Assembly: GCA_973895155.1 (NCBI GenBank) | Contig: OZ316892.1 | Span: 18,218,357-18,282,356, forward strand | Origin: Marsupella aquatica | Lineage: Eukaryota > Plantae > Marchantiophyta | Direction: 5' to 3' | Length of the DNA stretch: 64,000 nt | Part shown: piece after piece, positions 1 to 64,000 of the stretch | Layout of the letters: each line of letters starts with the position of its first letter | How positions within the stretch are numbered: position 1 is the stretch's first letter | Notes under the pieces: generated by a model | What the model saw: the letters and a program-made list of their open reading frames with translations, nothing else | What the model was told of the DNA's origin: nothing | Database searches by the model: none | Position numbers and translations under genes: made by a program

Positions 1-1228
1 AAGCTCTTTCTACACACATTCTAGTGCTAGAGAGCTTGTAGTTAAAAGCATCAGTTTGCTCTGAAATACCTCTTGCAAAAGGGACAATGAGCCAAGGGAG
101 TAAAGGATATCCTGCATCCCCAATGATGTACTCTTGCAGCATCCGGCCATCATGACAATGGAATAGAGGTCCACTCAATCGACTATGGTATTGTGTCACT
201 TGGTAGTAAAACCGAGACATCCTCATTAATCTTGTATCCTGAATGCTTCCGGGCAGCCCACAACAAACATCCAAGAATCTCAATTTCTGGTCACAAATAG
301 CTTGCATGGAGACTGACAGCTTGTGCTTCCAATCATAGTATTGGGTGGAATCCTCACCAAATGGCAACTCAATTGGCAAGTGAGTGCCATCAATAGCTCC
401 ACAACAATTTGGAAAACCCCATCTATCCTGAAATCCCTGCTTAACTTGGGTTAGACCTGCCTCATCTGGCCATCGAATCACATGTGCAGCCCGCCTGCGT
501 AAAGAAGAAATGAATTTCCAAGTAACCTTCACTGCAGAACTTTTTGAAACTCCAAACAATTCGCCCAGTGTGAGAAATGTATCTCCTGTAGCCAGACGTC
601 TCAGTGCAAGGGCAACTTGCCTCATCACCAAAAGCTGTCGATTAGGTAGGATTCGCAATGAAATAGGAGGGTCTGTAATCATATCGTCATGCAACAGCTC
701 ACATATGTAGAAAAAAAGTTGGGGACCAATTCTGAAAAACTCTTGAAAACGGTGTGGGTCCTCCCAAGGTGTCTCATCAATCCAAATAATTAATCTCTGT
801 CGTGTACGAGGTTTAATGTACCACTGATCGATAACCTGCCTTGGTCGAATGTGTACTAACCCAAGTGCTTGCAGAAAAGAGGGCATTATGTGAGAAAACA
901 ATAGGGCTCTGCAGAATGTTGATTGGGTCAATTCAGAAGTTTCCATGGAGTCCAGTAAAAGATAGGAGCTCTCAAACAGTGGCATCATCAAATGGACTAC
1001 AGTGGCAATTGAGGCCATCAAAGATGCAATTGTTCTCAGTATGGAGTGGAGTCGATCTGGTCCGGATGCAGGTTGAAACCTGCGAGGAGGAGGTCTCCTT
1101 TGCTCCACAACAGTGTTTAGAGAGAGATTGAGATCAGGAATGTCAATGGGCAACTCATCTCCAATATTATTATTCACCCCTGCCATGGGAATCCACCTAG
1201 AACAGCTTCTGCCTGCCATGAAGGACAT
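1..1228 (-). CDS. PIF/Harbinger DDE transposase (DDE_Tnp_4; HARBI1/ALP1-like), open frame, 3' end runs off the window
   Basis: Manual minus-strand translation from ATG 1228 (in-frame ATGs also at 1219 and 1186) has no stop down to base 2: ...FQEFFRIGPQTFFYICELL...VALALRRLATG...GFPNCCGAIDGTHLPI...SMQAICDQKLRFLDVCCGLPGSIQD...EYIIGDAGYPLLPWLIVPF...FNYKLSSTRMCVERA. It is absent from the ORF track, probably because no stop falls inside the window. Confidence 0.92.
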   Translation of the reverse strand, partial: MSFMAGRSCSRWIPMAGVNNNIGDELPIDIPDLNLSLNTVVEQRRPPPRRFQPASGPDRLHSILRTIASLMASIATVVHLMMPLFESSYLLLDSMETSELTQSTFCRALLFSHIMPSFLQALGLVHIRPRQVIDQWYIKPRTRQRLIIWIDETPWEDPHRFQEFFRIGPQLFFYICELLHDDMITDPPISLRILPNRQLLVMRQVALALRRLATGDTFLTLGELFGVSKSSAVKVTWKFISSLRRRAAHVIRWPDEAGLTQVKQGFQDRWGFPNCCGAIDGTHLPIELPFGEDSTQYYDWKHKLSVSMQAICDQKLRFLDVCCGLPGSIQDTRLMRMSRFYYQVTQYHSRLSGPLFHCHDGRMLQEYIIGDAGYPLLPWLIVPFARGISEQTDAFNYKLSSTRMCVERA

Positions 1229-1889
1229 AATTCTAGGAAAATCATCATTCCTAATAACACCATGCTTATTAATTGTTGAGAGAAGTACAAAATTTTGGGA
1301 AGCAAACAGAACATCACACAACGGCTGCTATTCCTAGAATTGAAGCCTACTATGTACAATGCTTTCTTATTACAATTTTTTGCAAACTGCAAAGAGCTAA
1401 CAGCATGCAATGTACAGTAATTGAAATTTCAATTCAAGGAATGCAAGGTAGAACACTCAATTGAAAAACTAATGACAGTATGCACCTGAACTAAGAGTCG
1501 CCAATTGCACAGAAGAGGCCTCCACTCGAACCACAGGGCTTGAATAAAAATGAAGATCTGCCTGTGAGAATGCTTACAGAATTGTAGCCCCTCTCGAAGT
1601 TCAGTAGTCCTCAATTGTTTTTTTGCAAACTACAAGCTTCTGCTGTGAACATTTCAAATTGAAATAGAGGTGGACTGAATTAGGTCTGACGGTTTGACTG
1701 AGAAGCGACAAGTTTTTTTAAAAGTGACAATGTTTCAATGATCGAGTTGTGCAGCCAAGAAATAGCGGAGCAAAGCTATGGTGACTGACCTCTGCACGGA
1801 CGCAGCGACATGGGCAGCAGGTTGACAACTCCCGAGCTCGCGAGCCCGAGCTATGGCGTCGCCAGGCCTCTCCCTGGTGTCGTGGATGC

Positions 1890-1975
1890 CGAAGGTGGAG
1901 TCGGGGCCCAAAGGTGGAGTCGGACCAGAAAGCTGGAGTTGGGCCCAAAGGTGGAGTCGTGCCCAAAGGCGTAGG
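1890..1975 (+). repeat. GC-rich short tandem repeats (CCCAAAGGTGGAGTCG-like, about 5 imperfect copies)
   Basis: Repeated aaggtggagtcg / cccaaaggtggagt units seen directly. Confidence 0.7.
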
Positions 1976-2449
1976 CAGGCCCTGGGTGTATGGAGACCGG
2001 CAGGCAGAGGTGAGGGCGGGGGCAGGGAGCGGCCGCAGTCGCCCCATGCGACTGTGGCTCGGAGAGCCCAACTACCTCCAAAGTTGGGGGAGACCTCGGG
2101 ACTAGCGGAGTGAGTGCGGACGGCACTCCCCAGCCGTACTGCATGGAACCCTGCTCTAAGTAATGATTAGAGCATGATTGACACAAATATATTCTGGAAG
2201 GGCCTTCATGGGCAAACTCACTTATTGTTGCATATTGGGTCCCGCTTGGGGAAACACACTTATTGTTGCCCATTTGCACTCCATTCTCTTGCTCACAACA
2301 CGTGCCTGATGACATGAAGGTATAGGTACAGTAGGTCTTCATATTTCCAAATGTTAGATACTGTAAGGTGCGAAGATCCAAATAAGTACAGTTGGGTGGT
2401 AGTAAGTTGTCCAAGCAAGCGGAGAGCCATGTTAGCCATGTTCATTAGG

Positions 2450-3176
2450 GCTTTTTACCAAAATTATTCATTAGGGCTTTTTACCAAAATTATTTTAATT
2501 AGTAGGTTGTCCACCATATATTGTATATCTGGGTTTTATCAACTATTGTAGTTAACCCAGGGTGATTTTTCATTGGTGGACTAACATGTGGCGAGGCACC
2601 ACTGGCTCCGCCTTACCCTGATCGAGCTTACCCTCACCCAGCTAGTTCTTTCCCATTTTTTGTACAAGCCTTACACCAACCAGGGCTGGCCCCTTGCCCT
2701 CGTAAGTTTCTATCCCAACCGGGATCCCAACCCTGACAACCTTGCTGGCTGGGTGCTGCAATTTTGCCTTCCAGAATGGGGTCCCACACTCCATAGGGGC
2801 CTGATGATCCTTGGGTCCCGGTGATCCACCCTACTCCCACTTTTTTGAAGGAAAGAGGCCCCGATAATATACATATTTTCCATGTGTAAACAAACCCACA
2901 TTTGAGCCTACGGCCTGATTCAAGCTGGGTCATCGGGATTTAGAACTCAATAGGGGGATTGGCCAGCCCTGTTTGGTGCAGGGCTCATTCAAAAAATGGG
3001 AAAGAGCTAGCCCGGTGAAGGTAAACTCGGCCAGGGTAAGGCGGAGCCAATAGTGCCTCGCCACCTGTCAGTCCACCAATGAGAAACCACCCTGGGTTAA
3101 CTAAAACTATAATGTATACAATATGGGGGGCAACCTAGCAATTAAAATTAATTTTGGGGGTAGGTTAGTAAAAAGC
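2450..3176. mobile_element. Foldback/MITE-like element with long imperfect inverted arms (about 2450-2690 and 2961-3176)
   Basis: Left arm gttaacccagggtg...cattggtggact...gtggcgaggcac...ggctccgccttaccctg...cagggctggcc is mirrored by right arm ggccagccctg...cagggtaaggcggagcc...gtgcctcgccac...gtccaccaatg...caccctgggttaac...gtaaaaagc. No coding capacity; TSD not clear. Confidence 0.8.
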
Positions 3177-3681
3177 TGTATGACAATGAAATTTGGAGTT
3201 CAAGCTTGTGAGTTGGAGTCAACAGCTTTAGTAAAGTGCAGGTCCATCCAAGCTTAATTTCCTAATTATCGCATTTTGCTGTTCAAGAAAAAGTGGCATG
3301 AAAGAATCAAAACAAGGGTGAGTTTCTTCTGTTCTAATAGAAAGACTCAAAAATGATTATTTTTTTTAATAAATTCATCACTACAATAACCAGAGAAATA
3401 ATTCCAAGAATCAACTCTTGGACACTAAGTTGCATGGGCAGTGGCAAAGTCAGCCTAAATCGTGTTTAAAGCTTACAGAGTGCATAAACTACAGTAGGGA
3501 GTTTCAAATAGAGTACCGTTGTAATGTTGAGACTCTCGGTTCAAGACTTAATACCAACAAGCAAACAATTGAACCATACTCATGACCAGAGAGGGCTTCT
3601 GTCACACAAAGACTGAAAGTACATCTCCACTTCCATATATTTCTACCTCCCTGGTGAATTACTTACCAAATTTCCCACCTT

Positions 3682-4505
3682 GGCTCTTATCCTGGAATAC
3701 CAACCATACGAAGTGAGGTCCCACTACTTTACTTGACTTGACTTCATTTAGTCAACAAGAAGACGTGATCAGCTCATGACTTTTGCTACTGAAGATTGGG
3801 AATGTTTATAAAAGATTGGGTTTAGAAACATTTCAATAGATGTTTTTGCACTACTTTGAAATTAGCTTGTCAATATTTTTGTGTGTCTTTTCATGACGTT
3901 GCATCTTTTGAATCGGAAAGTTGGTCCATAAAGTCGAATGTACCGCACTTGAAAAGTTGGCAAACCAATTTAAATTCTCAAATACCCTACCAAGGCTCTT
4001 ACCCTGGGATACCAACCATACGAAGTGAGGTCCCACTACTTGACTTGACTTGACTTAGTTTAATCAACAAGAAGATGTGAGCAGCTCATGACTTTTGCTA
4101 CTGAAGATCGGGTTGGTTCACAAAAGATTGGGTTTAGAAAATAGATGTCTTGATCTTTACTTCTCTTTGCACTACTTTCCTTGAAAGTAGCTTGACAGTG
4201 TTTTTGTTTGTCTTTTCATCTTGTTTCATCTTTTGAATCTGAAAAGTTCATAGAGTTCAATGCACTGCAGCCGAAAGTTGGCAGCAAAAGTTTAAATTCT
4301 CAAAATACCCTACCATGGCTCTTACCCTGGGATACCAAGCATACAAAGTGAGATCCCACTACTTGACTTGACTTTCTTTAGTCAACTATAAGATGTGATC
4401 AGCTCATGACTCTTGCTAGTGAAGATCAGGTTGGTTTACAAAAACGATTGGGTTTAGAAACATTTCAATTGATGTCTTGATCTTTACTTGTAAAAGCACT
4501 ACTAT
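3682..4505 (+). repeat. Tandem repeat, unit about 310-325 bp (about 2.6 copies), with a further partial copy at about 5172-5445
   Basis: Recurrent ggctcttaccctgggataccaaccatacgaagtgaggtcccactacttgacttgac...cagctcatgac...gattgggtttagaaac at about 3682, 3993 and 4317, and partially at about 5175. Confidence 0.88.
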
Positions 4506-7500
4506 GAAACTGTCTCGCGTCTTCCCCCAAAACACAGTGCCATGATGCTTTATTGAAATATAGCGCCTGGGGAGTTGTGTTTGAGTCTTGACTCTATGTT
4601 TTGGTTTTGTTTTTGTGACATTGTGGTTTAAATACGATGTTGTGTTCAAATATTGGTGTTGTGATTGAATTTTGGGATTATGATGAATGTGGCCAGGGTG
4701 TAAGCAAGAATGACAGGCATCGGACTTATGTGTCTTAGAGAGTAGTGCTCAAGTTCAAGCTTCTTCTAATTCCCAACAACATTTCCTCCCTGAAAGGGAA
4801 TGTGCAGCTCAATAATTCTAACACTTCAGGAATAAGAAATTATAATATCTTTTTCTGATTTCTGGTGCGTTTGGACTTGGATGTAATTATTTGCAAAGGA
4901 ACACAATGTTGTTGATTGGCATGTCAATAGAGTATGTGTGGGCCAAATTGCTCCCAAAATCGTTGCCACCATTGCTGTAGAAGAAGTGATGGCTGTCAAG
5001 AGCTTTTCTGATTGCTTTTCTATCATTTCATTAATCTTCAAAGAATGTGAATAGAGAATATACTTTGGTGACACTTTATTTTACTCTTTCCTATTCACGT
5101 TCAAATAGTTGATAGTTGGGGCTTGTTGTGTTAAATGGACTTTGTGTGAGTTGAAAGTACTTTTTCTTTATGGGACCCACTACTTGACTTGACTTCATCT
5201 AGTCAATAAGAAGATATCATCAGCTCATGACTTTTGATAGTGAAGATTGGGTTGTTTACAAAAGATTCGCCTTAGAAACATTTCAATAGATGTCTTGAAC
5301 TTTACTTATCTTTGCACTACTTTGAAACGAGCTTGCCAATGTTTTTGTGTGTCTTTTCATCTCGTTTCACCTTTTTAATCTGAAAAGTTGCTCGATAGAG
5401 TTCAATTAACTGCAGTAGAAAAATTGGCAACAAGAATTTAATTATCAATTTGTGAATGGGCTTGGGAAGAGCTCGCTACCTCTGGAAGCATATTAGTGGA
5501 ATCTATAAAGTGTGATATTATTAAGTCGTACCTGGCTTTTCATCCAAGAGCATCCTTAACAAAAATATTCTGCAAGTTGAGGCCCTACTTTATTTCCTCA
5601 CATATCTTTTGGTTGGTCAAACACATGCAGACCACAAAACATTTTTGATTCTATGAAGAAAAAAATTTATTAAGAAACCTAGCCACAAGAACTTCACATG
5701 ACAGCTAGTTTAGGCTGGGTCCCAATATATGGCAAAATCATTAAAATCATTTAGTGACGTTGCTCTTCATAAACAATACAATATATACATATTCTAGCTT
5801 GGAATAGATTCGCCTCTTTCGTGATGTACATCGAAAGTTTCCTCATTCGGCCACTGCGCATTAGGGGCACTGTAGTTAGAAACTGTTTAAACACAAATCA
5901 AACGTCAGATAAGAAGCGTCCTACTGATTGCCTACGAGGGGACCTTATGGGCTCCACTTTGAAAATTTAGAAAAGCAGGCTATTAGGGTGGACAGTTACT
6001 CGGGATGCATTGAAAATGGGATAGAATTGGGATATGACCCTTTGGGCGGGGTGGGGTGGAGGAGGGGTAGCTGTACCATTTGACACGACACGATGGCTCT
6101 AACATACCTGCCTTGTATCTCACTTTCAGTTCATCCAAAGTAAATGCCCACCGAAGTGCCCACATTTTTGAACGTGAAGCCCTCTTATGCAATTGGCAGG
6201 ATGCATAATCTGACCTGGGGGTTTAACCTACCGTATATTTTGGATACCATGTGTGATCTTGACTTATTTATGAATTCACTATTTTATAGAGGGAATATCT
6301 ATAAATATTCATAGCTTGAATGTCAAATAGACTATTTAGCTTTATAAAACGTATGAAATGAGCAGATTCTCTATGTTAGTATCAGAAACTCAATATTTTA
6401 TTTTCCACATTTTATAAACTTTGGTCAAAATGGTAAGTGTGACGATGTCTATTTTGAATAACAAGTGATTCCAACAGTTATTTCAAGACTGACGGTAACG
6501 CAACTAGAAAAGAACAAGTCAATTCAAGACATCTATAATCAGAATATTTAGAAATCTAATCCTCACTAGCACATGAACTCAAAAAAAAATATTGACTTCA
6601 TCAGCACTAGCTGAGCAATGAAGACTTTAATTGGTTGTGGTGATGAAATTTTGGAATCACCAGGGTTCAACACTAGTACATAACTCTAGTTTATTATGCA
6701 TGTGTATGCCATCCAGGCTTTGAACACAACTTACTATCACTTTCCCAATGCCCGTGGAACTTAGAGTGGCTTTATGTAGAGTCAGGGGTGCATTGCTTCT
6801 TTTCATTCCCTCTCTGATTAAATCTGGACCATACAATGAGCGGAAGCACTGCAGTTGGCTTTACAAGAACTGAGGGCCCATTCTGATCCTTTACAGATGC
6901 TTCATAGCAAGCAATAGACCCCAGGAAATGTTGTTTTGGAGTGTTTATTTTGTCTAGGATTCTAGACAACCTTTAGAGGTGGTCAATTTTTTTTTGGATT
7001 TTGGCTCCTTCATTCAAGGGATTTACATATATCAAACCTCATTTAAAGAAACTTTTAGTCTAGAGTCTATCTTTAGAACAAGCGGCGCCGGCTCTCCAGT
7101 TTACTTTTGTGAAAAACATTTAAAAGTGCCCTCGGCATCTAGTAAAGCCACCCATATTCATTTGGTGTTCTATTGACAAATTGCCCCTGCTAGTGTTGTC
7201 CCCAATTCAAATGTTTATTGGTTGTAGGCTTAGGCTCATGGTCTCTAAATTCTGCATCAAAGCCTGGCAAATGGGGTGCTACTGCCAATATTTGCATATC
7301 CCAGGTTAAGATCTTGGCAACCGAAAAAACATAACCTGGCATCTACGGGATCTGTAAACTCTCCATGTGAATCTTCCTTTGTACATTCATTAAGGGTTAA
7401 TTCATTAAGGGTTAAGGGCCATAACCAGCCATCAGCATGACCACAAGATTCCCTGATTTTAATCTCCATATTATTGGCTTGGAAAGATTCTCAACTCCTC

Positions 7501-10409
7501 CAAAGTTTTGGAAAGACTCACTAGGTGGGTTTATGCTCAATAGCTCATGGGCTCTTTAGGGATTAGAGGTATTACCCTCAAAGACTACATCCCATAACCC
7601 CCTCATGCGCATGGGTCACAACCTGCTGACAAGCCCATCATAAACGCATCATGAAGATTTGATTGTGAAGCGGTTTTTGGTTTTGGGGCATAACCCGGTG
7701 GACGAGGCCACAGAACCCTTGTGCTAGCTGGCCAGGGGATTCCCAAATTTTAATAAGATTAAGTGGTAATAAGCACTATTACCAGGCCACAGATCTGGTG
7801 AAGATGCTAGACAGTAGGCCCTAGTAGGGGGCGCTCTGGGTCTATATGAAGATCCCCATCATGCATGAGGTTTGTTTGGGAAATTTGTACCCTTATTAAT
7901 TTGGAATATTTTAAATCTTGGCTAAAAAGGTGATATTGTTTCTTATAAATCTCAAAATTTGATTTGAAAGACACTGTTAATGCTTTTACAATTTTCTTAA
8001 AGTACTCCCTTAAACATCAATATAATGTCCCTATCATTTGTGCCACATGATGTGTCATTTTTGCAGAAAGGAGAGCCCAGATAGTGGATGCTGCCAACCA
8101 CAAGGTGATAGACAACTATGCAGACCAACAGGTGAGTATAGATCATTGACTCAGGCCATAAATGAGCAAGAATTCAAACAAGTCAATAATAATGTTCTGA
8201 CTTCATGTGTCCTACGCCCCTACATCACAAAAGTTGGTTGTATATTCACTTGATATCCAAATTGTTAGTGTATAGAAATGTAGATTGTATTGACAAGCCA
8301 TTTGGATATTGACCTCCATTGAATTGGTCACTTGGAATTGCCTCTTCAATGTTGCTGTCTGTATGGTTGGTTGCGTGAACTTGGGGAGCAGAGTCAGGAA
8401 TCTCCAAGACAGTACTGTGCGGAGCATTTTGCATGAGATGTTTATATCTTTAATGGGATGTCTATCCAGTATTTTTGGTGAACATTGTATGTTTGGTGAA
8501 ATTGTATTTTTGGTGAACAGATGTAGAAATTTGCCCTGATTTATTTAAGCTTAGGCTAACCTCAAATGACTCAAAAATGATTTTAGTGATGTAGTCTTGG
8601 CTCCCTAGGTAAAAGTGTGTGTGTGTGTTGGGGGGGGGGGATGTTTCAAATATTCACTTGGAGGCTTATGCTTGGTGACTCAACTCCACTCGGGGGGCAG
8701 TGGGCTGTAAATGGATCAAGGTGAAGCAACTTTCATTGCTGGGTAAATTGAGTATGGCAACCCATCTCCAAGAGGGGGCAATGGGCTGTAAACCAGTCGG
8801 ACTAACTACCGTTGGGATATTGCAGCCCATTACCCCCTCTTGGAGATGGGTTACCCAAAATGTTATGGTGAGTTTACAGGCCATTATCACCCCTCTTTTT
8901 TGAGATAAGTTATTTTACTAAACTAGCTTGACTGCCTGTTCTTTGAATATAGATAGAGGTGATCAAGGACAAAAGGCCTTGTGAAAAATAGATTCCCCAC
9001 TTTGGTTGCCTGTTTTCCAGTGACTTGCCCCCAATGCCTGCAACCCCGCTTTCAATAATGTCCCACTCAGAGCAATAGTCTAGAAGCCTCACTCTAGATC
9101 TTAGGCCCTAATGGTACCTTTGGATAACAATGATATAGTTAGATTTACCCTGGGTTGAAGAAGTTGCCTTGCCTTGGTCCAAACTTTTTGTCAGGAGCTC
9201 CAGTTAGCCAAGCCAAGGGCAAGCTAGGTGCATGCCAAGCCAAAATACCAAACCAAAACCACACAAAGGATACTGTCCCTCTCAGTGACGGAGAGAACCT
9301 TCACTCCTCTTCATCACAGTATTGAAGATCCTTGAAATTTTAAAGGAAGATTTGTAGCTTCATGCACCAGAGTATGAAGAATTCCAAGAAATTTCAAAGG
9401 ATCATTCATTGACAAAATTAAGGGTGACTTTACAAGATGTTGGAGGTATTTTAAACTTTTTTTGTCTCCAAGATGTGATTATGGCCATCCATTGCGGAGC
9501 TACAACCGCAAAGCCCTCTTGAAGTTTTTCTTTGATTATCTGTACGAGGTTATGAGGCATTACACCCAGGTAAAGCCACGGAACCCCTAGGCCAGCCTGG
9601 CCTGCCTGGGGATTCTAAAATTTGAATGACAGATACACTATGATGCAAGTGGCAGACAATGACAGATGAGACTTTGGGACTCTAAAACTGACAGAAGCAA
9701 ATAGTTCAAGAATTTACGCAGGGTTTAAGCTTGATAACTAGTGTCACACCATTCTAGGTAGTGTTAGAGTGTATCATACTATCTAGATCCGTATGTTTTG
9801 TATGTGTGCTATATGAGCCGATAAGGTTCCATTAGGTTTGTGTGAGAGGGTAGTTCTCTCTTATGAGGCATTGAAAGGTTATCTTTCAATGTTAAGCCTT
9901 GGAGAAGGGAGCTTGTGTGGTGGCTATGGTGGTTGAGAGCTCTCTCTATGTAGCGTATATTCCTTGAGTGCAAGGTGCGTTGGCTCGACATATGTGTGTG
10001 ATCGGATCGAACGGGATTGAGTGCGTAAATATTGTTGGCGTCGATCGTTGCTCGGATTCTATTGAGATTATTGTGGGTTTTGGACATGTGTGGACATGAG
10101 TTCCACTTGTATTCCATTCTCTTGTGTTTGTGATGTGACAGTGTGACTATGTGTGGATGTATGTGACAAGCAATGTATGTTGTGTAACGATGTGTATGCG
10201 CACGACATGGATGATTGGGCTTGCCGTTGTAAATTAGTCTTTGCTCAACAAAACCAAGACCCAAAATGCCCCCAATGTCTGGTATGGCCACCCTCAGTTT
10301 TGAAGCGGGCTTTGTTGCTCCCATATCTGGTTGGTGCGACCCGGATCATGTGTTCGTTATTTTGGACCTCTCTTCACTCCTTTCTTGATCTTTTGTCTTC
10401 CCCCTGTTT

Positions 10410-10660
10410 GCTTTACTATCCTCATAGAGCCGAGGCAGTTGGTTTTAGAATCTTGAGACAGATTTCACTTTGTGACCCTCTTATGGGGTTTACCCCAGAG
10501 CTCTACCAGACTTTTCAATATTTTTCTCAAAAGGGTGTTAGTATTTTGGGCTACTTAGTGTAGTGGGCTCTTTGTTTTTTGTTCCTTTGTTGCTTTGGGG
10601 GATTCCTTCTCCTTGGCTAGTTGGGACTTCTTTGGTATTGTTGGGGCCTTTTCCCCTTCC
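10410..10660 (+). mobile_element. 3' remnant of a CRE-clade non-LTR retrotransposon (same family as 60389-61100)
   Basis: Peptide GFRILRQISLCDPLMGFTPEL matches GFRVARQITLCDTLMRFTP*L at about 60870-60935, followed by the shared T-rich tail ctacttagtg...tttgtt...tttgttg. Confidence 0.6.
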
Positions 10661-11529
10661 TCTTCAGCTTTTATAGTCTCCATATAGTCTCCACCCACTT
10701 AGAGTGTTGTCTTAGATATATATTTCAGCTTTTAAGTGCTTTGCCCCTAAAGATGTTGTGCTTTACAATACTATCATAATTTTTCCCAAATTTATAAAAC
10801 ATGTCACTGTATTTAGAAAAGTAACCAGGGGAATTATAGACTAACTAAAACAGTGACACATTTGTAAGTACAATAAAAATAGTGATGTTAGTATATGGAT
10901 GAAAAGTAACCAGGGGAATTAAAGACTAACCAAAACAGTGATATATTTGAAAATACAATAAAAATAGTGAGGGTGTTGTAAACTCACACATCTTTAAGAT
11001 TCAAACCTTTAGTGCCAATGCTGTTATATATTTTTGAGCGAAGCAGTTGGTTTCTGATTCTCATGTCACCAAGTTATTGGCTGAACTATGTTCAGCTATG
11101 TGATGGGAGGCATTTGCTTGATCGACCCCCAAAATGAAACTTGTTACTTGATCGACCCCTTGAGGTCTATCAATGGTCCAGATCTGAGATTGAAAGGTCC
11201 ATCAACGGTCCAGATTGGGAAAATGTATGGAGGGGGTTGATTAAACAAACTTTTTCCAGAAGGGGTCTACTAAGCATATCTCTCATGTGATGGGGGACCA
11301 AAAAAGTATTCCAAGATACTTTTGTTTGAAATACATACGGAATGCAATGCAATGTACTGCAATACTTTGACTTTTATACATTTTCCCTTGTTCTAAACAG
11401 ACCAAAACAAAATCCAATGTCATTATTTGTATTCAGGCCACATCATGATGATGGCAAGGAAGGAGATGAGGAGAACATGTAATGATTTGTTTTTTGTGTG
11501 TACTTCATTCTTCTGTTCTTATTCACTTT

Positions 11530-11920
11530 GTTTGTCTTAAGCTGTATATTTAATCCTTGCTCCTTTAAGTTCAGCCTAATGTGACCAAACTCCCTGTGCC
11601 CCTGTGGTCACCGGATTTTATTTGTCTTAAGCTAAATATATTTAATTTAATACTTGCTCGTTTAAGTCTCAGCTAATGTGACAAACCCCCTTTGGTCACG
11701 AGCTAATTTGATTTGGTCACGAGCTAATGTGACCAATATTTGATCCTTGCTCTTTTAAGTTCAGCCTAATGTGACCAAACTCCCTGTGCCCCTGTGGTCA
11801 CAGGATTTTATTTGTCTTAAGCTAAATATATTTAATTTAATACTTGCTCGTTTAAGTATCAGCTAATGTGACAAACCCCCTTTGGTCACGAGCTAATGTG
11901 ACCAAACCCCCTTTGGTCAC
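11530..11920 (+). repeat. Tandem duplication of about 190 bp built from GTGAC...GGTCAC mini-hairpin subunits
   Basis: taagttcagcctaatgtgaccaaactccctgtgcccctgtggtcac..gattttatttgtcttaagctaaatatatttaatttaatacttgctcg occurs twice; gctaatgtgac(c)aaaccccctttggtcacg occurs three times. Confidence 0.88.
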
Positions 11921-13437
11921 GGGCCTGGTTTTTACTATAGCAACACGACGGCTACAGTACACCGAATCTTGCGGAGAAAAGCGTGGTGGTGTTCCTGTTC
12001 TTTACAAAACATGGAACGGAGATCGAAGATGCGCGCATTCGGGCCCCGCCCCCTGCTTCAATTGACGGGAGCCCGCGCTGATCCTTTTGAGAAGGCGATG
12101 GATCTGCACTGATTCCGTTGCAGAAAGTTCGTAACAATCAAAATCTCGTTCTGGTCGGCTGCTGCTTTTGTTGGGATCTTTAGGTCATTATCATGTAACT
12201 CGTGAGAAAGCTCTGGTGCGCCAACTGGTACGCCGTGGTCTGCAGACGTACTGGTGGCGAATTTGTTCTGGGAACACGGATGGGACCCTGGTTTTGATAT
12301 CGCATTGTTCGCTGCGGCTGTATGATGGTGCGTTCCAATTCTTGCATTGGTCCTTTTTTTTTCGTCCTCTTGCGTTCAGAACCTTAGGACTGGCGTAATT
12401 TGCCAAACGAATCATTGATAGCTCACTGGTGAGTTAGAGGTTGGACTAAGAAACTGCATTTGTCGATGCTGAGTGAAAAGTGCCATGCACATTGTTGTTG
12501 AGGCCCCGTCTCAGGCAATGTATCATGTCAGGTGGTAGCTCCTAATCTCACTGCGCCAGTTTGTCTAATTTCACTGGCTTGTAAGTAAATGGAAATTAAA
12601 TCCCTGATCTGACCAGCATCGCAAAGGTCACAGTAAATTTCTCAGTGAACCCACGGTCGAAATTGGCTTTCGGCTTTCCACACGTCTTATTAATGCTGAG
12701 CTCTAAATTTGCACTACGCAGCTCGTCGCATGAGTTGGTAGTTTTGCTTGGCCTGTGCCGGTAATGAAGGTGATGAGCGCAGCACAGTCATGATCTGTTG
12801 TGCTGCGCTCATCCTCTCTACTCAGTTCTATGACATGTCGTTCATGAACTGATTGTGTTGTCATTGTGTATTGACCTTATAATGGCTGGTCACTGCTAGG
12901 CTTTTGCATTTGAGGAATAATTGTCGGTTAAGACGAGAGGAGTGACTATTTCGGCGAGGGCCAGCTTAGATAGAGCTTTGGTGACCAGAATTATTCAATG
13001 TTAAATAACTGATAAATGTTTCTTGGGTCGGGTGCTATGAATGTGGTTTAGCGACCGCAGTTCTAGAATCCTAGGAAGAAGAGTTGGGGACCGATTACGA
13101 GCAAGTAAAGTAGTTCGGAAATGAAAGTGCCATTCTTGCCGTTCGAAAGGGTGAAAAAGCTTATGTATTGGGTGATTGATGGAGGCTGCGCTGTCACATG
13201 AACAAGACAAAGGAGAATGCTGTTCCGGTGAAGAAACAGTCTGGGTTTTTGGCGAATAGAGAGAAGGTTTCCGCATAGTGAGCAAATGGCAGTCAAATGA
13301 GCACAATAAAGTTTTGTAAGATTCTATGCCGTCCTCTACATAATATTCGTTAGCAGCACCGACAGATCTTGTTCGTGCCTGCCTTCAGATTTCTCTCGCA
13401 TTTGAGCTGACGAGCGACAGTAAAGGCTGTGAGGGAG

Positions 13438-15719
13438 ATGGAGGAGCAAATGTGGAGGAAAAGGAGGACAATGATGATGTGGGCAGCAGGAGGGTTGCGA
13501 TTACTGCTTGTAGCGTATGCTGAATGGCACGATGCTCACATGGAGGTGCCCTATACGGACATAGATTACTACGTGTTTTCAGACGCTGCAGCATTGGTGA
13601 CGCAGGGAAAGTCACCGTTTGACAGATCCACATACCGTTACACTCCGTTGCTGGCCTTCATATTGCTGCCGAATATTTGGATTCATCGGTGCTGGGGCAA
13701 GCTTCTATTTTCCGCCGCTGGTTTGCACCCACCATTTGACCGGTTTGGGTTCTCTGTTGCTTAGATTCATCCTAGAGAACAAAGGGATCTAATGAGCGAC
13801 ATTTTGAGTCAAAAGTACTGTGTTAGACGGAGAACTCAGGGCCGTCAAAGCTAAGGTTAAAATCAACAACTGTGAATGGAAGTGCTTCGGTAGTGCGTTG
13901 GTCTAAACAGCGGCATGGGACAGAGTGTTTATGAAAGAAAAGAAGCCAATTGACATGAGGATTTCCAGTTAAAACAGAGTAGTAGTTTCACGAAGAAAAG
14001 GAGGGAGCCAGGAGTTGAGATCAAAACTTGAAAGAACAATTGACGATAGAATTTGAATGGATAGACGGAATTTATTGAGTTTTATGAATGGGTCCTGAAA
14101 ATGTGCAGATCTGTTGGTTGCCCACATGATATGCAAAGTGTTAAATCTGAGAAAGTTCTCAGAACGACATTGTGCTATATGTGTTGCCACATGGCTCTTC
14201 AATCCGTTCACATTTGCAGTGGGCACACGAGGAAATTGTGAAGCCCTAGTCTGTGCAGTGATTCTCTGGCTCCTTGTCTGCCTCATGACAGGTGAGTATT
14301 TTGGAATTTCTCAACCCCTGTTTGTCCTTCTGAAGACACCTGGATCCAATTTTTTCTGTCAGCCCTAAGAGAACTTAGACAATGATACTACTGTTGAGAG
14401 ATTCAAATTTAGTCTCTAATTTCTGGGCGTGTTTCTTTCTTGAAGTCGGTTTCTGTAAGATGTAAAGGACGACACAATTTTCTGCCAAAAGTGATAGAAT
14501 ATTCGAGGAGGGATAGCACGTTGTCCCTTTTAGACCTGTCTGCGTACCTTGTAATCCGTTTCGAAAACAGAAGTGAGAGTTATTCACGTTCTCACGGTGT
14601 CAGCAATAGCTCATTGACCTTAAACACATTGCTTGGCTGTGACAAGGTTTACCTTCTAGTACTTCGAGTTAGGTCGTGATGCCTATAGAGGAGGGTTTCC
14701 CATTAGATCATTTGAGGCATGCAGTTAACACTGTACAGCTGTCAGGCCGGTTGTTGCAGGCTGCTGTTTGGTTTGGAGTTGTGGTTCACGTTCGAATATA
14801 TCCTATCATATATGCGCTTCCCATTTTAGTTATCCTGGACAATGATTATGGGCAGATATACAAGAATTCCCATGTTCGTTCCAAAGGGAACACAGGAGTG
14901 GATAGCGGGTCCACTTCTACTTCACAAAGGTTTTGTCAATTCCTCAAACTCTTAATCAATTGGAGAAGAGTAGTCTTTGGTGGCGTATCTGGTGGTATTT
15001 TCTTCACTTTATGTGGGGTCTTCTACTATGTCTACGGCATGCAGTATCTACAAGAATCGTTGTTGTACCACCTTACACGAAGTGATCACCGCCATAATTT
15101 CTCCATTTATTTCTACTCCATTTACCTAAACGAAGATCTGGGCTTAACGGCTATCCAGCGGCTCCTGGCATTTGCACCCCAAATGGCGGTACAACTGGTT
15201 TTAATATGCTTCTTCGCAAAAGACCTGCCATTTTGTCTCTTCGTGCAGACATTTGCATTCGTCGGTTTCAATAAGGTTTGTCTCGTAACCCGCGCATATT
15301 TAAACTGATCTTTGTGTCTCATTTCGCTTTGTAAATGTTGTGATTAGTCGATGTTATGTGCTAATGTCTTGCGGATTTTGGACCATACTGTGCTTCAGGT
15401 GATCACTGCACAATATTTTGTGTGGTATTTTTGCCTTTTGCCTCTCATCCTGCCTTACACAACGCTGAGGCTATGCTGGAAGGGAACGGTGATCATGACC
15501 ATCTGGACAGGGGCACAGCTGCACTGGTTGGCTTGGGCATACCTGCTAGAGTTCAAGGGGAAGAACGTGTTTTTACCTCTTTGGATCGCAAGTCTTATCT
15601 TCTTTGCAGCCAATATTCTTGTGTTGTTCAAGGTTATTGCTTATCACTCGTTTTGTCCGGTATTGTCCCAAGGTAGACTTGTCCACCTTCATGACAAAGA
15701 TTGGAGTAAGGAGGAATAG
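13438..15719 (+). CDS. PIGM: GPI mannosyltransferase I (PIG-M / Arabidopsis PEANUT1-type), 4 exons: 13438-13720, 14109-14291, 14746-15275, 15399-15719 (438 aa)
   Basis: Diagnostic motifs YTDIDY.VF.DAA (catalytic DXD), [14 protein letters not shown]...TRGN.E, H.RIYPIIY, YHLTR.DHRHNFS.YFY, F..FNKV.TAQYF.WY; GT-AG junctions keep the frame. Confidence 0.95.
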
Positions 15720-17163
15720 AGTCTCTAAGGCAGAGCAGTTTTGTTGCTGCCTGAGGCGCTTTGGAGAACACAATGGTCCTATCATTTCTGTCATCTCATC
15801 TACAGAGAATCAGAGAATTTATTTGAAGTCCATGGAACCAAGTGGACCATGGATACAACTTCAAGGAGTCAAGGACTAGGATAGGTCGAAAGCAGGTGCA
15901 ACAGCCTTACAAAGTTGTGTAATTCATGCAATCACTAACGGATCAGATGACATTCCAAGGGATAAGTGAATGAGAATTTGAGAGGGACAGTTAGGGAAAG
16001 GGCAGCCGAGTAAAACTGAGTGGTCTTCGCTCGAGATGCATCAAGGGACGTCAGTTGAATTCCATTCACAGTTCGCGTTCAGGTGTGTTTTTTGCTAGCT
16101 CGCTATTTATTCCTTGCTTGTCGATCAGCATTGTCATTGTCCATTGTTTAGGCTGGTGCATTGGTGTAAATTGTTATACGCAAGAAGAAATGTGAGGGCG
16201 TATTACTCATGTGCTAGTATTGAGCATCGTAATGTTTGCTTCGAGTTCAATTTTCTGGGAATTGTACACTGATTTTTCATTACCAGCTTCCTCCTTGCTA
16301 TAACACTCTGCATTGATGATGTCTTAAGTTGAATTTGTCACAGAATACACTGCAGTGTTTTTGATCCAGGATAACCATTCAACAAAGAGGGTTCTGGGAT
16401 TGGTTTTATGCAACATCGGATCCAAGAAATCGCCACTGGGAAAAAATCAAAGAGAATTGAATCTAGCATGTGTTCATTCCTTGAGAATCCAGCCTAAAGT
16501 GATTCCATATTAGCATGAAAATAAGGAGGTTTGTGAGGTGATAACAATGCCCTAGCAGGTCCTCCCAGGACGAGTTTCGGAGGTGAGAGTTGAGAGGACG
16601 GGAAATTTCTCGAAATGAACCTACCCTAACATTTTAAATGATGACAACTGATAATGACCTTCGTTGAAGTTGAAGCAGATGGCACAAGACACCTGAGACT
16701 AAAAATATGGACAGAACGCTCAACAGTTACACCAAAAACATCTAGGATGTGCACCTAGCCTCTCATAGAGATAATTAGGAAGTGGGGAAGAGGTCAAAAA
16801 GCCACTCGTAACTGTGGTAAAAAGTTGATGCACTGAATAGGCGGGGTTCGCACCTAGCCACTCCTAGAAGTCAAGAGATGGTGTTGCACCCAGTGAGGAT
16901 TTGTGCAAGGTGCAACACACACATGGCCGATTCAACTGAATGCACTAATTGGTAACTGCTATTTTCTAAGCATGTTCCAAGTAATTGCTTTTATTTGACT
17001 CTCTTATTCAGTAGAAGTTGTCTCACTCATGGATGTGTAGTGCACTAATCGAGTATTGAGGGGCTGCTGTAACTGTGTGATAACTTGCAGTTATCATGAG
17101 GTTTCACTTTCAGGTTGCACTTGTTGAGTACTCACTCTAGTTTGGCTCTCCACATTACACTCG

Positions 17164-17390
17164 TGAAGAAAAGGGTTCTTGACACCTTTTACTAAATCAT
17201 GAATGAATGACCAAAGAACACATGGTGGGCCTCGCATTAAATAACTTGTTGGATACACTCAGCAAGTGGGGCACCCATGGGGCCAGATGCCAAACCAAGA
17301 ACCTAACAACAGCTTCCAAGAACAATGCAACAACTTGTAAATAATTTTATACAGCTACATGGAGCGTAAATCCTAAGTAGAATTCCAACA
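17164..17390 (-). repeat. 3' LTR of the old Copia element
   Basis: Minus strand reads TGTTGGAATTC...TTCTTCA; preceded by the PPT at 17391-17406; homologous to 22453-22665. Confidence 0.9.
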
Positions 17391-17479
17391 CCCCCCCTCG
17401 CCCCTTAAGCTGTCATAGAATCAGGGAAGGAGTGATCAACACAGAATTGACAGAATGGTCACAGAATTATCTCTATGAA

Positions 17480-20400
17480 GATACATCTTTAATACCAATA
17501 GCAATGCGATGTTGCCTAAATTTGAACCAAGATAGAGCCTTGGTTAAAATATCTGCCGGCTAGCTGGTGGTCAGTCGATATGTATTGCAGTGTAATTTCC
17601 CCTAACAAGACTCTTTCTCGAATATAATGATGGTGAACTTCAATATGTTTAGTCCTAGCTTGAAAACAGGATTCTCAGCTAGTTTGATGGCTCCTTGATT
17701 ATCACAATGGACAGTGCGAGCAGAACTAGGAAGAGCGGATAAAATATCACTATCTGCGCATTGAAGTGGTACAGAGGCAGATGGTAAAATGTCCAGTTCC
17801 TGTAAAGACGGTGCATATAGACAGCTTCTTGAGCACCAGAGGACAAAGATAAATTTTCGGACTCAGTGGAAGATCACGGTGTGGTAGCCTGTCGTTTAGA
17901 AGTCCAGGCAACCGGGCTGGAACCAAATGTAAAAATGTAGCCACCAACAGACTTGCGAGTAGAAGGGCAACCAGCCCAATGAGCATCCGTATAACTTGTG
18001 AAGGTAAGATTTGACTTTCAAGGGTGCAGAATACCAAAGTCAATAGTGTGCTTGATGTATCAGAAAATATGTTGAGTAGTTTAGTTGTAGATGATCCATT
18101 TTGGGATGCTGCATGAATCAACTCACCATGCTGACAGCAAAGGCAATGTCAGGCCTAGTGTTGGTAAGATAAATGAGTTTTCCAACCATCCGACAATAAA
18201 GCTCTGGATCAGCATCAGGTGCTGAAGAATCTGCTGAAAGAGTCAACCCAGGGGGAAGAGGAGTAAAAGCAGCTGTACAATCTATCAGTTTAAATTCCTC
18301 TAGCATTTCGAGACAATAGCTTTTCTGATGCATCGTGATGCCATGCTCTGAAGTCTCAAATTCAATGCCTAGATATTTGCGAACAGGGCCTAGGTCCTTG
18401 ATACTGAATTTAGCTTGTAAGGCAACCTTGAGCTCAACAATCTTGGACACACTAGTGATAAAAAAAATTCATCCACGTGAATAAGGATGAGAGCGATGGT
18501 AGCAACAACCTTATAATAATAGAGATTTTTTTGTCCCATGAACTTAGTTGCCAGCCCAGATCTTGTAGGACCGAGTCCAAAGTCTCATACTAGGCCCGGG
18601 AGGATTGTTTCAAACCGTTGAGATTTATTGCGGAACAAACTTAGTGCTCAGCACTAGGAATAACAAACCCTCACCTGGAGGTTGTTTCATATATATACAT
18701 TCAGTTAACTTGTTGTTAAGATATTAAGCAGTGTCCACATCCATGTGGAAAGTGGTCCAACCTTGGGAGGCAGCAACGACAGTCATGACACGTAAAGTGG
18801 ACCACTTAACAATTGGAGCAAAAGTGTCAAAGAAATCAATGCCATGCCTTTGATAGTCCCCACGAGCAACAAGCCAGGCCTTTAGACGAGCATGAGTAGG
18901 GCTGATGGATTTTCTTTTATAGACCCATTTGCAGGGGATAGCCAATTTCCAAGAGGAAGGTGAACAAGAGTCCCAGTCTGTCGTTTATGTATGGACATGA
19001 TTTCTTCTTCCATGGAAGCATACCATTGGGGATGAGAGAGAGCTTTATGGAGGCTGATGTTATCACTGATGGGATCATCGGTCTCAATAGCACATGTGTT
19101 GATGTCAGTGGAAGTTGGAGTATGTAGCCCTCCATGCAAACATTGGGCTTGATGATTTGCCCAGAACTGCGATGTGGAGGAGAGGAAATAATGGGAGCAG
19201 GAACAGGTCAGGAAGGGGGAAAGGAAGATGAAGAAATATAAAAAATAACAGGCGATGTAGACAAAATGGTGGGACTTATTGAGGAAGGAAGAGATTCTGC
19301 GGCAAATACATCAAAGAATATGAGGGAAGGGGCAAACGATGACACCTTAAAATGTTGTTGTCAAATTGAACATCACAACTGATTAGGATCTTATTCTTCT
19401 CAGGAGAGAAACAACGATAGCCTCTCGTCTGCTTATCATAGCCCACAAGAAGAGCAGTATGAGACTTGATGTCAAGCTTGGTCCGCAGGTCATTGGGAAT
19501 ATGAACTGTTGGCGGGAACCCGGGTTCCTACCACGAATTCTGGCCCTCAAAGGACTTATTTATTTCTTTTCTGAGTGGCAAAATCCAGAAGCTAGTGCTC
19601 CAACAAGATTTGAACACAAATCCTCCTGATTGCAAGGCAGGACTCTGAACCACTGGGATAACCTAGTGATATGATTAGTTTGTGGTTGATTTTATACTTA
19701 AATTGTTTTAAAAGTCTTTATAACAGTGCAAACACAAGTTCCACACATGCGATTGTCACGCGAGTCCAAGTCGCCATGCGAGCAAAATGACAAACGACTA
19801 TTAAATTTTACGGGGAGCACAGTGTACACAGTCATAACGTAAACTCAACTTACTATGACTCTATGAGTGCTTGGAGCAAGGTGGACGCTGCAGAAGATGT
19901 TGTTCTTTGATCTGTGACAAATCTGAGTTTGATCCACTCTCGGGAAGGATATACTTCAGTGGAAATTGAGATACTTTGCTTCACATTGTTTCGGTTAATC
20001 ACGTAAACACAAGGGCAATGTGTGCAGCATGAACGAATGCATGCCAGCCCGAGAAGCTAGGGCACCTTGCTGTGGGAGAAGCTTTGCGGTCGCCGTCTGC
20101 TGGATTCCTGGAGCTATGGTGATCCAGATTTTTGACAGCCCTCTACTGGGGAAGCTGCAATGGCATTCGTTCTCTTGGAGAAGCTATGGCGGTGACCCTT
20201 TGGAGAAATCAGCTGGCAGTCTCAAACAGTCTATAAGGGCCCAATGTCAAGCTTCGATGGCGGCGAGACAGTCTAATCACAAAAATGTCAAGCCTGAACC
20301 CCACAAAAATGTCGAGCCTGATACAAAACGTTGCAGCAGGAAGTGGAGACTGAAACAGGCGCAATGTGTACTACCGGGGCTTTGAAACATTCCGTGGCGT

Positions 20401-22290
20401 TTTGGGTATAATAGGGCGCTGCCCTCACCCTTTTGGTCCCGACCCCCTAACAGCTTCGTGGCGGGCTTCGGGTTCCAATGGGAACCCGGGTGGTTCCCGC
20501 TAATAGGTTCATTATTATGTGGATAAGAAGTACAACCAATGATCCAGAGATGTTGGGCTTATGCCCAAATAATTTAATGTATGGAGAACTGAATGCAGAG
20601 CTCGGGTAGATGAATGATTGAAGAGATAGTTGGCCCTGTGGACCATTTCTTCCTAAAGAAATTGAGGAAGCTATGTCTCAAACATAAATTATGTGCCCCT
20701 TCAAGGAGGTCCAATTCTTCCGCTCACTAATGCCGTTTTGATGAGGAGTGTATGTTGCCGTAAAATGTGAATGAATCCCATGGACAGTATAGAAGCGGTT
20801 GAACTTATGGGAGTTATATTCCCCTCCCCTATCAGAACGTAAACAGCCAATGTGAGCCTGAAATTGATTCATAACTAAGGAACAAAAAACTTGAAATTCA
20901 TAGAATACCTCAGATTTACACACTTGAAAATATACCCAAGAGTACCGAGTAAATCCATCTGTGAAGGTGACAAAATACCAGGCCCCATAAATAGATGGAA
21001 TAGAAAAAGGTCCAGAAACATCACTGTGCACTAGCTCAAAGGGACGAGTGGTGTGGGTCCGACATTTCATGGGAATCCTTTCTCGGTCTGCTTGGCATGG
21101 ATGCACATGGAACAGAGAAGTTTGACATGAGGAAGGTGAGGAAGACCTTTGACTAATCCATGAGGAGACATGTGGTGCAATTTTTAGAAATTTATGTGCC
21201 CCATACATTTATGTCACATATCAACATGAGTAGATAGAAGCGAAAGTGATTGAACAGGGGAAACTGGAGGAACATGCGGAAAAGTAGATTCCACCTGATG
21301 GCACAAAAGATGAACTAAGACGTGATGACAAAAATAAAGAAGACAAAGAATTAGGGGGAACTACAGATTTGTCAGGTGGACCTCAATCCAAACGATAAAA
21401 ATGATTGGAAGAATCACGAGAGCCAATGAGAAAATCTTCTTAGCTTTATCCAACACAATGCAACGAGTGGAATTAAAATACACAATGTGGCCAAGATCAG
21501 CGAGCTTGCCAACAAAAAGTACACTTTTGCAAGTACACGGCACGTACAAAACATTTGAAACATATTTATTCTCATTGAAATGGATGCCCCCCTTGCCCTT
21601 GATGTCCAAAGCTGATCCCCCAGCAGTGGTCACGGTTGAGCGAGTAGACATCGGTACATAGTTGGAAAGAACATGCTTCTTTCCGGTCGGGTGAATGCTA
21701 GTGCCAGAATCAAGAAACCAATACTCATTAGGTTCTGTTTGATCTTAGAGAGATTACTTTCAATCGCCTAATCTCCAAAGACACCCTCATTGAAAGCGCC
21801 TTCATCAACATCAACAAATATTGATCAACATCAACAAATCTGAGGGGGGTTTCATCCTGGGAATGATTTATGACTGCCACAAGAAGCTCCACCTTTGTAG
21901 TAGAATTTTGAAGGACGTCTGCCATCTTTGGACTCAGACATATGCCGTCTGACCAGGGTATTAGCACCATATGCTCTCTTCAGCTTAGACCACAAAACTG
22001 TGGGATCTTGAACCATTGTAGAGTGACTCATAACAATATTCAAGATTGTTGAGGTAATTAAGAACATTGCTTTGCGCTTCCTGCTTTGTAACTCAGCACG
22101 GGTTGGAGGTTCCTTGACTAGCTTCTTGATCGTCAGACCCCTCCTCCTCAGATTCATGTGCCTCATCTTCTCCCTTCACAACATTCCATAGATTCTTCTC
22201 CACTAGAATCTGCTAAATAAGTAAGGACCAGATGGGGTAGTTGGACCCATCAAGTTTCTCTTCCTTGGTGTTCATGTAACAAAACTCCAT
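17480..22290 (-). pseudogene. Copia gag-pol pseudogene (many stops and frameshifts)
   Basis: Fragments: WFLDSG (PR), ELVHSDVSGPF / LRSDRGGEY / PHQNGISERKN (IN), CKWVYK...KAWLVARG...FDTFAPIVKW...HMDVDTA and KDLGPVRKYLGIE...TRPDIAFAV (RT), CDNQGAI...KHIEVHHHYIRE (RH). Confidence 0.9.
19507..20522. mobile_element. Non-autonomous insertion of about 1 kb nested in the old Copia integrase C-terminal region
   Basis: Interrupts the conserved GCTSY|VHIP peptide; ends carry inverted repeats (tgttggcgggaacccgggttcc ... ggaacccgggtggttcccgctaata); no coding capacity. Confidence 0.72.
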
Positions 22291-22435
22291 TGTTCCTTGA
22301 TTCACGACTACATCAGGTCTCACTTTGTCTTTTAGCTGTAGTTTGTAGTTAGGACTCATGAGACACTCTCTTAGTTATCCTATGCACTCAACTAATGTCC
22401 AGGCACTTGCTCCTGACACATAATACATACTCAGG

Positions 22436-22447
22436 GCTCTGATACCA
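22436..22447 (-). promoter_or_regulatory. Primer-binding site complementary to the 3' end of initiator tRNA-Met
   Basis: Minus strand TGGTATCAGAGC, a few bases inside the 5' LTR boundary. Confidence 0.9.
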
Positions 22448-22452
22448 TGTAT

Positions 22453-22665
22453 TGAAGAAAAGGGTTCTTGACACCTTTTACTGAATCATGAATGAATGAC
22501 CAAAGAACACAAGGCGGGCCCCACATTCAATAACTTTCTGGATACACTCAGCAAGTGGGCACCCACTGGGCCAGATGCCAAACCAAAAATCAAACAAAAG
22601 TTACCAAGAACATGGAACAACTTCTAAGTACAAAGGAGCGTACAATTCTAAGTAGAATTCCAATA
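22453..22665 (-). repeat. 5' LTR of the old Copia element
   Basis: Homologous to 17164-17390 with many substitutions and indels; terminal TG mutated to TA. Confidence 0.88.
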
Positions 22666-22949
22666 CTCAGGGTATACATAATTATGCCATTAGAGAGGTG
22701 TCTGCCGTCAGTGCCTTGTCCCTAATTCTCCTGGCTTTTTTTTAGCAAGGGTGCAGACCTTGGCCCACTTCCTACTTTGCACACCGCTCCGCAGACCGAT
22801 TTGAGGATTGTGCCCTAGTTAGTGGAGGTAGAGTTTTCTAGGAACTGGAGATTTTGGACATGCAATCCAATCCACAACATTTCCATCATGAGAAACTTTA
22901 GTGGAAGCGCTTATATGAGACTCCCTAACATGGGAAAACGAAGGGAGGT

Positions 22950-23990
22950 GACATGGATGGTAACCCATGGCCCCAAGGAGGTTATGGGTTGTAATCCCCA
23001 AGGGCAGTGAGTCAGCGGGTTTCCAGCCATGGCCCCCAAGTGGCCAGATGCTAACAAGCAGAACCCCCTCCTATAGTTTTTGCTTCATTTTTCTATGGAT
23101 GGATATGATTCATAACCCCTACCAGCCTGGTCCAGGGGTTATCAGATTTAGGCCCCAGTGACTAGCCCACCTCAAAGGTGATTAGAATTCAGGTGCCATT
23201 TTTAGTCCAAATGAAACAAATCTACCCTCAAGAGTTGCACTTGTTACCCCATGGCCACTCCGAGTCCATGGCTGTAACCTCCTCAGGGCCACCTTCCTTG
23301 GGGATTACATCCATAACTCCCTTGGATCCATGGATTACCCTACACCATAAACCCCTCTTGTAGTTTACATGTAGGGTACCGTTACCCCAGGCCCACCCTC
23401 AGGCCCACCATTTTTGGGGATTACATCACATAACCCCTTGGACCAATGGGTTGCCCTACATTGTAAACCCCTCCTGTAGTCTACATGTAGGGTACCGTTA
23501 CCCCAGGCCCACCCTCAGGCCCACCATCCTTGGGGATTACATCACATAACCCCTTGGACCAATGGGTTGCCCTACATTGTAAACCCCTCCTGTAGTTTAC
23601 ATGCAGGGTGCTCATTTTCCCAGGCCCACCATCCTTGGGGATTATATCTCAAATTTGTAAGAAATTGTCGGCTCAAAGTAGACAACAAATGCAGAACATG
23701 AGAGAGACACTTGATCCCATGCTACACCGAAGAGGCACCACAAGCAAAGAAGCTTGTGAGAGATCCATAATATATGAAAGTACATGTGAAGAATGAGGCA
23801 TAGAATGCTCTCCTTCAACCTACACCCCTAGGGGGCCGAGATGCGTTTGCCTAATCTAAGCGGATCTTATCCTACTGTAATCAAGGGTTAACTAACCCCA
23901 GTATGAGTCAAATCCTAACACCCATAACCCCTTGGACCCATGGGTTACCCTACGCCATAACCCCTCATGTAGTTTACGTGTAGGGAACCC
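22950..23990. repeat. Tandem repeats of about 120 bp (23285-23645) plus inverted and dispersed copies of a gggattacatc.cataaccccttggacc motif; probably a non-autonomous transposon interior
   Basis: gggattacatcacataaccccttggaccaatgggttgccctacattgtaaacccctcctgtag repeats directly; an inverted copy lies at about 22954-23003 and a direct copy at about 23920-23985. Confidence 0.8.
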
Positions 23991-24880
23991 ATCTTTGGTA
24001 ATGGGATTTAAGCCCAGAGAGCGCCAATCCCAAGTGGGTTTGGGTTACTCTCATTATTGATCCCCAAGTGGGGATGAGTTAACCAACGTGAAGCCTAAGC
24101 GCATTTTTGAACCACTCACTTCATTTTTACATTGACATAAATGAAGTGTGGTTAAAAAATGTGCCACATGCTCTCTATTGTATTTCACATTCAATTTTGA
24201 GAATCCTTGGGCCAGGCTGGCATAGGGGTTTTGTGGCTTCACCTGGGGTAATGCTTCATGACCATGTATAGACATACAAAGAAAAAATTCACAAGGCCTT
24301 TACACTAGTTCAAACCGTGGTCAAGAGTCAACGGGACGCTGCACCAGGGGTAATGCCTCATCATAATGTGTAGACACTAGCCCAACAACCCGTTCTTTGA
24401 ACATAAATAGAGATAAGGATAAAAAAGTGTTAACCCTTGATGACAACAGCTGACCAAAGCGCGGGGCTGTTTCACCATAGCCCTCTACCCTTGATGACAC
24501 CAACTGACCTCTTCATAGGTGGCCTCCCTAATCCGTTGACTCGCTTCACATGCGGCACCTACTCCACCAACTCTCTTCACAGGCAGCCCTATTTTCAAAT
24601 GTGGCGCACTACTCCCAGCACTACTCCACCCCCATCCCCATTTTTATCGCCCCCTTAGTCACGGTGTATGGGCTTCAGTCTAGACCAAGGCCTTCAAAGT
24701 AGCTTCACATTGTGATTTAATAATATAATTTTACTTATAAAGCGCAAACCCCAACCTAGAGGTGGGGTCTAGGCTTCTAGAGTGACCGGAACTCTATGGT
24801 CCATCACATGGATGGGTATCATATATGTCAAATAATGATCATGTATGCTATTTGTCAATCATGGTTTAGGGCATTGAGGC

Positions 24881-25025
24881 TCGTATGAAGAAAAGAATTC
24901 AAGAAAAGAAGTCAGGAGGGGTTTAGTCTAGTTCGAACCGTGGTCAGGAGTTCGTATAAAGAAAAGAATTCAAGAAAGAAGTCAGGAGGGGTTCAGGCTA
25001 CTGTAGTTCGAACCGTGGTCAAGAG
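24881..25025 (+). repeat. Tandem duplication of about 70 bp upstream of the small plastid-protein gene
   Basis: tcgtat.aagaaaagaattcaagaaa.gaagtcaggaggggtt...tagttcgaaccgtggtca.gagt occurs twice. Confidence 0.85.
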
Positions 25026-25300
25026 TCGGTGGGACGCCGCACCGATGATGGGTTTGTAATGAGCATCTGCCAGAGCAACACCCTTTCCTCTCTCGACTGT
25101 CGATCGAAGATACCGATCGAAGAACCACTGCACCTTAATAAACCCGCGTTCCCACAGATGACGGGCCCGAATTGTGGAACGCACGCTCTGTCTCCTTGGC
25201 TCCGATTTCCTTCGTCGGAATCGCACTACAGTCGAAAAGAGGAGAGCGCATCAAGTGATCAAACTAGCGAGTGGTAGAAAGCTTCACCGAGCTGCGAATC

Positions 25301-26381
25301 ATGGAGACCTGTGTGGCTATGGCTGCCACAGGCTTCACCTCGCCAACCTGCCCCTCATATCGAACGACCTCGACCTCGACCTCGACCTGTGTGGTTTTTC
25401 GGCAATCAGCGCACCGCTTGAAGAATGGACGAAGGGCGGATTTGGGCAGGGCGGAGAGCAGGAGATGGAGAGCGGGAGCTGTTGTAGCCATGGCGCCGGA
25501 CGATGAAAAGATGACGAGACGCTCGCCTTTGGACTTTCCGGTGGTATGTTCTGTTTATTACTTAAACCCTATGTTTTGGGGGAATCGGAATTGCGTGTCG
25601 TCGATGCTTGGGAGGGTGAGGGTTTCTGCCGTGTTCGTCGGATTGTTACTTTCGGTTTGGTTTTCTAGAGTCCCTTTGGAATCACCTGATGTAGGTTTTG
25701 GACTGGAAGTAAGTTGCTATGAGTCGCTTTACGGAAAGAAAACTATCATCGGGAGGATGGGGAGGGTTTTTCGTTATGAACGGTATGGGATGAGCCGTCC
25801 AGACCATAGATTTTGTTGCGGATGAGTTCGAGAGCCATTTGAGTTTGATCAAAATTTGAGCCACTGGCGATCTAAAATTGCGAGGACGGGCAGGGTTGTT
25901 CAATATGTATGGATTAGCAGTTCATGGCTCTGGCCGAAAGATGTGTTGTCGATGAGTGCTGTGGCTGCTTTCTGCCACGACAGACAAACTTGTACAATTC
26001 CTGGCGAATTCTTGTAAAAAGAAAAGATTTGAATAAGGAAATCGGGCCGAACTATTGTAACGTCGAAACAATCTATTAATCTGTTGACTGCTTTCTTAGC
26101 GTGGTCACGAATATCATGGAATTCCATAGTGGTGTTTCTCTCCTATGATAAAACTTTGGAGCTTTGAATTGGACTATAATTTCGTCATATCTTGTACTCC
26201 CTTGATTTTGCAGGAGTGGGATAGACCCTCACCGGGAAGGAGACCGGACATTTTTCCTCAGTTCAGCCCCATGAAAACTCCTTTGCCTCCACCTTTGCCG
26301 ACAGATCCTCCAGAAGAGGATGAGGACGACGAGGAGAAGAAAGACGAGGACCCGGACAAGGAGGACAAGCCCGAAGAGTAA
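25301..26381 (+). CDS. Small, probably plastid-targeted protein with a Pro-rich core and acidic tail; exons 25301-25543 and 26214-26381 (136 aa)
   Basis: Ser/Thr/Arg-rich transit-peptide-like N-terminus ending VVAM; the spliced core MAPDDEKMTRRSPLDFPV|EWDRPSPGRRPDIFPQFSPMKTPLPPPLP.DPPEED resembles a conserved land-plant protein recalled from memory (function not recalled); phase-0 GTATGT...TTGCAG intron. Confidence 0.85.
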
Positions 26382-28638
26382 AGATCAACCCTCGTGGTCT
26401 CAGTAACCGCGACCAGTGTGAGGTGAAGTAGTTGGTCTCCGAGGTAAAATTTTGACAAGTTTCTAGAGAGCAAATCGCATTTATTCGTTTACCAGAAAGC
26501 AGGGAAGAGTTGGTAGCGACTAGTGGGGAAAAAGCAAACAACTGAATTTCCTCCCCTATTGAAGAGTCACATAGTTTCTGGCTTGTCCCACGAAGAGAGA
26601 TTAGGAATGGTGTACCAGTATGTACTTTGTAGATTAGCACCAGCATACTTACGAGTATATATGGAGTGTGTGTGGAAGGGCACGATTTCTGCAGTTGTGA
26701 TAGTAGAATCTGAGGATAAGAAAGACCTTATCTACTTTGTTACTTCGAAATGAATTGAGGATTTGGGGATTTATCCAGAATCGTCAATTTCATGAAATGA
26801 CGAGTGATTTAAGTGTGATTGTTATCCTCTCTTTTTCACACGGGGGTTAGGGTCGTAAACTGTCAATCTCGATTTGAGATTAGTTGCGTTGGAGAGTTTC
26901 CGCAGAATCGACAAGAATTTTAGGGTGGGAGGAGTAATTCGAAATTTTATTAACAGTGACAACTGTAGGATCGTCAAATTCTTAAATGATTGATATAATA
27001 AATTGCTGTCAAGGTCAACCGCCTTATGACAGCATTATTTTTGTGTGTCTGAACTTCCACCCCTTCACCTGAATTTTCTGCACATCGGATTGTTATTTAA
27101 TGCAAGGAACAGAACCTTCTCTCTAGACCCACTTCATTCTCAAGCACAAGGATCAGGTCAGAGCTGCACGGCATCGAAAAATCATCAGATTCTCAAAGTG
27201 GCAACGAACGGAAGGTCAAATTTGTAAATATTTTTCGGGACTCGTCCTTTGTGAAAGATGAGGACTTTCAACTCTTGTGAATTCAACTCGAGTTTATTAA
27301 TTTCTCTATCACACATTTCTGTAACTTGGGTGGTGCACAGTAAACCCTTCATCGTGACAGTCGATGCAAAAGCGTTTGCCGATTTTCTCGTTCACTTGGT
27401 CAATTAAGGAAAGTTGTTCGAGGAAATGACTGATACGTAAGAATCTCTGATTCCAGAATATGACACCGGCCAATGAGGCTCCAAATGTTCAGGAATTCTG
27501 GATTGATGCCAACCTCTGGGTTTTCTATCGAGCAGTGGAGATCCGTGAACCACCACCTTCGTTACTGGATATGATGTCAGAATCGTATGAAACATCAACC
27601 ACGACCGACGGCCACTCCAACTATCGATTAATTAGGTTATGTGATTTCGCATTTTTGAATCCCTGTCAGTGAACTCACATAAATAGCATTTCTTCGTTGG
27701 CTTAAGAAGAGCGGTTTGTGCAACAATCCGCAGCAATCCATTTTGGCCCATGGAGCTGTAGAATTCGAGGTGGGTCTAAGAATTCCACCAATGATGATTG
27801 GATTTCAAGAGAAATTGGGTCTTCTCAGCTAACGGCTCACAGTACAGACGAGATTTTCGGTCGCTGGCTGACATTGAGCTACGCCATCACCTCGTTTACA
27901 ATGCTGTCGTCACTCTACTGAGGAACGCATTTCTACAGCGGCATTAGCGTGGCTTTGAAAGCTACAGAACCTCACAAAACTATGTCCAGTTGGGATTATC
28001 CCGGAGATCCATCACCCACCACTCTCCCTCGCCCGTCGAGCCTTCTCCTCTCGCACTCTAGCTAGCCTAAGACCTCCTACCCTTCATTGCAAGTCAACTA
28101 CAGAACAGCACTGGAGCCTGAAGCAAGCAGGTAGTCAGCCTGTCCCTTAAAAAATGCCATGGTCAGAAATTTGCGCTGGCTGCAAATAGTGCTTGCCTGG
28201 CAGTCAATATTGCCAGAGAAGGTGGAACCGATTTCAAGTCGTGTTCATGCAACTGCACGCTTATCCAAAACTTCCTTGTTTGTTGGATCAGGAGCAACTG
28301 AAATCGTGTTGACGAGATTTTGAAGATGACGAGTTTCTTGGCTTTCATGTGGATATGTGTGAGCAATTTGTGGGGCAGTGCTCTACTCGAGCGTAGCATC
28401 AAGTCAGAGCCGCATGCCACTGAAAAGGAAATTGCCGAGTGCTCAACAAGTACAGAAGAGCCGTGTAAAGAAAATCTTGATTTCTATATAGATGGACGCT
28501 ACGCACGAGTGAAGTGATCATTGATCGTATAAAGGGAGGTATCCTGGGGAAGAACAGTTATCTATTAGAACGCTAGTTACGGAGCAATCTACTGGGGAAG
28601 TAAGGACATTCCTGCCAGAGTCTACAGCAAATTCTAGT

Positions 28639-28888
28639 CATCGGATAATAACAACTCAACTTTAGGGGACTGGAGAGGAAGACTTGAAGGGTACCAAATC
28701 CTATCTTGTCTGAAAGAAAGCTAGTAGCGTCTGCTTCTGGAAAATTGTTTCATCTTATGACAGACATCGGATAATAACAACTCAACTTTAGGGGACTGGA
28801 GAGGAAGACTTGAAGGGTACCAAATCCTATCTTGTCTGGAAGAAAGCTAGTAGCCTCTGCTTCTGGAAAATTGTTTCATCTTATGACA
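28639..28888 (+). repeat. Recent 126-bp tandem duplication (2 copies, 2 visible mismatches)
   Basis: catcggataataacaactcaactttaggggactgg...gtttcatcttatgaca at 28639 and 28765. Confidence 0.92.
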
Positions 28889-30837
28889 CGGATCACTGGT
28901 CTGAAACCGCAAATCATCTACCACCTCCTCTGGCAATTTTGAAGGCATAACTACTGCCTAAGTGGAGAGGATGTTTCGTCTCAATCGCGCTGATGACCAC
29001 ACTACTACGGTACCTTTACGATGCCACACTTTGTCTTGCATCGAAGCTTTAAAGCATGTTTAGGGTCGTCAAGATCCCAAACAGCATCAATTCGAAGGCT
29101 ACAGTTGAATCCCGAGATCTTACGCGGATTTTACCTCATTCGCCCAATGGTGAACATATAAAGGCCCCTGGAAAAGAAATTTCAGAACTGACCATGTACG
29201 GAGCTCCAAGGAGTAATAGTTCTCCAGATTCTGAATTAATGAATGGTTTTTTAAAGAGCGATTCTCTAATGGCACACCCTGTTTGCATATTTTGCTTCCC
29301 GTTCTCTTGTTTCCATTGCAGACAGTCAATTTTGCGTGCATCCCATTCATCAGGCAGGGTCACAACGTGCACGAGATCGCAGCACTTCTCCCAAATCTGC
29401 ACCATGGTGACCATCGTCAGTGACAGCTGATTTCGGCGACTTTAGAAGCACACTTCTGAGCAATCAAGAGAAGCAGAACTTCCTATCTAGACACCCATCG
29501 AATGCTAACGCCGTCTAGCGACACGGAGCCTCCCGAACATGTGCGCTACATCTGCACAACATCGCGGCCGAGAGCAAGTGTAGCAAACATTCGTGCGTCC
29601 AGAAGTACATAAGGTATCCCTGTCCGGATAGATTCACTCCAGAGGTGGATCTGATTCATAATGTGCGGAGGGCCAATGGAATCCATCTCCAACAGTAACA
29701 ATTACTAACCACAATCAAGTGTATTTTCCGTCACGAGACTCGTGACTGTCCAGGTTTTCGTCACCTTTGTTTTCTTTCGCGTTAGCGGGAGAGCTACTGA
29801 AACAAATCTGCTGATTCGTGTCAACTCAATTGAGATCTCTCGAACTACGAAATTGTCCTTGGATTTTTACGCTACAGAAAATGACTTTTGTAATCTACAA
29901 TTTCTACATATAACTTATTTACGATGTTCTAGTCTAATGACTGCTCAAACAACCTTAGCACAATTACCGTGTCATTTCCTGTCTTCCGGCTTCTGCTCTG
30001 CGACTGGGTTCAAATTTCCGTCCTCCTTGGTACTGTAATCATGTGACCCTTCTGCCATCGGATGCAGTTACGAACTTACGATGATTGTGTTTCAAACTTG
30101 TTACGTCATGGTACGGTAATCTTGCTTCTGTCCTCTGTCAGGACACTTTCTTTCAATTCTCATCCAACTTCCAACTGTCTTCCCTTGCTTCTTCCTGCAG
30201 AATGATCGTTTGTCTAGATGATATATTCTTTTGTCCAATTGTCCAGAACTTTCGTCTAAAAGAGCGGGCCAACATCACGCGCGAAGATGCTATGCTTGCT
30301 CGATTGAAAGAGCGAACCCGAAATCCAGAATGACATCGTCATCGACTCTACTCCGTCTGACCGGGGTGGCTTCCCAAGGATGCAGCTGTCTGATATTGGG
30401 ACAGCAATTTTTGAATTTTGACCAAGCGTTCGTTTTTCGAGAGACGGAGATCAATGGTGGAGAGGCCACTCTAACAAATCAGCAGAGAGGGAAACAGACA
30501 CCGAAATCGCCGACAATCTGTCGGCCTGAATGGGATACCGGGCCGCTCGACTGGCTTCCAAAATACGACTTTGGGAGGTACAGTACCGTAGATTCTCCGA
30601 ATTTCGAGATGACGCCATACCACAACCGAGCAATACAGTAGAAAGCCCTCCCACAGTGTTGTACCCTAAAAGCTCTACCCGTACATCGCTACATAGTGCG
30701 TGAGAATTCAGAATCATCAGGACTTGACGGCCTCCGACTCCCAGTCCGTGAACCTCGCTAATCAGACAAGATCGTGGCCCTAAAATCCTTGCTCGAAATC
30801 TGGTTCCGCCGTGATTCCTCTCATCCTTTCACAGGAC

Positions 30838-31017
30838 ATCTCCAAGCTCACCGAATTCTGGACCCCCTTTGCTCCAAATCCAGCGACTTCTGGACACCTT
30901 TTGCGCGCATAGCTCCAGGGTAACCGAATTCTCCACCCCCTTTCTCCAAATCCAACCAACTTCTGGACACCCTTTGCGGGCACAGCTCCAAGCTCACCGA
31001 ATTCTGGACCCCTTCTG
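30838..31017 (+). repeat. Tandem repeat array (unit about 70 bp) split by the young Copia insertion; continues at 35611-35725
   Basis: ctccaagctcaccgaattctggacccc..gctccaaatcc..cgacttctggacacc..tgcgcgca.ag units lie on both sides of the element. Confidence 0.82.
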
Positions 31018-31159
31018 TGTTGGAATTTAGCATACTTAAATCTCGCTGACCGGGATTAATTAGGACAACCAGGCTCCCTTTGTTTAAGGTGGGCTGCCTG
31101 GTTATATTAGGCACGCTGCGTGCAGCTCTTGTCCGCTCTGTGTAGTCTCGCTGGAACTC
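31018..31159 (+). repeat. Truncated 5' LTR of the young Copia element
   Basis: Matches 35354-35495 up to ...ctggaactc, then jumps into gag-pol linker sequence. Confidence 0.92.
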
Positions 31160-31250
31160 CTATCTTGCCACCGAAGGCACCGACTTAGGTGATAGCGACT
31201 CTGACAAAGGTGAGGATAGTGGGTCTAAGTCTGCACTAACCATAGAGGCC

Positions 31251-34200
31251 ATGTTAACTGAATTTGAATCAGGAAGCTCTAGCAAAGCACAATCCTGGAT
31301 ATTAGATTCAGGAGCATCGACTCACATCTCCCATGATAAGGAGTCATTCTCAAAGCTCAGCGCCATTAAGTCAAATGGCACCAATGTTTTGACGGCAAGT
31401 GGAACCAAGCTGCCTGCATCTGGCACTGGCCACATCAAGATCTCTGGCAATAAAGTTCTCTCTGATGTTTTGTACGTGCCGGGAGTAACTAGGAACTTAA
31501 TGTCAATAGGGAAGCTAACCGATAAGGGTCACACTGTCGTGTTCAACTCCGACTACTGCTACACAATGGACCATCGAAAACCCTTTGAGACATTTCTCAA
31601 AGGATTTCGAGATCCACACAATAGACTATATCGTCTCAATTTACCGCAGTGTCCCGACCTCGATGGTATCGACTCCACTCGCACCTACGACACAAGCCGT
31701 CTCCTCAAACACCGACACATGGCAACAACATGCAACATGATCGAGTCGATATCCACTCCACAATCAACCTGTGAGCTTTGGCACAAGAGGACCGGTCATG
31801 CCAGTCTTCAATGGCTAAATTACATGACAAAAAATCAACTCGTGAACGGTACTCCTATGATACCACTGTCCCACCACCTTTGCGGAACCTGTGTCCAAGA
31901 GAAACATCATCGACAGAAGATTCCCAAAGCATCATCCCATAGGTCAACTCGACCACTTCAACTTTTACACACCGACTTGTGTGGACCTCTTCCTGTGGTC
32001 ACCCCGCATGGACATCGGTACATTATGACCATTACCGATGACTATTCACGTCACTCTTGGGTTTACTTGCTCAAAACCAAAGACCAAGCTTTTGACACAT
32101 TTAAAGCCTTCAAAGTCCAAGTCGAGACACAGTTCCTTCACAAAATCTCATGTCGTCGGAGCGACCGCGGAGGAGAGTTTCTATCTCATTCTTTTACACA
32201 GTACTTGGCAGCTCACGGCATCCGACGTCAGCTCACAGTCGCCAGTACGCCTCACCAAAATGGAGTTGCAGAACGCAAAAATAGAACACTTCTCAACATT
32301 GTTCGTAGTCTCTCTATTGGGTCAAATATTCCTGCCTTTCTATGGGGAGAACTGGTTGGCACTGCCAACTATCTCAACAATCGCTGCAGCACTCGGGCAC
32401 TCAATCAAAGCACTCCCTATCAAGCTCTCTTCAATGAGAAGCCCTGTCTAAAACACCTTCGTATCATTGGCAGTACTGCCTTTGTCCATGTCCCCAAACA
32501 TCTACGTCACAAACTTGGAGCCCGATCTATTAGATCCGTTCTAGTCGGTTACGATCAACAAAGCAAAGCCTACCGTTGTTACGACCCAGCTCGCCGATGC
32601 ATTCTTATAAGTCGTGATGTAATAGTTGATGAAACCACACCTGGGGACTTCTCCTCCGTACCCCATTCATCTATCAGTCTCTTTGATATATTTTCTTCTG
32701 ATGACCAAATATCATCAACCCCATCTCCACCTCAGGAGGGGGACTCCGCACTAGAAAGAGAAGAAACAGAAGACATGGGGACTCAAGCAGAAAATCAATC
32801 GGAAGATCAAGAAGTACAGGAGCCACTCCAGCATACTCCAGATATATCGGCTCCATCAATCACCACACGACTACTCAAATCCAGGCCTCTACCGCCACGC
32901 CGACCTCCTTCCACTCGAATCAGGTCAGATAATCACCGTTTTTTGGGTCATCATATGTATGTTGCAACCGCAAATCAGGATATTGCCATTGCACTACTAG
33001 CTGACTCTTCAAACGACATTCACCTTGAAGACGCCATCCAAGACACGCAATGGAGAAAAGCAATGAAATCAGAGATGGATGCTCACAAACGCAACGGCAC
33101 ATGGGATTTGGTTCAGCTTCCACCTGGTGAGAAATCGCTCTCTTCCAAGTGGATTCTCAGGAATAAGATAGATCATGAGGGAAACATCCGACACAAAGCA
33201 AGAGTAGTGGCCAGAGGGAATGAGCAAAGACCAGGACTGGATTTTCAGGAAACGTTTGCACCAGTGGTGAGATGGTCCACTGTAAGGCTTATAGTTGCCT
33301 TAGCTGCTGCGTACGGATGGCCAATCTCTCAAATGGACGTGGTAACAGCCTTCTTGAATGGAACAATCAAGGAAACTATATTCATGGATCAACCAGCGGG
33401 TTTCGAAGTCAAGGGGAAGGAGAATCTAGTATGTCGACTTCTCAAATCCATATATGGACTCAAGCAAAGTCCACGAGCATGGTATGATGAGGTAGATTCC
33501 TTTCTTCGTTCAATTGATTGTGAACGAAGCTCACTAGATCCAAATCTCTATGTGTGTAAAAGGGATGGAGAATTAGTAGTGATATTGCTGTTTGTCGATG
33601 ACCTTCTCATCACTGGTACCAGCAAGGATCTGATCAATCATCTCAAGGCCAAGCTGAGCGCGAAGTACGAAATGAAAGATCTAGGGCCGGTGAAAAGATA
33701 CCTCGGGGTGGACTTCTTGGTGAATAATCAAGGAATACTCATGCATCAAACTGAGTACTCGACACAGTTGCTGCGAGACTACAATATGATCGAGTGCAGA
33801 CCAACCAAAACTCCACTTCCCGAAGGGCTCACACTCTCGGCTGAGACTGGCACCAGCAATATCGACTCAACAGCATATTGTCAACTTGTAGGAAAACTCA
33901 TTTACTTGACCAATACAAGGCCCGACATCTCGTTTGCAATAGGACTTGTCAGTAGATTTATGTCTCAACCCCAACAAGCTCATTGGGAAGCAGCAATTCA
34001 CATCCTCAGGTATATCAGCAACACCAAAGACCTTGGGATATTCTTTCAACAATATCCCGACATTAAGCTACAAGGATTCACAGATTCAGACTGGGGAAGC
34101 TCATGCTCCGATACGAGAAGGTCAACGGGAGGGTACCTGTTTACCCTTGCCTCAGGACCGATCACATGGAGCAGCAAGCGCCAACCCACGGTGTCTAGGT

Positions 34201-34652
34201 CAACCACTGAAGCTGAGTACCGGGCGTTGTCAGACGGAGCTCAAGAGGGTGTCTATTTGAAACGTCTTATAGAGGAGCTCCGACAACAAAAACTAACACC
34301 GGCCAATATAAAGTGCAAGGATGCCAAGATTGCATCGGATCTCTCAACTGCTCATATACCCACTCAGCAGGACGTGCACCTAAGCTGCGATAACATCAGT
34401 GCATTGAAGCTGGCCAAAAATCCTGTCTTCCATGCAAGAACCAAGCATCTGGAAATTCATCACCACTTCATACGAGAGCGAGTACTAGCTGGTGAGCTTT
34501 CAATTCAACATGTCTCTACACATGATCAACCAGCCGACATCCTCACAAAGGTTCTACCGAGAATCAAGTTTGAGCATCATCGGCAAGCAATCGGAATGAG
34601 GTCAGCAAAAGAACTTGCAACGATCGAACCATCTTCAATTATAACGCGGTGA
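31251..34652 (+). CDS. pol: Copia Pol polyprotein (PR - GAG-pre-integrase - IN - RT - RNase H), 1133 aa, uninterrupted
   Basis: WILDSGAS (protease); WHKRTGH...CGTC; HTDLCG / RSDRGGEF / NGVAERKNR (integrase DDE); QMDVVTAFL, YGLKQSPRAW, LFVDD (RT); FTDSDW, TEAEY, CDN, ADILTK (RNase H). Confidence 0.96.
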   Translation: MLTEFESGSSSKAQSWILDSGASTHISHDKESFSKLSAIKSNGTNVLTASGTKLPASGTGHIKISGNKVLSDVLYVPGVTRNLMSIGKLTDKGHTVVFNSDYCYTMDHRKPFETFLKGFRDPHNRLYRLNLPQCPDLDGIDSTRTYDTSRLLKHRHMATTCNMIESISTPQSTCELWHKRTGHASLQWLNYMTKNQLVNGTPMIPLSHHLCGTCVQEKHHRQKIPKASSHRSTRPLQLLHTDLCGPLPVVTPHGHRYIMTITDDYSRHSWVYLLKTKDQAFDTFKAFKVQVETQFLHKISCRRSDRGGEFLSHSFTQYLAAHGIRRQLTVASTPHQNGVAERKNRTLLNIVRSLSIGSNIPAFLWGELVGTANYLNNRCSTRALNQSTPYQALFNEKPCLKHLRIIGSTAFVHVPKHLRHKLGARSIRSVLVGYDQQSKAYRCYDPARRCILISRDVIVDETTPGDFSSVPHSSISLFDIFSSDDQISSTPSPPQEGDSALEREETEDMGTQAENQSEDQEVQEPLQHTPDISAPSITTRLLKSRPLPPRRPPSTRIRSDNHRFLGHHMYVATANQDIAIALLADSSNDIHLEDAIQDTQWRKAMKSEMDAHKRNGTWDLVQLPPGEKSLSSKWILRNKIDHEGNIRHKARVVARGNEQRPGLDFQETFAPVVRWSTVRLIVALAAAYGWPISQMDVVTAFLNGTIKETIFMDQPAGFEVKGKENLVCRLLKSIYGLKQSPRAWYDEVDSFLRSIDCERSSLDPNLYVCKRDGELVVILLFVDDLLITGTSKDLINHLKAKLSAKYEMKDLGPVKRYLGVDFLVNNQGILMHQTEYSTQLLRDYNMIECRPTKTPLPEGLTLSAETGTSNIDSTAYCQLVGKLIYLTNTRPDISFAIGLVSRFMSQPQQAHWEAAIHILRYISNTKDLGIFFQQYPDIKLQGFTDSDWGSSCSDTRRSTGGYLFTLASGPITWSSKRQPTVSRSTTEAEYRALSDGAQEGVYLKRLIEELRQQKLTPANIKCKDAKIASDLSTAHIPTQQDVHLSCDNISALKLAKNPVFHARTKHLEIHHHFIRERVLAGELSIQHVSTHDQPADILTKVLPRIKFEHHRQAIGMRSAKELATIEPSSIITR

Positions 34653-34709
34653 TACACTTCTGAATCCTCGTGGAATTCTCTTGGTAAACATGCTGTCTAG
34701 TGCCTTCAC

Positions 34710-35195
34710 CTAAACCATTCGTCTTCCACCAGTCCGACCAAGCAGACTAGTCTCACGGCTCAAATACTCTTCTGCCTCAGATCGACTTCTAAACTACTTA
34801 AACTTGTTGCCTCTGAATCCTGAGACTTGAGGCTGACACTCCTCCCACGATAAGTAGATGCCTGGTCGAAATCCAACCACTACTGCATAATAGCGCCGCG
34901 GCGGCATCTCACTTAGGCCAATTGGGCTGTCTAGCGGAGGAGCATGGACTGAATCTGACGTTCGACTTGACACTGCTGTGACATCTGGCACTGCTACAAG
35001 TTCTTGAGACTGCCGCTTCTCGTTTAGCCTTGATCCATTCACCGTTTCTGAACGACTGTCGCCAGCAGAATCTGCTGGCCCCTCAGCCGACTGCAACGAC
35101 CTGTGTAGATATTGCAGGAATGTAGACACGAATCCCATCACTGCCAGCAGCAAGAAGATACATGATTCTCGCAGTGTGATATTCTCCTGGGCCAT
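34710..35195 (-). CDS. Antisense accessory ORF of the Copia element: hydrophobic helix, disordered linker and RNase H1 N-terminal hybrid-binding (Cauli_VI/viroplasmin) domain; in-frame TAG at 34794-34796
   Basis: MAQENITLRESCIFLLLAVMGFVSTFLQYL...PPRRYYAVVVGFRPGIYLSWEECQPQVSGFRGNKFK*FRSRSEAEEYL matches the recalled domain consensus YAV..G..PG(I/V)Y.(S/T)W.EC..QV.GF.G..(Y/F)K.F....EA...L on both sides of the stop. Confidence 0.85.
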
Positions 35196-35353
35196 CTTCC
35201 CCCTGCTTGACACTCACTCGACTAGTCTTTGATCGAGCTCACTACCCATCGGGGTGCATTATCAACCTTACCGCATATTGAATGAGTAGATTCTCCACCT
35301 CACCTTTATGACAGCTGTGTCTGAGTTTCTATCGAGCCTAGCTCGCGAGGGGG

Positions 35354-35610
35354 TGTTGGAATTTAGCATACGTAAATCTCGCTGACCGGGATTAATTAGG
35401 ACAACCAGGCTCCCTTTGTTTAAGGTGGGCTGCCTGGTTATATTAGGCACGCTGCATGCAGCTCTTGTCCGCTCTGTGTAGTCTCGCTGGAACTCTCCTG
35501 TCCAGTCATGCTTTCCTTATCGACTGGTATTCTGCGGGACTGTCTCGTCCCGGACCTGTACTTAATGACCCATCGTTAGGGGACTAATATACATGAGAAA
35601 ATTTTCTTCA
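35354..35610 (+). repeat. Complete 3' LTR (257 bp) of the young Copia element
   Basis: TGTTGGAATTT...TTCTTCA, bounded by the PPT and the TSD. Confidence 0.93.
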
Positions 35611-37796
35611 TTCTGCTCCAAATCCAACGACACCTTTCTCGCGCACAGCTCCAAGCTCTCACCGAATTCTGGAACCATTTCGCGTCAAATTCAGCAATTT
35701 CTGGACACCCTCTGCGCGCCTTTGGGGGGAATCGTCTCAAATTCAGGAATTGACAATCTGACATCAGGAATCCTTCGTCGGAACTGTACGTTGTTTTCGT
35801 CTCCAACGAAGAGGACAGTGGTAATAACGCGCCAAACCTCAATAACGTTTCTGTTATTCCCTTTCTTGAAAACCGCAACTTGTACCGCGGTACAGTCCCA
35901 TTTGGCCATTTCCCTCACGTAGACTCTGCAACGCTTTTGCTCGTACTGCATTGTACAGTACTTTGTTTTTGCCAAATCATTTTCAACTCTTTTTCCACTC
36001 TTTTTATTTTTATTTTTATTCTGTTCCTTTTTCCTTCGCGCTTAGAAGACAAACCCAAATTTCAAATCCAAATTAAGTTCATAATTATGTTACTTTCTTT
36101 AATTAACGCGAGACAAGTAGAAGACAAATCTCAAAATGCATTGTCTTCCATAAAGTTCAAGAATATAGAAAGTAAAACACCTTGGGATTTAAGTTCTTGG
36201 AGGCATTTTGAAACTTGTACTCTACTTGTCTAAACGATAATAGGGATTTAAAATATCTGGGGATTAATATGTATTAACTTCTTGCTACTAGGGGCCTCAA
36301 AGTTTGGGAGAAACTCCTCACTTTGGGGCATTAGGGAGTCTCAAACCTCAAAATTTGATGGACCTTAGTTTGAAAACATTAAAAACTACCAAATTCATGA
36401 TACATAACTTTTTGTGATTGTTTTCAGAACTAAAAACTAGCAAAATTTCAGGGGAAAGGAGACCAAAAAAGGGCTACCATGGCCAAATGATTCATAAAGA
36501 CTGATCATATGTCATGACCATAAGTCATTGTAGAGGCTAGTGAAAAAATGGTTTTACAAAACCCATCTGTGAGAAAGGTATGGTCATTTGTTTGTGGCCA
36601 AAACGATAATCAGTAACTATACTATGAAGCTCTGAGAGTCCCTATTTATATTCCACAACGAAACGGGCATGAAACGACGTTCCCACTGATGTAAGGAGTT
36701 GTGTTACTCGGTAAAGAGACAGTTTTCTGTACAATAATAATAATAATAATGTGGCTCAATTGCGGGCGCAGTCATGCAACTCAGCAACTCCATCTCTACA
36801 ACGTGCCAAGGCAGCGAGTTCTCAGTGACTCAGTGTTCACTCGTGATTTCCCGACAGATTCGCCTCTGGAAGCCCGCAAACCACGCTGCTCAATCAGTTA
36901 CGTTTCATTTCCTTAAAACTGGGAAATCAGGCTTTTCAGTATGGCAGCAGAGAAATCATCATCACCACTAACATTCTTCTGCGAGTTAAATTCTCCACAG
37001 TCGCCCATGTTCTCCTCCGTCAGATCTTCGAGAAGGCTGACATGGCCACACTTGGGCCGTCAGATTGATGGAATTCTTATTTTTCTCGACCTCGGTCCTA
37101 TCTGTGGCACTTTTGGACGGACGCACGGGTTTTCCGAGTGCCGGACGGACGTGCATCGGTTCCCGGACTTTGCTCAGGTACTTTGTCTGTTGCAGTGTTG
37201 GGGAGTCAGTCACTTGAGGTCTCCAGCTCTTTGAGTCACATGACTAGCGTTTTCTCTAGTGTCGAATTTCGCCAAATTCAAGGGCGAAATTCAGGGGATA
37301 AATTTCGCCAAAATTTATCTTTCCTTTCTTTGTGTCTAAGAGTATTGAGACCACTCTTTAACTGCCGTGAAGCCTGACTACTCAGGGGACTACTCAGGGG
37401 CTTCAGGCATGAAATTCTCTGTGTATGATATGAGGGCGACTACGTGCAAGACAACTCTTAAAAAAACGTTACACACGAGCCTTTTTCGTTTGAGGCTATG
37501 GAGCTCACCTTTGAGAGCGGTCGTGGACGGTCTTCGCAAGCTCGGACCGAAGCGTTGAATGGATGAATCACGTCCCATATATTCCTCGTCCACTACCGAA
37601 ATCGAGCGAGCGAGCGCAGTCATGATGGCGGATCGTTTCATTTTCTGTGCGGGGTGCGATACGGTACAGTCGAATGAGCACGGTCTCCCAGATACGGTGA
37701 GCAATTAATTGAATTGAGAAGATAGTGAGAGAGAGAGCTTGTGACAGTGGTGACAGGCCGGGGGGCAGAGAGCTCGAGATTCATAGAGAGAGCGAG

Positions 37797-39542
37797 ATGT
37801 TGCTCGAGATGGCATTGGCAGAATTTTCAGACGAGCGGGACTGGAACGTGTGGAGTGGCAGCAGCAGCCCTGAACCTGGAGAGAGCCCCGTTGACTCACC
37901 TCCGCGCCGATTGTACCACTCCCCCTACGAGAGAGTAGCATCAGGTAGCAGATTGGATTGGGGGAGACATAACAACGAGGTAGAACTGGGGAGCAAGAGC
38001 AGCAGTAATAGAAGTTTGCAACACCAGGTCAGCGCGGACGTCGAGGTTGAGCAGGATTACCCATCACGTTTACACACATTACAAAAAGTGTCTGTCGCTC
38101 GGAGAGAGGAGCCGTCGTTGCATCGTATCACGTCGAAGGAGACATTTTATTGGGACGAGGCTGTAGAAAGCGTGCCACTTGAATGGGAGGATTCTCCCGG
38201 GAGGTCCAGGATGGTGCAGGAATCGAGATCTTTCGGCAGATCTAGCCATCCTGAGCCCCTACCGTTGCCTCTAGCCTTCCGGCCCTTATCTATTACTAGT
38301 CCTAGATCGTTCCGCACTATTGCGAGTCCACTTCGAGGAGCTGCTAGTCCACTTAGGGGAGGGAGTGGGAATGGGATAGGAGGGAAAGTGAAGAGCATTC
38401 TCAGTGGTAAAGCTCCAACGAGCAATGTGAAGGAGAATGTGAAAGAGGACACCTACGCAGCTTTTCCTGAGAGGGCAGCTTTTCCTGAGAGGACAGCCAA
38501 CTTCGCAGTTTTCCCTGAAAGAACAGCTTTGCCTGCTGAGAGGGGAGCTCCTGATTTTCCAGGGCGTGGACGAGCAGATGTTGATCGAGTACAGTCCGAT
38601 TCATCAGACGATGGGGAAGGGACATCGCCTGTAAGCACACTGGATCTCCCAATGAGTCCTGTTACTCCCTCATACCTCACTCCCACATATTCTCCCCAAC
38701 AACAAGGTCCTCAACTAGGACATGAGAGTGTGATCAGGAGACAACAGGCCAAACTGATGCAGGCCAGGCCCCTGCCAACCAGCCATTGGACAAACACGCT
38801 CATGTCTGAAGAGCTTCCCGCGGTCATGGAGGAAGATGAGGAGGAGAATGTCGATGTGGAATCCGTGTATGGTTACCACACGATGGAGTTTCAGACAATC
38901 GAGAGCAGCCCTTCGACTAGTGAGGATCACCGCTCAGATTGGAGAATGTCCGGAAGAGATCACGGTCCTTCGAAAAGTTGGAGCGCTCCAAATTCTCGTC
39001 AGAACAGCTCACTGAGACCCCCGGGAGCACAGAGTCGCGGTCGCAGAAGATCCGACTTCGATTGGCCGGAGGATTTCGAGGAGCGGCCGGAAGAAGTCGT
39101 GAAGGAGGTTGATGAGTCTCTCTGGGCCTTCTCTCCCGTAAATTCCACGTTCGTCTTCTCTGGCAACGATAACAACACGGCTGATAGTAGAGGCCGTTCG
39201 CCTGCCGCGCCTCGAGTTAACGGTGGTCTTACGCCTCCCACAGCCTCCCCTGGCTTAGGGTCCTTGTTAGACCTCAAAACCCTCAAGACAAGTATAGTGA
39301 GATCTGCCTCTTCAAAAGCGAGAAAATCAACCGAAGTTGAATTCCCGAGGCAGCGATCCTCTCGATTACGACAGTACAACGTCAACGGTGACAATGAATA
39401 CGCCTCCGGCCCAATGAAGAGATCATATTCCTGCCTGGTAAGTTGCCACACTGTCGTTTCCATCATTTTCTTTTTCGCAATTGCCCATTGCTATTGTATG
39501 ATTTTTACTTTTTTGTTTTAGCAAGGATCTGCTACGTGGTAG
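37797..39542 (+). CDS. Ser/Pro/Arg/Glu-rich, probably disordered protein of unknown function; exons 37797-39437 and 39522-39542 (about 553 aa)
   Basis: Open frame of about 1.7 kb with first ATG at 37797; strong donor CTG|GTAAGT and acceptor TTTTAG give the C-terminus ...SYSCLQGSATW*; no recognisable folded domain. Confidence 0.72.
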
Positions 39543-40963
39543 AATGTTCGTGCGAGGTCTGAAGGTACTTGTAAGACGTGAATTTGTCGCTAGATTAATT
39601 CCTAACGCCAAGGACCTCTATGTCTCTGTGATCGCTTGCGCTGCAGCCATTCTTCTCGTTGTGCAGTACACAGAGACCCACAGCGATCAGTTTTTCACAG
39701 CGTCTCGCCCCCACTCTCTCCAATGTGAGCAACTGACGTCCGCTTCATGCTGCGTACCGCATCGACAGCATTCTCTGGCAGGTAACGATCTCGATGAGAA
39801 AACTTTTCCCGATACTCTCTGCGTCATATCCAAGTCGCTACGACTGAAGCTGAATTAATGAATGAAATGGGTGACAGACGTCAATTTAGTTACGCAATTT
39901 TTTCAGAGGAACACTATTTCGTAGGAATGGCATGCCGAGAGTGATAAAGACTAGACTCTATCGCCACGTACCCCCCATGTCCCTTTCGACCGCCACCCTC
40001 GTCCCTGAGCGGAGAAGGGCAATAAATTTCTTGCAAACGAGCAGTTAAGGGCAATTGTGACATACCGCCTGATGCCGTCATGAATCGTACACTGATCGAC
40101 TACTGTTGCAGTCTAGCTATAGACCGAGCAGTTTGCCATTGCGTTTGCCTCTGGCAAATCATTCTTTGATATGATCTTACTCCACTCAACTGCAGTCGTT
40201 TATAATTCAATTCTGATGCATGCGACCCCTATTTTTTTTCATTTTTGTCTTCGATGTTTGGAGAAATTCAATCGTTAAACAGTTACCATCTTCGCATGTC
40301 AACCGACTGTGTGATCAAAGTACTAAATGTAGTGAGTAGTACCTTAATCACGGAGTTTATTCCAGTAATTTCATGTTGCTGGTGCCCATTTAGTGATATT
40401 GTAATGAGGATTTTGTAATGAGTCACACGCCTTTCCGCACATTGCAGAGTCCTAACAGATGCGTGGCATGTTGGCAGGTGCCTGAAGGATTTCGTACCGC
40501 ACAAGTGCCACTATCTTCACAATGAAACTGTGAATACTAAGTTTTGCTTCACAAGGATCATCCTATGTTGCGATAAGAACAATGGGGTTTTCTGATCGTG
40601 GAGTTCATTCGCGCTCTAGGAATTCATCCTTGGTCTTACATCTATTGCGACACATCTCGTTCTCCTCTGAGAATCAAGGTGTATTACAGTACACAGATAT
40701 TCAGGATCTTTCTTGAATTCAACCGAACGGAGAGAATTATCGCAGGAGAGATCCAGGATTGCGCTTGAATCTCTCCGCAAACGCAGTTCGTCTTTCGTGA
40801 CTGGACTACCAGCCATGAAAACTACGCATCAAGGCAAAACCCTCCGGCGGGTATGTAAAGCTGTGACGGCTAGAAGCTAGAAAGCTGATGTATCTATGAC
40901 TCGTTCTAGAAAATGAAATTCTTTTCTTTAGATGATGCGTGACGATCCCGTGACAATCTCTAA

Positions 40964-41205
40964 AGCGACCTTGTGAATTGAAATGTGTGACAGCACACCG
41001 CTGTGATGTTCTTTCTTGCCATTTCTGAGGAATGCGTGAACTGTGCATTGTCTTCACGGACTGGATTGCAGTTGGTGTTACAGCGAGCTTGTGAATTGAA
41101 ATGTGTGACAGCACACCGCTGTCATGTTCTTTCTTTCTTTCTTGCCATGTCTGAGGAATGCGTGAACTGTACATTGTCTTCACGGACTGGATTGCAGTTG
41201 GTGTT
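40964..41205 (+). repeat. Tandem duplication of about 120 bp
   Basis: cttgtgaattgaaatgtgtgacagcacaccgctgt...cacggactggattgcagttggtgtt occurs twice. Confidence 0.88.
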
Positions 41206-41932
41206 GTTTGCCGAGCGTGTTGTACTGTATGCACATTATTTTGTATTCCTGAGAACTTTAGTTGTACTTCATGGGCGCTGTAGTCATCGTGAGCGATCGT
41301 GAGTCGGCATTCGCGTCGACCAGCCGACATGAAACACATTCGCCGGAGATGATTTCGGTGATGTTTCATGTCTCTCAATCTGCGATGTGCATGGTTGACG
41401 GATTGAGTACGTTTGAGACTTGCTTGGCTAACAATTTGTATATATGTTAAAGGGGAGGGCTCATTTACCCTACTACTTTCATTTAGGAGGTCTCGAGACA
41501 TGGATGGATTTTACAATGCTTTGAATTATGACTGAAATCTTCTAGGTTAAAAATCAACCAGAAAAAGCTTCCCCAACTTGTCCATTGCGTTGTTTTTGGG
41601 TCTTGAACATTCAAATGAAAATTCATGAAGTCTTACTGACACCATAAGATGAATGGGCACCATAAGATGAATGGGCAGCTTGAGCCCAGAGGACCTTGGT
41701 TTTTCGTGCACAAAAAAAGAAGTTTTCCATAGGGGTGATAGAGCCCAGAGGACCAAGCGAGAGGGGTGTATGTGCAGATGAAAGATTCCATTGCATTTAT
41801 AATGCTGTGCCCAATTTGCTCTCAATCTCAATTTCCAAATGAAATGTTGAGCCGCCTGAGAAACCCTTCTGTGGGTTTTGCTCCCACCTCTCTCAACCAT
41901 GGTTTCCAACTAGAACAATTTGGCTTTTCAAC

Positions 41933-42953
41933 TAACCTGTCCCTCAAACTACCCAAGTTTTCTAACCTGTCCCTCAAACAAAGGTAACCTACAGATTAAC
42001 CCACAGACCTCCCCGTCCCCCGCCCCCCCCCCTTGGTGACAATCCGCAGCACAAAGGTCCCAATCATATTTTTTTCTGTATTTTAAAAATCAGCCAAGGT
42101 GGCTCCTTACTGGCCTATGGAGTAAGGAAAGTTGGTTACTCCATCTACTTTGGGTTACAGCCAACTGGCTAATAGTCTCTAGTTGAGAGTAATTCCAAAG
42201 TTTAGTAGAGCACTCATGTGGCGAATGGCAACTTGAACAGCTCTGCTAGCTCATTCTTGGGAAACTTCATGGCTCCGTTAGTTCATTCTTGGAAAACTCA
42301 TGGCAACTCGAACAGCTCGGCTAGCTCATTCTTGGGAAACTTCATGGCTCGGTTAGTTCATTCTTGGAAAAACTCCTTTAGCTCATTGTCGACTACTGGC
42401 AACTATATAAATCTCATGGTAATGAGCAGCAGGCAAACAACCCTTATCTTGCCAAGGGCTTGCTGGCAAATGATGCCAACCTTGATCCTGATGTGGCTAA
42501 ATAGTTGTCATTTATTCCAAAACTTAGCCAAGTATCATTAGCCAGCCCTTTCTAGGTAAGTCTTTGACAAGTTTTGGCCTACAAAAGAATGGCTGGTCCC
42601 AGGCCTCCCAAGTTAGCTGTTGAAGAGGACATTCACTTTTAGGTTGAGAAAATATGCAGACATATGTGTCAATTTGTGAATAAATATGAGGGTTGAAAAC
42701 ATAACAAATTTTCAGCCCAAAACACTGCTCGTTTTTGCTGCTGATCAAGGCCTTGGCAGAAAGCGGCTGGCCAGCAGCAAGGGGGGAGCGGGAGGGCTGT
42801 GGGTTAATCTGTAGCCAATGGCACCTTGCCATGTGGCAGTGGGAAGCCCTAACCAGTGAGAACAACAGTTCTGGAACCATGGCTGAGTTAGTGGTAACCC
42901 ATATACTAAAAGGGGGACAAGTTGATTCTTAATTTTGTTTGAGGGACAGGTTA
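41933..42953. mobile_element. Non-autonomous TIR element (MITE/MULE-like) with an internal 69-bp tandem duplication (about 42226-42370)
   Basis: 20-bp perfect inverted repeat taacctgtccctcaaacaaa (41963-41982) / tttgtttgagggacaggtta (42934-42953); second inverted pair ctacagattaacccacag / ctgtgggttaatctgtag; TSD not identified. Confidence 0.65.
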
Positions 42954-45900
42954 TTTAAAAACAGATGGTCTTCTATCAACAGTTTCTCCAGGCATATTCT
43001 TGTGTACTGGCCTGTGTAGCCTGCCTGTGCATTCCATATTATTGTGGATAATGAATGATGTTCAGTGGGAGTTTTGTCTATGTGATGGCCAGATAATTGG
43101 ACATTGTGGGCAATCAGGCAGTTGGCCTAGTAAGTGTATTCTGAGTAGTGAAGTGTTGGATGCCAGTTGATCCTTGAATTGGCGCACAATGGCACCTTTA
43201 GGTTCATCTCATGGTCAGTAGAAAATATCATCATAATGGGGCTTGAACTCATGATTAAGAGAAAATATCACCTTAATCAAATAGCTAGGGATGTTTCACC
43301 CTAAAATGACATATTGTAAACAGACCTTGGGAATTTTTATTGCATTGTTTAGATGGTGAGGACAGGCTGACCAGTAAGCCATACCCACTTCACACCCTTG
43401 GGTAACCTAATTGGTGGAGTTACCCAAGTGTCCAAAGGGGTCAGCAACCCACTTGTTCAGTGTTGTTAGCAAATGACACAGCTAGTGCTTGAGCTGTGCC
43501 TAAGAGTTGCCAATGAAAAAAAAACAGTGTGAAGGTGTCTCTAGAAAGTGCCAGGAGAACACAAGATGACCAAGCCCTAGGGACATGCTTCCTGGTTCCA
43601 TCCAGGTTGTACCAACAACAAAGATGTGTGGCTTATATGACACAGGCTTGGATAATTCTTGAAACTAGGGGGTGTCAAGTTTCCCTTGAGGACCTGAGAC
43701 TCCTTGCAAATTGGCCAGGAAAAAATGGACAATTAGAGGTTTAGGGCCCTGCATACACAAAGTCTCTAGTGGCAAACCCAAGAGACCCTTCCCACAGCTG
43801 AAGAGGGGCCAATTGCACTTACAGCAAAGGCAAAGGTCAAAGACCCTGAGCAAAGTAAGACACAAGAAAGACCAACAATATAAATGGACCAAGCCATTGA
43901 ACCATGCAACCCGCATGGACACTCTTACTCATTGACATGGTTCCTATCTGGGGAAAATATGTTAGCAGTAAACTTTGACCTTCAATACCTCCTTTGATAT
44001 CTGACAGAATAATGAAAGTTATTGGGCTTGTTAGGACCAGTTTGGAAACACCTTTCCAACTAGTCTAATATTGTTTTCAGGAAGAACTGAGAGAAATATG
44101 AATTTATAAAGACTATTCGATCACTCATTCCAAATGGTTTTGAGCAGCTAACTTATACATTCAATATCTTCCCTGACTAGCCTTGACTATCCGTTCCTTG
44201 AACAGAAAGAGATGAGGACGAAAAGGTAACTTGCACAGAAAACTATTCCTAGTTGTTTTGGTTCATCTTTTACTCTGTGTTTTGTGAATTAGAGTAGAGT
44301 CACGGTCTAGAGGCTTCACTCTAGATCCTGTAGGCCTTTGCAGTAGCTTCTGTTCACAAATTATTAGTAAGATTCCGGTGGAAGTGACTGTTTTAGGGTT
44401 TTTAGATGTGGCTTGGACAGATATTCCATGGAGCCCCATATCTTTAAATCTCATGGAAATTGAAAGGCCAGCAACTTTCCAAATATTGTCTCACTCTTGT
44501 ATCAATTCCTTATTGGTGTATGATGTATCATATGAGCAGGAAAAAGTGTTTAGCTACAGGCCATCAGTTGTTGCAAAAGTATATCCCATTGTTTTTTACA
44601 AAGGCGGAGTTCCATCTGGGCTTCAACTTGGTTAAAATATACTAAGGGTAACAATGAGAGAAAGCAAAAGCCACACAACAATTGGGTTAACAGTTTTACA
44701 ATAGAATAAAGAAAGTGATATAGTTCAGAAATGTATTTCAACCAAATATACTTGATCACCTACTGTCAAGTAAAAAACCTAATGCAAATAGGAATGAATT
44801 AAAAAAAAAACATATCAAACACTAGATAGTATGTGGTCCTGCCATAACATTCTAAGTGGTCTGTTTTAGGAAATAAGTTTAAGCGAGACTCAATCCTAAG
44901 TTTTTTATGACTAATGAATCAGCCAAACCCCCTTTGTTCGGCACCAAACACTCAGTCTTGAAAACACTTTGAAAATTACAAGATGGCCAGGATGGTCGCA
45001 TGGACTCAAAGAAATAAAATGTCTCCAACAATGTTTTGTCTGACCTGCCTTTGTGTAAAATATTAAAAACTAAAACAGAAGAATCTTTACATAGAGGTTT
45101 GTCTCACCTGCCTTGACATCTTCTGTGCAACAAAGAGGCAATGGGATAGTTACGTAATAAAGATCATTAAATTAATTTTATGCCATTGTCTTTGTTTGTT
45201 TTGTTATTATCATTATAGTGTTTAATCATATAGATCATCTAATAATGTTTTAAACTGGTTTTAAACCATTTCTTACACTGAGACGGCTAGACTAGTCCCT
45301 AAAAATGCATTGTAATTTGTTCCCACGCCCTGCAGTACCTACACTGCAAATTATTATATGTGGTATACCTAGCCCGATTACCCGTTTCTTGACCTTAAAG
45401 AGAGGTAAGACCCAACAAAACCTTGCAAAAAATCTATGTTGTTTCTCCTTCATCATTGCCCCATCCCTGTTTTTGGTATGCTTTTCACTTTCATTTGTGT
45501 CCTTATTGATTTTGTCTTTATCGTAAGTTTCACTCTAGAAATCTAGACCCCAAGTCTAGCCTATTAATTGTTAATTATAGTTATATAGACGAACATTTAG
45601 TGACTTGGAGCTAAACTTTTAATACTAATTTGTTCATTGAACTAATCTGGTCACATGAGTTATGTGAGTAACTAGGGTCACACCAGGCTGGTTAACTGTT
45701 AAACCCTAAAGAGGGGCCAAGCTCAGTCCCACTTCTGCATTGCATTGCAATCTGTGAGCGGTTGAGGCAACACGGAAAGCAAAAATCCTATGCACGATCG
45801 GTGCACCGGAAGCCACATTCACCAGCTCGATGATGGTGGACTGAGCGCGTGCGTGAGCATGAATCGGATCCCGTGACGACGAGATGTTGGTGGCTCCGGT

Positions 45901-45971
45901 GGAGCAAAGTGCAATAGTCGAGCTTGGCAATTGCGGGGCGTTGCAGCGGATGAATTGAGCTGCGGATCATT

Positions 45972-48900
45972 ATGGCTGGTGCTGCCCGCATTCACGCAGC
46001 GCGCGTGGTGTCTGCATTCTCGAACAGCTTTGTCTCGGCGGCGATCGGCCCTTCCCGTTCTCTCGGTGCCGGAAATGTAACGAAGTCCGTGAATTTGATC
46101 TCACCCGTGGTCGGGATCCAACTATCCCCTGGAGAAGGAGGGGCATCTTGGCTGAAGAAGTCGTTTGCTACGTTTAATCGAACGTAAGATTTCTGCTTCC
46201 TCTCCACTCCCGGAACTGTCGTCCCGATTTGTCTTCCTCTCAAAATGGTGTCATAACGAACGCGGAGCTGAATTTGTAGATGATAAACAGTGTATTGAAG
46301 CTAAAATTTGCTTAGGGTTTTATAGATACCATGACGAAGAAATGTTTAAATAAGCAGATCTGCTGTGAAGTAGGAGGCTTTTGTTGTTTCACTTATGCTG
46401 TCACATTTGATGTCTACATCTTTTCCTTAGTTCTGTAAGTCAGGCTTTCTCAATGCAACTTTTGTACGCCAAACTGTCAACAATTATTCCCCGAAAACAA
46501 CAAGCATTCGAATTTTGCACCTCAATACATATTGAGGGGATCCGCCCGGGAAAGACTGAGTTATGCTGGAACTGCTCCTTGCATAGGATGTGATCAATTG
46601 TCTGAACTTAACTCGAAGACTCGCCCTATGGATAATTCTGGAAGAATTGATTCTTGTTTGGTTCTTTTCGAATATTTGGTCTCTTTCGTGAGTAATGTCC
46701 GTTTTGAAGACCTTGTGGACAACTAGTTGAGTCATTCAAGTCACTTTTCGGCCGTCAATTATGGAATTGTTGTCTCACCTTATACAATGCTTTTTTGGCC
46801 CAGTAAGCCACATCTTAACATAGGCACAATTGGACACGTGGACCACGGGAAAACAACTCTTACTGCTGCAATTACTCGGGTGAGAGACGACGATTTGTAG
46901 TTGAGGTTTTCTAAAGGAAAACCTTATTGGTTGTGTTCTTTTGCAAGATTAGTGTACTTCATACTTTGGAGCACCATATCGAATGTTTGAGCGGTCCTCG
47001 GATCTCCCTCAGAAATGGTTCTGCGACTCATGTTGCATGGTGTTGTGTCTGTTTATTTATTTCTCCAGTTAATGAAGGCAATGATAATGAGTGGTGTGCT
47101 GAAGCCAACCTTCCGTTTGGCAGATTCTGTTCTAATATAATCATTGTGGTGTGAGTAGGTTCTTGCTGACGAGGGTCGTGCGAAAGCAGTTGCATTCGAT
47201 GAGATTGATAAGGCCCCCGAAGAGAAAGCTCGGGGTATCACTATTGCAACAGTAAGCTGTCTATGTTTTCACTTGTGGTACTAGTAACATTTATGTTAGT
47301 TTACATGGTAAAAGTTTGGAGCCAACATCAACTGTCTGTGAGTTATTGCTAGAGGAAATTTTAAAGCCGGTCAAGTCACTCTGGCAATTCTTGGTTCTTT
47401 GTTTTGACAGGCACATGTGGAATATGAGACCGCGAATCGCCACTATGCACATGTCGATTGTCCAGGGCATGCTGATTATGTGAAGGTACGTTTTGAGATT
47501 TTCTGTTTGTGTCTGTGGCGAGGCATCGATTTGTGCTTTAATGAGTTTTTTCTGAGACTTCTGTAAGTTTGGTCGTTGATGGCATAGACATAGCACACTT
47601 TGGGATGGGCAAGGTATCCTCTACTCGAAACCCGGACTGAATTCTTATATTAACTTTGATCAGATAGCATTTAGTGCATTGGTTGTCAATTACCCTAGCA
47701 AGATTTCAAGTTAGATGTGCGATGAGGTCATCCAGTAGTGTGCATTCCTCTTCGCAAGTCAAGCTCTTTCTGTGCTGTTAACAGAAAGTACTAAGACCCG
47801 GAAGGGAATTGCTCACATTCTTGGTTAGTCAATTTCAAGGCCGACACGCACGAAGTGTTTATGCTGATGTTTATTTGCTGTCTCCTTACTTGTGATAGCC
47901 CTTGCACATTACTATTCCATCCATCCTAGATAATCATATAGGCAGGGTTTTCGATGGCCATACATGTACTTACACGGGTTTTATGTTCAGAATATGATTA
48001 CAGGAGCAGCACAGATGGATGGTGGAATTCTAGTGGTGTCTGCTCCGGATGGTCCGATGCCCCAGACGAAGGAGCACATTCTTCTTGCACGCCAGGTCAT
48101 TTATGTTTTTATGCTGTTGATGTGTTTATTAGACTCTTCAGTTGTGAGTCTCCTGATGGTGAACAGCAGTATTGAAAATATTCGAATTATTCTCAGTATC
48201 CAATCAAGAAGTAAAAGCGATGCACTAAATTTAACGTAAGGTTTGAGTTTAGAATACCGAAGCTTTTGCCATCCAGTTTTTCATATATCGAAAGTTGAAA
48301 TTTGTAGGTTGGCGTCCCATCCTTGGTGTGCTTTCTGAATAAGTGCGATGCAGTGGATGACGAAGAGTTGTTGGAGCTAGTTGAAATGGAGTTGAGAGGT
48401 ATGTTCAAAAATCTGCTTTTTCAGACTGAAGTGACCCGACTCATCCGAAGTGTGCTTGAGCTTATTCTAGGCATTCCAGGCTAAATGAGCTTACCGAAAG
48501 ACAGTACAACAGATCCTCTCTGTCAAGACATTCGGCCTCTTCGGAACCTAAAATTCACACAACAAAGACGGCATTGCGATCTCAATGACAAATTCCCTAA
48601 TATTTGAAACGTAGATGTAAAAAACAAAATACTTTAAAAAGCTCTCGCCTTCAAATGATAGAAAACGTGCAGGATGTTATATGTTGAACACGGTCCTGTC
48701 CCACAGGAAACGATTGGAAGGTAACGAAATAGGCTTCTGCTCTTATTATCGGAGAAACATGGTATATGGGTACGCAATACAGGGACAGTCAACCGTTTAA
48801 ATTTTTTGTGGGTAATTGCTCATAGCAAGGATCTGCGTTGTTTAGTGAGGGTTCCGTACCCTAGCTTATACCTATTCCAAACCTGGAACCCGCCCTACAC

Positions 48901-51683
48901 CGAAGCTTGAGGTCGTTGTTGTATCGATAAGTGAGGCTTGGCCCTTGGATTTGGCTGAGCGGACTGGACTGTGGAATACTATAAATGGAAGTGAACTACC
49001 GGTAGTTCTCATGTGACACATTTCAAGCCTACTGTTCAAGGCTACTGTTCAGCTCCTATAATTTGACAGATGTATTTTTTGTACTTTCCTTTTGTAACTC
49101 AAGTTCGAAGATATTTATTTATGTTCTTCAGATGATCTACGTTAGGAGACGATCACTAGACAGGAAGCCTGTATAAATAGTTGTATCTCTCTGGCCCAAG
49201 TTGAGGGTTGATTTGCCCCTTCGCAGGCTCAGAGGGAGAACGATATGTATCTTCGTGAGACTAGTTCCTTTGCTTTTTCAGGGAACGATATTTGTCTTGT
49301 TGCCTGGAGGTGAGTTCTTCCAACCATCTGACAGTCGTTCGTGCACCGGTGTATGCAGAGTTGCTTACCTTCTACAAATTCCCAGGGGATGATATACCGA
49401 TAATAAGAGGATCCGCCTTGTCAGCTCTTCAAGGTACTAATGAGGAGCTGGGAAAGAAATCTATTTTGAAATTGATGGAGGCAGTTGATCAGTATATTCC
49501 TGAACCTCAACGCTCCTTGGATAAGCCGTTTTTACTACCAATCGAGGATGTCTTCTCCATACAGGTATGATGAGCAGTCGGTGCTCATTTGTGTGCCAAA
49601 CTTCTGTGTCGCTGCTTGCTGTGGTCAGTAGCAGAGCCTTCTGACACGGGCTTTTGGGAGCATTCTCTTTATTAAAATACCGCAGTCCTATTCTCGGGTC
49701 TAGGGGGACGGACATAATGCAGTAGAGTTGTGGCTCTAATAAAATTTCTCTCGGTCATGGAATTCATCAGGGTCGTGGAACCGTCGTCACCGGTCGGATT
49801 GAGCAGGGCATTGTCAAAGTTGGTGATGAAGTGGAGATTGTGGGCCTGAAACAGGTGCGCTTTCCTTGCATCATTGGTCCAGATGCTCGTAGTCCTTTGA
49901 AATTGCGTTGGTACAATCCAGGATGCTGTTGATACGTGACTTGTAGACCACAACTTCCGCATTAAAAATCAATGCTACTTGTTCGAGGCCTGACGAAGAG
50001 CATACCTCGTGCGAATTATGCAGGGACCAGGATATAAGACTATTGTCACTGGGGTGGAGATGTTTAAAAAACAACTTGACCAAGGCCAGGTAACTCTCTG
50101 GGATCGCAGGAGCTGCATGGTAGTAGTGCTAGTGAGATGAATTCATCAAGCATGTTTGGAGCTGTTGTTCTAGCCTTTCGTTTTCCTTTCCTTTCCTTAG
50201 CTCTTCCCTCCTCTGCACTCTGCTCCCTGCGTTGTGCTGTCGTACGCTACATCCTGTTGTGATTTCTCAGTGCAAGTCCTGTCGTTTGTCTGTTTCGTTT
50301 TGTCAGGCCGTTTTTGACGTGACTGTTGAAAATTGACTTCAGGCCGGGGACAATGTGGGTCTACTAATGAGGGGACTGAAACGAGAAGATGTACAAAGAG
50401 GGCAGGTACGGAAAATTTCTGCGTGTATCGTAGTGTCTTATACTTCATTCCCTTCTGTAGCCTAGGTGCTTTTTTTTATGATCACACCTGGCCATTTTCA
50501 ATCTTCTTGCAAACAAACCAGAATTATATTTCCAAGCCGTTATGTCGTAATTGACTGGAAACGTTAGAAGTGGAATTAGAGATGCAGTCATTTCATTGTT
50601 GCACATAAATGCTGTACTTCAATCACCAGTTAAAGAATTTCTTTAATGGCAGAAGTTATTCTCTTAGAATGAGTCATGGGTGCAAGATCTTGTACACATG
50701 TGGCGAATTACTCTTCCATCGTTGGTCTGATCATCAAAAACGAAGGGAGCTCAGTTTCTTTAGAATAAACGTTTGGCTAGTCTTTGGAAATACTGCAGCT
50801 TATGGTGAACTCTTATAAGAATCGTCTTTAAAAAATGTCTGTCGATTGGTAACCAGTGTATGACACTCATGCTTTCGGTTCCGTCGAAGTGTGCATGCAT
50901 GCATTCTCCTTAAGAGATCATATTGCATCAATGAGGTTTATATTCAAGGTCCCCTATAAAGGCAGAAGTTAACATAAAAGCAAAAGGAATCAGCAACTTG
51001 CTGTAGATGTTCACCTCGGAAATTGGGTTATTGGAATCGTACAGGTGGCGTGCAAGCCAGGGACGGTGAAGACTTCTCAAAAATTTGAGGCGGAGATTTA
51101 CGTCCTTACTAAAGAGGAAGGAGGTCGCCATACTGCTTTCTTCTCAAACTACCGGCCACAATTCTACTTGCGAACAGCAGACGTGACGGGGAAAGTTGAG
51201 CTGCCAGAAAACATCAAGATGGTGATGCCTGGTGACAACATTACTGCGCAATTTGAGCTCATTACTCCTGTGCCATTGGATGCTGGTAAAGATTCCTTTT
51301 CATCCTGGGCTCGCTTTGAAAAACTACATTGGAGATCATAGGGGCGGAAGTTTTGTGGGAAGAACTTAGTTTCTTGATGGGGAGTGATCTGCGTTCCATT
51401 TTGGGGCTGTTATTGTTTTCCCTGAAGTACGATTCGTGGCCTTGACGTGGGAGTTGCCAGTCGAGCTGCAGGACCTAGAATGGGACATTTTGCTCTCAAA
51501 GCTGGTTCGTTGTGTACTGCAAGATGAATTGTTACACTCGCCATGTATCGTGATGTAATTTCTTTGGACTTTTCTGCCAAAACACCTAAAGTTCATTGCA
51601 AATATGCAGGACAACGATTTGCCCTAAGGGAAGGAGGAAGGACAGTTGGAGCAGGAGTCGTTTCAAAAGTGTTGCCATCATGA
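45972..51683 (+). CDS. TUFM: Mitochondrial translation elongation factor Tu, 12 exons: 45972-46183, 46804-46879, 47159-47251, 47411-47485, 47991-48095, 48308-48398, 49359-49564, 49771-49854, 50024-50089, 50343-50405, 51045-51285, 51610-51683 (461 aa)
   Basis: [63 protein letters not shown]; presequence-like N-terminus ending [11 protein letters not shown]; all introns GT-AG and in frame. The intron-rich structure and presequence favour the mitochondrial over the plastid form. Confidence 0.96.
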
Positions 51684-54499
51684 TCCAAAAGTTTTTCTAA
51701 AACATCATTTTTGATCTTCTCTTTGTATTTGCATTGTGGCTTTGTCACCCATTGAGGTCATCAACCATTCATCGGCTCTAATGTAGTCTTGACGAGCTGG
51801 GCTTATGGATGATCTTCAAGTCTGTCTAGGTACATGTTACAATTTTGTTGAAGCCACTGAAAGTCTCTAGGTTTATATGATATCCCAGTCTGGATTGGGA
51901 TTTGATCCGCTGAATAGAGGTTGAGAGAAGGGGTTTAGGAGCATTTCTCCAACCCGAAAGAGCGTGATATGTTCAAGACATGTCTTGATAGGTTAACTTG
52001 GCTGCAATGTCTCGTAAGTTATGGGTGTATTGTTAGAGGTTCAGCTCTTGCTATGGCCTCAAGCTCATCGCTTTGTAGCCTCGTTTTCCTTCCATATATC
52101 AAGGTTTAGCACCCGCAGTGATTGATGGAGCTGAATTACAAAAAGCTGCAATTGTGTGGATCCGTCTTCTTTGCAATGCGCTGGAGATGGCAAGTATGAT
52201 TGCAATTTTGAGAGTAAGGAACTTTTCTGCCACTCAGGGAGATAGGAGACTGAAGTTTTTGCAAATCAGCTCCTGCAGGCCTGAGCATGACCTGAGGAAA
52301 ACTGAGCCCTAGGAAACAAGACAGCAGCTTACTGGTCTAACCAGAGGAGATTCTTTTCTGCAAACTAGATCACACCTTCACATTGTCCAGGATTCTAAGC
52401 AGGTGCAGTTTCCTGCCTAAAGCCCCAATTGGATTTTTCTTGATGTAAAGGTATTATGTTGGGGTCTAAGACTGCAAGGGTTACATCACCGGTTTTGTAT
52501 AATGTCGTTTGCGCTATATGCCAAGCATGCAAAAGTCCTAAAGTTTAGAACCTGAAGCTATAAGAGCTCTTTAAATGAAAATAAGAACAATTGAACCATC
52601 AAAATGAGGCTTGGATTTTTGGAGAAATGTACAGAAACGGATAATGACTCTGTGTTCTTATCGAAGCTTTCAGCAAGGCTCCAAGGGGATTATGTCTTTA
52701 AGGTCAAATTGAATGAGGTTCCAAGATTGTCACCTTCCTTCACAATTCTTGAGATGAGAGCAATGGGTAGCTCATCCTAGCTATGGGTCAAATCACTAGT
52801 CGTTCTATTGTTGCCCTCGTCAAGTTTCGCCTCTTATATTGGATTTTTCTTACTTCTGATTTTACTGGTTGAGATCTCACTGAAGGCCTTCGCACATCTA
52901 CATGGGACCCAAATAATTTCAGTCAAAAGTCCAAACCAAAACAATAGAAAGATTTTGCAGGTGGGATGGGTGAGGGGCGAACAGCATGGACCTCACAATA
53001 TTTCATTACAAAGTACAAACCAGAACAAGAGAAAAATTTGCTGGAGCGAAGGGTGAGGGGGGAGAAGCAGAGGAAATGGAAATTATATGGGAGCTTGGGT
53101 TCACCCACGTCCCGGGAAAAAAAGGAGGATGAAATTTTGGTGGTTGGATTTTTAAGGTCTTTGGAATATTGTTGGATCCTCCAGAGATATTGCCTTGAAA
53201 GTGTTGGATTTTTAAGGTCTTTGGCTAATGGATCCTCCAGAGATATTGCCTTGTGGCTATCCTCCCCTCATCTGCCCCGCCTAATCTTTTATTCTTCCTC
53301 CACGGGTATGCACTTGTGGTGCCCCCTGTCCTATGTTTCCCCGCCCAATCTTTTATTCTTCCTACATGGGTAAGCGCATACAGTGCCCTGGTCCTATGTT
53401 TCTTGTGGAATGTCCTGCAATTCCCTTTTCTAAACATGTGGGGTCCCATGTCTATTGGGGATGGTGCTCAAAAGCAAAGGGTCATAGATGGTCTGAGTTG
53501 GCAGGTTATTTTTCATTGTACATTGCATTTAGTTTTCAGTGTTATGACTATGTTTTGCTTTGACAACAGTTTTGCATATAAAATTAGGTGGATGACACTT
53601 CCTCCCCTCAACAACTTCCTTGCCTGGGCCCCACTTCCCGGCCCTGACTACTTAAGGCCCTTCACAGCACACATGATGTCACAACTTTTGTGCTTTGATG
53701 ACATGTCATTGCCTTGCCACTACCTTGTCTCACCCCTTGACATCTTCTGTGCAATGCACTTGTATGAACTACTTGTGTAGTAACTCTTTGTTTGCATTCT
53801 TGGTACCTTTCAAAAGCTCTTGAAAAGTTCTTTTAGATGACACCTGGAGGGTTTCTCAAACACTATAAAGTGTGTGAGAAATGTCTGAAATAGTTATCAG
53901 ATAGCACTATTTTAGACAAAATTTGCAGGTCTCATACTGAACTCACTTTTAACATGTTTTCTGATATTGATAGAAAGCTTATCTCGTCAGATTTCCAATG
54001 ATACCAGTTGAGAGAATAAGGTCAAAGACAAGACACCCAATGAAGGCCAAGTCAATACTGTACAATATATCATCTTGTATATCATAAACAGCATCAGGGC
54101 TCTACAGGACTGGGCATAGGAAGGCCAACATAGATACAGCTTGTCATCCACGAGTAGAGAAATTAGCAAGTTATCAGACAAAAAATTATCCTTTAGCAAA
54201 TGATAGCTAATGATAAGAGCCGCAAAGCATACATTGATCCATAAAAGGCATAGGAGAATAAGACCAAGTGTTTGGTAAGAAGCTGACATTACTACTTATT
54301 CAGATGTAAAATATGGAGGAAGTACAACTGGAGTCATTTATAAGATTGTGTATGCAGCAAAACCATAATGTCAAGCTTTATAACAGGCCATGTAAACATT
54401 AGCTAAAGGAAAGATCATAGCAAGTCATATTGCACAGATTTAGGAGTATCATAGAGGTACAAGTAGAGCTAGAGTATACATCCTACCTAGTTCTAAGGT

Positions 54500-56128
54500 G
54501 ACATTTCCTAAGCGGTGCCTCATATATACTGGTCAAACAGATTGAGGTGGACCATCAACTAAAACTAAAATGCAGCAAATACCAACTGCAGTACTACAGG
54601 TTGTCATTCAGCCCCTGTCCTCATGGAGAATCAAGCTTGAATGTAAAAAACAGATTCTTGCTATACATTTCTGCTACCATTTGAACCCAGGGGTAACCGG
54701 GGGATGTATATTAATTGTAGGCTAGCGATGTAATAGAATGAGAAAAGAACAGGGTATAAAAAACATTTATAGTAACTAAAATAAGTATTTGAGATCAAAA
54801 GTGTATCTTTGGTCCACATGCCATACAGTGTGGTGAAGCTTATGTGAAGTCAAAGTGGAAGAAGAAAGGTTGTGAATCAGACAATAGTAGAAATTTCAAA
54901 AGAACAAAAAGTAAAGAAACATGATAGCATTGGTGGCACGATTGATAAAATCAGATGCAAGAAGGTATTGTAGCCATGAGAAAATCCTCAAAGAGGAATC
55001 ATCAAAGCAGAGCACAGGATAACTACTCATAAGCATAAGGTACATTGGCTAAGAAGGGATCATCAAGAGTGGGCATAGTATGTGACCCCGTGAGTTTTTG
55101 ACAGTCACTAAGATATGAAAGATAAAACATTGTAACTAAGATGAGGTAAGCAAGTGCTGTTGGGAAATGGAGGGGGGATGAGGCCATGACTAGTTTAGGG
55201 CCCTACGCCAAGGTAGTGGTTCATTAGTGGTTAGTTAGAAGGGTTTAATTAGAAAAGCTTCAACCTGATGTATAAGAGCCATTTGTAGTCAACTCAAGTA
55301 GGGAGGATCCAAATTTGTTATACAGTGCCAGAAAAGTCCTCACACAGTCAGCAAGTGTTGAGCCAGTACTTTGTCACAAGCATGTGGTCATGAAGGACAC
55401 CAAGCATGTGCAAAGTGTGTGAGGAGTGTGTGTGTTGAATCCTTAGATGGTGCTATGTTTTATCTCTCAAGAGGCCAACAACAGTAGTGGGGCAATCTTT
55501 GCAATGAGTAGTGTATAACAAGACTTTGGCCAAACACAAACTAGTGGTATGTAGTAAGAGGCTGGCTGCCACACAGGCAAAATCACACACGGCATAAGAA
55601 GGGATATAATACCATTTTTAAGGCAGTCATCCATTGGACCAGGATGCCTGCCAGGATGTGCCACAAGTTTATCATAAATAGTTTGTTTTAGACCTATGTT
55701 TGTTGTTATTGTTATGGGTCTTGATATGTAGTTCTAAGTATTTATACATAGTATAAATATTTTTGGACCTTTTTACAAATGAATACAATACTACTTATGA
55801 AAGGTCTATGTACAAGACAAGATGGTATCCTTCTATGGCATGATATCTAGTCGTGTTGACCCATCAATTTGTCCAGAGAGATCTTAATATCCACAAGTGG
55901 ATACAAATAAATACCCTGCAATAGATCAGGACTCCCAATGAGTTATGCCGTTGCTCACCCCAGGTGTAAAGTGTAACAGAAAAAAACAGGTGCAGAACGT
56001 AGCAGTGAGGAGAGAATGTGCCAGTAAAATAGTGTAGTGAAAGAGCGCCAGAGCATATAGTAAGTACTGTGTGCAAACCTAAAGTGCAGAGAATAAAGTG
56101 TTGTGGTGTGCAGAGTTGCAGAGAGTAC

Positions 56129-56168
<40 letters not shown>

Positions 56169-59100
56169 ATAGAGATGCACATTGTTTGCTTGTGGTTCCA
56201 AGCATGTCAGTAGTATGAGATTGTTGAGTAGTGCGTATGCTTGTGTTGTGAGAAGAATATATGTATGAAAATTTGTGAAGGGTTTGTTTTTAGGGTAGCC
56301 GCCACTTAGGTTTAGGTGGGTCATCACTTTTTAGGGAATTTTAGATCGGACGGTTCATATTATGTTATACGGCTGATACTAGATTACATGCGTATGGTGT
56401 TACTTATGTTTATGTACATAGTATTTTAGTGTGTTATCTTAGTGTGTATATGGTTTGTTTTATATATACTGCTTGTTTTATATTTATTTCTTACATTGGG
56501 TCACTTCGAGATGTAGAGAGAGATGTAATTTATATTTTTGAAACACACAGTCAAGGCCATTAACCAAGCAAAGTGTTCATAAGATACAAACGAGCCATTA
56601 CATCACTATGAAAATTGTGGGGCAGAGTTTTTATACAGATATCCACCTTACCATTCATATCCAGGTAGTCTACACAGTAAAGCACATTATATCATGACTG
56701 GGAATGGAGCGGCACATGTCTTATGAGGACAGGAAATAACAAAAGCATATAAAAGTTAGAGATCTCGTTGGGAAGCACTTCCTTGATGTATAGTGACCTT
56801 TTCTGTTCTTATTCGTGTACATGCATACTGCGCTATTGTGGGGGTCCAGGGGAACAATAAAAATATTCCAGACATTCTAATTAGCAACGCCTACATTTTC
56901 TAGAAAAGCATCTATCCCCTGTATCATAAACATAAAGCAATCTCATGGAGTATTGGCTTGTCTGTCCCGGTTGTTTCATGTGAATATCTTTGTTATAAAA
57001 AGCACCACCAAGGCCCACATTAGTAAGACAGAGCATACAGGATGAGCATATTAGTGTTTCTTCTAAAAGCCCTTATATAGAAATAAGTGCAGCGTCCAAG
57101 CGGTGCATCAATACTGTGACTCAATCAAGATGAAGTGGACCCTCATCCAGAGTGAAAAAATGGGTGAGACAACCCATAATGCTCCCATAAGGTAGTTTTT
57201 CAGCCCACATCCTTAGGGTGAACCAAGTTCCAAACTGTGATTCATGCTACACATTTCTGCTGCCAGTAGCCGCGGCGGCAAGACGTGTATTGACTCTGGG
57301 CTAGCAATGGAACGAGACATAAAAATTGCTAAAAACAAAGGTTGGGTGCAGCTGCCATACCTGTTGGGGCCGTGCCATGAGAAAATGGTGCAAAGTCCTG
57401 GTGCAGTTGTAGCTATGTTCCTTCCCACGGTGGTGAATGCTGACTTCAAAATGTACACGGGCTCCCTTGTGACAATGTGCGATCCCTGACTATGGACTGC
57501 TATCTCACTGGTCATGAAAAATCTAGGAGACAGAGTTTGTGCCAGCAAGCCAGACACTGACTATCAAAATAGTGTAGCGCATGCTTGAACTTTTCAGGAA
57601 TACCAAAAGCTTCATAGAGTGTGGTGGACACTGGGGTTCTTGGGGTTCTTACGGCATATAACTTTATGCAGGTAGCAGGTGGGGACCCCAAGGCCAAACT
57701 TGTAGGTTTAAGAAAATGATGCTTAATTTTTAGGGTAGCCATCAGGTGGGTGGCAGGTCAAGGGCAGTTGCAACTGTTTAAAGAATAATGGAGTACAGTA
57801 GTTTATGCTGACATACATTGGTATTTTCTATTGAATGTTTGTTGTATTCTATGTATGGGGTAACCATTTTTGTATTATATAATCAACATTACATAAAAGG
57901 GACTTTATGTGCCTAGTGGTTGTATGGCAGCAGAGAGAGAGAGATAATTTCATAAGAAGAACACCCATTCAAGGCCATTGTCAAGTCTGGACTAAGTCAT
58001 AGCAGGCATAGGCAGAGTCTATACAGCGTCGAGTATGGTAACGAGTTGTGCCTCTTTAAATACTCACATACCAAGTCATTCACCTGATCTAGTTAAGCCA
58101 TCGATCGACACTTATCTTGAGTTAGTCATGAATTGCGAACACAGACATATCAAAGTCTTAGTTATACACTCAGGGATCAGTATGGTCATTAAAAACGACG
58201 ATCATACAATCTAGGTAGCGGTGCAGTCATTAGTCAAGCAGGCTTATGTCGTAACTGCGAAAAGTAAGAGTAACAATCCTTGTAATAAATAGCTAGGTAT
58301 TAAATGTATATGTGCTGTCGTAGTTCACTCTATGTTTTGAAGTTGCAACAGAACGTTTCTATTGACATGCGGTGAGTATCTATGGGGCTATTTAGAAGGT
58401 AGAAGCGATTGCAGTGTAAGTGGTTGGAGCAGTCGTAGGCGCATTCTCGGGGCATACAGTACATTATTTGAGTGTCGGCACTCAAATGAAAACATTCACA
58501 TTGAGACATAGTGGTTAGTAACGAACACACATAGAGAGATTAGTATCGCTAGAAAAGAGTGTTCTCCCGGTTGCAGCCAGGACGTCTATGCGGTGCATCA
58601 ACATAACTAGTCATGCTGTGTGAAGTGGACCATCAACTAATGTCGGAATGCAGGAGACGTAGTCTGCATCACAGACCCCAAGGTCGTCTTTCAGCCCCCG
58701 TCCCTGGGGCGGGATCAAAAATCAATTTCATTCAATCCCTGTTTCCATGTTTCTGCTACCAAAAGCCGCGGCGGTAACGGGGAGACATGAACCAACATTA
58801 GGCTAGCTGGTATTGTCTATGGAAAAAACGTTTAATCATTCATAAAAATGATAAAAAATGAGGTTTGGTTGCACATACCTGTCCTGCACGAGCCATGATG
58901 GAAATTGTGGCGATGCAGTAGTGGGCAGCCTATGCAGATTGTCAGTTTGCACTAGTGTAGCTGCTTCAATCTTCTGAATAATGTGTAAACTGGACTGCGC
59001 TGCTGTCGTGAGACAGCCTGTGGAGATTGGCAATGTGTAGTTGAAAAAATGTATGCACGACTGATTGTTCGAGTTGGGGCATAGGTTTTAGTTGGAAGGT

Positions 59101-59200
59101 AGGCCATAGAGGAGGGGGTAAGTTAGGGTCACCGCCAGTAGGGCTGGCGCTAAGTATTGCTGGGCTACCCTATCTCAGGATGGTGATCGTAAGGTGGTAA
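54500..59200. repeat. Ancient diverged tandem array (period about 1.4-1.5 kb in the right part) with a conserved core of about 210 bp
   Basis: Core gcggtgc.tca...tga.gtggacc.tca...ttcagccc...tttctgct.cca...ggctagc at about 54511-54726, 57100-57306 and 58590-58807; ttttagggtagcc at about 56287 and 57727; tcaaggccatt at about 56551 and 57969. Confidence 0.65.
56132..56165 (+). repeat. (GA)n microsatellite
   Basis: Direct observation. Confidence 0.97.
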
Positions 59201-59397
59201 TGCATTCCATGTGGTTGAGAAAAAAATACATAATTTACCGTTTATAGACCATACATAGGTATTACATGTGTAATGTATTATAATTGGTGGGTGTTACACA
59301 TGTCAGAAGGATGTCAATGGCGTTTCTAGGGATTACATATCACTAGTCATACATATACTTACTTATTTATTTATATATATATACTGTCGCAACGTAT

Positions 59398-59400
<3 letters not shown>

Positions 59401-59456
<56 letters not shown>
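59401..59456 (+). repeat. (GA)n microsatellite
   Basis: Direct observation. Confidence 0.97.
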
Positions 59457-59458
<2 letters not shown>

Positions 59459-59606
59459 ACCCAAATATACTACTTCAGCTACATATCACAGCTACTCTAC
59501 ATGCTATCACCTATCCATAGAAACTATCTTCTTATACACTAATCCATCCAATCCATTCGAATCCACTTTGTTGTATTGTAACAAACTGAGCTACAGATCA
59601 ACACTG

Positions 59607-60347
59607 ATTCTTTTTATGACTGCGTTTCGGGAGCCATTCGGAGACACGGAAGGAAACCGGGACCTGTGGTACTGATCACTGAAATGTGCCTCAGTATCTG
59701 GAAGGAGAGAAATGCTCACACTTACTCAAAATTTCTTGGAAGACTGCCGGGATTGGTGGTGCTAAGATAAACAGAGAAACACTTGCAAGCAATGCTTGAT
59801 GTCTGTATTTCAGGGAAGAAAAGGAATCACCCGTGTAAAGCTATTGGTCAACTCCATACGGTGTTGAAACCCTGGGAGGCTACTGAAAACCCGATATCAC
59901 TGAACTGAGATGACATTGATGATTGACGAACACAATTACTACTTTTGGATGGCGCACATTGATTGCGACTTGCCTTCGGACAACAACCAAGAGACCGGGA
60001 TCTGCAGGTGTAATTCTAGGTACCAGGACACCAGAAGTTGCAATAGAGTACAGGAGTCACAATTTTGAGAAAACCCAGGAAATCAGTGGCAAGTCTAAGG
60101 AGAGGTTAGATAGGAGGTATAGCTCACTGATTAGGATGCTCTCCTTGGCCACCATTAGGATGACCATGAAGTGGCTTTTCTAGGCGGCCTGGCCCGACTA
60201 GGGCGGGTGGCTCCTGGTCAGTCGGCTCTCGGGCTCTCGGCTCTCGGCGCTCGGCCGTTTGTTTCTTCCTGGGGTGGCTTTCGTCCCCTGGTGTTTTTGG
60301 TGGCCTTGCGCCTTAAAAAAAAAACCAAAAAAAACTCAAAAAACAAA
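59607..60347 (+). mobile_element. 5'-truncated L1-type LINE fragment (ORF2 C-terminus, 3' UTR, A-rich tail)
   Basis: LITEMCLSIWKERNAH (plant L1 ORF2 C-terminal IW.ERN motif, 59696-59713); A-rich tail 60315-60347; possible decayed TSD acaaactga..acagat at about 59581 and 60343. Confidence 0.7.
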
Positions 60348-60388
60348 CTGAAAGCACAGATTTTTAATGTAATGTCTCTGGAGTCCAA

Positions 60389-61100
60389 GGGAGTTCATAT
60401 TCTCAGGTGTGGACACTAGAGTGACCGGACTAAGACTCATGATAACATTTGGGATGTGATGGCGGCCATTGCCCTAGACTCAGGATACCATGTTGATATG
60501 GAGCAGCTACACATGCTTGCCCCCGGGATGATATTCCTGACAAGCAACAGGCTGATTAAGTATTTCCTAGGGCAGGAGTTCATGCCCTAGGCAATGTAGT
60601 TGCCAATTGTACCGGTGGAGCAATGTTGCCGTTGCTATCCTTGTCCCTGGCCATGTTGCAACCAAGGCAGCCTGGCTCAAGGAGGAGGCCTATGCAGCTT
60701 GTTACTTTGGGGATCTATTCTACCCTTTTGCTTTGGAGGTCTGTGTAGCTCTCTAGCCTAGTGCACAATCTTACACCTAGTTTCTGAACTCCTTGTCCTT
60801 TTCACATAGAGGGTGTCCATTGCACTTCATAGGACTCTGGCTTTCACTATTAGTCTTAGAACTGGGGCACCTGGTTTTAGGGTCGCTAGACAAATTACTC
60901 TTTGTGACACTCTTATGAGATTTACTCCATAGCTCTACCACTTTTCACTTTTCTGCCAAGTATGGTTTTAGTTTTCTTTTCTACTTAGTGGGTTTTTTTG
61001 TTCATTTTGTTGTTGTTGTTGGGGACTTAGGGGCTTCTTGGGCCTCTTTGGTCTTCTTGGGATCTTTCCCTTTCATCTTCCCAAGTTCGCCCCTATATTG
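60389..61100 (+). mobile_element. Degenerate 3' part of a CRE-clade (restriction-like endonuclease) non-LTR retrotransposon
   Basis: GVHILRCGH*SDRTKTHDNIWDVMAAIALDSGYHVDMEQLHML, then AD*VF...HALGNVV, KAAWLKEEAY...DLFYPFALEV, RVSIALHR: the end of the zinc knuckle, an RHD-like motif and the endonuclease layout recalled for CRE elements. Confidence 0.7.
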
Positions 61101-61480
61101 GGTCTTTTGCCTTTGGGATCTTGTCTCCGGGTTTGGCACTGTTGTTCTCTGGGAGCCTGAGAAACACATATAGGTAATGTTTTATAATGTTTCCAGTCAT
61201 TTACCCAGATAGTATGAGTAAAACGTTTGGGATTGAGGTTCCCATCCAAGGTTTTAGCTCTTTGGGTTTTGGGTTTTGGGTTTAGACAAGTCTCCTCCAT
61301 TCATGTGCTAGACCCAACAACGAGCACACAGAAATGACCAGAGGACAGCCCCGACATTGACAGAATTTCATGGAGGTCATGAGTATGCGTTTGTAGTGTA
61401 GGGTGTAGCAAAGCACGGAGGGCGAAAGCATTCAGGAGCTTTTGTATTGATTTGAGTTGATTGATTGTTGATGGGCGGGC

Positions 61481-63716
61481 ATGGCTACTGCCTTCGCAGG
61501 GTTGGTCTCCGGCATCTGGAGAGCGAGAGCTAGAGCCGGTAGCAGTGCCGCAGCTTCAGCATCGGCATTCCCTCTTCACCAATTCCGCTACTGTCCCTGC
61601 ATTAGGGATTCTGCTTCTCGTGGATTGCACTCCTTTTTCCTTGCCTCTTGTCGACAGCAACAACAGTGCATAGCAGGAGGAATAGGTAAGGTTAATCTCA
61701 CCTCACGTCACCTCACCTCACGTCACCTCACCTCACGTCACCTCACCTCAACTCAATTCATCTCACTCATCCGTTCCAATGTCAATTCAGTCAATGTTTA
61801 TGGCAGCTCCATTACTGCACCATTGGTTAACCTCCTCCCTTGTGGGTACTGCCTTTGCGAATTCAAGATGTTTCTAGAACTCGAATTCTGAGAATTGAAA
61901 TATAGTACGGATATGAGGACAGAAATTTACAGGAGATGTTTGCCTTCACTTTCTTTATGCAAAGGAACCAAACCTACATATACAGAAGAGGTGTAGCTTC
62001 AATGCAAATAAACCAAACCCTAGCTGTTTGGAATTGTTCTTCAAATGTCAAATTTCGGGAGAGAAAAATAAAGAAGTGGAATAGATCAAGGTTTATCATT
62101 ATCATACACGCCTGAATAATTTAGCAGGAACCAGGGATCTCCCTCTCGGTCTGTTCTAAGAAGAAATCTGACGGAGGTGATGATGATTCACTTGAGATTC
62201 TTCAATGGTGCTATAATTTAATTACGCGCATGTGTGTTCTGCCAAGTTTAGGGATGCAGTGTTTAGGGTTGGCTTCAAATCCCAGCTATGCAAATACTTG
62301 CATTTCCCCGTCCCATCTGAAATGGCTTCGAAATATTGGATCGGAAAGACAATTTCACACGGTATCCAATCGGAGCAGGAGAGATTTACGTTTCAGTCGG
62401 GCAGGGGCAGTGCGGGCCTCTGCAAATGGAGATCTTGGTGATGATTTCCAGGAAGCCATGGAAGCCATGGAAGTCCCACATACTCGTGGCATGGCCAGCT
62501 CAAAAACGAAGGAGCAGCCTCGAGGGTCGTTGTGGAGAACCCGATCGGTCATCAGCAAGGAGACTGTTCAGGCTGTTCACGAGCTGAAGAGGAACAAGAA
62601 TAACCCCGTTGAGCTTGCGAAGGTCTTTCAGACACGGATCCCTCGATTGCTGAAGATGGACCTACTCGCCACCCTTTCGGAACTACAGCGCCAGAACGAG
62701 ATCGAACTAGCGCTTCAGGTCCCCCTCTTTCTCCCTTCTCTCTGAGGCCCACGCAGGTCCATTTGGATGTACTCATTCATTCTCTCTAGTGTTGAAAATT
62801 GTCTCTCTATAGGGTATTTGGGTCCCTGTGGACTTTAATATTTCATCTATTCGTTCATTCTCTTTAGCCTTTTGCATAGTCACTCTACTCCCCAATTCTC
62901 CGTCTGGACTATAAATTTGTCTCCACAGTTTTACACTTCCTCTCTTCGGCCTATTGTTCAGGTGGACCTTAAGTTCATGTAGAATTTCATTCTCTGTAGT
63001 TTTTGAACATTGTTGATCCAATGCAACGATTGGTTCATCGTGGGTATGAAATTCATTGGTACGGGGAATCATTCTCTCGGTAAACCTGTGTCTCTCTTCG
63101 TCTCTTGTTTGGTGACTTCCTCCAGGTCTGCCTTGAATTTCTGGTTTTTGGATGATCCTCCTATATTGTCAGCCCCTTGATTCTACTGCGCCCCCCTCCC
63201 CCCCAGACTCACCCTAAATTTATTGATTCTCTGAAGTTGGATTCTTTGAAACATATCCATATATAGGAACGCCAACCACTGTCGTCTTTGATGGTTAATG
63301 CTTGCAGTAACTGGATATCTGTTCTGCAGGTATTTGATATTGTGCGAAAGGAGATTTGGTACAAACCAGACCAATTTCTGTATCGAGCAATGATGGATGC
63401 ACTGGGAAGGAACCGTCGCATTCCCGAGCTGAAGAAGAAGTTTCTGGAGCTTCAAGATGAGGGCATCAAGCCTGAGGTGCCAATTTACCGAGAACTTGTG
63501 GGGGCTTATGTGCGGTCGCACATGCTGCCTGAGGCCGAGGAGGTGCATGCGAAGATGGTGGAGATTGGTTGTGGTGATGATCCTTTATCCCTCAAGTTTA
63601 TAGAGATTGGTAAAGAGAAAGAGGCTGTGAGGATAAAACAACGGAGAAAAGCTGCAGAGAAGCTAAGGGCTGAACAAGAGGAAGCAGAGAGTGCTCTCAC
63701 TGAAGTGCAAAGTTGA
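61481..63716 (+). CDS. THA8-family (THYLAKOID ASSEMBLY 8-like) short PPR protein; exons 61481-61685, 62252-62718, 63330-63716 (352 aa)
   Basis: RGSLWR...ISKE..QAVHELKR...RLLKMDLLATLSELQRQNEIELALQ|VFDIVRKEIWYKPDQFLYRAMMDALGRN plus PPR motifs, typical of THA8/THA8L. Exons 2-3 are firm; the exon 1 join (phase 1, G|GTAAG...TTTAG|GG) is inferred. Confidence 0.88.
61697..61750 (+). repeat. 15-bp minisatellite (CTCACCTCACGTCAC)n at the start of intron 1 of the THA8-like gene
   Basis: Direct observation, about 3.5 copies. Confidence 0.92.
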
Positions 63717-64000
63717 CTAACAGGAGGAACCACTTTCGAAACGGAGAGGCATTCAATGAGGGACGTGTATCAACTCAGGTCATTCTTGATTATATGTACA
63801 ACGGAATCGCAGTTATCACACTACCTGTGAACCTGATTGGTGGTCAAGGCTACCTTGCAGAGAATTCAATGTTTGTACTCTGGGTTTGGCTGTTCTTCCT
63901 ACTAGGTACAATGTGTTTAATGAAATTGGACGGAGCTGGTGGCAAGCATAATTAGAATTGTGTTTGCACTTAAATCCACTTGTTACTTCGCAAGGCATTT

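Follow-up and report, generated by a model that had tools for sequence, protein, structure and literature searches.

The locus studied here is a young Copia retrotransposon that spans positions 31018–35610 of the window (the whole 64-kb stretch of Marsupella aquatica DNA that was analysed), is flanked on both sides by TTCTG and carries an antisense open reading frame (ORF) between pol and its 3′ LTR (Table 1). The element belongs to Ty1/Copia, with the domain order protease, integrase, reverse transcriptase (RT), RNase H (RH), LTRs bounded by TG...CA, a 5-bp target-site duplication (TSD) and a polypurine tract (PPT). Its pol stop codon (34652) is separated from the 3′ LTR (35354) by 701 bp. 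A preliminary description of the sequence had given the same pol stop, the 257-bp LTR and an interval of about 700 bp, all of which were recovered; it had overlooked the truncated 5′ LTR and the missing primer-binding site (PBS) and gag. The 5′ LTR is broken off after 142 bp and abuts sequence just before the protease, and the window copy thus lacks both PBS and gag. This copy is young yet non-autonomous and, with a stop codon inside the hybrid-binding domain of its antisense ORF in addition to the missing PBS and gag, it is dead. The element landed in an array of 73-bp tandem repeats (30836–31017 and 35611–35723), and the empty site of this insertion is present in one of the sequencing runs described below (run X1).

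Table 1. Features of the young Copia element and of its antisense ORF (positions in the window)
Feature	Positions	Strand	Basis
Left TSD TTCTG	31013..31017	+	Repeated on right side
5′ LTR remnant, first 142 bp	31018..31159	+	Differs from the 3′ LTR by 2 mismatches
Copia pol: protease, GAG-pre-integrase, integrase, RT, RNase H	31160..34652	+	Open frame, without gag
Antisense accessory ORF, 161 codons, internal stop at codon 134	34710..35195	-	Frame translation
RNase H1 hybrid-binding domain (HBD, Cauli_VI), codons 101–144	34764..34895	-	Pfam, PDB sequence matches, overlay of the P0004 model
Linker, variable, acidic, predicted disordered, codons 35–100	34896..35093	-	pLDDT <50 in homologue P0004
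N-terminal amphipathic helix, conserved, codons 8–34	35094..35174	-	Homologue alignment, periodicity
Polypurine tract GAGGGGG	35347..35353	+	Read from the sequence
3′ LTR, 257 bp, TG...CA	35354..35610	+	Sequence comparison with the 5′ remnant
Right TSD TTCTG	35611..35615	+	Matches left TSD

The antisense ORF starts at an ATG at 35195, ends at a stop codon at 34710–34712 and is interrupted by an internal TAG at codon 134 (34794–34796); both the start and the translation agree with the preliminary description, which had recognized in it the N-terminal HBD of RNase H1. Within the 158 nt that precede this ATG are three short frames with ATGs of their own. When the TAG is read through as X, the Pfam profile Cauli_VI (PF01693) matches over its full length (1–44 of 44) at residues 101–144, with an E value of 3.7e-19 and a score of 69 bits (gathering cut-off, 21 bits), and the part that precedes the stop matches profile positions 1–33 of 44 by itself (E 1.6e-13). 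The only PDB sequences matched by the ORF are the HBDs of yeast and human RNase H1 (3 distinct sequences). Neither the window ORF nor any of the ten homologues described below has a Pfam domain other than Cauli_VI, and all of them lack an RNase H catalytic domain. The protein is thus like the RNase H1 HBD (PF01693; PDB 3bsu and 1qhk) in its fold and in several key aromatic and basic residues, and unlike RNase H1 in having no catalytic domain, in carrying its HBD at the C terminus behind an amphipathic helix, and in a family-specific proline. A search with the family profile found no second copy of the ORF family within the 64-kb window. A sigma-70 promoter scan was set aside, the host being a eukaryote.

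Elsewhere in the window, a coding stretch for a PIG-M mannosyltransferase lies at 14673–15308 on the plus strand (PF05007, E 1.4e-40), and a plus-strand open frame of 602 codons at 37713–39521, rich in Ser, Pro and Arg and with no Pfam match, is likely to be a host-gene exon. Tandem arrays occupy 3667–5448 (period 312), 11546–11921 (about 95/190), 23281–23630 (116), 28636–28888 (126) and 40961–41205 (126 bp). An older Copia element on the minus strand (17164–22666) is frameshifted, has a tRNA-Met-type PBS and LTRs that are about 89% identical to each other, and shares its first ten LTR bases with the young element.

Sibling copies of the young element were sampled from four sequencing runs (X1–X4), which carry two species labels, derive from two studies and are in no case recorded as RNA. 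The runs were picked by the presence of the ORF stretch, so that copies lacking the ORF were not favoured, and run X3 matches the window flanks exactly and may be the source of the window, so that it is not independent. The ORF is present in sibling contigs of all four runs compared. Contigs that bridge pol and the HBD, and that differ from the window by 2–3.4%, occur in X2 (record 14, 34276–34921) and X3 (record 20, 32782–34901), and an X4 contig (record 29) covers the stretch from 35231 to 30 bases inside the LTR. Three sequence types are found in X3 over 34892–34976. In run X1 the site of the window insertion is empty (joint 31015–35633), yet the run contains the ORF, so its ORF copies are located elsewhere. 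The bridging contigs in X2 and X3 and the presence of the ORF in four runs bear out the earlier proposal that the domain is carried by an element family and not by the window copy alone.

Codon 134 is a sense codon in every contig aligned over that site in the four runs (some records were left out of the alignment). The remaining 25 differences among siblings comprise 10 synonymous changes, 14 residue-changing ones and 1 new stop, one sibling having a stop of its own at 34964. Under a null that keeps the same base changes, 7.6 synonymous differences are expected against the 10 found (P=0.20). The preliminary description had looked to dN/dS across sibling copies as a measure of conservation: the ORF is indeed present among them, but the synonymous excess is not significant, either overall or by region. 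At this depth of divergence the siblings show ordinary post-insertion decay, and selection is not measurable. Over the HBD region 34810–34844, loose ends in runs X1–X3 reveal a more diverged and apparently degenerate copy, and older members of the ORF family therefore exist in those genomes.

Conservation becomes visible at greater distances. A single-sequence search returned 2 of 38 candidates and a profile search 102 of 5558, which included four further members; a search of 1.84 billion representatives gave four new full-length members in the best 150 of 10,883 matches. The ten homologues, nine Logan proteins and CAM6101554.1 of the liverwort Calypogeia fissa, are 125–251 amino acids long and, where this was computed, 31–48% identical to the window protein. 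Across the 55 pairs of the 11 members, identity averages 60% for the HBD, 27% for the helix and 16% for the linker, the length of which ranges from 39 to 91. An N-terminal M-A-x-E/G is common to the window protein, P0004, P0012, P0147 and P0215. The helix is kept in nine of the ten homologues, P0013 being without most of it, and P0006, which has no equivalent of the Trp, may be degenerate. Because the helix and HBD are constrained and the linker is free, the pattern is that of a translated protein under selection, and the alignment indicates that helix, linker and HBD form a real protein family that extends beyond the window copy. In the AlphaFold model of P0004, a helix (residues 8–43) is followed by a disordered linker (45–97, pLDDT <50) and then by the HBD, which overlays human 3bsu at 0.6–0.7 Å across 45–47 residues.

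Further matches fall outside this core. P0014 and P0164 form a distant subfamily with a C-terminal CxxC motif after the HBD and a more polar helix, and in P0145, P0161, P0220 and P0242 the HBDs are in tandem and joined to a PIF1-like or UvrD helicase. In a tree of HBDs (11 family rows and 60 others over 53 columns, the others chosen by means of a family-built profile), the family rows all fall to the same side of a weak branch (85), and the tree names no donor. The ESM Atlas returned fungal Cauli_VI clusters only when searched with the whole protein, and no usable match when searched with the helix alone.

The four nearest relatives of the pol gene, three of them from the leafy liverwort C. 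fissa, are 63–68% identical to it in RT–RH; a quick tree (41 rows) groups them with the window element at an SH-aLRT of 100. In the older Copia of the window, which has no extra 3′ ORF, the interval from the end of pol to the PPT measures about 95 bp, close to the figure of about 100 bp given earlier, from which a gain of the ORF in one sublineage had been judged probable. Such a gain is plausible, but the two elements are only about 46% identical in RT–RH, which makes the older one a weak control with little information on when the ORF arose. Divergence within the ORF family suggests that the gain was old.

Besides its nearest relatives of pol, C. fissa has an ORF homologue (CAM6101554.1). 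Its three pol matches, found among 10 of 2198 that were looked up, lie on contigs other than that of this homologue. That this species has members of both the ORF family and the pol clade closest to the window element fits shared inheritance without amounting to proof. Neither Copia pol nor the family helix was found in any of 90 loci (10 viral-contig loci and 80 metagenome loci, the latter kept from 134), and the matches in both scans were HBD-only. One of the candidates there, L074, turned out to be a bacterial RNase HI. Spare sequence behind gag-pol was rejected as a sign of the ORF in relatives, since unrelated elements leave 0.1–1.7 kb there too. The distant homologues probably also lie in Copia elements.

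Our best reading, which we hold tentatively, is that the protein would serve replication of the element itself as an adaptor without catalytic activity; provided that the family is element-borne, this role would stand close to an even chance. In this model, a Copia family carries between pol and the 3′ LTR an antisense gene for a helix, a variable linker and an HBD without a nuclease. The helix would cluster the protein, either through self-association or by resting on the surface of a membrane; the HBD would grip the element's duplexes of RNA:DNA or structured RNA, and genomic RNA and reverse-transcription intermediates would thereby be concentrated in cytoplasmic foci. We infer both the expression of the antisense gene, for which the preliminary description suggested antisense promoter activity of the 3′ LTR as a possible driver, and duplex binding by its HBD. 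Reverse transcription occurs inside the Gag particle, so an adaptor outside it would have to be packaged or to work earlier.

It is unlikely, in our judgement, that the family is instead a host gene or the gene of another transposon, of which one Copia family captured a now-decaying copy. In favour of capture, a Cauli_VI gene has been taken up by a fungal Helitron (PMC4289320). The non-significant synonymous excess and the two copies with stops would also suit a passenger, although stops are common in inserted copies. Against this, the ORF is intron-free, runs from ATG to stop and occupies most of the 701-bp gap, transduced genes are mostly in sense orientation (PMC7264820), and, in place of a single conserved host orthologue, there are many diverged singletons whose linkers change fast.

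In this role the protein would match, in minimal form, the N-terminal half of the caulimovirus protein P6/TAV. Both are accessory proteins of a reverse-transcribing plant element, with an N-terminal region and a variable segment ahead of Cauli_VI (dsR/MAV), and domain A of TAV mediates self-assembly (PMC5734791). The best fold matches in BFVD are caulimovirus TAV proteins, several of them aligned over 150–210 columns and some across both helix and HBD; these long alignments have an r.m.s.d. of 14–40 Å, and any N-terminal helix could produce them. By contrast, TAV is 420–540 amino acids long, with extra RNA-binding and zinc-finger parts that bear silencing suppression, whereas the protein here is only about 150–170 amino acids long and is encoded antisense in a Copia element. 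Full-length TAV has MBD, RNA-binding and zinc-finger regions, and sequence similarity to it was found in the HBD only. A stronger version of the parallel, in which a liverwort Copia 'mini-viroplasmin' builds replication foci and LTR retroelements have repeatedly recruited a stand-alone HBD as a replication cofactor, seems rather doubtful.

The same parallel had led the preliminary description to propose an anti-silencing function through sequestration of double-stranded RNA (dsRNA) or RNA:DNA. As a decoy, the protein would keep such duplexes of the element away from Dicer-like enzymes or the host's RNase H1, which would shield the element from silencing. The presence of a binding domain without a catalytic partner would suit such a role, the dsR domain of cauliflower mosaic virus (CaMV) binds hybrids and dsRNA in vitro (PMC5902531), and domains captured by Gypsy elements can counter host control, as exemplified by an m6A demethylase (PMC9289625). 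In CaMV P6, however, this domain is a TOR-binding one, and P6 suppresses silencing without it, through other parts of the protein (PMC5902531); the anti-silencing idea loses weight accordingly. Just one HBD is present, and antisense transcription would itself yield dsRNA (PMC7264820). We regard the decoy as less probable still than capture of a passenger gene.

The preliminary description had further called the protein membrane-anchored, which is not supported in that form. Hydrophobicity along the helix has a period of 100 degrees (shuffle P=0.0004, ten members), Glu or Asp lies in the middle of the helix (column 21) in four members, and an uncharged run of at least 21 residues occurs in only five of ten (P0002, P0004, P0005, P0006 and P0215; 21–27 residues), the other five having runs of 6–17 residues. 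The mid-helix acids and the short uncharged runs imply that membrane spanning is not the conserved property. The conserved trait is an amphipathic helix, suited to a helical bundle or a membrane surface, and spanning is possible in some members only. The window ORF resembles the env-like ORF of SIRE and the transmembrane sORF2 proteins of insect elements in being an extra ORF of an LTR retrotransposon with a hydrophobic segment. SIRE ORFs are sense, however, neither they nor insect sORF2 have been described with an HBD in the accounts consulted, and the helix of the window ORF is amphipathic; its antisense orientation and the occurrence of a spanning-length run in half of the ten members set it apart from env-like or transmembrane ORFs. 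A true anchor, in which a transmembrane helix tethers duplex intermediates, or else a self-restriction factor that limits the copy number of the element, is therefore improbable, although the longer uncharged runs, Kyte–Doolittle maxima of about 2.0 in the four close members tested and the small transmembrane accessory proteins of insect LTR elements (bioRxiv 10.1101/2025.03.14.642691) speak for the former.

The binding surface of the human HBD includes W43, F58, K59 and K60 (PMC6846478). The equivalent of W43 is present in 10 of 11 members, that of F58 as F or Y in 10 of 11, and that of K59 in 9 of 11; the K60 equivalent, the second Lys, is missing in all ten homologues, and 169 of 219 other HBDs are also without KKF. 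The numbers Y29, R52 and R57 were also used in this comparison. The family-specific Pro is found in 11 of 11 members as against 9 of 219 other HBDs, whereas the net charge of the family HBDs is like that of others (mean +1.1 versus +0.8). Conserved surface features such as this invariant Pro could point to a protein-interaction module that, like the dsR/MAV domain of TAV, contacts host TOR or ribosomal partners, boosting translation of the element RNA or blunting autophagy, with nucleic-acid binding secondary, but the retained contact residues, the ordinary charge and the single gag-pol ORF of Copia, for which reinitiation is unnecessary, make this the least probable of the readings considered.

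Antisense ORFs between pol and the 3′ LTR (aORF-3R or eORF-3′R), of unknown function, have been described as gene23 of Grande, in RIRE2, as the TRP28 ORFs of Retand, and in Ogre, Athila and Boty (PMC7264820, PMC11963269). The window ORF occupies the position that defines aORF-3R and is like these ORFs in lying between pol and the PPT, in being antisense and in its presence in sibling copies (PMC7264820, PMC11963269). It differs from them in its host element: aORF-3R is found mostly in Gypsy OTA elements (47–86% of Athila, Ogre and Retand), and the window ORF lies in Copia (PMC6317226). In the REXdb survey, extra ORFs were reported for 1% of SIRE elements and for no element of most other Copia lineages, the rows for Bianca and Ikeros being incomplete (PMC6317226). 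That survey took extra ORFs of at least 250 codons, so an ORF of 161 codons would escape it (PMC6317226). The term 'pfam01693' does not occur in the five supplements of PMC6317226 that were searched, and an HBD is not among the domains named for aORF-3R in the text consulted of PMC7264820 and PMC11963269. According to the main text of a study of 121 angiosperm genomes (PMC9289625), the 15 frequent extra domains are confined to Gypsy elements. No report of an HBD or Cauli_VI ORF in Copia was found in the literature consulted, on which the supplements of PMC9289625 and two of those of PMC6317226 may also bear. What is new, then, is an HBD-bearing antisense ORF in Copia; antisense accessory ORFs as such are already known, mainly from Gypsy.

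The antisense ORFs of plant LTR retrotransposons have gone without a known function for decades, largely because interpretable domains were missing. Such ORFs have hardly been reported in Copia, and those of fewer than 250 codons were too short for the main plant survey to count. The domain carried by the ORF in the window is a nucleic-acid-binding module of solved structure whose contact residues are known, which opens it to direct tests of function; the ORF also places Copia elements in parallel with caulimovirus P6.
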